Below, piece after piece: positions 1-64,000 of a stretch of 64,000 nt of DNA. This DNA comes from Bugula neritina (Eukaryota; Animalia; Bryozoa), in NCBI GenBank assembly GCA_964035545.1, contig OZ037766.1, positions 868,001-932,000 on the forward strand. Reading direction: 5' to 3'. Position numbers and translations under genes: made by a program. The notes under the pieces were generated by a model that saw only the letters and a program-made list of their open reading frames with translations, was not told the origin of the DNA and made no database searches. Numbering within the stretch: the stretch's first letter is position 1; every line of letters starts with the position of its first letter.

Positions 1-57
1 TGCAATAGATCTGTTGGTCCTCGACATGCTATTTTTAGATTTCCTGTCTATTTATAG

Positions 58-3000
58 ATTTTTGACTTGAACTGGCATAAGATTAGCATGAGTTTCTTGG
101 AAGACAGGGTTGTCCTCTACCTAGACTGTAAAGATGCTGGCACAGTGTTGTGGGGCGATGATGTGCGTACCCCAATCGGTACAAACGGAAACGTTTACCT
201 GGCCCAAAACAGCATGGACAAACCCACACAGGTACGTAGTGGCATCTACCTGCGATGAATATGCGACAACATTTACTTCTCTGCTATCTGCTGTTAAAAA
301 TCTGATTTTTTTAAGCAAAAATATTCCTAAGAGTAACAACTGTTTCTTCTGCATAGTAGTTGCATGGCAATCAGCTTTGACGATTCTATTTATTAACTTT
401 TGTGTTGATATTTACATGTGCGCAGATTGACCTGCAATGGCTGGTGATTCACTGCGACCCTTATCTCGCTGCCAAGGAGACGTGCAATGAGCTGCCTCCA
501 GTGATTGAAGACGAGCCTATGGACCAGCCCTGCGAGGAGCAGTGCCCAGCTGGACCACCCGGAAATGATGGAGCTCCTGTAAGTTCTCGGCCATGTCATG
601 TACATAGAGAATAGTATGTAGCATAAGGAGTTGTCTTCTATCTTATGTATCTATCTTATGTATATAGTGAACATTATGTAACATAAGGATTTGTCTTCTA
701 TTTCATAAACAATGGTTCTGGAAATTTATAAGTTTTTTAAGACTTCGCAAGCTTGAAATTTTATTTATTAGCTAATAAAAAATAGAAATTGAAAAATTTT
801 GTTGACCTTGACCAAACAGAAGTCAAGGTCACCTTAGTCGTGACATCATGAGTCATCATGTCTGCTAACAGAACTGGTTGTGCTAATTCTAGGGAGTAAC
901 CGGACCCATGGGTCCACCTGGTGCACAGGGAGAGAGAGGTGCAACCGGAGCACCCGGTAAAGCTGGACGTGATGGTGTAGATGGTGCACCAGGTGTACAA
1001 GGTAAACAGGGTGCGCAAGGATTGCCTGGACCTGCTGGTACTGAAGGGACCCCTGGCCCACGAGGAGATATTGGACCACCAGGAACTCCTGGTGCTATGG
1101 GCTTGCAAGGACCTCCTGGAGAGAGAGGAACTGAAGGTCAACCAGGTCCCATTGTGAGTTGCCAACTCCTGTAAAATATGTAATTGGTCATTAGTCATTA
1201 GTCATTAGTCATTAGTCATTAGTCTCGCTTCACTAACTTTGCCTATACTACACAAGTGCCAGTGCTGCTGGCTCGAAAGCTAAATGTTATAAACTGTCAG
1301 CTAAAACCCAATCTAGTATTCCTAGGTTGGTTGGCCTAAAGAAATAATACATAGCTGTTATAGCAGAAGAATTTGTGAACAAGTCAAACCTCCATCTTTT
1401 TACATAAACTGAATGAGACTATAAATAATTATTATTGTGTATGTTGTGTATGCACACTAAACAACTCACAGTTGAACACTCATTTAAGTTATGTTACTTC
1501 TGTTGGTTTTAATTTCTTTGTTTTATAAAAAACAACTCCAACTGACTATTGAAAACTTTATCAAAAAAATGTTGCTTTTACCTTGAATCTCATATTCTTT
1601 CAATAAGTTGAGTTGTTGTGTGACATTGTTTGGTCATGTGACATAGGGGGCACCTGGAGAGATGGGAGTTGAGGGTATGCCCGGTGCACCTGGTGCTCCA
1701 GGTGTTGGTGCTCCCGGAGCTCCTGGACCAGAAGGTAAGATGGGACCCGAGGGACCAATGGGACCTGCCGGAAGAGCCGGCATTCCAGGTCTCAATGGAT
1801 TTGATGGCAAGAAAGGAGAGAAGGTGAGAATAAGTTTACTGGGTCATTAGATTTACCCTGAGTTATTACAAGCTCTTCCTAATTGTAAAGAGTTGTCTCT
1901 CCTCTCAGTAGTTTTTATGCAAATTGAAATTTTTACTGAAGGCATTAATTTTACTATTAATTCATGAAAACTAAGCATGCAATTTTAGTGAAAACATCTA
2001 CTGTGTACAAAATAATAAATATTGAAAAAAAGTATTCCGGCAGTATTATATTATATCATTTAGTAATGTTTACATTTTTATTTCAGTAATACCATGTTTT
2101 ATATTTTGTTGGATTTATTTGCTAAAGTATTGGTTGTTAATTAATTTTAAACTAAGCTGTCATAGACTCGATAAGAATTAGTCTACTAGTAAAAGTATAA
2201 TAAACTCACTTGGAGTTGTCCGTCTTGCATAGTAATATCCTCCACCTCAGAATTCACTTCTCTACGTTGTTCTAAAATATTGTTTCAGGGAGATCGCGGA
2301 GCAGAAGGCAAAGTAGGTCCAGCTGGACCCGAAGGTCCACAAGGGCCAGCAGGACAGCCCGGACCCATGGGCCTGATTGGTCCAGCCGGTAACCCAGGAC
2401 CCCAAGTGAGTAACTTGTGCATTTAGAAGTAACCTGTGAACAAACTAAGTCTTCTAGGAGGGGGGTGTTCCACTCAACCCGCTGCTTCATACAAACTTGC
2501 ACTGTTTATAGTGCAATGGCAAATTTTTCTAAAACAAGTTATGTAGATGACGCAATATAAAGCTACATATTTTAACTGGCTGTTACCGGAATGCTGTCCT
2601 AAAGTTAGGAGCCAATTAACTACATAATAATTGTAACCTTTCATTATAACAACTGTATTAATAGATATACATTTTACATATATATGTATATAATACTTGT
2701 AACAATATATTTCTATATGCAGGGTTCCCCAGGACAACCTGCCCCAGCTAGTCAAGCCAGAGCTGCAAGACCTGGACCACCTGTAAGTCCTGTCACTTTG
2801 AAATAGAAATGACAACTCCTAAGAACTTTCCCTACCAACCAATTATCTCTATCTGTAGATAGAATGCTAAGCTTTGTATCTATAATATATTAATAGAGAA
2901 TAATATATAATATACTATAGATAGTAATATATAATATACTATAGATAGTAATATATAATATTGATAGATAGTAATATATAATAATAGATAGTAATATATA

Positions 3001-6000
3001 ATATTATAGATAGTAATATATGATATTAGTAGATAGTAATATATAATATTAAAAGATAGTATTATATAATAATAATAGACAGCAATATATGATATTATAG
3101 AAAGTAATATAAAATAATAAATAGTACTATATAATATTAATAGATAATAATATATAATATAAGCAGATATAATGCACTAAAACTTTAGTTAGGATTTCCT
3201 CTATACATTGTAGGGAGAAAGAGGTTTGCCCGGAAGCCCTGGAATTCCAGGACCAGCTGGTTTGGTGGGCAGAGAAGGCAGACAAGGAGCACCAGGTCCT
3301 AAAGGAGATACCGGCTTACCTGGATCCGTGGGTAGACAGGGTGCTCGAGGATTTCAGGGAGCCTCTGGCCCACCGGTGAGTTTACTAGGAACACAGGCTA
3401 CACAGAGACTGTGGTAGTTGTCTGCACATGGCCTGGAGGTTATTTAATGAAAGTTCAGACAATATATAATATGTAACGGTTGTGTTTTGTTATTTTTAAC
3501 TTTTTCAAATGAGAAAAACTCGAGCAAATTTACATGGTGCGGCAATGTCAGAGTGACTGGTATTAAGTCTTGCTAATATTCAGTAGTGTGTGTAGCAGAG
3601 CTCCATGAATATTAGTACACGATACTCTATCTTTAGGGTATGCAAGGATCGAAGGGACAGCGCGGAGAGACTGGAGTTCAGGGAAACAGGGTAAGACTGC
3701 AGCAAATATTATGTACTTTTTAATTTGCTTATTTAGTCACTTCAATGCCTTGAAAACTTTGAGTATGTCATTATAAAAATCAGTTTCAAATTTTATATAA
3801 TAGTAACACTTTTTCTAATATATGGAAATGCTAATCTAGTGGGAAACCGGTTGTGTTTTACTCATGCTACAATGTATATGTTAACAGGGAGACAAGGGAC
3901 CAATCGGTAACCCTGGCATGCCAGGCATACAGGGTATTCAGGGAGACATGGGAAGAACCGGAGATAAAGGAGCTCAGGGAGATGCTGGTGTCGAGGTACG
4001 GAGTTTGAATCTCAACTCTAAACTATTAATAGCTTTAAGTTAAACATTTAAATCATATAAATAAATATTCAGCCATTATTTTGCTGCACCAAACTTACTA
4101 TAATATTCTTTTAGTAAATCTCATAATAAATAATTTAGCCAAGGTGCAAAAAAACTAGATTAAAAATGAAAGAGTTTGATTATCTAAAACAACTTTCATT
4201 ACTTCAAGATTTTCAAAAGCCTCTGAATATCTCGTATGATACAGAAATATCTTTTGTCAGGTCAGCAATTTTGTTATTTCCCAAAGATTTCTCTATTTTT
4301 CGGTCAGCAAAAATCATGAATGACAAATTGACATACAATTCACAATGTCTATGTTTATCTGCTAAATATATGGATTAAGAAATGTTAATCCAAGCAGATA
4401 TGAGTGTTAATTAAATCATAAGTATTGATAGTTGTATGAATTTATTCCCAATGGAGTTATATCCAGTCAGCTGTGTGTGTTAGATCAGACAGCATTCTAT
4501 ATTTATGAGTCATAACTTAATTATTTGCTGCCGTTACTACTCTTGGGCCTAAAGCTGCCACAACCATACAAATTTGGTGTCCAATAAGTTGTTTGCTCAA
4601 AATGTGAATGTTTAAGCATATGAAACACATTCTATAAGGATAAAGATCTACTATTATTAAAGTCTTATTGAAGTTCAATTCATACGCATATGTTCTCTAA
4701 TGTCAAGTTTTTAATACTAAATTTTAGAGCACTATAATAAAATGTAATATTAGGAACACATAAATTGCAACATTTAAGTCTTCTAATTGAATTTAATTGA
4801 ATTTATTTGAATTGAATTTAGAGTCAATCTTTTGTCTAAAATCTAAAAGATTTTAATAATAAAATAGTACTAGATTCCCTTCTCTACTGTATAAAGCCAC
4901 AATGCTGCAATTATAGAAATTAAACTGTTAATTGACTTGGCTGCTATAAATATGCGTTTCATTAGAAAGATGGAAATGGAAGAATATTTAGTTTAAGCAT
5001 CAGATATATTGTTGCCATGTAGGAATGTTGTTTACAATCAGCCTACTGAGCTGGGAGAGTTTTTATTCCAACAACTAAACTTTTAACTCTTTAATAATTT
5101 TCTGGGTGTGTAATACAATTTGGTTTGGGGCTGAGTTTGAATTTTTAAAGAATTGTTGGAACTACTTTATTTCCTATAACTATATCAAAAGTGTGCGATG
5201 GCTACATACACATGAAACTGAGACGTGTTATGAGTGTGGCACAATGATCTCTATATAATGCAGTGAGGCTGCACCTCTAGCAATACGAATAGAGGTCAAT
5301 TCTTCTGCAGACGATGACATCTCTTGAGTAACCATTCATTCAGATTTTTATCTAATCTCATTTTTGGCCTCAAATATTAATAAATGACATTCATTGCCAT
5401 TATTCAAACAGAGAGATGAATAATTACGCCGGGACAAACACTTCTGTTGTCAGCCGCTCTCCATTCTATTATGAAACTATGGTTATTGTTTGCTCATTTT
5501 ATGGATATTAATCTTGACCTGACTGCCCCACAATGCACTCCCCTCGCTTCTCGGCTTTACGCTCGTCAAACTCTATAAACAAACAAGGGAGCCAGTGCTC
5601 GAGTAATCGTGCTCACTCATTACACCATTCCTCCTAATAAACTCTTAAAAATAACTCTGAAATACGAGAAGTTGGGTGAATTTTGAGCGTGAGTCGGTAG
5701 TAGAAGATTGGTAGATGAAGAATTCTTCTTATTCAAACTTGTAATTCCATTCACAGAAATTATGAATTTGCTTTGCGAAGCCAATCCCACATTGTTTGGT
5801 AGGAGTTATGAAAAAGTTACATCGCATCCTAAAGTCGTGAGCAAATTCACTCCTTTGAAAAGACAAACAGCCTCGCCGACCAAGTTTAAGTTTTAATGCA
5901 ATTAATTGTGTCGTCTCTGAGCAGTGATTTATTGTCACACAGAAAGCAGCTGCGTCAGCGGCAGCCGCTGTCTACTCACCTGCCAATATATATGTTAAGT

Positions 6001-9000
6001 AATACTATGGTTTGTTTCAGGGACCACCCGGACCACCTGGAGCCAGCGTGAAGGGCGCCCAAGGAGCACCTGTAAGTCTTCTCGTCACATTAAATAAAAA
6101 AACAATTTAAAATTTCCAAAACCTTTTGAATGTGCCTACTGCTTAAAACAATGTACTATAATAAAATTATTTCAGGGCCCTATGGGACCAATCGGAGCAC
6201 CCGGGACACCAGGAGAAGCCGGCCCAATGGTGAGCATTCTTAATTTCTTTCTAATTTTAGTTATTCTGGTTGTAAATTATGTTGGCTAATCACTTTATTG
6301 ATTTATTCACTTTATTTCTTGCTTTCAACATTCCCTCTTTGATGTAAACTATTTCCCCCTCCACAAATATGCTCTGGGGTGAACCTCACAATATTCTGTG
6401 GAACGTGCTGCTGTTACTAACTAGCCAATGAAATGAATGAAGTCTTTTTCACATTAGAATGCACTCAATATGTGGAACAAAAATACGGAGTTGTATGGGA
6501 ACCGTGTCAGTTGCCTTCTATTAATCATAAATAACTTGTCAAGCATTGAGTCAAATCGCATCTAGCAGACGTAACAACTTTGTCTTGGATCAGTTAGCCA
6601 GTGAACAAATTAGACGAACTCATGACTTGAGAAATATGAGTGTCTGGTGTTGAGATGTGGATAGGAAGTCTTCTGCTTCTATGCTGCCTCTTGGAAGTCA
6701 TCACTTCTTCGTCGGTTGGATTTAACGAAGACTCTACACAGTACAATGGGAAGCCAACGAGGACTACGGCAGGCAGTAAGGCTAGACATTTGTGTAGGTT
6801 CCGGTGGGAGTGGGAGAGTATGATATACGGCGACCTATGTCTGCCCGCCAAAGCTTCATTGCGCTCTCGTAAAAAATCTTCTTCATTACTTCGACATAAA
6901 CATCGACATAAAAGTAAAGACTACAATGACGCTCCAAGTTCAAGGTCGTCACAATACAGCAGTGATCTCCTCAGCGAGGACGAGAAGTCAGTGCTGGGTC
7001 TACTAGGACCTCCTCAGTACCAAATGGACGCTCCAACGTACCTCTATAAAACAGTGAGTTCATGTTTTCTTAATGTTTGTTTGCAGGGCGCAACAGGATT
7101 ACCTGGAGCACAAGGTTCAATGGGTAAAACTGGAGATCCAGTAAGTTTGTGAACTTTAACTTATTTCCCTTCTTATATACGGGTGGTTAGGACACCCACC
7201 CGCTTTCAGTATGCTGTAGACTGTAGTTCCTTGCATGCCTACTCACAGCTAGGTTACTAGCAGCTGACTTTTGATGATGCAGGCAAAATATTTAACTTAC
7301 AGCTATCTTATGATTCAGAGTCAGCTGTTAAAGGCAGCATATTTAGTAATAGTTCACCCAACTAGTGAAGTAAAGTGAGCATTATTAAACAGCCAGCATC
7401 TGTTTGTATAGCAGAGAATATTATTCAATTAAGTTTTGTGAAACAATTAAATGGCAGGAAACAGCCCAAACTGTCTAGACGCTGAGCTGTGAGCAGAAGT
7501 CTCTGAATTGTATATTTGCTCAAAGCCGTAACAATGTAATCAGATTTGGAAGTACTCCCTAATATATAGGAGCAAATCTCCTGCATGTGAACAACTAAGC
7601 AAACACCCTTGTGTTTATTTATTCCAAGTCATCTCAGCAAGGGGGTATTACGGCCCCTGTGGCCCCTCATGAATATTCAGCCATTGTTACAGTTAATTAT
7701 GTAGCATGGCATCTATTTACCTTTCCTTATCACCAGCTTTCCGGTTGTTTGGATGTTTGTCTAACCTTACCTGTTGAAATAGCTCCGTTAATCTCACTAT
7801 TTCTCTTCTTGTTGGAGAAATTTTCATCTCTCTTTACACGATAGATGAATTAGTTATTCAAGTGCAGTCAGACAAAATGTTGCCTAGCATCATGTCTAAT
7901 TATATAAGCCACGAAATCTGCGTTTTTTCAATCAATTGTTTCTGGTTCACCCTCCTTGCTGAAACAATGTCCAACTTGTTAGTCTGTCAAATTGTATGTA
8001 AAATGTACTTGGTGGGGTGCGAGTCAACTTTCACCCCAATATAACATAGTTTACACTAAAACTAAGGCTATCTTATTAGAGGCAGGTCTCATCATTGTGA
8101 TCTCGTAGATATGTTAGAATTCAACCTTTCATCTCACTACACTATTCCATGTAAATATATTTCTTCTTACTAAATATTCACCTCTTAAGAATATCTCTAT
8201 TTTATTTACTCTGTCAAGTGTGAAATGCAGTACGTCATGCTGTCATATTACTGCTGCCTATGCTGACCTTGAGTGAAAGGTATGCTGCCATAGAACATGC
8301 AATCAAATCTCTCTCTACAGCTACACACCTCATAAACATCTTCAACAGTTTGTAGTTTCGGTTCAGCTGAAGGCATTGTAGTAGCTGTAGATATCAAGCT
8401 GTATAGAGTAATAATTAATAAACATAAGTTATGACAAGTAATAGATGTACTAGCAGCATGTACTGATTCAGTAATATATGAGTAAATGCAGCTCAACTAG
8501 TTGTGTTTATTTCCTATGAAAGTAACACATCGAAATGAAAACAATAAGTTTTTATTCTACCAAGTTTTTATGATAAACTCAGTTATCTAAACTCCAAGTC
8601 AGTTTCTGAAATTTACGGCTCAAAGAATAGTACTACTTCCTTTGATGTTTCTAAATATAGATTCAAATTATGCCATCTTAGATAACCCATTTTATTCGCT
8701 TCTCATGCTGTGAAAGTTGATACTGCATCACCGCATTTTATACTAATTAAAATCTGGGGCCTGGAGTACTGCTGCTAGGCTGATGTGACTTGTGTATTAC
8801 TACATCTCTATACACATACTACGTATAATATAGGATACCTCAATATACTCAATACAAGAGAGCAATATCATAGCATGTTTAGTGGCATGTTTCACTAACA
8901 ATTCAGTTTTACAACTTTGTACAAACGTGTACTAATACTAATGTGTTTTACTCATTCCCTTTGAGTATTTACTAAATTTTCACACCCGCACTTAGGTATT

Positions 9001-12000
9001 ACACTTCTTCGTATGTCATAAAGTTAATATCCCCCTCTATCTAACAAACAGGAGCTGTGATATATTTTATATTGTACTTTGTCTACCGTGTAACTTGTCA
9101 GTGTTGCTAGTTCAGTTGTTCTACTCCTAAGTGAGAATATAGCAGACGAGTTGTTGTTCAGTGACTGACAGTAGAGTAACTAACAGACAGTGGGACTCAT
9201 AGATATAACTCACAGATAGCCTGAGTACCATGTAGTAGCCTGTTGACCATGTAGTAACCTGTTGACCTTGTGTTGTGTTGCTTTAGGGTATGCCCGGCTT
9301 CCAGGGACCCCGCGGAGAAACCGGACTGATAGGACCACAGGTAAACTTCACCAACACTGACATTCTTTCAGCTTTACCTGTTTATTTGACAGAAGTCGTT
9401 TGATCAAACCCAAATTTCAAATATTTGCTAATTTTAGTTTTTGTCTTTTAACAGTAGTCATCCCAAATAGTAACTAATTAATACTACATAATGTTTAGAA
9501 ATTATGAGTAACTATTATGGTCCCTATAATATGTTAAATCAATTGGTTAATACAATTCTAATAGTTTCATCACGTGAAACTCAAATAATTATGCCAACAT
9601 AATTCAAGAAGGCAATCGTTTATAATTAAGAAATGTTAAATAAAGCTCTATTGTACCTCTAACTTTATTTAATTTTAAGTTTATAATAATTATAATCAAT
9701 TGAATATACCCTTTAAACTGCCCTTTAAACTACCATTAACCAATTACTCTAAGAATAGATTAACATTTGTATCAATTTACATTGATTTTCCATTTATAAT
9801 GAACTATCATTTATTGTTTTCAACTAGGAAATAGTTTGTGGTTAGTAGACTATAAGATAGCATCTCAAGCTTTTCCATTTCTGCATTGTTTTGAGCCCTT
9901 ACAAGTTGGGACAATGGAGCATTTGCACCTTTCAGTTGGTGCAGCAACCACCACTTGTACTCAACTTTGTTTTATCTCCTTTTAAATCTCTCGTTGATCT
10001 CAGTCGTGTGCCATTGAGCTCTACTGTCTGTCTGTTATGTGTAGGGAGAGAAAGGTGACAAGGGAGATGATGGAGATCGTGGACTGCCCGGTAGAACTGT
10101 AAGTCATTTCAACTCTGAAACACAAAAAGCCAGACACAGCAGCAGCTGGTGAAGTTTTCTTAAGTCTTTCATTTGTTTACAAAATTTGTGTGGTTTCTGT
10201 TTTCAGGGACGCGTCGGACCAACTGGAATTCCTGGTATTCCAGGTTTAGATGGTGACAGAGTAAGTTATATAGATATCTGTTTATTTGCCATCACAACAA
10301 TAAGAAATCAGTTGGAGAGGAAATTCTTCCAAGTTTCATATATATTTTTTTATTTCAACCATAAAAGATGAACAACATTATTTTACTTTTTCTAGCAAAA
10401 TAATAATTCTATCAGCATTTACCTGCTCTCATTTCTATCTTTCTTTCAATTACCCATATTGTTTATCAAATTTTTAAGTTTAAAGTTCAAGTAAAAAGTT
10501 TAAATGCATATACTTATGCTTCCAAAAAACTGTTAATAATATGTGATATGGTGTGTATTAAGTTATACAGATTAGAAAATATTACACTTTATATTAAAGT
10601 ATAATCATATTGTATTATATTGCTATAGAATACAATATAGTACAATGTTCTCGTAATATGTGTTATATTGTATTGTTTTGTATGATAACAGGGAGAACAG
10701 GGTGTAGCCGGTAACCCCGGAATGGTGGGTCCACCAGGTAAGGATGGTACTAACGGACCAATGGGAATGCCCGGACCACCCGGCTTCCAGGGACCTCGCG
10801 GAGAGGAAGGAGCTACTGGCCCTCAGGTACGTTACCAGCTACAGTAACCTTGACCTCTGTTCTTCTAATAACAAGTTAACACGACATCTAGCGGGACGCG
10901 TTACGCCCTCCCGTCTAGAGTATTACTCAGTATCATAGAACCAGACTGCACTGCGTCTTTCTGTTATTTAGCTTTACTTTACATGTTTTAGGGACCACCC
11001 GGGCCACCAGGACCCCCAGCCATAGTAAGTACACACACTTGATTAGAACTCAAGCTATTTGTACTACCAGAATATTTCTCTTTGTGTTGTCATCACTTTG
11101 AATAAGTTAGTGTATGCAGATTCTGTGTTGTTTTAGTTGACCGAAGGAGGACAGCTTATTGAAGGACCAATGGGCCCTCAGGGACCAACTGGACCCCGCG
11201 GACCCACTGGAATGGTGAGTTGACCCTTTGAACTTCCAATCAGAGCAATCTCTTTTTCATAACTTAGTAGAGTATAATATGAAAATGTTGCAATGTTCAT
11301 GTTTCTTTCATCAATCAAAATACAGAACACTAGTATTGCTAATATTATGGTGTTTATACAATATTTTGCAATACATTACAATACTTTGCAATTCCTGTCA
11401 TGTTCCGAAGTTGCTAACAATGTCCTTGAACTTGCTGTATAGAACGGAGAGAGAGGACCTTCTGGTATGAGAGGTATGCCTGGACCAACTGGTGCTTCTG
11501 GAGTCAATGGTATGCCCGGCCCACCCGGACCTTCAGGTCAGAGAGGTTTCCCCGGACAAGCCGGACCTCCCGGACTACCAGGTTTACCAGTAAGTAGTTT
11601 CTCTCAAAGTTAATAAACTTTTATAGAAAAATTCAATTCAAAACATAATTGAGTAGCGAGTATTGTAAAGAACAATACTAAGTGTTGGTGTTAATTGAAT
11701 TAACAGTTTGTTTATGTTACGTAAACATTGTCAATAGCCTCTACCCTTTCTACAAACAAGAATGCGTTGAGTGCAGAAATAAACGGCAGCAAGTCAGCGG
11801 TATCAGTGCACACACTAGATGTATTTCCTAATCCAGACAGCGCTGTCAACATTACAGCTGCCAACAATTGCTTGTTGTTCGCATAATGATAGCAATATTC
11901 TCCATACAACAATCTGATGAACACACACCTTGTGAAGCTGTCAGATTACACACACCTTGAGAGGCATGTCACTCACACACCTTGTAATCCTGTCACCTGT

Positions 12001-15000
12001 GGACAACATGTCAAAGTACAATGGGTTTACCCTAAACGCACAGTCCACATGATTACATGATCAGAGGGTGCTAGAGTGCACCTATATTGATCCCTAATTC
12101 AGTCTCAGTCAATGAAACAGCAGCTGTAGTCTACTATCTGAGATGCCATGAGTAATTATTCTTGCATCAACACCTTTGCCTATTGTTATCCCTCTGGTGT
12201 TTTGTGTCTATGAAAGTTATAACTTTAATTGTGGATCCAACATCTAAGTAGCATAAGGTCTACCTAAACCAGGTGGTCTAATAAATTGTGTTAAATTATA
12301 TTTGGTAAGACTCTATTGTACACATTGTGGAATGTAGGCACTATATATAATACTAAATGAGATGCTACTACAGTAATGTTACTAGCTCTATTATACTACA
12401 CAGTCAATAATATTTCACTCAAATATCTTTTCCTATCATTCTTTGCAGGCTGAGGTATAATTTTGTATTCCCCTTCAACTCGTGCATGTCTTAGAGTTTA
12501 GAAGTTAATTTACTCAACATACGCATGTATTACCAGTATAATAGTTTATTTATTTTATTACATTTATACTCTGCTTTAGTCTAGTGAACCTCTTTCTTGC
12601 TTCTTTCCAAATTTCCGTAGGGTAACTTGTTTTCGTAATTACCACAAAAATAAATTTCAACAAAAAAAGATCAGTAATTGGAAATCTGCATCTCAAGTTT
12701 ATTTTATGTTCAGCTTAAAAATAGATGTGGTAAAATTTATCAAAAACTAATAATAGCTGTGATAGTCTAAAAACCCATTTTTCTAGAGTTAATTTTAATT
12801 GTTACCCCACCACATTTAAAGCCATAGCGTTGGCACATTCTATTCAACTTTGAGTACAAGTTAAATAAATGTTATTCCAAGTTGAACAAGTCTTTTATTA
12901 ACAATGTTACTAATTAGTAGGTCTAATTACTGTGTAGACTAATATATCCTTTGCTATTTATACCTATCTCTTTCCATTCTATTCTGGCTGACTAAATTAT
13001 GCCCATCAATCTATTATTATACTGTTGAATGTATTTGTTTGTATTATCCTCAACAATAATTGTAGGGAGAGGCTGTTTCAGTTAACGAAGTAAGATCTAT
13101 TTGTGCCAAGGTGCTCAGAGGTGCGTATTTTCCATATTTAGGGGGTGAACCGATGCAATAGTGATGCTAGGTGATGCTAAATAATTTTAAATTACTTTAC
13201 CTTAACATAGGATTGTAATAGGTCAGCAGTATACTATTATACAATTCAGTTTTAATGCCATAATGATTTTAGGTGCTGTTTTTCTTACGCCCCCTACGTA
13301 TGTACCAGTTTCCTTTCATCCACCCCTTACTACAGGGAGTTGATTTTCTTGTGGTCTGTTTGTTTTCAAATTAATTAGTAACTGGATATATCATTATCTT
13401 AAGTGGAGCCTGTCTTCGGTCTTCTTCATCAATATGTTGTATTTATGGGTGTTTGTTGTTTAATTAATTACTTCTTTAACTCATAACTTATAACAACAGC
13501 CACAAATATCAGCCATTACACATCTGCGGTTCTAATAAATACAATAATTACTTAAACTGAGAAATGAAAACAGACAGTGGCTTATAAACTCTTGAGGCAG
13601 CCAGCTAATCAAGAGGTATATAACTTTAATTGGTGTATAGAGGTAATTAGTGGGCCTCTTTATTTTAAGGACTAAAGCTGCATTCAAGATTAATACAATA
13701 ACAAAGTTCAAGTCAAAACAACAATTATTAACACAAGTTTGATGTAATTAATTACCATAATTCTTTGTACAAGTCATTTGCTAGACTTGTCTCCCCTACA
13801 CATGTCATATTTGTGGGCACCTGCAATGCTAGCTGCACTCAATCACCTGCCCTTGGATGTCATTAGCCCTTTCCAGTTGCTCACTCATTACTCTGTATTG
13901 ATTACTCATTTCTATTGAGTTGAATCACTTCTTTAGACTCAGGGGTGGTCTGCTATGTGCTCGCTGAGAGAAAATACAATGCCGTGTTTATTATTAACAT
14001 TGCTGTTTCATTCCAACGAATTGCCATTATTGTTAACAAATTTACTTTAGATTAACATGATATAAGTGGGCTCAAACAAAATATTGCTGGAAATAAATAG
14101 AAAACTTGTCAACAGTAGAACTTGGAGAGAACCCAATATGAACAGCAGTGCAATGTTGCTGAAACAGTAAATGTTCAAGACTTTTAAGATGATTCCACTA
14201 ACTATTCATCAACCAACATGTCTTGTGATATTTTCCCGCTAGACACTCTAATTTATTCTGTCTGATTGTAGAACAAATTGAAGACTTGACAGCCAGACTA
14301 CAAGGTCCACAAGGTCCACCTGGAGCTGGATATCCTGGTGCTCCTGGAGATCCTGGACCGCAAGGTGCTCAGGGTAAGTCAACAAGACCTGCTATATAGG
14401 ACTATACAGGATATAGTATTTCCATGTTGGTAGGAATTGTCTGTCCTATTCTACCCCACCTATAACTACATGCATACATGTGTAACTCAACATAATATTT
14501 TACCTGCTTTGCATATTTCTATAACTATAATTATGTGCTACATAATATTATTTATTAATTATGTTTTTAGGTGAGAAAGGTGACCGCGGGTTGCCTGGAG
14601 AGATGGGATTCATGGGAATGCCTGGAGTACCTGGACCTCAAGGTAAATCCGGTTTGAAGGGAGATCCCGGCGAGAGAGGACCACAAGGAGCAGAAGGAGT
14701 TGGTAAAGATGGCCCAGTTGGTCCACCTGGACCCCAGGGAGCCCAGGGTCCACCTGGTATTGGCCTACCTGGCCCTCAGGGAGATCTTGGACCACGAGGC
14801 ATGACCGGAGCTCCCGGACCAATAGGCATGAGAGGTCTACAAGGTCAGCTTGCTGTCGGATGTCTTTGCAGATCTGATCTGATATTTTGCTGTTATCATT
14901 TTCATTAAGATTTACTATTTTCACAAATTATTCAATTATAAAGGTTCATCAGCTGTTGAAGTTGTTGCCTTAGTGGAGTAGCTTATTGAGTTGATCCACT

Positions 15001-15102
15001 ATGACTGTCTGTTGGATTTTTTCAGGACCTCCTGGATATTGCGCAAGCTGCAGTGGCGGATCTGCCCCCCAGGCCCCCATCAGTGACGGACCAAAAGGCT
15101 AA
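58..15102 (+). CDS. FACIT-type collagen (collagen IX/XXI/XXII-like alpha chain); 5' end lies outside the window; 23 coding exons visible
   Basis: Phase-consistent GT-AG exons: 58-231, 426-578, 893-1153, 1647-1823, 2289-2405, 2723-2782, 3214-3375, 3637-3690, 3888-3995, 6021-6071, 6176-6229, 7087-7140, 9287-9340, 10045-10098, 10207-10260, 10692-10826, 10992-11024, 11137-11214, 11443-11589, 13066-13120, 14272-14373, 14571-14843, 15026-15102 (TAA). TSPN/LamG end ([18 protein letters not shown]; [19 protein letters not shown], cf. COL9A1 NC4), interrupted Gly-X-Y with many 54/108/162-nt exons, NC2-like helix [18 protein letters not shown]-terminal GPPGYCASC...KG*. Confidence 0.92.
2905..3160. repeat. 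Degenerate AT-rich minisatellite (about 22-24 nt, ATAGATAGTAATATATAAT..)
   Basis: Roughly 11 imperfect tandem copies in a collagen intron. Confidence 0.8.
6655..7053 (+). CDS. Putative alternative first coding exon of the collagen (signal peptide + novel N-terminal domain)
   Basis: In-frame TGA at 6637, ATG at 6655, [19 protein letters not shown] hydrophobic leader, 133 stop-free codons in an AT-rich intron, GTGAGT donor at 7054 in phase 0; the frame also reads straight into collagen exon 7087-7140; TCAGTT initiator-like motif at 6590. Confidence 0.7.
12449..12454 (+). CDS. Candidate 6-nt microexon (Ala-Glu) in the collagen gene
   Basis: Long pyrimidine tract, then TTGCAG|GCTGAG|GTATAA; phase 0/0 matches the flanking exons. 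Confidence 0.3.
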
Positions 15103-15168
15103 ATAATCAGACAATAGTAACTGCAATACCTTAAATTTTAATGTAAATTACCGAATAATAGAAAGTTG

Positions 15169-15174
15169 AATAAA
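15169..15174 (+). terminator. Polyadenylation signal, collagen 3' UTR
   Basis: AATAAA 67 nt after the stop codon (another at 15678). Confidence 0.45.
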
Positions 15175-17948
15175 GGTTTTCCCTTCGTGTATAGTAAAGA
15201 CAATTCCCAGTAAACTCCGTGGTGCACTAAATATATCCTTTTTATATTCAGGTTATTATTATTGGATATCCTTGAGTTGGTTCACTCAAATATTTCTGAT
15301 GGTGGATTTTTATAAGGCAGAAAAATATTGCACACTCATTTTATTTCTTTACAATGTTACTGTTCTCTTGGACTCGGTAGACTTAGTGTATATCTGTAAG
15401 CTAACTTTTGTGATATCATGAAGAAGGTAGTTTTAAATATAAAATACTCATATTTTATTAAACTTCAAGGCAATCATTATATTCTTTCCATAATATAATA
15501 TGTATATGACAGTCTAAATAGAACAACTTTTACCTGGATCAATTCTCGTCTGTACAGTTCGTGTTGGATTTAGAACGCTGACTCACTTTAAACTGACTAA
15601 GTCAGCGATTCTACATTACGTTTTACGTACCAGCATGGTTTTTTCACAATTATAAACTATAAATACTATAACTTTCAAATAAAAATGATCACTTTGAGTC
15701 ACAATAATATTCAGCAACACTCTTACTCATTTCTGCTGTGTAGTTTAGGGCGACTGATAAATTATAAACACATTGTTTTATTAAACATTTCGTGGAGAAA
15801 TGCTCTGAAACCGCTAAATTAGTAGTACAATTTCTCGCATGAGTCATCACTTCTTCTTTTATGAGAAGCATGAGTCATACTCTTCTGTATTTTTAGACCA
15901 AAATATTAGTTTGAAAACTTTATGAATACAAGGAATATAACAGTCTAATCTAATATAATGGCATACTAGCATTTTATTGATATTATAAAATAATATAATA
16001 CTGTTATAATAATTGATTACAGTATCAAAATTATTGCTATATATGCAGAAAATGATGAATAACCTAACAGCATAATTCAACAATAACATGCCAACACACA
16101 ATATTGAAAGGAAATAGAAACATCAACTTGCAGCTATTGGTGGGTGCATAACTCCTTACTACACTTTATTTATGCAATAGTAAAATACTTATGATATACC
16201 TCAGCTTTTATCTTAAAGCTGTTTCAGGGTTGTCTGCTCAAACAATTTTGTTTTTATAATACACTCTTCGCGAAGGACTAATCTGAAATGTCCGATAGCT
16301 TGCAGCTCTGAAACCCGAGGTAATGTAAAAGGGATCGCAAATATTGCTGAGTTTCATTGAATGCTGTTAACTTAGCTGCTGCAACACACGAGCTACCTGA
16401 CTTGAAAGCTCAAAGTTTAAACATTACGCCACATAATCTCAGAGTGAGTACACAAAACATCTTTAGGCATTGAGTGAACGTATTCAGTAAGTTAAAAAAG
16501 CTGTATTAAATGAATTAACGTCACATAAATTGAAGAAATAATACAGAAATTAATAGATATGTTAAAATACCAACTTAATTTTAAGGTATATCTTTAGTAT
16601 ATTCGCAATGCAAGCTGATGCTGCACTATATAATATATCACTACCAGCTGAAATGAACAGTAAATAATGCAGCCATTTTCATATGTCATGTGAAGCTCTC
16701 ACCTGGCATATTTAGCTTTTCTTCATGCATTCAACAATCTCGGTGGCAGCATATATTAATTATAGCTTATATTTATACCATGTTGGTTAATGACTAAGGC
16801 TGTATTGTAACTTATATAGTTATTAAAGCAATACTGAAAGGGAAGAATGTCTATAGTGCACTGTATTGTACTGCACAGAAGAAGTGTGTGAGAATTCCTG
16901 TTATTATATAACTTCAATAACAACTAACCTACAGCTTGGCACACATACATGTAGAATACAATGGTGATTGCATATAATATAACAATATTATGCCCTTATG
17001 GGTATACTTGCATACTAAGTGCCCCCACTGGGTGAGATTGTGGAGTTGTCTTATCGAAATTGCTAAAACTCGTACTAGTGAGATTAATAGCTAGCTTAGC
17101 ATACAATTCAAAGAGACGCAACTGTACTCGCCCTCATGGCAGACACTGCTTGAAAAAATCTCATTGTTTGTAGATCTTTCTATTATATTACAGCCAAGTT
17201 TTTTCTTGCAGTTGAAACAATCTGCTTTTACGGATATAAATGTTGATAATTCTGCAACTAGGAGACTTTTTTTAGAAATATTTCATATGTTACATCATTT
17301 TTTTATTAGGAAGATTGAGACCATTAATTTAGGACTTCAGTCACAAAACCAGAGTAGTGTTGAATGTTACATTCTCTCTTCACACATCGTATTATATTAC
17401 AATACCATTAATCATGTATATCACAAGGATGAGACGAGACACCATAATGTAATGGTTGTCAACATATAATATATATTAATGTTACTATATACACAATTTA
17501 GTTATAAAATGAATATAAAAGTATTCAGAACAATATTTACAACTTTTATAAATAATTTTTCAAGTCAATCAGATTTATTAATTACAAGCAGAGAGACTTT
17601 CTTCTAGTCATTGTGAAGCATCACCATAGCACCTCTACACACAGACATTCTCTAACAAGAACCTTGATGAGGTCGTAGAGAAATGAGGATATTGGAAGTT
17701 TTATTCACTGCGGTGCTACTATCTTCTTTCTGGCTACATGGTCTGAAACAAACCAATAAACGTTATTTCTTTCTATTTTTCCAAGAAATTAAATCGACCG
17801 CATAATAAGCTATAAACTGAATGATGAAAGACATTACTTCATTGATGAAAATGATAAAATATTAAAACCAAATAAAAATATAAAATTTATAATAACCAAC
17901 TACGAAAACAAACTGAAGTTACCAAGCCTGGGAGCTAGTGGCTAGTAG

Positions 17949-19187
17949 CTAAGTCTCCTCATTGCCAGATTTTACGTCCACAAGTGGACGAGGCTCACAG
18001 GCTATTTTAGCTGCTGGCTCTTTCGACTCAGTTTTATCGTCCGAAGACGTTTCTTTATTCCAAAATACTTTCTTCTTCTGATATTCTATAGTTGCCAAAT
18101 CCTTGCCAATAAACTGGGTATACTTTTGCACTAAAACAGCAAGAAACTGAGGCTAACTTTTCTGTTGGATCTAGAAGTTTATAACTGAGCAACACTATAA
18201 ACATTAACATGAGTATCAGTCTGAGTATGAACAAATCAATTTCATTAGCAAGATTATCTTTAGGTACACAGTATAACCAATACTAAAAGTAATACTTACT
18301 CAAATGGTGGTAGTAATAGAAATAGAAATATGAGCATGATTATGGCTGAAACTGACAGTATTAGACTCAGTATCAGTATGAGTATGTCTGTAAGTATCAG
18401 TACGACCATCAACCCGCTATCAGTATCACTCTCAGTCTCACTAACTCACTAAGAGTAAGAGTAAGACTAAGAGTAAGAGTAAGATGGACTTACTCAATTA
18501 TTGAATAGTGAATTAATACCAGAAACACCCAATTAATTAATACTAACACTATTAGTTATAGTAATACACTTACAGTAATTAACTAACTAACTAATACACT
18601 AACAAAACTAACGGCCAACCATTACAAACCTGAAGTTAACTCATCCCAGTTGTAGCCTGCCTCCTCAGTCTTCTTTTTAACTGCTGGTTGCAATTTAAAC
18701 TTATAGACACACACACCAAGTATATGCCAGCCTAACAGAAATCTTAAAAGCCGTGCAAAAGGTATCGGTGCATGTTTTCTGCCAAAATTAAAATTTCTCA
18801 TGGTCAATTTGTAACATTTTATGACTAAAAGTAAAACATTTCTTTCTTCGAAACTCAATTTTAAAAAAGGAATTGCTTTGCTCATGAGCCGGAGAGGTGT
18901 ACAACTAACTCTACGCTATAACTTGCTATGCAGTACAACTCATATGATATTATAATCCTAGACATCAGTATTAGCAAATTTATTTTAGCTTTAAAACTTG
19001 ACGTGTTTCCGCAGAATACCCCGATAACATTATTACTCTAAATGCTTTGTAAATACTGGCTAATTTTGTTCATAAAATATTTTTAATTAGTCAATACTTG
19101 GAATAAATACCAATCACACACATTATCTCAATATTACCACTGTCGCCGTACAAAACTCGCCAGTGCCTTTGCCATTCGTTTCAGCAT
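17949..19187 (-). CDS. Uncharacterised 142-aa protein with a basic amphipathic N-terminus and a hydrophobic segment (possibly mitochondrial membrane)
   Basis: Exons 19187-19138, 18957-18910, 18778-18630, 18130-17949, all GT-AG and phase-consistent (429 nt): MLKRMAKALASFVRRQWIIISYELYCIASYSVEKHAPIPFARLLRFLLGWHILGVCVYKFKLQPAVKKKTEEAGYNWDELTSVQKYTQFIGKD...NEET*. Confidence 0.7.
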
Positions 19188-19691
19188 CTACTGTAATTGC
19201 CAAATGTTGCTATGCTTGGAATTACATTTACTATTACTATTAGTATTAGTAATACTCATACTGTTAGTATTTACAAATAAAAATTTTATCTTGACAATGA
19301 GTGATGATGATCATAATATTATTTATAATGATAACCATAATAAGTATAACAATAAAATATTGAGTATGATTAGATTAAATTTAATGATTATCATTATGAT
19401 TATAACTATCACAATAATGAATAATGAAATTCAAATTGAAAGTTCAAAATATGAATATCACTGAGAGTGAGTATGAATTAGAATATCATTACCTTTATGG
19501 TTATGATCAATATTATCATTATCATTATGATTAGGACATTATGTCAATTATGATAATGTATAAAATAATGATCATTGAATTGAAAGGTCAAGAAACTTGA
19601 AGAGAGCTTGGAAACCGTAAAAAAAGCCAGTGGAGTTTCAGTTTAGAGAACTAGACGGGATGAGTTTACCCAGTAGACGTAGTCTCTGTGA

Positions 19692-19940
19692 CACTTTGTG
19701 GTGTAATGGTTAGCACGCTAGCTTGCAATTTAATTATGATAATCATAATTCTACAAGAGGAAAGTCAACATCAGGTACTATCTAAGGCATATGATTAGCT
19801 TTCGAAGAATAGAGAAAATGTCGCTGTGTATACAACTACAAGAACGGCAGCTGAAGGACAACCGAATTCCACGTCTGCTTCTCACAGACTTTACTATGAC
19901 AGCTTCCTACCACGGACAATTTGTGATATGAGAACCTTAA
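19692..19940 (+). mobile_element. Degenerate SINE/LINE remnant: tRNA-like 5' half followed by a LINE ORF2 3' tail
   Basis: GTGGTGTAATGGTTAGCAC (tRNA D-arm/A box) at 19698 with no T-arm; RLYYDSFLPRTICDMR at 19886-19933 resembles the SFFPRTIxxWN C-terminal motif of CR1/L2-group LINEs. Confidence 0.45.
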
Positions 19941-22900
19941 ATTTGTCAATTAAAACACTAACACCATAAATTCAGAAGATAAAACTTATTCACCAACCGA
20001 GACATTTAACAGTACTATGCTGTTAGCAATATGAATATATAACCTGTCCAAACAATGTCTCTAAATAGAGGCTTTCCATCAGATCTCCACACAGATTGCA
20101 AGGAAGTCTTACCTCATCTGAGGTAATCCGAGATTATATAAATCATCATGATCATAATGATAGTCATAATGATCATTATTATGGTTGTAATTATTTAATC
20201 ATCAATAAGCTTCAAGTCTATGATGATCACAGTAATTAATGATGCTGATGCGTAATCACTAATTTGTTTTGATTACCAATAGTAATATTATAATTATCAA
20301 AATAGAAATATTAATGTGAGTATGAGTATCAATTATAATTATTGTGAAATTATTCCATCATCAATTATTGATGATTGAATTATTATAATTAAATCACTTA
20401 ATTTAAGTTATTGAAACTCTATTAAAGTAATACTTTATAAGCTATCAAATTTGCTAATCTACTCCAAGTCAGTTTATGATCATAGTAGCCATAATACTTT
20501 AGACAAGGGTAGACCCTGAAGTCTGCTGAGTTTGAGGAGGGTTGCTAATCTAACTATCACTCAATCAACTTCAATATGAATGCATAATCATAATCATAGT
20601 ACTCACTAACGTTTAATTTGAGTCATTTTATCTGCATCAAATGTAAATAATAACTAGTAGCTTTAGGTCTAGTTATTTTCAGTTTTTCTGAAAAATATTG
20701 TTGATCTATAATCAATCTAAAATCAATGAGTGAAGGACTAATGATTACCATATTATTACAATATGAATGAGAAATACATATCAGTCATATAATTTATAAT
20801 TACAATAACCAAAAAATTTGCGTAATGATGCTGAAAGAATTGTCAGTTCTCTTTACATTGCTATTAACTCGTCACGATCTAGCAGAATTTGTCTGGACGC
20901 CATGCTATAAAAGATAGAAATTGAATTAAGAAGCTTGGTATTTTGAGTTGCCCAGAGTTTGAAGACTTGTTTTTAAATTGTTCAATCTATCAAATCAACA
21001 CGTCATGTTTAGGTCCATGATTTCAGCAAGCAGTCTTTAGTTTTTCAAATGCCATGACTTTGTAGTGATTGTAGTTATAATCAATGCTACTATAAATAAA
21101 TTTATTAGCCTGAGTTAGGTAGAACTTCTTCAGTAATTACTGTGTACACGATGTCTTAGAGTTGTGTAATTAGTGAGTCAGAGTTTACCTGTTGCTGTTT
21201 AGTTGTTGGGGTTGTATTCTCCTCTCTCACACAAATAGGAACCTACTATGGCATTTTTATATTTTATGTTGTTGAATGACTTGTAGGTTGAACTGAAAAT
21301 TTTCTTATTGTCTGTTTTAATCCAGGTCTAACTTTGAATCTATTTTTTATCATAAAATAAATGTTGGCTCACTGGAACTTGATTATCATAATTACTGCCA
21401 TGTATTTCTTTGATAGGACTACAATTTTTCCAGATTTCCAAACATAATATACTGAAAAATGCATTTAATAAAACAGTAGTAAAAACATTTACTCCAATGC
21501 TATGTTTTATTTTATTTTATTTGCTTTTTTATATGTTATAATTTGGGGTGCTCTCTGTGTCTGTTCTATTGATATACCAACAGATAAACAATGCTAATTA
21601 CCAGAATACTGCTGTTTCCAGATTGCCGTGACTATTAAACCCTTTTATTATGGATACAATGACTTAATTATCTGTGCACTTTTTTAACAAGTTAAATAGT
21701 ATTGAATTCAGTCACAGAACAGGATTTTCTGTGTCTTTTAACAATTATTTGTTAATTTCAGATTTTAATTTGTTCAAAATTCGACAACCTGCATCAAATC
21801 AATAATAAAGTACATTAATAAATTATACTCCAATGCTTGAAGTCTGCAAGTACTTTAGTCAAAGTGGCTTAGCTTCAACCTTTTATTAATTGGTATTACA
21901 TATATACTTTGATGTTTAGTTTATATTAGATACAAACTATATTATTGATATATTCAAGAAAATATTAAAATATCTTTTCAAGTATCTTATCCACTGTTTT
22001 TCAATTTAATATAACTAAGTTTCAATAACATTCATCGTTTGAAAATACGTAATATGTGTATGTATTTCATGCAATTTATGCTTGAAAATCACCCTAGCCT
22101 TCCAATAAAAAGTTATTTTCTTGACCGTATTCACATAGAAGACTGCTTTTTTTAATAATTTGATTTCTGGGTAGCTTTTTACAAATAATAAAATATTATG
22201 TCAAATTTTGTTCACTGAAAACTTCATTGCAGTATTTTATGGGATTTTTCTGCTAAATTTTGGGTGAAGTTCTGTCGTTTTACCACGCTATAAATCCTTT
22301 TAATGTCCCACACATTGTCACTTGTCTAACTTCTCATGAATCGTAATTTATATCCATTTATTCCTATTAATTCTACACTTTCAGAAATGCTCATGCTGAA
22401 CAATCTCACAATAAATGTTAGTATACGAGCAGCATTAAACTACACATCTTAATACCCTCTTTGAACTATGCAATGAATTTGAATTATAAATTAAATGTCT
22501 GCTAAATGTAGCTTTACGGAAAAATATTTCAATTAAACTTTTGAAATCTCCAATTAAATTAAAATGTAATTGAACATATCAAGAAAAGTTCATTGCTTTG
22601 ATATATTTTATTTTTGAGAGTTTTACCAATGTTTTAGTCATTAGTAGATGCAAAACTCTTGTAGCCAACCCCCTCGGGCCAGTTAGGGCCTCCACTATCT
22701 AGCTGTATAACTGTTATACTGAATAAGTATAGATATATGAGTCAGAAGTATCAAACTTGATGATAAAGAAAGACAAAGGTTTCATACACACACATTGTAC
22801 GAGATACAATGATAACTTTTTTGAAAATTGGTGTTTTTCTAACTTAAAGGGTATAATTTTACAGTGCTGTAAACATTTGCTCATTGATCTAAGTGACAAA

Positions 22901-23220
22901 TGAGTTTTTATAATGATTTTACTTTTAAAATGTTCAGTCCACACTCTTCATATTCTTAAAACTACTTATGAACTATTGCAGACGCATGGTGGTAAAATGT
23001 GAGCTGGTCTTTCCCGCCATATGTTTCGGAAATTCATCATTTAAAAACATCTTGTTTTTATTGTTCATTTATCAATAATGTTGGATTATTGCTAGGGTGA
23101 TCTGGACCTTACATCTACTCGACCTTGAACTCGTGTCTGTGTAACCTTGACCGTACACCTGCACCGCCTCTTCCCGTCTCTCAGTAGAAGACATTTCTGG
23201 AGCCTCTTAATTCAACCAGT

Positions 23221-23224
23221 ATGA
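23221..23224 (+). CDS. RAR: Candidate RAR start exon end (ATG+A)
   Basis: ATGA|GTGAGT donor in phase 1 joins the phase-1 exon at 28146 to give [14 protein letters not shown]... Confidence 0.45.
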
Positions 23225-26200
23225 GTGAGTATAGTTTTACTGTTTCATGTTGACAGAACTTCAACCCAACATCCTAGCCACTGTCCACTTGGAGAGTGGT
23301 ATTATTATAATGGTAGTATATTTTATGCTCCACAACACAAAGTATATTCATCTACATGTTTATGTAATGCTATGTTACTATAATTTGATGACTGTGTACT
23401 TTGAACATGCTGGCAAGAGCTGGTACTGTTTAGGAATTTTATTGGAATACTTTAAAACAGATGACTGGATGCCACCATGTTTTGGTGATGAATAGTTGTT
23501 GGCTTCGCTACTGAATGACTAAGTGACTGAGTGACTCACTCTACACTGACTCTCAGTGAAAGTGACTGAACTTTGACTCAATGTTATGTAGCTCAACTAC
23601 CAGTGAATTTATATGTGCAGATGCATTCAGTATGATATGATTAGCAAATTAGAGGGATGAAGTGAAATGATTGTGAATAGTTATATATTGTAGTAGGGAA
23701 TAGTTATTGAGTGATAATCACAAAGTGATAGTCAATAGTTAGTGTGCTACTAGAGTCATAGAGTGATGATAAAGCACTAACAAGGTAGCTTAGTTGTCAT
23801 ATATACCTGACTGAATGCTAGTGTGAGTTGTGTATAGAAACCTCCCACGTGATTCATTCCAGTCACATTGACCACCAGATCGAGGCTGTCCCACTGCACT
23901 AGTAGCTACTGCAGGCTACATTCGCTCTGCTGAGTGGACTTTACACCATCAACTCTTAACACTATAATACCAGTATATAGTTATTCACCTATGCTGCTGC
24001 TAGAAACTTTCACAGTCACTAAATTCCTGCTGTGTTTATCTGGTAGTTTGACCACCACTTCTGAGTCATAAGATGGGTTACCAGGTACCATCAGCTCCAG
24101 GCCCTCTGGTCTCCATGGTAACAGTCACCAAACAAATCCTCAGTTTCAATATAATAACATCATATTTTTTTCACTTTCCATTTTAAATGCTTCTGGCAAA
24201 ACTCCAATTCGTTGAACTACGCCTACATTTGAAATCCTGCCATAAGAAATGGAAAACAAGGACGATATCACTCATGCCTGGATTCTGGGGCACTAATAGC
24301 AGTAGCTGCTCAGTCTTGCAACTTTCTAGCTGGTTATCCAATCAATACGTTATCACATTGAGTATTAGTGACTGTGCACCTGTGATCATGATGCGCAATC
24401 ATTTTCTAATGTTACTTGGCAGGTAGAAAGCATTTACGTAATTCATTTATCAACTACCCAAATTTATTCTGATATGTGTTGGTAGTTTATATAAACATGC
24501 TCCTGGACTGTTAATTTATATTCAAAATACCTGGTGGTTGCCATAGGTTACTCAATTTTATTGACAAGGGAATCCGATGTTCATGCCAGTCAAGCATTGG
24601 GCCATAGTTTGGTCAGCCAGGCGTGGCGGTACTGAGAAGTTCTTGCGCGAAGCAATGTGGGCGTGACTCTGCTCAAATGCCAGCCCACACGTTTTTACAG
24701 CATTACATTATTATACTTGATTAGTATAACACGCAGGTGCAGCTGTACACATCTAAGCAACTGCTATCCGACACGCACATGTGTTCAACAGAACATTGCA
24801 AACCTCTGCGTTCCTTTCATTCTTACGTCTTCAGTTAATACCTTCAAGGCTAATACTACATACTCTCAAGTTGTGCACACGGATCTGAGTTATTGCATCC
24901 AACCCTAACTACACAGTCCTAGCCGTTTCTGATTGTTACTAGTACTATTAGTATTAGTATCACAACTAGGTAGGTAAGCTCAAGGTAAATAAGGCTGCAT
25001 ACGGACTTAACTAAACTGCTACTAGTACTAGTGATAGTATATATTTCAACTTTAAGACTATTTTTATTGTTGTACTGATACTTTTGCTGTTCTCCTACCT
25101 CTTAATGTATCTTACTCACTGACTGTGAGAAACTCACATTATACTTTGTCTTATTCCTTTTGGTGGATGCAAATTGAGATTGAGATTTTGGTTGTTGCTT
25201 AGAACTAGTGTTCAACCTCATGTCTCTTGCAGAATAAGGTTGCCCCACTTGTTTTACTTTTAAGTTAGAGTGAACTGGTATGTTATTGATTAACTGAAGT
25301 TTATCTTAATATAAGTCTTTGAATGTTATTTTATAGAATCAGAATGAGAATGGCTGAGATTAACTTTAAGATTATATTTATATGCATTATTCACTTATAT
25401 ATTTCTCACTATCGTCTGCATGCAAATGTGGCTTGCTCCGAGTTTGCCCTAAATTTGTTAAGGAATGTCCTTTCATGTGAAGGTCGTTTAGCTCAGTCCC
25501 AACTTCATTGACGGAATGATGGATTGGTTTATAATACTGAGGTCTAATGATATGCTACTATTATTCTCATCACTTTACCTACTAACTAGCTATAACTCTT
25601 AGCTCATCCTTGTTAATGTGTAGAATATAAGTATGTATATGTATATTTGATTTTATACTTATTAATTATGTTTTATATAGGATTGTTTCCAACATCATAT
25701 TCTACCAAAGTTGTTAATAATGTTATATAGTTTATTAGTGTGAAATGATATTCCAAGATTATAATGTGTTTGTTTATGGTCCCTGTTTTCTTCCCAGCTT
25801 CTCTGTCTCTGCTGCTCCTACTACTAATTTTTACCCTTAGTTTATGAATTTATTATCTACCTGGTTATAAGTAACATTATTGTATATTTTGACTGTATTC
25901 GAAGCAGTTGGAAAATTGATTGCATTTACATAAAACCAGTCCGGGAGTTACTCACTCTGATTACATACCAATACTCTCATAGCGTATAGGGTCTAGGTGT
26001 CGTCTGCTAACTAACGGCCCATAGAGATTCTAATTGGCCAGTTTAAATAGTGTGCTCTGATGCTATTGGCTAAAGTAGGTAGGGCCGTGATATCAGCTAC
26101 TTAGAGAGTCAAGTGTTTATCAAAGTGATTCAACCTTTGAATCCACTTCATTGTCTTGGCTATCACTTAACAAACTATTGTGAAATTTCTCATCAATCAG

Positions 26201-26713
26201 CTAAATAAAGCTCCTAGTATCTTCTGATTCACAACCTTGGTCTCATCATTGTTGGATGGACAGGTTTGTTTTTCCATCATGTGATGATAAGCAGTTTTAA
26301 GAAACTTGGGAAAGTGTTTACTTGAGACCTTCTAGATAGAAGTGGGCAAATTAGCCTTAGTTCCCAGAGGCGTGTTTTCAACAATGTGCGATGGTGTCAA
26401 CAGATTTGAAAAGTTGAAATGCTTTACACTCCCTCCAAGAAAAATTTATCAGAGCTGGTCATGTGTAAGGTGCACCTTGAAGGAGTAGTAGTTAATTTTT
26501 CTTGAGCAATTCTACTCACTTGAGCAATGTTTAGCTAGTTTAGCCACAAATATAATTCTTAACTCAAACATCAAGGGTGGGTACCATTTCCCTCTTCACT
26601 TGAATAGTTTCCTAAAACAATTTGAGTTGCCATAACCTTAAGTAAGTGTGAAGTTATCACCAAGGAGGGATACAACACTGCAACTTCAATTTATTAAAAC
26701 CTATCAAAATGAT

Positions 26714-26909
26714 CTTCCTGTAGTATTCTATATCTGCTATATTAGTGGTAAAGTTTACTTCCTGTAGCATTTTATATCTGCTATGTTAGTGGTAAAGTTA
26801 ACTTCCTGTAGTACTTTATATCTGCTATATTAACGGCAAAGTTAACTTCCTGTAGTATTTTATATCTGCTATGTTAGTGGTAAAGTTAACTTCCTGTAGT
26901 ACTTTATGT
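26714..26909. repeat. 44-nt tandem repeat, about 4.5 copies
   Basis: CTTCCTGTAGTATTTTATATCTGCTATGTTAGTGGTAAAGTTAA units. Confidence 0.9.
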
Positions 26910-28145
26910 CTGTTTAAAAGGGAGCGGAATTTGGTATTTAACTTGGCTAGCGATAGTTTTCAAAATACCTGTGGTTTTGTTTTATTATGTCTTTAGTCAG
27001 AACTGTGTTGGTAGTTTAATTTGTTATGATATTTTCAAGTTAGCCCAGTCAGGAGTATATAGTAAACATGTGGGGTTATTTATGTCTGTTTTAACAAGCT
27101 TTAATTACCTATAATGTACACAATTTACATTCCAAATGTAAGGTAATATATACACACACAGTGACGTAATGTAAACGCTATTTCTTTTCGATGTAATAGC
27201 GTTGTTGGTGTATAATATTATCTAACGCGACCTCCGTGTAACCTCAAAACGTACTCGTTGTTCTAACAGCTGATAGAGGCAGTGACATGGCTAATCCATT
27301 TGATAAACAGCTCCGATTTTAACTACAGTTGTTGGATGAAATCACCAGCATGTTAGTATAACCCAGTACCTATTCTGATACACGATAGGTTTATTACTAC
27401 AGGGAATTGATATGATGATGACTATGAGCTAGCATGTGAATATAATTGTTAAGGGCCTGATATCACCATTTCTTATCTCACTGTCCACTTGTTTTCTCAT
27501 TTACTTAATCACTCCATGAACTTTTGAACGCCTCCTGTTCAATTAAAAGAAATCCAATGAAAGATATAGAAATATTTACTTTGCAATGAGCCACAGCGCT
27601 TTATTGCCGACTTTAAAAACATGTTTATCAAAATATGTACACAATCTACCCACAATCCTCCGTAGCTTATCGCCTGCTGTTATTTTGAATACCTTAACCA
27701 CGTGTTAGGATTGAGCAAGCACTGACAGGGATGTGTCATTTAGCTAGTGCCTCATCTGCTAATGAGACGTGTTTTAATATTGGTACCCAGTACCTAGTAG
27801 AAGGTAGGCCGTGTTCAGGGCGTGGACACAATACTGTTATTTTCAAACTCATATTTCTTACGCTCCATTAGCTGCACGAATGTTAACCTAGGTCAAGCAT
27901 GCAATTACATAATGCTTATCATTGTACTCCATTCCATGTGTTCTTAAGCAAAACCTATTCCCTGCTACGCAGGCTGATTAAAAATCAATGATATACGTAA
28001 CTGCCTGCATTGTGATTGTTCCTACCAGTTACTCCCAGCGTTATTTTGGTATAGTTTAGCTCTCTCTATATCTCACAGTCTAACTCTCTCTTAGTCTAAC
28101 TCTTTCTCAGTACAACTCTCTCTATCGTAGTCTAACTGCCTGCAG

Positions 28146-29792
28146 GTGAAGACAACCCTGTATCAGAGTCAGTGGATATCAAAGTGAGCAACCAACCCTC
28201 CCGTATGACAGCGAGTCTGAGCATGGAATACTCCCGGCACATGGATATGGTTGCCGACAGGAAGCCGATACTGCCTCCATACTCTATGAGTGCCGGAGGA
28301 ATGCTGCCTGGTGGGTTCCAAGGTCTGCCCCACCTTCACGACCAGTCTAATCGTATGTTCCTGTCGTCATACGCTGCCGCAGCACATAGAGGTATGTATT
28401 GCTGTCTGTGTGTTTGGCTGTCTGTGTGTCTGTTAGTGTAGTGTAGGAGTAACGGTGTGACAGTCATGGTCACGAGGGAACAGTACTGTAGGTCTACAAA
28501 CAATGGACGCCATTTCCTGTCCCATCTGATGCACGTGTGAACGATATGCCACCTGCAGTTTTGTGGTAGACTGAGCATGCCCAGTGAGTCATATGCTGGG
28601 ACTGAGCATGCCCAGTGAGTCATATGCTGGGGGTGGCAGGACCAAGCTGGACGCTGTCCAGTGCGTGATTGTCCAGTCATTCTACCGCAGTGTGTGTGCC
28701 TGTAGCCAGCACATGGTGGCTGCAGTATGATCTACTTTCTGCATAATTTGTTGTATTTTGTTGACATTTACCATGAGACTAGGAATAAATTGTATTCCCT
28801 GAGAGACTGAGGTCCACATAGCTCTAGTGAGGGTGCCTCTACCTCCTCCCATACTTCTGTTTATATTTATTACATAACAGCTGGATTTGTTGTAAACAAA
28901 CTCATCAACATCAAAGTTCAAGCTGAATGGTTCCATACCCAGACTAGTGTTTATTTATATTATGTGTTATGTGTTGTGTGCAGCTACTGGATAATGGAAA
29001 TTGACAATTAATAGAGAAACTGAATTCCCTGGCCGTAGCCCCAAGCACTATGCATATTTCTACTCTGTAATAACGTAACACTTTGAATAGCAGCTTATTG
29101 ATTGGTTTGTATTCACTTCACAGACTAACTGATAGCTGTAACTCTCTCCTCCTTGTTTATCATATCAACTTACTGAATATATTATTCTTACGTGTAATTA
29201 GTCTTGTTTATTATTTATTTACTCGTTATTTGTTATTATTTTATACTCGTGGCTTATGCTAGGAATCTACATTTTATTCACACATAAAAAGGAAATTAGA
29301 GCTGATATGGTAGAGTTGTACTGTTACAGTTTGTTAATGCTGTGAGTGTTGCACGTTTTATACATTGTATAGCAATAACACAATATTACATTGTGTTATT
29401 GTCTACTCGTGGAATAATACAACTACACGCCTGAGAGATACCAACTACGTTCAAATTTCACTGAAATTCGCACGTTTCTACTGTTTCACTGCCACTGCAC
29501 TCTTCTATTTGTATTCTGTGCATTCATTTCCTAACTTATTTCCCTGCAGGTAGAAAAGTTTAGTCTGTTGTTTCTAAGTTAGTAATGTGAATACGCTGTT
29601 TCAGGAGCCCTTCCCTACGACTTTCACGGTCATATGAACCCAGGTAATCTCAACCCTGCACCAGCTAAGAGCCCCTCTCCCCCTCCCCGCGTCTACAAGC
29701 CCTGCGTGGTGTGTAATGACAAGTCCTCAGGCTATCACTATGGAGTGAGCTCCTGCGAAGGCTGCAAGGTGGGTTGGTACACAGTCTATGTT

Positions 29793-29882
<90 letters not shown>

Positions 29883-30920
29883 GACTGTAGAAGTTTACTC
29901 AAACTCTAAATCTATTGATTCTATTCCCAGTTGACAAGAACCTATGTTTTGGTGTTTCTCCAGAGTAGAAACTTATACAATATATTTCAATGACCTTAAT
30001 GGGGCAGCATTTGAGGTGACAGAGGCAGCGTGTAGTGGCAGAGGCAGCACGGGTAGAGATGGTGGGAGAATAATGTATTCAGTGTTGCTACTGCAACTTT
30101 CCACCCACCTGAGGTTTCATATCTCACTAGTCATTCCATTAATAATAACATTGCGCAACAATTAAGCCCAGCTCCACTGTACGTAGCATCTGCAGGCCTG
30201 TAACGGCTGGAAGTGGAATTAATAGCTTCTGTTCTGATTATCTGGCTGTTGGAGCCTCAGCTAACCTCTGCAGTTGTGTGCAGACTAGGAGATGGTGTTG
30301 TTAGTGTTGTTACAGTTAATCTATCAGGATTTGTGTACTGCAGTTGGTTAACTGGAGGATTATTAAGCCTCTTGTTGGTTAAAAAGTACTTTGTTAGCTT
30401 ATTTACTGCTGCATTGTTGTGTGGAGAATCTCATTGTTAATAAGCAGCCACCTAAATGGTGTCCATCTTCTCAGTACGCTCTGTATGGGAAGGTAAGGTT
30501 GTGGAACAGCCTTAAGTAAACACTAAACCATCAAACTGAGGTTTGTTTTTGTTGGGAGGGAAAATGCTGCCACTTTCCTTACTCAGCCACCGCAGCAGCT
30601 GAACAATGAAAATATGGGCCATAGAATGTAACATTTGTAAGTCAACACTTGACTGCAGCCTTTCACGGTTCAAGTACCACTCTGTATTCATAATCCAACT
30701 TCTTGTTTTTCTTCTGTTCTCCGTATATAATATAATATATTTGCTTGTTTATGATAAATTGCTAGCTGCTTGGATTCACACAACATCCTTTCATGTGACT
30801 ATGTTGTGACTACAGCTAGTACTAGTACTACTACTAGTACTACTACTACTACTACTACTACTAGTACTACTACTACTACCGCTACTACCACTACTGCTAC
30901 TACTGCTACTACCACTACTG

Positions 30921-30953
<33 letters not shown>

Positions 30954-33900
30954 TTACTACTGCTACTACTACTGCTACTACCACTACTGCTACTACCACT
31001 GCTACTACTGCTACTACTGCTACTACCACTACTGCTACTACTACTACTACTAGTACTACTACTACTACTACTAGTACTACTTGTACTACTACTAGTAATG
31101 CTACTACTACTACTACTACTAGTACTACTACTACTATTACTACCACTGCTACTACTATTACTACTACTAGTACTACTACTACTAGTACTCCTACTACTAG
31201 TGCTACTACTACTAGTAGTACTGCTACTACTGGTACTATTTTATTCCGTCCTAAAGACTGATTATGTGGCTAAACCAGACCAAACCTGGGGCTGGTTTAT
31301 TATTTTAATTACTTTATAATAGTATTACTTTTCTTAAGTGGCCTCCTTCTCAGAGCACTTATAATTCTCATTAATCTCTCTGTCTCTCTGTCTCAAGGTC
31401 ATTGTCTCACCTCTCTTTACCTAGTAACTCTCCTTGTCTCACCTAGTAACTCTCCTTGTCTCACCTAGTAACTCTCCTTGTCTCACCTAGTAACTCTCCT
31501 TGTCTCACCTAGTAACTCTCCTTGTCTCACCTAGTAACTCTCCTTGTCTCACCTAGTAACTCTCCTTGTCTCACCTAGTAACTCTCCTTGTCTCACCTAG
31601 TAACTCTCCTTGTCTCACCTAGTAACTCTCCTTGTCTCACCTGGTAACTCTCCTTGTCTCACCTGGTAACTCTCCTTGTCTCACCTAGTAACTCTCCTTG
31701 TCTCACCTAGTAACTCTCCTTGTCTCACCTAGTAACTCTCCTTGTCTCACCTAGTAACTCTCCTTGTCTCACCTAGTAACTCTCCTTGTCTCACCTAGTA
31801 ACTCTCCTTGTCTCACCTAGTAACTCTCCTTGTCTCACCTAGTAACTCTCCTTGTCTCACCTAGTAACTCTCCTTGTCTCACCTAGTAACTCTCCTTGTC
31901 TCACCTAGTAACTCTCCTTGTCTCACCTAGTAACTCTCCTTGTCTCACCTAGTAACTCTCCTTGTCTCACCTAGTAACTCTCCTTGTCTCACCTAGTAAC
32001 TCTCCTTGTCTCACCTAGTAACTCTCCTTGTCTCACCTAGTAACTCTCCTTGTCTCACCTAGTAACTCTCCTTGTCTCACCTGGTAACTCTCCTTGTCTC
32101 ACCTGGTAACTCTCCTTGTCTCACCTGGTAACTCTCCTTGTCTCACCTAGTAACTCTCCTTGTCTCACCTAGTAACTCTCCTTGTCTCACCTAGTAACTC
32201 TCCTTGTCTCACCTAGTAACTCTCCTTGTCTCACCTAGTAACTCTCCTTGTCTCACCTAGTAACTCTCCTTGTCTCACCTAGTAACTCTCCTTGTCTCAC
32301 CTAGTAACTCCTTGTCTCACTAAACTCCAGAGTAAAGGGCTGGTATGTATACCTGTCACCTACCTGCTGGTATGTATACCTGTCGCCTACCTGGTGGTAT
32401 GTATACCTGTTCAGAGTTGTGTTCTCTCTCACTGCAGGGGTTCTTCAGACGAAGTGTGAACAAGAACATGACGTACACGTGTCAGAAAGACTCCAACTGT
32501 GAGATCAACAAGGTGACGAGGAACAGGTGCCAACACTGTCGTCTCAAGAAGTGCTTCGACAAGGGCATGTCCAAAGAAGGTGCGTGTGCTTCCCCCCCCC
32601 TTCCCCCCTACAGCCTTCTTCAGACTCTCGGGCTACTGCCTGCTGAATAGAACTCTGGGTCTACAGACCAGTAAAGTGTCTCTATTACTAGACTGTTGAA
32701 TGTAGGCCAGAGTATTAGAATTGTTGTGATTTTTAATGTTCCATATTTTCACCGCACAGCAGCACCTCCATTCTCTGTCATGTGGCAGCAGCCAGCAGGC
32801 TAGATATGCTCTGCAGGTATTTCCATCCTTTGTTAGGTTTCTATTGACTCTGTATGAACACTAAAATAGACTGCACTGGCAACCTGCCAACACTCATCAA
32901 CCCGACATCCGGTTTAACAGAAAGTGTAATAATACGAGCAGCAGGGAACTGTTTGTCAAACGAAATGTCAAAGCCAAGGGGTGCTGTTTACATTTGCTGT
33001 CAGTTGAAAGGTCAACACTCGCTGGCTTGCTGACTTTACTGCTGCATGCTGACTGTTTCCAGGCTTCACATATGAATAGATTTCTTATTCAATGTCTGGA
33101 ACAGTTACTAATATCCACAGCCATAAGTTATCCACTTGAAATAATTGATACACAGTGATAGAGTTTATCTGGAGGTGTTTGCGTCTTCAATATAGACCAA
33201 CTTTATGTAGATGTTTGCCTTTCAGCTTCTCTCATCCCCTGATTAGTTATTCTCCCTCAGTGTGTTGAGTCTCTCTCTCCTGTTGTAGCCGTCAGGAATG
33301 ACAGAAAGAAGAAGCCGCCTGTCGCTGACGCTGAAAAAGAAGACAACAACAACAAGAAGGCGGAGCCAGCAACTTTCCTCACCGAGCGAGACGAACACCT
33401 CATAGGAATCATATTAGATGCGCACAGACAGACACTGCCCGGCGGACCCGTTCTGCCTAAAAAGGTAGCTGGAGATTCTAGTCTACCACAATATCCCACA
33501 ATACCCCACAATATCCCACGGGTGGTATGGGTTGGGGACAGATGTACTCTAGTGAATGTTGTAAACACATGTTTACTGGCAATTAGCAAGTGACTGCAAC
33601 TCGTGTTGTTTTTGATCTTACAGCCTGAGGGCTTTGGCTTCACTTCAGTTAACTTACAGCTTCACTTCAGCTAACTTACACATGTTTTGAAGTTGATTCA
33701 GCAATGATAACTTGTTGTGTCATCTCCAAGAAGTAAGTTGGTTAATGAGCCTTTAACTCTTCATTAGTGGCCAATAGAAAGGTTTCAGCATGAAATAACT
33801 TTAGTTACTGAATCATATTCATTAGAAATAAAAATATTGGAAAAGCAAATCCAAACAATTTGTACTGAAAGCAATATTTAGATACTGGTTTAAGAGTTTT

Positions 33901-36900
33901 TGGAATACATTGGCTATTGTTCCAGCAATGAAACTGTGAGGGTAGCTGGTATTAGATAGTGTATTTTACTCCAACATTTCAATATTCGCAGCTTTTAGTT
34001 CTTTACAACCAGACAAGTATTTCAACTAGACCACCATGTAGCAGTAGTAAGACATCTTTGCTTGTGGAGGTAGTAAAGAAGTTCAGCCCTTCATTGTTAT
34101 CTATTATTAGTCACTCTTCTAACGGAGTGAACAGTTGAATTAGTGAGTCGTGTTACCAACTTCACGGCTCATTTGAGTTGTGGAATTGCGCTTGGGGACA
34201 TTTTAGTGCAGAGTTAAATTTCCTCATGTTACTCGTGGCCCAGAAATTGTTTGCATCTGAGATGGGAGGAGCTTAAACTCCCTCTTCAAATATCCTTGTC
34301 AGAGTGTGGGGATAATTCTATAAGCAGCTCTAAGTTGGGGGTGACTGAGTGCAGTAGTTTGGGGGTTCCAATCAAACATTGTATGTATTTTACCTTTCTG
34401 TTATTTTGTACCCGGCTCTACCTCTCTCTAGTTGTGTATCTCATGTGTATCGTGTATAACTATCCTCTCTCATGTGTCGCAGGTGAACGACTGCCCTAGT
34501 CGCAGCCCCTCCGTGTCATCCCCAGTGCCAAGCACCTGCTCAAACATGACAGGCGAGTCATCTGACAGACCGAGTCCCGACACAACCACTCTGGACAGTA
34601 TGGGGGGTCTGCATAGCCCCTCGACCCCCGGCAGCAACTATGGGTCACCATCTCGGCGGCCTGGCTGGGACAACGTGGATGAACTCAACTCGGAGGGGAT
34701 AGTCAAGGTGGTGGAGTTTGCCAAGAAGATACCACGATTTCTAGAGCTCAGTGTAACTGATCAGATAACTCTGCTGAAGGCAGCGTGTCTAGAGGTCTTG
34801 GTAGGTAGATCTTGTTATCTCTCCTCGTGTCACTGAATACTGTGGGTGTGGCTTTAGACCAGGACTAGTTTCCTGTCCGCTCCAGTGTCCACTGAGCTGA
34901 TTGGTTACTTGTTGAATGAAGATGTCTAGTCATTCTATTTTCATAGGATTTGTACATTGATTATTTCCTGTATTCAGCTCATTCAATACGACTCAAAATT
35001 ACTTCATTTTTCTCATGAAATTGCAGATTCTACGGTTGAGTATGAGATACAAAGCTGCCGAAGATATGCTCACCTTCTCCAATGGTGTCAGCATTTCTCA
35101 GGTGGAGATGGAGAAGGGAGGGTTCGGGGCTCTGGCGCAGACCATATTCAAGTTCTCCGCCGCTCTTTCTCAGATGAACCTTGATGAGAAGGAGTTTGCG
35201 TTACTCTCGTCCATCTGTCTGCTTTCTAGCGGTGAGTATGTCTGCTATACAGTCAGTATACTTCTGCTATACAGTTAGTATACAACTGCTATACAGTTAC
35301 TATACGTCTGCTATACAGTAAGTATACGTCTGCTATACAGTTAGTATACGTCTGCTATACAGTTAGTATACGTCTGCTATACAGTCAGTATACTTCTGCT
35401 ATACAGTTAGCATACGTCTGCTATACGGTTAGTATACGTCTGCTATACGGTTAGTATACGTCTGCTATACGGTCAGTATACGTCTGCTATACAGTTACTA
35501 TACGTCTGCTATACAGTCAGTATACGTCTGCTATACAGTTACTATACGTCTGCTATACAGTCAGTATACGTCTGCTATACAGTTAGCATACGTCTGCTAT
35601 ACGGTTAGTATACGTCTGCTATACGGTTAGTATACGTCTGCTATACGGTTAGTATACGTCTGCTATACGGTTAGTATACTTCTGCTATACAGTTAGTATA
35701 CTTCTGCTATACAGTTAGTAGACGTCTGCTATACGGTCAGTATACGTCTGCTATACGGTTAGTATACGTCTGCTATACAGTTAGTATACGTCTGCTATAC
35801 AGTTAGTATACGTCTGCTATACAGTTAGTATACGTCTGCTATACAGTTAGTATACGTCTGCTATACAGTTAGTATACGTCTGCTATACAGTTAGTATACG
35901 TCTGCTATACAGTCAGTATACGTCTGCTATACAGTCACTATACGTCTGCTATACAGTCAGTATACGTCTGCTATACACGTCTGCACATCAAACACATTCT
36001 CTAAAGCCATACATCAAATAGCTGATTGTTAAGCTGATGTGCAATGTTTAAGTTGCCAATGAAGTCTCACTTGATATTGACACGTGTCATACTGTAGCCC
36101 AACTCCCTCACCCACCTTGTTCTAGACAGCTGTGTGTGAGAGTGAAATTCTAGTATGCTATATGAGTGAAGGTTGGTGGAGTTGCCAGGTTTAGACGCTG
36201 TGACTGGAACTGTAGCTGTGATTGTAGACCGATCTGGGTTAGAGAGTAGCGTGAACGTGGAGAGAGTGCAAGAGCCGTACCTGGTGGCGTTGCAGCACTA
36301 CACCCGACACCGCCACCCTAACAAACCGCACCTCTTTGCTAAGTTACTCATGAAACTGACAGACCTACGGAGTATCAGTATTAAAGGTGAGTGTTGCAGG
36401 TTATCTCCCCTTCATGTGTGCTTTATTGTCAGAGGTTAGGTTCTCCACTCTAGGTAGATGGCGTTATGAGTGTCTTAGACACAAATAGGATTATTTTAGT
36501 GTTTTGGAGTTTTTGCAAGGATTTCCTCCTTGTATAAATGAACTGGCAAATTTTGAGGACATTTCTATTGCACTAAGCTATGTGATGACAAGTTTTCATG
36601 GATGATTGTCAGATAATGATGGCCGTGCATACTTCACTGGCTGGCACATGCTTTAACAACTGCAATTATTAATCCTTGTATGTCATTTTTTGTGTTTTTC
36701 ATACCTTAAAGCATACAATCCTCTCTTGATAATTGAAAGATTATTCCTTTTGTTATTGCAATAGTGTTGTCATTTGTTTTGTAATGCAGATCAGGGTTTA
36801 TCCAGAAATTTTGTCTGTGCCTTCGTAAAACATAAATATACCTGGATTGCAAAGTTGTCTTCCCCATGTATCAGATCTGCTGTATGTCGCGTGATGTTTA

Positions 36901-37007
36901 TTCCAGGAGCGGATAAAGTGTTGCATTTAAGGGAGGAGTCTGCTGACAACATCCCCCCTCTCGTCAAAGAGATGTTCGACAGAACAGAGAATGTTTGTAT
37001 CCTGTAA
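28146..37007 (+). CDS. RAR: Retinoic acid receptor (NR1B)
   Basis: Exons 28146-28391, 29605-29768, 32438-32579, 33289-33464, 34483-34800, 35027-35231, 36228-36386, 36907-37007. [38 protein letters not shown] (P-box CEGCKG), [22 protein letters not shown]-box, [47 protein letters not shown]-2 PPLVKEMF. Confidence 0.96.
29795..29879. repeat. (TC)n microsatellite
   Basis: About 42 uninterrupted dinucleotide units, 26 nt after the RAR zinc-finger-1 exon. Confidence 0.98.
30815..31237. repeat. (ACT)n imperfect trinucleotide microsatellite
   Basis: ACT/GCT/AGT/ACC runs in a RAR intron. Confidence 0.97.
31420..32320. repeat. 22-nt minisatellite, about 41 copies
   Basis: CCTAGTAACTCTCCTTGTCTCA, near-perfect, with an occasional A>G variant. 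Confidence 0.98.
35232..35976. repeat. 22-nt minisatellite, about 33 copies, starting at the splice donor
   Basis: GTTAGTATACGTCTGCTATACA units. Confidence 0.97.
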
Positions 37008-38783
37008 CCATGGCAACCTCACTCGCTCAAACTTGCCATGTCTGCTGCATACTCTCAATCATAACACGACTACAGCTGTACTACCTAACCCTTACAGCTG
37101 GCCACTGTAGAGAGAGAGAGGACAATTACAAAGGCTTATTTGTTGGAGTTGTATTTATTACTGTGTAAGCACTGGGTGACTGATTTGATTTATTCTATAT
37201 ATTCTGACATTCTTGTAAAGAGTGAGTTTATGTTGCTATTTTTACATTGTCACGGTTGTGATTTTCATAATATATTTTCATCCGGGAGAAATTCTGCCTG
37301 GCCGTACAATTTTTCAACATATTTTCAGCTACATCCGTGGTGCTCAAATTTGTCAGGAAATATTTTAATGTTGGTGAATTTACTAATGATTGCTATTACA
37401 CACACTGTTATATACTTTTATATACTAATTATTCTTATATGTTATATGCACTACATATATTATGTACATACACTTGAATTTAGGTCACGAATTACCGGAA
37501 GATGTGTTGTGACCAGTTCTATATCGTAAATTTGTTAACCAAATAATGCTTCTACCCAAATTATCTTTTCATCTGTGAACTCTTTTCTATATTCAATGAT
37601 TTTAGAAAATAAATATTTTGTCGTTTATTCATTGTGATCTATATGTGACGAACCGACCACCGCCCGTCTTGTAAGTATCGATGTGAGTTCTCAGACTATA
37701 TAAATGTGTCAGCTGTTCCAGAGCCAGAGTAATCTTATGAGAAGCTTTTAGCCTGCTGAACAGTGAAATATGAGTCTGTTATTGACAATGCTGATAACTT
37801 GTGAATGACTTGACTTGCTGAAATTGGCAAAATATATTCAACTTTTGACTGGTTCCAAAATTCATGCAGCTGATATTTGGGACGGAGCCAACCTGTTGGA
37901 TGTTGATAGGACAACCCCTCTTGGTCAGTTTATCTTTGTCAGATGTCACCAGGAATTAATTTATGAAGAAGTTTTTGATTAAAAAATGATATGACCTTTA
38001 CAAGTGTCTTGTGGCTAAATTGAAGATTGAGTTGCACACTAGTCCCTTTTGTCAATGTTTTGTAATAAATTTATCTTTTTATAAGTTTGCTATTAATATT
38101 AATTTATATAGCAATTCTTGTTTAATTCCAAAACTATAATTGCATTTTTAAATTATTGAATAAGACTTTTCTACTTCATGCCAAATTTACAAACTTTGCA
38201 TTGACTAGAAATCATGACCTTAAACAGCTAAGAAATTCAAATAAAAGTCAGCAATAGTGAGTATTATAATACTAGAGCCAAAGGAAAAACCATCAGTATG
38301 AACACAAAACTTATTATGAACCAACATTTTTTTAATACGCAACTCTCAAACAGCCTGTAGGATATAAATAGCGATAAAAATGTAACTTCATGAATTTTTT
38401 AAAATTGAAAATACCTCGTGAAAAGTCTCAATTCCCCCCAGGTTGGAAACCACTGCTCTAACTGTAAGGATGGTTCATATATAATTTCGTACTGCGCAAA
38501 CGAAGTGTAAAGGCAAAGCTGTAAAGTTGTGTTCTCTTATAAATTGACCAACGACTTCGTTGGGTATTCCATATGGCCAATGAGATCATAGAACCGTCGG
38601 CGCGATCTTCAAATGTCAAAATACTTTTTTCAACAAGACCCTTGTCAATAGTTAAATAATCAAGATTTTAATTTGAAAGCCTACATAGTAGTAGCACCTC
38701 AACTGACAACACAATTTCTGCCTGTTTAGTTGTCTTTATTGCTTGCACATTCAAAGTTTATTTATTATTTTATAATTATCACA

Positions 38784-40928
38784 ATGGCCAGCAAAAATAT
38801 CTACTACTCCGATAAATATTACGATGACGAATATGAATATAGGTAAGAATGAAATTCTTATTCAAAAAACTCACAGTAACACTAACACTAACTCACTCTG
38901 ACAGTGACTCCGAGTCTTGCCTGATGGTAATAGTGATATTAATCCGTAATCCTCTAATGGTGATCCTATGCTTTTACAGTAAATTAGTATTACGGTTACT
39001 TAGCTCTACAGTTTTTATGATTTATCATGATCATCCACTCCGACTCAACATTCAACAGTGATTTGGTGATTGTAAATGATTACAAGTAAATCATCATCGT
39101 TGTGATATTGATAAAGATTGTTAACCTCCATGATGATGATTATGATGATAATCCTAATTATAATAGTTATGATGAAATTGGATGATCACATTTTCATTAA
39201 ATTTAATAAAAATGTGATCATCCAATTTCATCATAACTATTATAATTAGAATTATCATTAATGATACAGTGATAATCATTTTGATTATGTAAGTGATAAT
39301 CTAAATCATATTCAAAATCATAATGATTCGAGTAAGTAACCATTAATATTATGATTATAATTAATATGTATTATAAATTAATAATAATAGTATTTATTAT
39401 AATTTAAATTACTATTATATTTAAAATAAATATAATCATAGTGATTACTTTTTATTTTAATTATAATAAATATAGTAATGGTTATTATATTTCTATTTAT
39501 TGTGTTAATATTGATTAATTTTATACTCATATTCATAAGTCATGGAGAAGATCATAATGATATTTACAATATGAATAATCATAATGAGCCTTTAAAGTAA
39601 AGGCAGTCACTAAAGTCAGAATGAGAATCACAATTGTCTGATTGACAATGGTCAATGAGTTTAACACAACATGTGTATTACTATTAGTGTTAGCAACTAG
39701 TGAATTACTTATTCTTTCTCTCAGTTAGTCCTGCACTAGGTTATGTTGGTAATATCAAAATAAGTGTAACTATTAACTATACTGGAGCCCTATCTCTGGT
39801 ACTCTAATACTTATGCTAATACTGTTACTAATGATTACTACCATTACTAGTGATACTATTACTATGATTTTCAAGGATGAGACAGGTTTACATAATCGTA
39901 AAAGTGTAAGTTATTATCTAAAGGAGGGAGCTAATTTTAAAGCTCGGTACAAAGCTTGTTTGACAATTTGAGTTTATTTTTTGAAATTACATTTGTTCAT
40001 TATGCTAGATCTTAAATCAGACTTCATCATCATGTTATAAAGAAAGTATAATCAAGCAGAGATTTATTGGATTGACAGTTTATTCATGCCCGACTATTCA
40101 CACTTATTCACTCTTGTTTTTACAACTACAATTATTGTTTGTAATACCAAACTTAAACAATAAAACTTATAAAGTTAAACTGAATACATGGCACAGTCAC
40201 TCAGTATCAGTTGTAATGCATTAGCAGACAATTGGAAATATGATGAAGAGATACAAATATGTGTCATAGCTGATAACACAAATTGCTTAATTTATTAGCC
40301 ATCAATTAAGTAACACAAGGAAATCACAGCTTTTACAAATATAGTATTGAAGTTTTACATATACTTTTTATATTAAGCATAACTAATGTTAAATTGTGTA
40401 AAATAGTACTAAAACTTGATTTTTTTAAATCTGAATTATAAAGTTTCAAGTTTTTTTAAAGAAAACATGTATACAATAGTCAAAAATGAATGCTTAATGA
40501 CATTTATAGGAGTCTTAAACTCTGTGCTATCCATGAAGGACTAGTTTTAGAGACCCTTATAGTACTTTAAATATTATATGTGCTAAGTATGTTTTTGATT
40601 TTCTTTTCTTATAGACATGTAATCTTGCCAAAAGAAATTGCCAAATTAGTTCCTGACTCACATTTGATGTCAGAGGCCGAGTGGAGAGGAATTGGAGTAC
40701 AGCAGAGTGTAGGCTGGCAGCATTATTTGATGCATGGACCAGGTTATTTGCTATTCTGATTTCTAAGCTGCTCCTTCAATGTTTACATGACGAAACATCT
40801 CTTTAATTGTGTATTTTTATTGCTGCATTCTTATAAAGATAGTTGACAATGCGCTATTTTTTGTAGAAAAGCATATACTCTGCTTCAAGCGAAAGAAAAC
40901 CACGCCTCTTCAGATTCAAAACAAATGA
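38784..40928 (+). CDS. CKS1: Cyclin-dependent kinases regulatory subunit (CKS1/CKS2/suc1)
   Basis: Exons 38784-38842, 40615-40742, 40867-40928: [82 protein letters not shown]. Confidence 0.96.
39145..39258. repeat. 114-bp near-perfect palindrome in CKS intron 1
   Basis: 57-nt arms centred at 39201/39202, no spacer, two mismatched pairs. Confidence 0.93.
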
Positions 40929-41441
40929 TAGCATATATTCTGACTCTTCCAGGGCTACTATCACTACTCTATGGCATTCAATGCCTCTAACTGGTCCTTC
41001 CTAAGACCGGCTGTAAATATGGACATTAGACATGTGTAAATTTACTGACTGGTGTAATGCATGGTAGCAAATATTTTCATACTTTGTTTTCTGTATCATA
41101 ATGATGGCAGCCTTATTTTAATGATTGCTCTGTATGTTATATAGTTTTCGTATTAGTATTAGCAACAAATATATCATGTTAATGAAATCTTCTCTAATTT
41201 CCTTTTCCTTCTATGTTTGTATTGGCTACCACTGATCAATATATAATCACAATAATTTTACATCAAATAATTAAATTTGAATAACTGAGAAAATTCTAGC
41301 AAATAGTCACTGAGCAACATAAAACTGAAACAAACATCAGTAAATTTCAGCTGATCTATTTATAACCAAACTGACACCGTATATAATAAATAAGATAAAA
41401 AGTAAAAGTTAATGAGTGGAAGTGATAAAGTCCCTGATAGC

Positions 41442-44400
41442 CTATCTGTGAAAACTCTGTTTCTTCTTGATTGACATTTTCTTGGTGCTGAGTTTTGATT
41501 TAGGAGAGTATGTAGCACTACTATAAATGCCGCTGTATGTACCGCTGTCATCCGATACTTTATCCACCTCGTCATCCAGTACGCCAGCCTTTACCGACAT
41601 TATTGCAGTCAGCTTTTTCTTTCTAAAAGCAAAAAATAGTTGTTATACATTGCAAAATTTTAACCACTTAATGTTAGGGCTTTTAGAAATATGGTTTATT
41701 ACTAAAAATTTACTAACTATGTAGTGCAGATTGTCCTTAATTCCAGTTTTGCTTCCCTAAGAATATTAATACATATATTGTATCAGATTTATTTGTGGGT
41801 TATTTAATGGTGTTCCCACACCTATTCAATGTTTTAGATTAAGTGGTTGAAGGGTCATATAATGCCTGATTGTGTATAAAAGGGTGTCTCAAGTTGATTA
41901 ATAGCCTCAAGATTCAAGATCATGAAATACATTACTTTGAGTCACAAAACACCTGGTAACTCTATCAAAAATAATGTCATTATAAAAACAATTCAATAAA
42001 TGTAAATTTATAGTCTAGATTTTATTAAATGACATTTTTGCTGCTTAGGAACAAAATGTGAAGGTCACATATGTAGGGTTTAGCACATGCACTAAGGGTA
42101 TGCAGGGAGGGGGGGGGGCATTGAATGAAATATGCAGCATATGCATTCCATAAACAGCTTACAAATACCATACCATGAAGTTTTTGGTTAGTTGGTGCAC
42201 AATACACACTGGATAACTATTGCAAGTACTACCGATTTGATCCAGTTATTGCACTACCCGCGCTAATTGCCCCATTAGTGGCGATTAGTGATGACAAACT
42301 TCCAGCCTTCCTGATGGCAAATCCAGTGTCCACAGACGGGCTTCTACAAAAAATTCTATGAATATACATCCTAATCTAAACACAGGAAAAAGTAATCTAA
42401 AATGAGTAAAAGTTACATACAAATGCTAAAACCATTGATACTACTTTAATGTGTCGTACCAACATTGATGATGATCGGCACAAACCTGTTGCACGTCTCC
42501 GAGACGTTAGAAGAGCGTCTCATATAGTAAGGAGAGACTGAGGTGTGCGGGGATTGGTCTCTCTGACGACCTTTGGCACCAGCCGGAGAAGAGTTTCTCT
42601 TAGAGAACAGTTTAGCTGGTGATGTAATAGACAGCTTCCTGTCACGATTTTGAGGACTCGCTCTCTTAGTATACGCCGGCTTTTCTTTCACAACTCTTCA
42701 AACAGATATAAGTTAGCTTTGGTGTTGGACTGTGAGCATGAATTAGCAAAGTATTTTTTTAAATTTCACATTCCAGCAAGTTGCCAGCTTGCTGCAAGAC
42801 TGAAGCATATCATTACATTAAAACACAATAAACACTTGATTACTCATGAGATGATTATCACTATGGTCTGGCAAACTGAAGAACAGTAAACTTTTCGAAT
42901 GATTAAAAAAGGCAAAACACTACTTCCAACAAAATTATAATAAATTAGCAAGCATCAATAATATTTTCTCAACTCTACGTGTACAAAGAGTGTCAATGTA
43001 AACGCTTGTAGAACTAACGTTTAGCAAGAATTTCTATTATAATATGATAAAAAATGATGTTTTAAGGCAAGAAATTGAGTTTATAGGTTTGTAAGATTAT
43101 ACAAAAAGTCTTACCTCAAAACATAGAAGCTGCAAATGTTGCGCAGAAGACGGATTGAGTGTTTACCGGTTGTTTATAAGCACAATGACGCAAGAGAACG
43201 TGTTAGGCAGTTATTGTAATGAAGCGGGAATATCAAGCAGGGAGTTTCCCGACCATACACGAAGTGTTAAAAGCGATATTCCCATGTCAATCTCTTACAA
43301 ACTACAATCTACACTTTTAATAAACAATAATATTATGGTGTAGAATACAATACATATATTTAGAACTTTACAAAAAATAATTCAGTGTTGTAAACAGACT
43401 TGAAACATTACACTATATAGTAATTCTAGAAAATGCATGCAAAAGGAAACTGAGCAAAAAACAAAGACTGATATACATTTGACATACAATTTGACCCAGT
43501 AGCCTGTAACTGTGGGTGCGTATTTACAGAAACATTAACTAAAAAGCTGATTGGTTCTTATGTAACTGAACACCACAGCCAATACCAGTACCACCGTTTC
43601 TAGCCATGCAGACACTAATGTATGATTGACACATGACAAGATAGAGAGCACCTGTGTGTGTATGCCAATAAGATGCAGCTAGAGCACCAGTGACACCAGT
43701 CAAAAAGTTATAAGTAGTAGCACCATATGAGTCACCGTGTGAGTGAGCCTACACTGGATGAGTAATGGGGAGCACCTGTCACGAGTGTCAACAATAACTA
43801 CCTTCTCTTGTCAATGAACTCTGCAAGCAGACTTTTATACAGATCTGACTTGAGAAAGCGCGGGTAGCAGTCAGTTTTCATGAGGGTGTAGATATGTTGC
43901 TGAGCTTTGTCCATGCAGTATCTGGAAGGAGTCTTCATCTCTTCCAACGTCTGCTGTAAAACCAGCCGGTCCAAGTTGACCTCATATTTAGAGCTCGACT
44001 GAAGGTGATCCCTGAAACAAGAATACTGCTATATTCTAGAATGCTCTAGAAGATCATCTGACACTGCAACAACGGCTATAAACAACAAAACTAAAAAGAT
44101 ATAAAATAGCTGAAATCAATATATCCACATTAATTTTCATGCTACAGACCAAAGTGCTTGTTAAGCATATTATGCCTATTTAACTTATTTATCAATTACA
44201 ATTCACTCAGACTTCAAGGAGAGTATTTTCACCTTTTGATCTTTTCAATTTTGTCTTGTATTTTAGACTGAGGACTTCGCTTCAGATCGTCACAGGCATC
44301 CCAAAAGTGCAAGTTCTCAAGGCTATACTCTTGGTTGAGGAAGGTAGCAAACAGTTGCTTCCCATAAGGATCAGATAGAAGTTCCCTGAAACCCAGCCTC

Positions 44401-47400
44401 CAACTTTCCAGCTCCAGTTTGGTGTGTCCTTTATCTTCCCTATGAATATAGAGAGCACAACTCTGAAATTAAAAACATGACTTCAAAATGGATAGGAGTA
44501 GAATTTCATGAGCTATAGTGAATCACCAAGACCTCTACTCTGCCCATTGACATCTACCACAGAAGACTTACAAATCTATAAGGTCCTCATAAAAGTACTC
44601 GTCTATTGCAATCCATGGATTTGTCATCTCCTGCTTTGTAATGATTGGGTCGTGCTGCGCATAGTTTACACAATGATTCATGAGTCTAAAAATAGAACAG
44701 TTGTATTGAGTGGTACTTGATATCCAGTACGTCCATAAACTAGACAATCTGAGTCACTCTAGGATCCTACTGACTGATACTAATTGACAAAGTTGTTTAC
44801 TCTTACAATGGAAAAGACAGCAACAAACTTACATAGTGATGGCCTTTTCACCCGCAAACTCTGAGTGTGACTTTGCTTTATCCAAGTATACATTAAGAAA
44901 CTTTATCTACAAAACACAGCAGAATAACTATTAGGTCTTTTAAACTACTATAATGAAAGGTGATAAATTATACAGTGCAAACACGGCATCTGCGTGGTAC
45001 AAGCGCTGTAATTCACCATACTAGGTGAAGATGGGGTACAGGTTTAAGGGTGTGTAATCATTATATAATTATCAACTATTACATGACTTCTAGGCCATGT
45101 TACACTATTATATGCTTCAACTAGTTGACAATATGTAGACATTATTTACTCACTAAATCCAAACTGAACAAGTCAAGTTAAGTTTTCCAAGTGATTTACT
45201 TGAAACAAAAGCGATACTATTAATAGAATACCAGTCTGATTTTAAAACAAGAGAAATGAAGTCGCTGGAACAGCTACATTGAAATTAATTTGGTAAAATT
45301 ATATAACCAGCTTAGAAAAAACCAGTTCACTCTGTAAAATTGTTCACAAAAATATAAAAACAGGTAAAACTACATTATCGGGAGTGATGGATAACGTCTC
45401 TAAGGAATTAGCTTGTATGATGTTGGAAACCAAGGCTATAAAATAGCCAAAAGGTTTTGGATAGTATTTGGAGTTGCCCCACAAATTTACAACTTATAAT
45501 ATTGAGAGCATGCAAATTTTAATAAAAATAAAATATCAATAACTCATTTTATTTTAAGTAGAGTTTAAATTCAATGATGTCTAGAAACGCATGTACCAAC
45601 CTTCTTCTCAATGATCTCTCTCTTCCTGCTTAGGTTTATCACTTCCATACAAACAGAGTTCCTAGAGAATATATCGTTCCTGGGGTGGGGCTTGTGGGAA
45701 GGCTAGATATAAGACACACCCTCAATAAATACAAATATAAATACTCCGCAGATAGCATTAGTTTTACTTTCAACATGTTACTGTACTTACGGGTGGTCTC
45801 TGCACCTTCCAGAAGCACCTGTCTTGACTATCCTCAATATCCCGGTCTACCTTGCACCCCCGGCTGTATTTACTGCAACAAATTCCAACCTCTCACTTGT
45901 ACATCTCTAAGTATCAGTATATACTGTGACTCAAAGTGTCAGCATATATTGTGACTCAAAGTATCAGTATATCTTGTGACTCAAAGTATCAGTATATACT
46001 GTGACTCAAAGTGTCAGTATATGTTATGACTCAAAGTATCAGTATATACTGTGACTCAAAGTGTCAGTATATGTTATGACTCAAAGTATCAGTATATACT
46101 GTGACTCAAAGTGTCAGTATATACTGTGACTCAAAGTGTCAGTATATACTGTGACTCAAAGTGTCAGTATATACTGTGACTCAAAGTGTCAGTATATACT
46201 GTGACTCAAAGTGTCAGTATATACTGTGACTCAAAGTGTCAGCCACAAGTCAACACGGATGATACACAGCTGCCTACCTGAGTGATTCCTTAGCCGCTGC
46301 CTTCAGATTAGCCCAGACTGAGGTGTGCACCTGTTCCAGCTTGGTCAGCGCTGCCTAAAGAGAAGAGAACGTATGACTGTGACAAGATATGTGAGAGTAT
46401 AAACAGGCTCCGGGAGAGTTGGGTGTAGTATGAAGGAAGACATGCGCAGAGTAGAGTGCAGAGTAGAGTGCAGAGTAGAGTACAGAGTAGAGTGTAGAGT
46501 AGAGCGTGGGTTCATCTAACCATCATATATTATGCTGGCAGGTGACGAATAAGCTCATGTTATACTCAATCGTCAACTCTGTTTGCATGAAATGGGACAA
46601 ACGGCAAGTTTTAGTGTCACACAGTCACAGCACACATGTGACCTCTACTCACAAACCTCTTACCAGTCACACTGCATGACTTAGACTCAAGTAATGCTTT
46701 CAGCAGAGAGAGATTTCGGGTGGTGACGACCCACTGCTCGATACAGGATCACGTGACCAGTGAGATAGGTCATGTGACCAGTGAACTAGGTCACGTGACC
46801 AGTGATATAGGTCATGTGACCGGTCTATTTGACAGCAGCTGGAGTAGTGAAGCTGATATTTCCAAGAATGACAGAAGAATATGGGGAAGTGAGGGACATA
46901 TAAGTACAGTGTACTCTCAGCAACTGGTTAGATTCTAAAGTAGGTCTGTGGTGGAAGATATCTGGTGTCTCACCTGTTCGTAGTGTTCCAGAGACCTGCC
47001 TTTCTCTAGCTTCTTCAACAGATATACAGCTGCAAGGTGAATCAGAGTTAGAGAAAATGTGTTATATACCACAAGGTGCTTATAGTAATTAGTAACTATT
47101 GACTAGTTACTAAAGACTAGTGACTATTTACTACAGACTATTGACTAGTAACTGATATGAAGTAGTATGGATACACAGAAAGAGAAATACTTTACAGTGA
47201 CTGATATATACACATATATCTCTGAATGTAACAGTACCAGCACATAGCTAAGTGTATTCACATAGGAAATATGTGCTGGGGGATGAATAGACAGTGACAA
47301 CATTATTCTGAGGTCAAAGAGAGGTCAAGAGAAAGCTCACTGAGTCATAAGACCACCCACTTAGCTAACTATGCAGAGATTTGTGAGCTGAAAATTACTG

Positions 47401-50400
47401 TTAGAAGCAACATATTAGTTCTAGTAGCGCAACTTTAAAAGTTTAGCGTGAAGAATTTGACAATTCGAGTTAATATTATCTAGAGAAGTACTAAATAAGA
47501 CTATACAGCCGTGCACAACTCCCACAAGTGACTATTAAACTAGCAAAATATACTAACCGTACTCCTGACTGGTGCTGTCCCATTTCCTACTGGGCCACAA
47601 CGCAGGTCTCTAAAATACAGTAATACAGTGGAGTACACAAGAAGTGATGTACACTAGTGACAGCGTAGGTTAGGGGACTTACCCATGAGGCTAGGATGGT
47701 TGTTTCAGGGTGGATTCATATTCATCGAGACTAATTATCATTTATTGGGAGTTAAAGTATGTTTAAATTATCACTATAATGGAAGGATCACGCAGGAATA
47801 ACAGTAATTACCAAGTAATATATTCTTTTGATACCTATCTGGAGAGATAGTATACAGAGGGGGCGTGTCTAAAGAACGCCCAAATTAATACATATATCAG
47901 TCCATAAGTGATGCTATTTCAGTCAGAACTTGAAATGAAATTCAAATGTATTTCTAATTTCTTTATTTATAAACACAACTCCATCCTGTTAACTGGATAA
48001 TATCAGCTGATCCGGGCAGCATGACAAACTCAAATACAAATATCAGCAGAAATGAAAGGGGAAAATCCAACTTTAAGACAAAACAGTTCATTACAAGCAA
48101 AAAAGGATATGAAGAAATTATATATGCTAATGTTAATAAGTCATAAGCTAATGCAAGATGAGTGCTCAAAGTGATGGAAGACTGTGATAAGAGCATTTCA
48201 CTGTCTCCAAACGAGAGAACAACTACGAATAAACTTAGTAAAAAACTCACGAACTTTAATTTTATTCACAACAGTCATGAAAATTGTATGCCATCAAAAT
48301 TAAAGTGGAAGTTGAATGGAGAAAGTGGAGTTTAGAGTGTGTAGTATAATAGTGACTGAAGTAGATACTATTAATAGAAACTGTCTTTGTGCTTCTATCA
48401 GCTAATCGTATGAGAAGTTCAAGTGGCAAAGGTGAGAGAGATTTGCTTAGAGTGAGTCTATCAGTTAAACTCACAGTCTCTCAGTTACAACTCACAGTTA
48501 ACCTTCATAGTCACTCAAGCTGAGACATGTTGAGAGAATAACTGTGGTATACATGCAGCTCCAGACTCAATCACAAACTGAATGCAGAAGTACAGCATAT
48601 CTGGTGAAATCATAGCAAGCTACACGGTGCATACTTTGCAGTAAAGTAGACTCAGGGGGGACAACACACTCACTACAGTATCACATAATACAATATATAT
48701 CACTCCTTACCAGTCTAGTTCTTTCTTAACCTCTAATAGACATAATCACAGCTAAATAAACACATGGTGGTATATATAATCCATATTAACCTGCATTAAT
48801 CCACAAGATTAACATAAACTAGGCAAGCATATCTTGCTAATAGACCAGCATTAGACAGATGGAATGGAATTCACTTAGTTACACAATGACCTGCATGATT
48901 AGGAAACCACTTGTTCCAATAAATCAATTAGAACAGCTCACCCATACTTATCAACCAGTGTCAGTGACATAAATCATGTCAGTGACACGCCACAACAAGT
49001 GCTACAGAAGTATACTGTACACTCACTTGTTATTCTGTAACACGAGCTGTCCAGTTTCACAGTGTGTTGTCTTTCATTTACTGGGACGATAAATCCCAGC
49101 CTACAGAGGGCGTTAGCTAAGTGCAGGGCCTCAGTCTCAGAAGGGGTTAGCAGTTTCACTCTCAACCAGTTCACTAATTCCTTGCCTGCGTAATAACATA
49201 GTATATACGATATATGACATAGTATACAGTATAATAACATACTAGATAATACAGTATAATAACATAGTATATGATATGATATTATAACATAGTATATGAT
49301 ACTGTATATAAACATGGTATGATATAGTATGACATATATATGATATAGTAATAAATGACACAATGACAAGGATACTAACGTAATGTGACATACTAACACC
49401 ATATACATATAGCTGGATATTCTAAGAACTGTATCATATACAGACAGATATCACAGGATGAGTAACCCATGACCTGTATATACTATACACTATTACCAGT
49501 ATATATTATACGCTATTATTTGCATACATGTAGTTATGGTGAAACAACCTCCAGACTGCATTCTTTCTCTCCTTCAGAAGATAAGAGCTGAAACCACACT
49601 AAGATCCAGCTAGTCACATGACCACATAGGATACACTCTCTTACTGTATACAACTCAAGACTAACCTTGCCACACTCAAATCTATCAGATTCTAACAAGT
49701 TTCAAGCTGCAGGAAGAGTACAGTTTGATTAGTAGGACACAGTAACTCTTTTCCATCTACTAACTAGCAGTCACTTTCCTAACAGTCTTGAAGTAGCTGT
49801 GCACAAGTCACACTTGAGACGTGAGGACAAGTCACACTTGAGACGTGAGGACAAGTCACACTTGAGACATGGGGACAAGTCAGTTCAACTCAAGCATCAG
49901 ACATGACAAGGAGGTCTACATGACAACGAGGTCTATGCTGGTACTTGGGGTACTTCAAAGAATAACAGACTATTTCGCAACTCAACTCATTACATAGAAA
50001 CACAACCTCAGCGAAAGTATATATTTACCTGTACGTACACTGACTTACCTGTATATACACTGAATATAGGATGCACTTACCTGTACATGCACTCGGTGTA
50101 GAGCTGAAAAAAGTCTTCTGTAACTTCATTTCCAGACCACTTTTAGCCTGTCTCATTTCCCAAACAAGTTTATCTAACTGCATAATATACAGTATATACA
50201 GTATACCACTACATAACATACAGTATACCACTATATAACACACAGTATATATAGTATACCACTATATAACACACAGTATATATAGTATACCACTACATAA
50301 CATACAGTATACCACTATATAACACACAGTATATACAGTATACCACTATATAACATACAGTATGTACAGTATATCACTACGTAACATAGAGTATATATAG

Positions 50401-50577
50401 TATACCACTACATAACATAGAGTATATATAGTATACCACTACATAACATACAGTATATACAGTATACCACTACATAACATGGTATATGACTAGATGGTAA
50501 ATATGACTTACTCTGTAGAAGACCGTCTCTCTCACGACGTTATGTTGGCCTGAGTCACCCGTACTTACGGAAGACAT
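41442..50577 (-). CDS. R7-family regulator of G-protein signalling (RGS6/7/9/11, EGL-10/EAT-16-like; DEP-DHEX-GGL-RGS plus basic Ser-rich tail)
   Basis: Exons 50577-50512, 50177-50081, 49185-49027, 47609-47558, 47029-46974, 46354-46278, 45872-45791, 45702-45601, 44906-44833, 44685-44572, 44439-44233, 44011-43802, (43129-43115), 42695-42486, 41622-41442. DEP GKELVNWL..EALHLANALCRLGFI; DHEX DSQDRCFWKVQRP; GGL HDPII..NPW; RGS LLSDPYGKQLFATFLNQEYSLENLHFW, EVNLD, AQQHIYTLMKTDCYPRFLKSDLY. One phase conflict at 49027/47609 (see findings). Confidence 0.9.
43115..43129 (-). CDS. Candidate 15-nt microexon of the RGS gene (adds 5 aa, junction reads SFYVLR)
   Basis: TTTGCAG|CTTCTATGTTTTGAG|GTAAGA; frame-preserving, phase 2/2, stop-free in the RGS frame. 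Confidence 0.5.
45912..46242. repeat. 25-nt minisatellite, about 13 copies
   Basis: AGTATATACTGTGACTCAAAGTGTC units, most carrying TGACTCA. Confidence 0.96.
46748..46822. repeat. 21-nt repeat, about 3.5 copies, with palindromic GGTCAYGTGACC cores
   Basis: TCACGTGACC, GGTCATGTGACC, GGTCACGTGACC, GGTCATGTGACC at 21-nt spacing. Confidence 0.85.
47311..47327 (+). promoter_or_regulatory. Perfect DR5 nuclear-receptor element (RARE consensus)
   Basis: AGGTCA-AAGAG-AGGTCA; AP-1 site TGAGTCA at 47341. Confidence 0.45.
49803..49881. repeat. 24-nt tandem repeat, about 3 copies
   Basis: ACAAGTCACACTTGAGACGTGAGG. Confidence 0.85.
50184..50481. repeat. 22/31-nt compound minisatellite filling an RGS intron
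   Basis: AGTATACCACTACATAACATAC(AGTATATAC) units; related degenerate array at 49192-49350. Confidence 0.9.
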
Positions 50578-51780
50578 GTTGATTTAGCTCTCTATGTCAC
50601 CCAGTAAAAACCTCGGCTAACTGAAAAAAAAAGTGGAGTACATTGAGCATTGAAACAATTCTTGATGACTTGTAGTAGAAATATTTAGAAGGTGCTAGAG
50701 AGAACGAGATTGAGGTAAGGTAGCAAACAGCTAGGTATGCTGACTACATTGAAATGATGTCGAGTCAAGCAGCCAAGTTGAAAAGGTCATTTGGTGTTCA
50801 TGATTAAAAAGCTTGGGACCACTGAGTCTTGAGTATATTTAGCTTACAGATATGTGTATCACAAATATTATATTCAGTAACTTAGCAAGGCCATTCAGTA
50901 ATGTATGTATAGCTATTTCCACTGACTATACATACATTACAGCAGTCAATACTTACAATAATTATAAGCCTTAGCCCAAGACATGTATGAATTATAATGT
51001 ATGATTACTATAACTATAAGTATAACTATAAAATTTAAAACCTTAATTTTCACCGGTTCGCTGTTGGAGTGAAAATGTTATTGAATTTACTTATTAATTG
51101 AATAAAACGTATTAAATTTAATGTATTATCAATGATGATGATGATTACATTATAACTGATAATCATTATCATTATTTAAATACATTAAGGGCATAACTAC
51201 AGGATGAGCATACAAGAACTTAAAAACATCAAGAATATCAAATTCAATTGCAATCACAGATCAGTAATAATTATAATAAATATAAATCAGTCAGCCTGAG
51301 TCTTACAACTACACCTACCGTCGTTAAATCGCTTACAGTGATACTAACACTAACAGTAACACTTAGCCTACTGGCTTACAATTAACCTAAACCAGTAAGC
51401 TGTAGTCTGTAACTCACTCTGTGCAAGTGTTACATTGACAATCACAATGAAAATGATTCTTAAAGCAAAACTTAAACTAAAAGAAAATTAAACACATAAA
51501 CTTGAAGCTTACTTTGACTTTAAGTTTAATTCCAACCCCACCAAGCGATTACCAGTAACGCTCTGACTCTCACTCTGAGTCTGAAATTCAGCAATTTTAC
51601 TACTTTCACTTTCAGTTAAACTTTGCTTTTACTTTAGAGTGACTGTCAGACTTAGTGTCAGTGTGAGTGTCACTGAAACTTTTTAGTTCAAGTTTAGCCT
51701 TAGGTTTTGTGAAACTTTCACTTTGTCTAGCCTGGCCCAGGTTAATCAAAATGAAAATGATCAAATTAAATGTTGCTTAC

Positions 51781-52363
51781 CTAATTAATTGAAATATATT
51801 TCCAAACAAAATGAATAATCATCAGTTATGAGTAAACTAGAAGTCGAATCCAATTCAATGTTCATCTTTCATTATTTGTATTTTATAAGATAGAATTATC
51901 ATATTTAACTTTAATATTGCCGTTATCGGTTATAGCTTATCCTCATTTTCTGATACTACTTTCAGTTTATGTTTCGCTACAACGGAAGTTTATGAGTAGT
52001 AGGCGTGGTCATTTTTCTGAGAGGGCAACTCTATTAAGGAGAGAATATTTTTTACGTTCACCTGGAATAGGCTAGGGCCATACGACGCAGATAGCCACAT
52101 CCAATCACATGCCTGCTTGCAGCATACGCATTCAGTCTATTCAGCATCACGGAAATTAATTCGATAGCAGAAGCAGAAAATAAAAGGTTACACATCATTG
52201 GTAGGAAAAGAATAATAGCGCTATCCTGATTGGTTGTCTATCAACTAATTATGCTTTGTTGCGCCATTTTCTTTACCTCGCCATTGTTGAGCTTAAAAAA
52301 TCGGTAGCTTGACGTTTCTGTGTTAATTCTGTGTTATTTCAATCATCTTAACAGTTTTTCACA
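51781..52363. promoter_or_regulatory. Divergent promoter region between RGS (-, putative non-coding first exon with donor at 51780) and ALYREF (+)
   Basis: Head-to-head genes; CGGAAGT ETS motif at 51983, CCAAT boxes at about 52101/52197/52229, YY1-like GCGCCATTTT at 52261. Confidence 0.55.
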
Positions 52364-54412
52364 ATGGACAAGAGCTTGGACGACATTATTGCTGCTGACA
52401 AAAGTAAATTCTCATTGAGAAGAGGTCGTGGAGGTGGTAAAAGAGGAGGCAGTGGTGGTGCCAGGGGTACTCGAGGCGGTGGCCGAGGCGGTAACAGAGG
52501 CCGAGGCACTGTTGGCAACAGAAGTGCTGGTCGTGGTGGAAACAGAGGCTCGCCACGAGGAGGCGTTCAAAAAAGACGATCTAATCCGTACAGCAGGGTA
52601 ATTATTTTAGAAGTAAAATTTTATAAGTTGAAGTTTAAAATTAAAATTTTAGCTTCACTTTTAGTTTTAGTTTTTGAGTTAGATGTTTCATTTTCAATTT
52701 GTTTTGCTTTTAACTTAAACGTTTTTACTTTTAAAACTTTTAACTTGAACTTAACGGTCACCCTAGCCTAAACCATGGGTAACCACATTTAGCAATAGCA
52801 GTAACTATGTTTACAGGCCTAGCTTGAGTTACAACTTCAAGTTGTTGCTTAAATGTTTATTGGTGGTTAACACTAACAGTGCCCTTACTCTGACTATTGT
52901 AGCTCAACTGTTTATTACAACTGAAAAATAAGTACTGATTGTGATAATGATTGGTTTTCACATTTTGAAAGCATTGTGATTGTGATGTTTCCAAAATATA
53001 ATCAAATTTATAATTTATTTGCTTGTAAGTTGCAAGTGATTCTTTTTCATTATCAATAAAATCAAAATGAATATCAAGGTTTGAGTATTTTTTTACGAAC
53101 TTATTTTTCATTGACATCCACAAGTCAAAGTTGTTTGTTTAGTTGTTGTCTGACAGTTGTAGTTGTAATTATAATCATTTTCACAGGGCCCAATTCCAGA
53201 TGTGTGGGCACACGATAAGTTCTCAGACAGTGGTGCAGGCAGAAAGAGTGGCGGAGCTCAAGGCAGCTCTGGAAAACTGCTCATATCCAACCTGGACTTT
53301 GGAGTAAACGATTCAGACATCAACGTGAGTGCTACAGACTGTATAATATTCTGGTAAACCGCGTTGTATATGTAATAAACTCTTCTGTGACGGATGTGTG
53401 TTGTCTACTGTAGGAGCTGTTTGCTGAGTTTGGTCCAATGAAGAAAGCTGCCGTGCACTATGACAAATCTGGCCGCTCTCTAGGCACTGCAGAAGTGCTG
53501 TATGAGCGTAACGCCGACGCTGTCAAGGCTATGAAACAGTACAATGGTGTACCACTTGATGGTGAGAGAGCGAGACGAGTTCAACTCGCAGAGTTGCTAG
53601 CGTGTCTCCCTACTTCCCTCGTGCTCCGTACTTCCTCTTTCCAAGAGTGAAGTGCCGGAAGAGGCGGCCAGTTGTTGCTAGAGCCTGTCTTGAGAAGCTC
53701 TGCCCGCTGTACGTCAACTGCTCCACTCCAGAGGTCGTCTGCTGGCAAGACTTTGCTCTGATGGCTGACGTTGTGTGCTGTTTCCGAGACTGGCTGGACG
53801 TCTCAATATCAGGCCGCTCTCACTCTAGCTCCTCCGTTTAATTCTTAGCACGAAATGTTCTCTTACGATATATCAGTTCGATAGGTGCTCTGCTAAAGGA
53901 AGCTTTTTGTCATTACATTTTATGTTTTATAAAGTTTACTGATGTGCGGAGGGAGTAATCAACCCATGTGCCTGGTTTGACTTTCAGGTAGAGCTATGAA
54001 CATCAACCTCGTCGGTGCAGCTGCAACAGCGGCCTCAGTTCCAGCCAGCCGTAGACTGGGTTCTTCTCCCAGGGGTGGATTCAAGTAAGTACCCCCCCCC
54101 CCTTTGTTCTGCTATTAGTTTGTCCCACTAACAGAGCTATGCAATGCTGACTGTCTTGTATCATTACTCTGCAGGCCAAGTACCGGATTCAGTGGACGCG
54201 GCAGAGGAACCACAGGAAGAGGGCGAGGTAGAGGACGGGGGCGTGGTGGGCGCGGCCCTCCACCCAGTGCTGATGACCTGGACGCTGAACTAGATGCTTA
54301 CAGGAGTAAGGTGTGTGCAGGCATAGTAGCAGTTTCTACTTGATGAATCCATAACTAACTGTTTCTATATCTTACACTTGCTGCTATTCTGTTGTAGATG
54401 GACACATCTTAA
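52364..54412 (+). CDS. ALYREF: THO complex subunit 4 / Aly/REF mRNA export adaptor
   Basis: Exons 52364-52597, 53187-53324, 53414-53561, 53988-54084, 54175-54310, 54398-54412. N-box [12 protein letters not shown] regions, WxHD motif (WAHD), [52 protein letters not shown]-box [11 protein letters not shown]. Confidence 0.97.
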
Positions 54413-55024
54413 AGCTGAAGACGTTCTAAAAATTCACAGAATTAGACAAGATTCATAGCAACTTGCAAAGTGTTGAGATGGAACAAATTTTTAGTAACTG
54501 TGTCTATTTCTATGGTGTAAATATAAAAAAGTAACATTTCACAAGATTGTATATATTTCAAGAAATTTTTATCTACTGCTAATAAACATGTACCAACAAA
54601 CTTTAAATATATTTTTTTGAATAAATTATTCAACCTTTGATTTATGTTAAGATATATTGTGGCTCATGGATCATTAATTCTGCTTAATTTGCTATTTAAT
54701 AATGAGAGTATAATATAATAGTCGGCCAAGAAGTTGTTGAGGGATGCATAATTCCTATTAATTTTATGAGTTATCCGTTGGGCTAAATGCAAGAATAGTA
54801 TCAAATTATGAGTTGTCTTCTCAAGATTACTGTCGGCCGGTTAGGTTGCTTTACAGACGAGTCCGCTCTTTGGGCAAAATTCTTATGGCTTGAGCCGTGT
54901 CAAGGCCAATAACCGGACGCTAATATAGCTCGATTGTAGGCAGCTTGCTAGTTCTCAAGTTGAACATTATCTTGGTGACTGGAAGTAGAGTAACTCAACT
55001 TGTCTTTGTGTGCTCTCATTGAAT

Positions 55025-57899
55025 ATGTCCTCATATCACCAGGACATGCCCCCGAAAGGGGGTTATGCTCCTTTTGAATATGCCAAACAGTATAAACCGC
55101 GTTGGATTAAAGGTAGGCTTAAGACAGTAAGAGTTTACTGTTTAGGGTTAAGCTAGTAGTACTAGTAGTAGACACTAGTACTAGTAGTAGTACTAGTAGT
55201 AGCACTGCTGTACATTACTAGTAATAGTAGTAGTACTAATAGTAATAGTACCGGTACTAGTAGTATTACTAGTGTAACTAGTCTAGTAGACGTAGTACTA
55301 GTAGTAGTAGGTGCTGTTAGCAGAGTGTTCTAATTTTTACGAGGTGAGTTACTACTACAGGCTGAGTACAGGTACTACGTCTACTACTACCACTATCATA
55401 ACCACTACTACTACTACTACTAGTAGTAGTAGTACTGCTACTACTAGTAGTTTAGGTTACAAGTTCAACAATGATTTAAATCATTCTGTTTCAGTCTGTG
55501 GTTGCCAAGCTCTCATTCTGTTCTGCCAGTGTCGGTGTGATATTAATTGTAAATGCTAGATTTTTTCACAATGTGAATGTAAATTTTTGATTGAAGATGA
55601 ATGTGCCTGGCCCTGTGACTGTCACCGTAAGTGAGAGTGTGGGTATCACTGTTAGCATGGGACAAATGGGCTTAAAATCAAAATGAACATGTCCGATGAG
55701 TTATAGGCTACTTATGTTATAGTTTTTTACTTTTACTTTATCAGTTTTAGTGTGAGGCTAAATGTAAAAGGAAGTGCTCATTGGTTATATATGGTGTAAA
55801 AATGTGAGATGATTCAAACTCTCAATGCTTAGAATGATTCTAAATATTTTTCTTTGACTTAGATTGTAACTTTGATCCATTCTCAGAGCTTTTCTGGCAG
55901 TTCTTCTTTTCTAGTTGGCGTCACTACGAGTACGTGAGCAGTTTTCAGTAGCAGTCAAAGTCATGTTAATACTATGACTCTTTATAGTGCACTTTTACTC
56001 GTTGGCATCGAACTCTCTCCATTACACTTGATGTTTGTTTAAGTGAATAAACTTTTAAGCACATTTATTGTCAGTGGTGTTCCTAATCAGAGTTAGAATA
56101 TTAGCAGCCTCAAGTGAGTGAGTGAACTTCCCTTCTTTTCTGATGAGCAATTACTAATTTTTATGACTTCTGTCCCAATTATGTAGCACATTCATCAAAC
56201 TAAAACTTGTAATTAGAGTGATCGTCATCATACCTCACTATCTAAACTTCTTTCCTTGGCACACTCTTTTATAATCCACGTGATAGTTAGACATAACTCT
56301 GTAGTAGCTATGGTGGGCAAATTTTAAAACTTATTATTATAATGTTCATAAAATTTTGAATTTTTTTTACGATGATCGTTAAATTCATACAGGTCTCTCA
56401 TTAGTCAATTCATCATGATTTTGAGTCATTTTGTGATGAAGCAGTTTGTACATGCTTGAGTTTTATTTGCAGGTAAATGGGTGTTTTTGGGGTTTGCTGT
56501 ATACACAACAATCGGGCTACAGCTGCAAAAAAGATACTTCTACAACTATGTTACGTGAGTTTACACTATCTAACATCTTTTATACATCACTTAGTGTATA
56601 GTGATAATGAGATAGTATAGTGATACTGAGATAGTATAGTGATACTGTATAGTATATAGTGATACTGAGATAGTATAGTGATACTGAGATAGTATAGTGA
56701 TACTGAGATAGTATAGTGATACTGAGATAGTATAGTGATACTGAGATAGTATAGTGATACTGAGATAGTATAGTGATACTGAGATAGTATAGTGATACTG
56801 AGATAGTACAGTGATACTGTATAGTATAGTGATACTGTATAGTATAGTGATACTGAGATAGTATAGTGATACTGAGATAGTATAGTGATACTGAGATAGT
56901 ATAGTGATACTGTATAGTATAGTGATACTGAGATAGTATAGTGATACTGTATAGTATATAGTGATACTGAGATAGTATAGTGATACTGTATAGTATAGTG
57001 ATACTGTATAGTATAGTGATACTGTATAGTATAGTGATACTGAGATAGTATAGTGATACTGTATAGTATATAGTGATACTGAGATAGTATAGTGATACTG
57101 TATAGTATAGTGATACTGTATAGTATAGTGATACTGAGATAGTATAGTGATACTGAGATAGTATAGTGATACTGTATAGTATATAGTGATACTGAGATAG
57201 TATAGTGATACTGAGATAGTATAGTGATACTGAGATAGTATAGTGTTACTGTATAGTATAGTGATACTGAGATAGTATAGTGATACTGAGATAGTATAGT
57301 GATACTGTATAGTATAGTGATACTGTATAGTATAGTGATACTGAGATAGTATAGTGATACTGAGATAGTATAGTGATACTGTATAATATAGTCAATAGTG
57401 ATACTTGTACCCATTGACTTCTATATTTTTACTCCTTTGTGGTTTCAGTCTGCCAGAGTTGGAAAATAGAGAAGCTAATATAGCCCTAGAACCACTACTT
57501 ATGGCTGAGAATAACAGGCTGTAAGTCAACTCATATCTATAGTTTTTGCGTGGATTTTTAGCCACTCAACACTTTAGTGTATAAAATTTTATAGATTTGG
57601 AGTTGTGTTCTTCTTAATATTTGCTGTCGAATTTTCTTGTTGATTGCTTTACAAGCTCTTATATGATTTTATTTGAAAAATTGAAATATTCTAGATTTCT
57701 AAAGCAACTAGTGAAGAACAGAGAGGATGAAAAGAAGGTCATGAAGAACGTGCCAGGGTGGGTGCCGGGAACCTTCTATGGGGAGCCTGTGTTCCACCAG
57801 AAAGGGGTCTACGTGAAGCCTTCTAGGGAAGAGTACTACGCTCACACCGACTATGACAAGGGCTACTACAGACACCTCATGGAGCGCCACTATCACTAA
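55025..57899 (+). CDS. NDUFA13: NADH dehydrogenase 1 alpha subcomplex subunit 13 (GRIM-19)
   Basis: Exons 55025-55112, 56473-56554, 57449-57520, 57695-57899; QDMPPKGGYAP, TM helix, IALEPLLMAE, NREDEKKVMKNVPGWVPG. Confidence 0.95.
55152..55451. repeat. (TAG)/(ACT) low-complexity tract in NDUFA13 intron 1
   Basis: Alternating TAG and CTA runs. Confidence 0.8.
56595..57385. repeat. 18/19/20-nt variant minisatellite, about 42 copies
   Basis: GTGATACTGAGATAGTATA interspersed with GTGATACTGTATAGTATA(TA). Confidence 0.97.
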
Positions 57900-58908
57900 C
57901 TCTACTCTTCTTGTAGGCAGGAGATACGACCTTGTGGATTGTTTTGGTTTTCTTGTTTTCTATGATAAGATGTATTTCACATAATAACGGAATTTATCCA
58001 TCTATGTAACATTTACAGAATTTTCAGATTTACAAATGTAAAAGGATTGTTTGAGAGTTGTCTTATTTATGTGAATGTTTTTAAAGAGAATACAAGTATT
58101 GTATTAAGGTAGTGCAGTCACTGAAATATAACTATAATATTGTATTAAAGCTTGGATTTTTTACTCATTGGTTGCATATGTTCTTCCCAACATATAATTC
58201 ACTTATGAGACAGAAATATAAGACATGATTAGAAAAGGGCGCTACAATCTACACCATAACTGTGAGTGCCAAAGTACTCAACACTGTACACAGCGTATCT
58301 CATCATTGAGAGATGTGCTATATTTCGTAGAAGTTTCTGCTAACTAAAACATTTCTTGTATGCTTCAAACATAAAAATATATTTCTACAGAGTTCTTGAG
58401 ATTTCTATAATACACAGGGTAGTAGGCTTTGTACATCATGCTCTTTCTGTGTCTGCGTGTTCTGATATAAAAATTACTAGTTATTTAAATTATTCAATTT
58501 TGCAAAATACTACAAAGTTCTAGTAATCTACCAAGTGAGTTAGTCATTTCGTGATATAAACGTGAGGTGGTGATGCTTCGAGAAAAAAAGTAAATTAACT
58601 TGATAATGCAAGCGTAATCCAATTGAATTTTTAGACTTACTAGAAAATAAATAAAAATATAATTCTACAATAGAATTAAAATAATTTAACAGCACCACTT
58701 ATTTTATTAAATAAAAGAGAAATGTGAAGTTAGTATTTGGGAGTTATCTGCTCGAATAATAGAAACCCTATAAAAATTCCAGATACGTATGAAGTGCAAT
58801 GCAACTGCTGCCTCTACGGTATTCAGCTGTCAACTCTGATGGTTTCAACAAGTTCTGTACATTCTCAATGCTCAGCTTCTGACGTCACAACACAGGAAGT
58901 TATGTTAT

Positions 58909-59022
58909 GTTGATGTGTTGATAGTGTAGTACGTTGATGTGTTGATAGTGTAGTACGTTGATGTGTTGATAGTGTAGTACGTTGATGTGTTGAAAGTGTA
59001 GTACGTTGATGTGTTGAAAGTG
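58909..59022. repeat. 24-nt tandem repeat, about 4.5 copies
   Basis: GTTGATGTGTTGATAGTGTAGTAC. Confidence 0.9.
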
Positions 59023-61466
59023 AGTAGTTAATAATCAAATGTGATAGAGTTCAAATGTGTTGAAGAAGGATGTAAACCTTGACTCATCAGTAACCTGCAA
59101 ATAAGAATAGAATTGTTATTAAAAGAAAAATATAGTATAAGATGAAGTTTTATGTTGATGTGTTAACCAGATAGATGTATACCAAATAGTATATCTTTGT
59201 CAGCAATATCAAGGTAGTTGCAGTAATGGAGAAAGTAAGAAAAGCCTATGGTCTAGATTCGAAATGTAGCAAAATTTATGTTCTCACAAAAATATCAATC
59301 CGCACCCCCAACCAAAATTTAATAAGGAATTAAAGAGCTTAGGCTATCTCAATTCTTCCACCACTGCTCCTAAATGCATGGTGAAACATAACCATAAGTA
59401 AATAACTGTTTATCAATTAGTTTTAGCTCATAAACTTCCTTTGAGAAAGGATTTACGGGTAAATAAGAAGAAATCTGTATGTAACAGCGTAGATGTGTCA
59501 CATCAGCTTTTTTGCTTTCTCAATGTGAAAAGTACTAGATAGTATGAAAATTCATCAACTTGACAACATGTGATCAGTCTACATAGCCTAAGTCTCAGCC
59601 TGCTTATAACCTAAGTCCTATAGTCTGCATAGCCTGAATACATAGCCCAAGCACCAGTCTGCATAGCCTATGAGGTAACTGTTAGCCATTATTGAACACA
59701 ACAAGTACTAAAATGTTTATAAGCTATAAACATTTATGGTGTTCATATTGTTCAATAGAATACATAAAGTATATACAACTGTATAGTATAATATATTCTA
59801 TGCATATACTATAACTGTATTATATCTCAACCAGATGGGCTGTATGGCTGTTATACAATAAATTCTTCTCATGCAGTAATTTGTGTTCTATGCATTAATA
59901 GATAACATTGCAAAGTGCATTGCATATCAAAGATACAAGTTTGTTTACAAACACTTGACTGTATTTACACGTTACTTGTTTTCTCTTCTCCTCCACACTA
60001 CAGGCTCTTCAACAACAACTATAATATTATAATTATTATTTCTCTTGCATATAAACGCATAGAGTAATTACTTTAAACCTAGTAATACAGTTCATATGAA
60101 TATCATTACCTTATCATAGTGAATTGGCAGGTGTATAACAATATTACATCTGCTCCTTAAAAATACGTTTTTTAGTCTCAAAAACTAACTTGTAAAAATT
60201 TGGTCCTCTTGTCATGTTTGTTAAACTTTGCATCATTTTCTTTATTCAACACAGTGAAGTTGTTACACAGCATGCAAAGGCAGCAGTATTCATTATTACT
60301 GCAACTTAAAGATTTCATGATGTTTTGCACTTCACGGATTCATTCAGCACGAAGATATGTACACCAAATTCCATGACATATAAGGAGGGTAAATTTCTCT
60401 GTTAATGAATGCCTTGTTTCTCTACATGACCAAGATATAATATTTATACACCATACATGACGTACTGGTTAGAATTGTTGGCTATCTAACTTTCTAATGG
60501 TGTAAAACAGTGTAAGGTAGCTGAGCATCTGCAGATTTACCTGCAAAACTACCTGTGAATTACCTGCAGAAACTACCTGGATGCATTACTTCAACTATAA
60601 GCCTCAAAGCTAGAATATAAATAAGGAAATCATGCATGGCTATACACACACCTCAGGTGCTACCCTATATACTGTGCGAGGGTGGGGGTGGGAGGTGTTA
60701 CCCTATATACTGTGCGAGGGTGGGGTGGGAGGTGTATTTGGTACTTTTCCAATAGCTATTAGCTCTTCTAAGCCTTCATGATTACACTTTGCAAAAACAT
60801 TTAGTTTAGCTCATAATCAGCCCTTCAGCTAGTAAACATGCACTATATATTCAATAAGCTGCTAGTATAGACTATTATATTATACAACATGTTAACTTAT
60901 ACATTCATAGGTTTATATTCACGTTGATTATCTCAAACATTTCTAACAATTATTCAAAATCAACTAATAGTCCTAATATTACTCACTATATTGTAAATAA
61001 TAATTATGTTTTTAAGATATGACTGGCAAACTAAAATCTCGTAATGGAGTATTAGAATAAATTGCCTAATATTTGCAGTACTTCAAATTTGTTCATATTG
61101 TTGTTACAGTAACATATTGAATAGACACTAGAGTTGTCAGTAGAACGATCAAGTTCACACAAGAATGATGAGAGGTCAATAAATAGTCCAGTAAAAGCCT
61201 TGCGTACATCACAGGTAGACCGAGTTTATGTGTGCAGTGATTAGGCATTAGCTAACAAAAGGGGACAACTCTATACCCTATGAGCTGATCAATAATTTCC
61301 AAGTATGTGTGGTGATACTACATAAGTGCAAAACAAGCACTTCTACAGCGACATTACACAGTCTAGAGTAGGCAAAGCAAGTATCTCTCCAGTTGTACTG
61401 TATGAAGCAGAAAACTTCTTCTACTCATGAAAGCCTAACAGCATCATCTGTCTTCACCACAACTCT

Positions 61467-61629
61467 CACCTTAACATCCCACCTTAATATCTCACCTTAA
61501 TATCCCACCTTAATATCCCACCTTAATATCCCACCTTAATATTCCACCTTAAAATCCCACCTTAATATCCCACCTTAATATCTCACCTTAATATCCCACC
61601 TTAATATCCCACCTTAATATCCCACCTTA
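61467..61629. repeat. 13-nt tandem repeat, about 12 copies
   Basis: CCACCTTAATATC units, downstream of the Kv1 stop. Confidence 0.92.
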
Positions 61630-62416
61630 TACAATAACTCTCACCTTATACACATCTATGAAATGTAGTAACTTCCATAATAACATACTAGATATACCTC
61701 AAGCCATTCTAATCATGGATAGTAACATGGCTGGCTAATTGCAAAGTCAGATGGGAAACTGATGGGGAAAAATGTGGACAGATATAAAACGTTCAATAAT
61801 ATAGATGAATACCTTGTATCTCTATACAGCTATTCAATATAATATCTTTTTTAAATTAAGAGAAACGAAGATTTTAAATGTAAGAAAGCTGAAAGGTTGT
61901 GAATAAAAAAACAGAAAACAAATATTCACATGTCAACGCTTGTGGATGGCAAAACATACAGGCCACCATTTATCTACCCACCAACTGTATGTCTTCTAGA
62001 TGTTAAAGTACAGCAATATGGGCGTATATATTTAAGCACGTACCTTTAAAGCTGTTTGTAAGAATAAATCCAAAGTTACAGCCTCTTCTGGGTGAACATT
62101 AGCCGCACACCCATTAGATGGGAGTCTGGGACAGAGTTAACACGCTGGTTACTTCGCTAATTAGTCTGTAACTGGTTACTTCTAACTCTTTACTTGTAAT
62201 TACGTCCTTCGTCTGTGCAGATTAATCAATGTATTGACGTCAGAAAGAGCCATTTCCCTAATACAATGAGTAGTTGGCGTGTGACAGCGAGCCTTTCTAA
62301 CTATTGCTGCCGCTGGCCGCAGAGTCAGCCAACCAGCAGAGTGCTATTAACATCTAACATGTCCATTTCTGCAGAAGTGAAATTATTTACAAACTTAAAA
62401 TAAAGTAATACTAAAT

Positions 62417-63953
62417 TTACACGTCAGTTTCGAGGCTATTAGTGGATGAGCGGTGATTCGTGCCTACGTGGTTCTGCATAGAATTATTTTTATTGACAAT
62501 ATTTGAATAAGTTTGTAGGTTGGCTGTCAGAGGCACCCTTTCACAGTTGAGTTCTTCTAGATTTGAGGCTATTGATAGTGTTGAGCTGGTCTTTTGGCCA
62601 AGTGAAGGCTTGACGCTAGGGCAAGTCTCTACGTGTTGCTGGTTGCTGCTCTTATCATCGCTCTCTGACTCTCTGTGGTAGAAGTAATTAAAGTTAGAGA
62701 CTATCACAGGTACGGGCAGAGCAATCATAAGCACCCCGGTTATGGCGCACAATGAACCAACCAGTTTGCCAGCTGTAGTCGTGGGCCGCATGTCACCGTA
62801 CCCAACCGTGGTCATCGTTACAACGGCCCACCAGAATGCACCGGGAATGCTTTTAAAGAACGTCTGGTCGTCATCAGCCTCAGCAAAGTAAACGGCACTG
62901 GAGAAGAGCACCACTCCTATGACCAGGAAGAATATAAGCAGAGCCAGCTCTCTCAAACTGGCCTTCAACGTCTGGCCCAAAATCTGTAGGCCTTTAGAGT
63001 GTCTGGATAATTTGAATATTCTAAACACACGGACGAGTCTAATAACTCTGAGTATGGCCAGCGACATGGCCTGATTACCACTTGGAGCGTCGTCACTGGC
63101 TGCTGCTGCTGCCACCACAGGCTCTCCTGGTGCTGCCTTCTGCTCGTCAGCTATGACTGTACCCAGTGTAATGAAGTATGGCACAATAGCCATAATGTCT
63201 ATTAGGTTCATAAAGTTCTTGAAGAAAGCTAGCTTGTCTGGGCTGGAGGCAAACCGCACCAACAACTCTGACGTAAACCATATAATACAGGCGGTTTCAA
63301 TAATAAAAAAGGGTTCTGTAAACTTAGGAACGTCATCTTCTACTATAGACTCAATAATTTCACTTCTGTTGCCTAAAATTGTGGATACATTTTCCACTTT
63401 GTAGTGTTTGAACTGCGGGAGAGTCTCCAGACAGAAAGTTACTATAGATAAAAGAATAATGACTACTGATAGTATTGCTATTATTTTGGCTGGCATAGAA
63501 GATTCCGGGTATTCAAACAGCAGCCATACTGCCCGCTGAAACTTATTTGTAGGTAATTCTTGTTCTTCCTCTTTTATGAAACCTTCGTCTTCCCGGAACT
63601 TGTCTATCGTTTCCTGGCCAAGGTCATAAAACTTTATTTCTTCTGAGAAAACATCTAGCGGAACATTGACGGGACGGCGCAACCTGCCCCCGCTCTGATA
63701 ATAGTACAAAATTGCATCAAAACTAGGTCTATTTCTGTCAAAAAAGTATTCGTTTCTCAACGGATCAAAGTACCTATTTCGTTTGACAGCGTTACCAAGA
63801 AGAGAATCGGGGAACTGGTTTAGAGTCTTGAGTTGGGTCTCATATCTCATACCGCTCACATTGATAATGACTCGCTCCTGGCACTCGTATATGTTGCCTG
63901 TGCCTGTATCGAGTTCCGTGTGCACTTCATCTGGGACTCGAGAGGCAAAGTTC
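62417..63953 (-). CDS. Sh: Shaker/Kv1 voltage-gated potassium channel; large terminal exon (N-terminal exon(s) beyond the window)
   Basis: Acceptor TTTGTAG at 63954, then one open exon: T1 domain [35 protein letters not shown]4 [23 protein letters not shown], pore TVGYGD, S6 PVP, C-terminal ETDV PDZ ligand. Confidence 0.97.
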
Positions 63954-64000
63954 CTACAAAAGTATTACATTATTAGTCAACATCCTTTAGGGTCAAGCAC

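Follow-up and report, generated by a model that had tools for sequence, protein, structure and literature searches.

One intron of a collagen gene in Bugula neritina contains an open reading frame (ORF) with its own start codon, and the question raised by this locus is whether that ORF begins a second, shorter collagen chain. The ORF runs from an ATG at position 6655 of the window (the whole 64-kb stretch of DNA analyzed here) through 133 codons, after which a phase-0 GTGAGT donor follows at 7054, and an in-frame TGA (6637-6639) lies 18 nt 5' of the ATG. An earlier note on this DNA had read here a TCAGTT at 6590, the stop at 6637, the ATG at 6655, a hydrophobic leader, a pair of cysteines, a basic/His stretch and a Ser/acidic stretch, and we found every one of these where it had been placed. 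The same is true of the phase-0 donor and of the open frame that continues from it into the next Gly-X-Y exon, as the intervening 33 nt (7054-7086) are free of stop codons. The coordinates of these and other features are collected in Table 1.

Table 1. Features of the collagen locus and of the nested exon, in window coordinates.
Feature	Position	Strand	Remark
NC4/TSPN-type head tail, long chain	exons 58-231, 426-578	+	rest lies upstream of the 64-kb window
Upstream Gly-X-Y exon, 54 bp, long (NC4/TSPN-containing) chain	6176-6229	+	phase 0, GT donor
Conserved non-coding block TCTGGGGTGAACC	6373-6385	+	first of three collinear blocks
CCAAT-box block CCAATGAAATGAATGA	6425-6440	+	230 nt 5' of ATG; candidate promoter element
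TCAGTT (6508-6513), then conserved AT-rich block TATTAATCATAAATAAC	6508-6535	+	candidate core-promoter region, function inferred
Inr-like TCAGTT of the earlier note	6590-6595	+	present, not conserved in alignment
Five-codon uORF MSVWC, stop TGA	6636-6653	+	ends 1 nt before main ATG
Start codon and hydrophobic leader, predicted signal peptide	6655-6720	+	hydrophobicity, small residues at -1/-3
Cys loop C47-x14-C62 (CRFxWEWESxIYGDxC)	6793-6840	+	most conserved part of N-domain
Basic/His stretch, residues 70-88	6862-6918	+	
YQMDAP motif and last exon codons	7018-7053	+	motif near-invariant
GT...AG mini-intron, 33 nt	7054-7086	+	no stop, in frame with Gly-X-Y exon 7087-7140 in B. neritina
First shared Gly-X-Y exon, 54 bp	7087-7140	+	predicted in both chains; phase 0 with donor at 7053
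Remaining shared exons, overall span	9287-15102	+	conserved in L009 and L014; Pfam Collagen matches
Shared Gly-X-Y exons	9287-9340, 10045-10098, 10207-10260, 10692-10826, about 10992-11024	+	
Short non-collagenous linker and helix	about 11137-11217	+	
Further helix exon	11446-11589	+	
NC2-like exons	about 13066-13121, about 14272-14375	+	
COL1	about 14571-14843	+	two imperfections
Last exon, GYCASC and stop codon	15026-15102	+	
AATAAA	near 15170	+	

The host of the ORF is a collagen-IX-like FACIT gene, a class to which we assign it because it combines an NC4-like head, interruptions of the helix and a GXCXXC site. An exon of the TSPN/NC4-type (laminin-G-like) head is located just upstream of the window (L008:9410-9685), and its sole PDB match is the NC4 domain of collagen alpha-1(IX) (2UUR, E 2.2e-9). 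All searches used single exons as queries, and a Pfam scan of single TSPN-head exons gave no matches, as is expected because such pieces are too short. Several triple-helical domains are evident from the Gly-X-Y exons and their Pfam Collagen matches, and the helices are separated by short non-collagenous interruptions at 2722-2790, 6021-6074, about 11020-11160 and about 13066-14300, the last of which is NC2-like (about 30 residues). The COL1 domain of FACITs typically carries two Gly-X-Y imperfections; that of the host comprises runs at 14570-14704, 14711-14764 and 14771-14851, with two 2-residue breaks between them. The last exon encodes GPPGYCASC, 16 residues and a stop codon, and thereby supplies the cysteine site at the COL1-NC1 junction. 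This GXCXXC is a variant of the FACIT GXCXXXXC site in echinoderms (PMC10381214). No COLFI-type exon (fibrillar C-propeptide) was found between the end of the host helix and the next gene.

Several observations bear on whether the nested ORF is coding. Markov-simulated 64-kb windows contain on average 0.2 ATG-initiated ORFs of at least 133 aa, and the GC content is 47% in the ORF versus 36% in the flanking intron. A search of the B. neritina genome with the nested exon returned only the locus itself, and a transposon or other repeat is ruled out by this single-copy status. A profile search of 1.84 billion proteins (representatives) retrieved 13 relatives and nothing else, all of them short ORF calls on genomic or metagenome contigs; the contig of one, L002, comes from a marine biofilm metagenome sample. 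Conservation in relatives, which would be expected if the earlier note were right, is borne out by the pairwise values for the conserved core (pN of 0.12-0.21 versus pS of 0.8-0.9, with synonymous change saturated). Matches between species in blastn are confined to exons, and the nested exon was matched in 7/7 loci in the blastn database, with E values down to 1e-31. Conservation and the difference between pN and pS rule out a chance ORF. Judged by these comparisons, positions 6655-7053 are a real coding exon under purifying selection.

The earlier note had called this second collagen hidden. That holds only in part, as GenBank already lists the read-through ORF 6655-7152 as the hypothetical protein EB796_018657 (KAF6023044.1), taken from an earlier contig that breaks off some 600 bp further downstream. 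The deposited entry has no link to collagen.

Residues encoded by the exon differ in their conservation. The leader is present as a methionine plus hydrophobic stretch in 13/13 relatives, with a Kyte-Doolittle 10-residue maximum of 2.4-3.4, and is likely to be cleaved after the small residues of TSSS in B. neritina; its sequence diverges between species while the start features persist. Among the 13-14 aligned sequences, C47, R48, W51, W53, E54, Y58, G59, C62, L63 and P64 are invariant, with L63 and P64 (6841-6846) directly following the Cys loop, and every related copy has exactly two cysteines, both in the loop. In the basic/His stretch, R80 and R84 never vary and H81 and H85 hardly do; at the exon end, Y122, Q123, M124, D125 and P127 are each kept at 90% or more. 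The mature N-domain has a pI of 8.5-10.5 in all relatives.

We compared gene layouts at nine related loci drawn from metagenome and SRA contigs. In 9/9, the orthologous intron contains the ORF, placed 31-84 nt 5' of the orthologous 54-bp Gly-X-Y exon. Each locus has a candidate first exon that brings its own ATG and predicted signal peptide and is in frame with the shared exons. A phase-0 GT donor occurs at one position, 3-5 codons past YQMDAP, in every locus, and in-frame stops are located 6-27 nt 5' of the ATG in seven of the nine. Orthologues of exon 6176-6229 lie upstream of the nested ORF in L003, L009, L014, L016, L018 and L021. The Gly-X-Y repeat is continuous across the junction 6229>7087 and the phases agree, and the donor of exon 6176-6229 would have to bypass the nested exon to join 7087 in the long chain.

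An intron of 33 nt is very short for an animal, which counts against splicing between 7054 and 7086. Orthologous mini-introns measure 31, 33, 34, 36, 39, 53, 56 and 84 nt; those of L003, L014 and L019 contain in-frame stops and those of L002, L003 and L016 shift the frame, so that in several species they must be spliced out. No transcript-derived protein in which the N-domain is joined to the helix occurs among the 13 relatives. One candidate for a spliced product, P0034 (212 aa), was rejected as a genomic read-through in which TGA is read as Trp.

Conservation is also found 5' of the ORF. The block TCTGGGGTGAACC has 1-3 mismatches in L003, L002, L014 and L018 and is weak in more distant loci. 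A CCAAT-ATGAATGA block is likewise conserved upstream of the ORF and represents a candidate element of the NF-Y type at 6425-6440. The pattern CCAATSNNATGAATGA occurs once in the 64-kb window, versus 0 occurrences expected, and is found once, on the + strand and 5' of the ORF, in L002, L003, L014/L015, L018 and L021. For the AT-rich block at 6508-6535, TATTAATACAAATTRAC differs at 0-1 positions in L002, L003 and L018 and at 3-5 in the other loci. In addition, all nine loci carry a uORF of 2-8 codons that starts 14-28 nt 5' of the main ATG and whose end falls in the interval from 13 nt ahead of the first base of that ATG to 4 nt beyond it, compared with a background of 8% at other ATGs of the same loci, by a criterion that was chosen after the data had been seen. 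Taken together, the coding constraint, the conserved position of the exon and these upstream features support a putative intronic promoter and an alternative first exon. Much of what the earlier note had proposed for an alternative start exon is strongly supported by the comparisons (coding sequence, its own ATG, leader and donor, joined now by conserved upstream blocks and uORF), but its Inr-like TCAGTT at 6590 is not conserved in the aligned relatives.

The best explanation, and one that we consider quite probable, is that an alternative first exon occupies about 6500-7053, under a promoter in the intron between exons 6176-6229 and 7087-7140, and gives rise to a shorter secreted collagen. 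Transcription would start between about 6440 and 6630, with candidate sites at 6508-6513, about 6560 and 6590-6595, and the tiny uORF in the leader would probably throttle translation through re-initiation or leaky scanning. Translation from ATG 6655 would produce a signal peptide and, behind it, an N-domain (about 110 residues) that includes one 16-residue disulfide loop, a RHKHRHK-type basic stretch and the YQMDAP motif. The phase-0 donor at 7054 would then be spliced over the 33-nt intron to exon 7087, with read-through also in frame in B. neritina, and all downstream exons would be common to both chains. The resulting chain of about 530 residues would be secreted; missing from it would be the NC4/TSPN head together with about 360 helix residues. 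The C-terminal parts through which FACIT trimers assemble (NC2-like, COL1 and GXCXXC) would be retained, in agreement with the earlier note, which had also recognized the host as a FACIT. Promoter activity, start site, splicing, secretion and the role of the N-domain are all inferred from sequence.

Among the competing explanations, an internal cassette exon of the long chain fares best and is nevertheless improbable. The donor at 6229 would be joined to an acceptor inside 6655-7053, for example after the CAG at 6739-6741; the conserved part would then be a non-collagenous insert, and the apparent leader a mere pyrimidine-rich acceptor region. Non-collagenous interruptions do occur in FACITs, exon 6176-6229 has a phase-0 end, in-frame codons ending in AG are available at 6741, 6753 and 6780, and occasional use of such an acceptor is conceivable. 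However, a cassette exon has no need for start features, and the ATG, hydrophobic leader and tiny uORF are kept in every species despite divergence of the leader. Moreover, the B. neritina CAG has no in-phase match at the corresponding place in L003, as read by eye.

We judge it very unlikely that the exon is an independent small nested gene, whose secreted product of about 135-165 residues would never become part of a collagen chain. The GenBank model EB796_018657 is a single-exon ORF and every database relative is a short ORF call, as such a gene would predict. Nonetheless, these short calls are read-throughs into the intron whose tails and stop positions vary, and the older B. neritina contig stopped 600 bp later. 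What is conserved is a phase-0 GT donor 31-84 nt before a Gly-X-Y exon, rather than a stop codon.

There is similarly little to recommend two tandem genes that share no exons, namely a TSPN-collagen ending before 6590 and a second collagen beginning at 6655. The downstream part would be complete by itself, from a leader through helices and NC domains to a stop codon and AATAAA. However, the GT donor of exon 6176-6229 is conserved, the stretch from 6229 to the ATG has neither a stop codon nor a terminal exon nor any conserved coding sequence, and the junction 6229>7087 fits both phase and Gly-X-Y continuity. L009 and L016 keep this layout with upstream helix exons on one contig, and L016 also includes the tail of a TSPN-type head.

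Equally hard to sustain is the view that the conserved coding exon is transcribed from an upstream promoter, or has fallen silent in B. neritina, with the upstream blocks serving as an intronic enhancer or splicing element: the argument for promoter activity is one of sequence conservation only, and neither a TATA box nor an Inr could be fixed in the upstream region, but in a long transcript containing the nested exon, in-frame stops would precede the ATG, B. neritina has kept the ORF intact and constrained, and a conserved uORF has a sensible role only where a 5' leader is scanned.

An alternative first exon of this kind would have precedents among collagens. The short COL9A1 exon of vertebrates is little more than a leader. 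COL9A1 uses a second, tissue-specific promoter to produce a chain that lacks NC4 and shares the C-terminal exons (PMC12564068). The B. neritina gene resembles it in collagen class, its head matching only the alpha-1(IX) NC4 structure 2UUR, and in an alternative first exon that would bring a new signal peptide. In contrast, the B. neritina start would lie deep in the collagenous region, dropping about 360 helix residues besides the head, and its exon contributes a conserved domain (about 110 residues), with a conserved uORF and a 31-84 nt mini-intron beside it. An independent origin of the two inner promoters seems more likely. The multiplexin gene COL18A1 employs alternative promoters to vary the non-collagenous domain at the N-terminus while helix and C-terminus stay the same, as is proposed here for B. 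neritina. It is a collagen of another class, and known families account for its variant domains (frizzled-like, DUF959), whereas the B. neritina N-domain matches no Pfam family, solved structure or Atlas cluster. Collagen-IX-like FACITs of echinoderms and hemichordates have a TSPN head only (no vWA/FN3), several short helices and GXCXXC (PMC10381214); the B. neritina gene has GYCASC, but no alternative start exon has been described for those genes. Collagen XII, a FACIT whose chain length varies at the N-terminal end, has long XIIA and short XIIB forms that arise by alternative splicing of one primary transcript (PMC5546929), and thus differs in having no second start and no new domain. Our literature search found nothing on bryozoan FACITs.

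The mechanism proposed is a known one in a new place and not a new kind of biology: with two promoters, one non-vertebrate collagen gene would give two chains that differ at the N-terminus. Comparison between species suffices to correct the annotation, in which an orphan "hypothetical protein" stands beside fragmentary collagen models, and a new lineage-restricted, predicted extracellular domain is defined by its disulfide loop, RHKHRHK-type basic stretch and YQMDAP motif. The locus also offers a test case for uORF control of a matrix gene, for ultra-short animal introns, and for whether second promoters in collagen-IX-type genes have an ancient or a convergent origin.

The N-domain itself gives few clues from homology. 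Pfam returned no families for the ORF with or without its read-through, the PDB profile search gave no matches, and the best match in the ESM Atlas (0.75) was to an uncharacterized chordate cluster and below the useful range; the domain was not found by profile search in annotated echinoderm or other proteomes. A structure model built from the 13-sequence alignment is of low confidence (pLDDT 59, pTM 0.18) and is mostly coil, with a leader helix at residues 3-19 and two short helices. The N-domain is basic and lineage-restricted and is predicted to be largely disordered and extracellular. By analogy with the basic NC4 domain, our best guess is that it forms a tip that binds polyanions or glycosaminoglycans. 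The earlier note had suggested possible cleavage by a convertase, but the basic site reads RKKS, RKRT, RVRS, RPKS, HSKS or RQKT among relatives, and this variation speaks against a conserved furin/convertase site at RKKS. A tolloid-type protease may trim the N-domain at YQM|DAP.

On a bolder and rather doubtful reading, a two-promoter collagen-IX-like gene would be present clade-wide, presumably in bryozoans, and its inner promoter, gated by a conserved uORF of the re-initiation type, would make a truncated FACIT whose lineage-specific basic Cys-loop pro-piece is removed at the near-invariant YQM|DAP by a protease of the tolloid/BMP-1 type (Asp at P1'), and its 31-39 nt introns would be among the shortest obligatory introns in animals. 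Cleavage there would leave a short, telopeptide-like N-terminus, and the pro-piece or the trimmed chain would tune assembly of the cuticle or skeletal matrix.

A TCAGTT lies at position 6590 of the window, in the collagen intron bounded by Gly-X-Y exons 6176-6229 and 7087-7140, and an in-frame TGA lies at 6637. The ATG at 6655 opens 133 codons that encode, as the earlier note described, a hydrophobic leader, a C47-x14-C62 loop, a basic/His stretch and a Ser/acidic stretch. This nested ORF ends at a phase-0 GTGAGT donor at 7054, and the 33-nt gap that follows has no stop and is in frame to exon 7087-7140. Its length is unusual for the window, with 0.2 such ORFs per 64 kb expected from simulated windows, and its GC content is 47%, versus 36% for the surrounding intron. 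A genome search finds one copy in B. neritina.

A word-based protein search recovered three proteins, namely GenBank EB796_018657 (the read-through ORF) and two with 40-44% identity on metagenome contigs. A three-sequence profile searched against 1.84 billion representatives recovered 13 proteins and no others, each an ORF-type call of 143-209 residues on a genomic contig. The source sample of one relative is a marine biofilm metagenome, which fits fouling bryozoans. P0034, called on a Logan contig of B. neritina, was rejected as an artefact because a non-standard code had been applied to a eukaryotic contig, such that TGA was read as Trp through two stops into the intron.

We compared the DNA of nine related loci from metagenome and SRA contigs (L002, L003, L009, L014, L016, L018, L019, L020 and L021). 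The ORF call of L018 gave no translation, and this locus was used for flanking exons and upstream motifs only. At every locus with flanking sequence, the nested ORF sits between orthologues of the same two helix exons, always 31-84 nt from the downstream one. The 17-kb L009 has the same helix-exon layout on either side of the ORF, and L016 also carries the tail of an NC4/TSPN-type head and most upstream helix exons. Cross-species blastn matches comprise exons only. For the nested exon they include every one of the seven loci in the database (E down to 1e-31) and are at least as good as those of the helix exons. Saturation is seen at synonymous sites (pS 0.8-0.9), whereas overall pN is 0.26-0.40, and that of the core 0.12-0.21. 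Conserved place, exon-like matches, low pN relative to pS and single copy together argue firmly that the nested ORF is a coding exon under purifying selection.

The conserved part of the protein stops 3-5 codons past a near-invariant YQMDAP motif, and an in-frame GT(A/G)AG donor is found at this point in every locus. The mini-introns that follow are 31, 33, 33, 34, 36, 39, 53, 56 and 84 nt long. In-frame stops interrupt the mini-introns of L003, L014 and L019, and a frameshift would result from keeping those of L002, L003 and L016, and thus the helix can be reached only by removing them. Where database ORFs run on past the donor, their tails show no conservation. Reading through keeps the frame too in B. 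neritina and L009, so that splicing or read-through alike would yield a leader-domain-helix chain. The sequence past the join is directly Gly-X-Y, and the nested exon would feed the collagen helix. Two of the introns of 31-39 nt (L014 and L016) cannot be read through, so that these animals seem able to splice introns well below the length that is usually the minimum in metazoans.

The host gene was searched with single exons as queries. The exon just upstream of the window matches only PDB 2UUR, the collagen alpha-1(IX) NC4 domain (E 2e-9). Downstream of this head are many Gly-X-Y exons with short non-collagenous breaks between them, several being 54 bp, the classic collagen exon size. COL1 has two imperfections, and the last exon includes GXCXXC, a FACIT cysteine site in a variant known from echinoderm collagen-IX-like genes (PMC10381214). 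Thus, the earlier label of a FACIT with TSPN stands. The collagen introns also contain AT-rich tandem repeats, with ATAGTAATATATAAT and TAGTCAT among their units. Upstream of the collagen, B. neritina has a protein-kinase-like gene, and L016 has a weak Pkinase match ahead of its orthologous collagen, an indication that gene order is conserved.

Positions of features in the window (unless a related locus, L, or upstream B. neritina DNA, L007 and L008, is named)
Feature	Position	Strand	Basis or content
Collagen gene	before window start to about 15200	+	exon reading
Tail of NC4-type domain	58-578	+	sequence reading
AT-rich tandem repeats	2880-3160; 1190-1225
uORF	6636-6653	+	also same place in eight related loci
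GT...AG introns, 31-39 nt	7054-7086; L014:3108-3140; L016:9358-9391; L020:786-816; L021:1213-1248; L009:6923-6961
NC2-like segment, ~30 residues	about 13066-13121 and start of exon at 14272	+	split
Last collagen exon	15026-15102	+	GPPGYCASC, 16 residues, stop; then AATAAA
Protein-kinase-like gene	L007:9361-9660; L008:334-666
Weak Pkinase match	L016:1234-1470
Nuclear hormone receptor gene	29586-36436	+
Receptor zinc-finger exons	near 29586-29700 and 32336-32450	+	read by eye
Receptor ligand-binding-domain exons	34432-36436	+	Pfam Hormone_recep
ACN-type microsatellite	30758-31316	+	Thr/Ala-rich or Leu-rich open frames
~60 nt tandem repeats	35236-36029
135-residue ORF	52364-52771	+	MDKSLDDII, then RGG repeats
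Shaker-type K+ channel ORF	62420-63850	-	477 residues; BTB_2 tetramerisation domain and Ion_trans (Pfam)

The first residue of every relative is Met, followed by a hydrophobic stretch resembling a signal peptide, with leaders that have diverged in sequence. Seven of nine loci have an in-frame stop 6-27 nt ahead of the ATG. At nine of nine loci, a tiny uORF of 2-8 codons begins 14-28 nt upstream of the main ATG, and its end falls in a range from 13 nt ahead of the start of that ATG to 4 nt beyond it; in B. neritina, L003, L002 and L019 a single nucleotide separates the uORF TGA from the ATG. Among other ATGs of these loci, 8% have a uORF placed like this, a figure that serves as a guide only, the criterion having been set after seeing the data. 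Such a uORF would be meaningful only in a scanned 5′ leader, and its position adjoining the start codon suggests that translation of a matrix gene is under conserved control. Three collinear non-coding blocks common to related loci lie upstream of the uORF. The clearest, CCAATSNNATGAATGA, has a single occurrence in the 64-kb window (0 expected), and five other species-level loci each have it once ahead of the ORF, in the orientation seen here. As judged from these sequences, the nested exon is very probably a start exon.

The probable arrangement is an intronic promoter with an alternative first exon in a collagen-IX-like FACIT gene. The inner start would give a shorter secreted chain with neither the NC4 head nor some 360 residues of helix, in which the assembly region (NC2-like, COL1 and Cys-knot) is retained. 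The start exon, leader, conserved donor and FACIT host favor the second, shorter collagen of the earlier note; its Inr-like TCAGTT at 6590 is not conserved among relatives, and a second TCAGTT at 6508 adjoins a conserved AT-rich block. That the nested exon is a cassette exon seems improbable, and an independent nested gene, two tandem genes or a conserved exon without its own promoter are each slightly less probable still. All four readings leave something unexplained, whether one of the conserved start features, the conserved donor or the missing terminal exon. For the intronic promoter, the closest parallel is vertebrate COL9A1, in which a second, tissue-specific promoter yields a chain without NC4 (PMC12564068). 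Unlike COL9A1, the B. neritina gene would have its second start deep in the helix, a private domain that differs in size and conservation, a uORF and an ultra-short intron. The proposed mechanism, a second promoter, is a known one in a new form, and the lineage-restricted domain that comes with it is new; the finding serves first of all to correct the annotation and to provide a clean experimental target.

The N-domain, ~110 residues after the leader, has a pI of 8.5-10.5 in all relatives. In each, the Cys residues number exactly two, both in the conserved loop, the exception being an uncertain leader boundary in the most divergent member, P0014. Residues C47, R48, W51, W53, E54, Y58, G59, C62, L63, P64, R80 and R84 are invariant, and H81, H85, Y122, Q123, M124, D125 and P127 nearly so. 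The predicted structure is mostly coil at low confidence, and Pfam, PDB and Atlas searches found no relatives, as befits the unrecognised domain proposed earlier. Convertase cleavage, a further suggestion, is rejected for the RKKS site, the residues of which differ between relatives. We infer that the N-domain might be a flexible basic tip for binding to polyanionic matrix, by analogy with collagen IX, whose basic NC4 domain is commonly assigned this role. Situated 8-10 residues ahead of the helix, the YQM|DAP motif is similar to the sites cut by tolloid/BMP-1, for which Asp at P1′ is a requirement, and is a candidate cleavage site.

Elsewhere in the window are an intron-less Shaker-type voltage-gated K+ channel ORF and a 135-residue ORF whose N-terminal motif is reminiscent of Aly/REF-type export factors, a Pfam search of the latter giving no match. 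Downstream of the collagen is a gene for a nuclear hormone receptor; within its introns, a long ACN-type microsatellite and the ~60 nt tandem repeats are probably non-coding low-complexity DNA.
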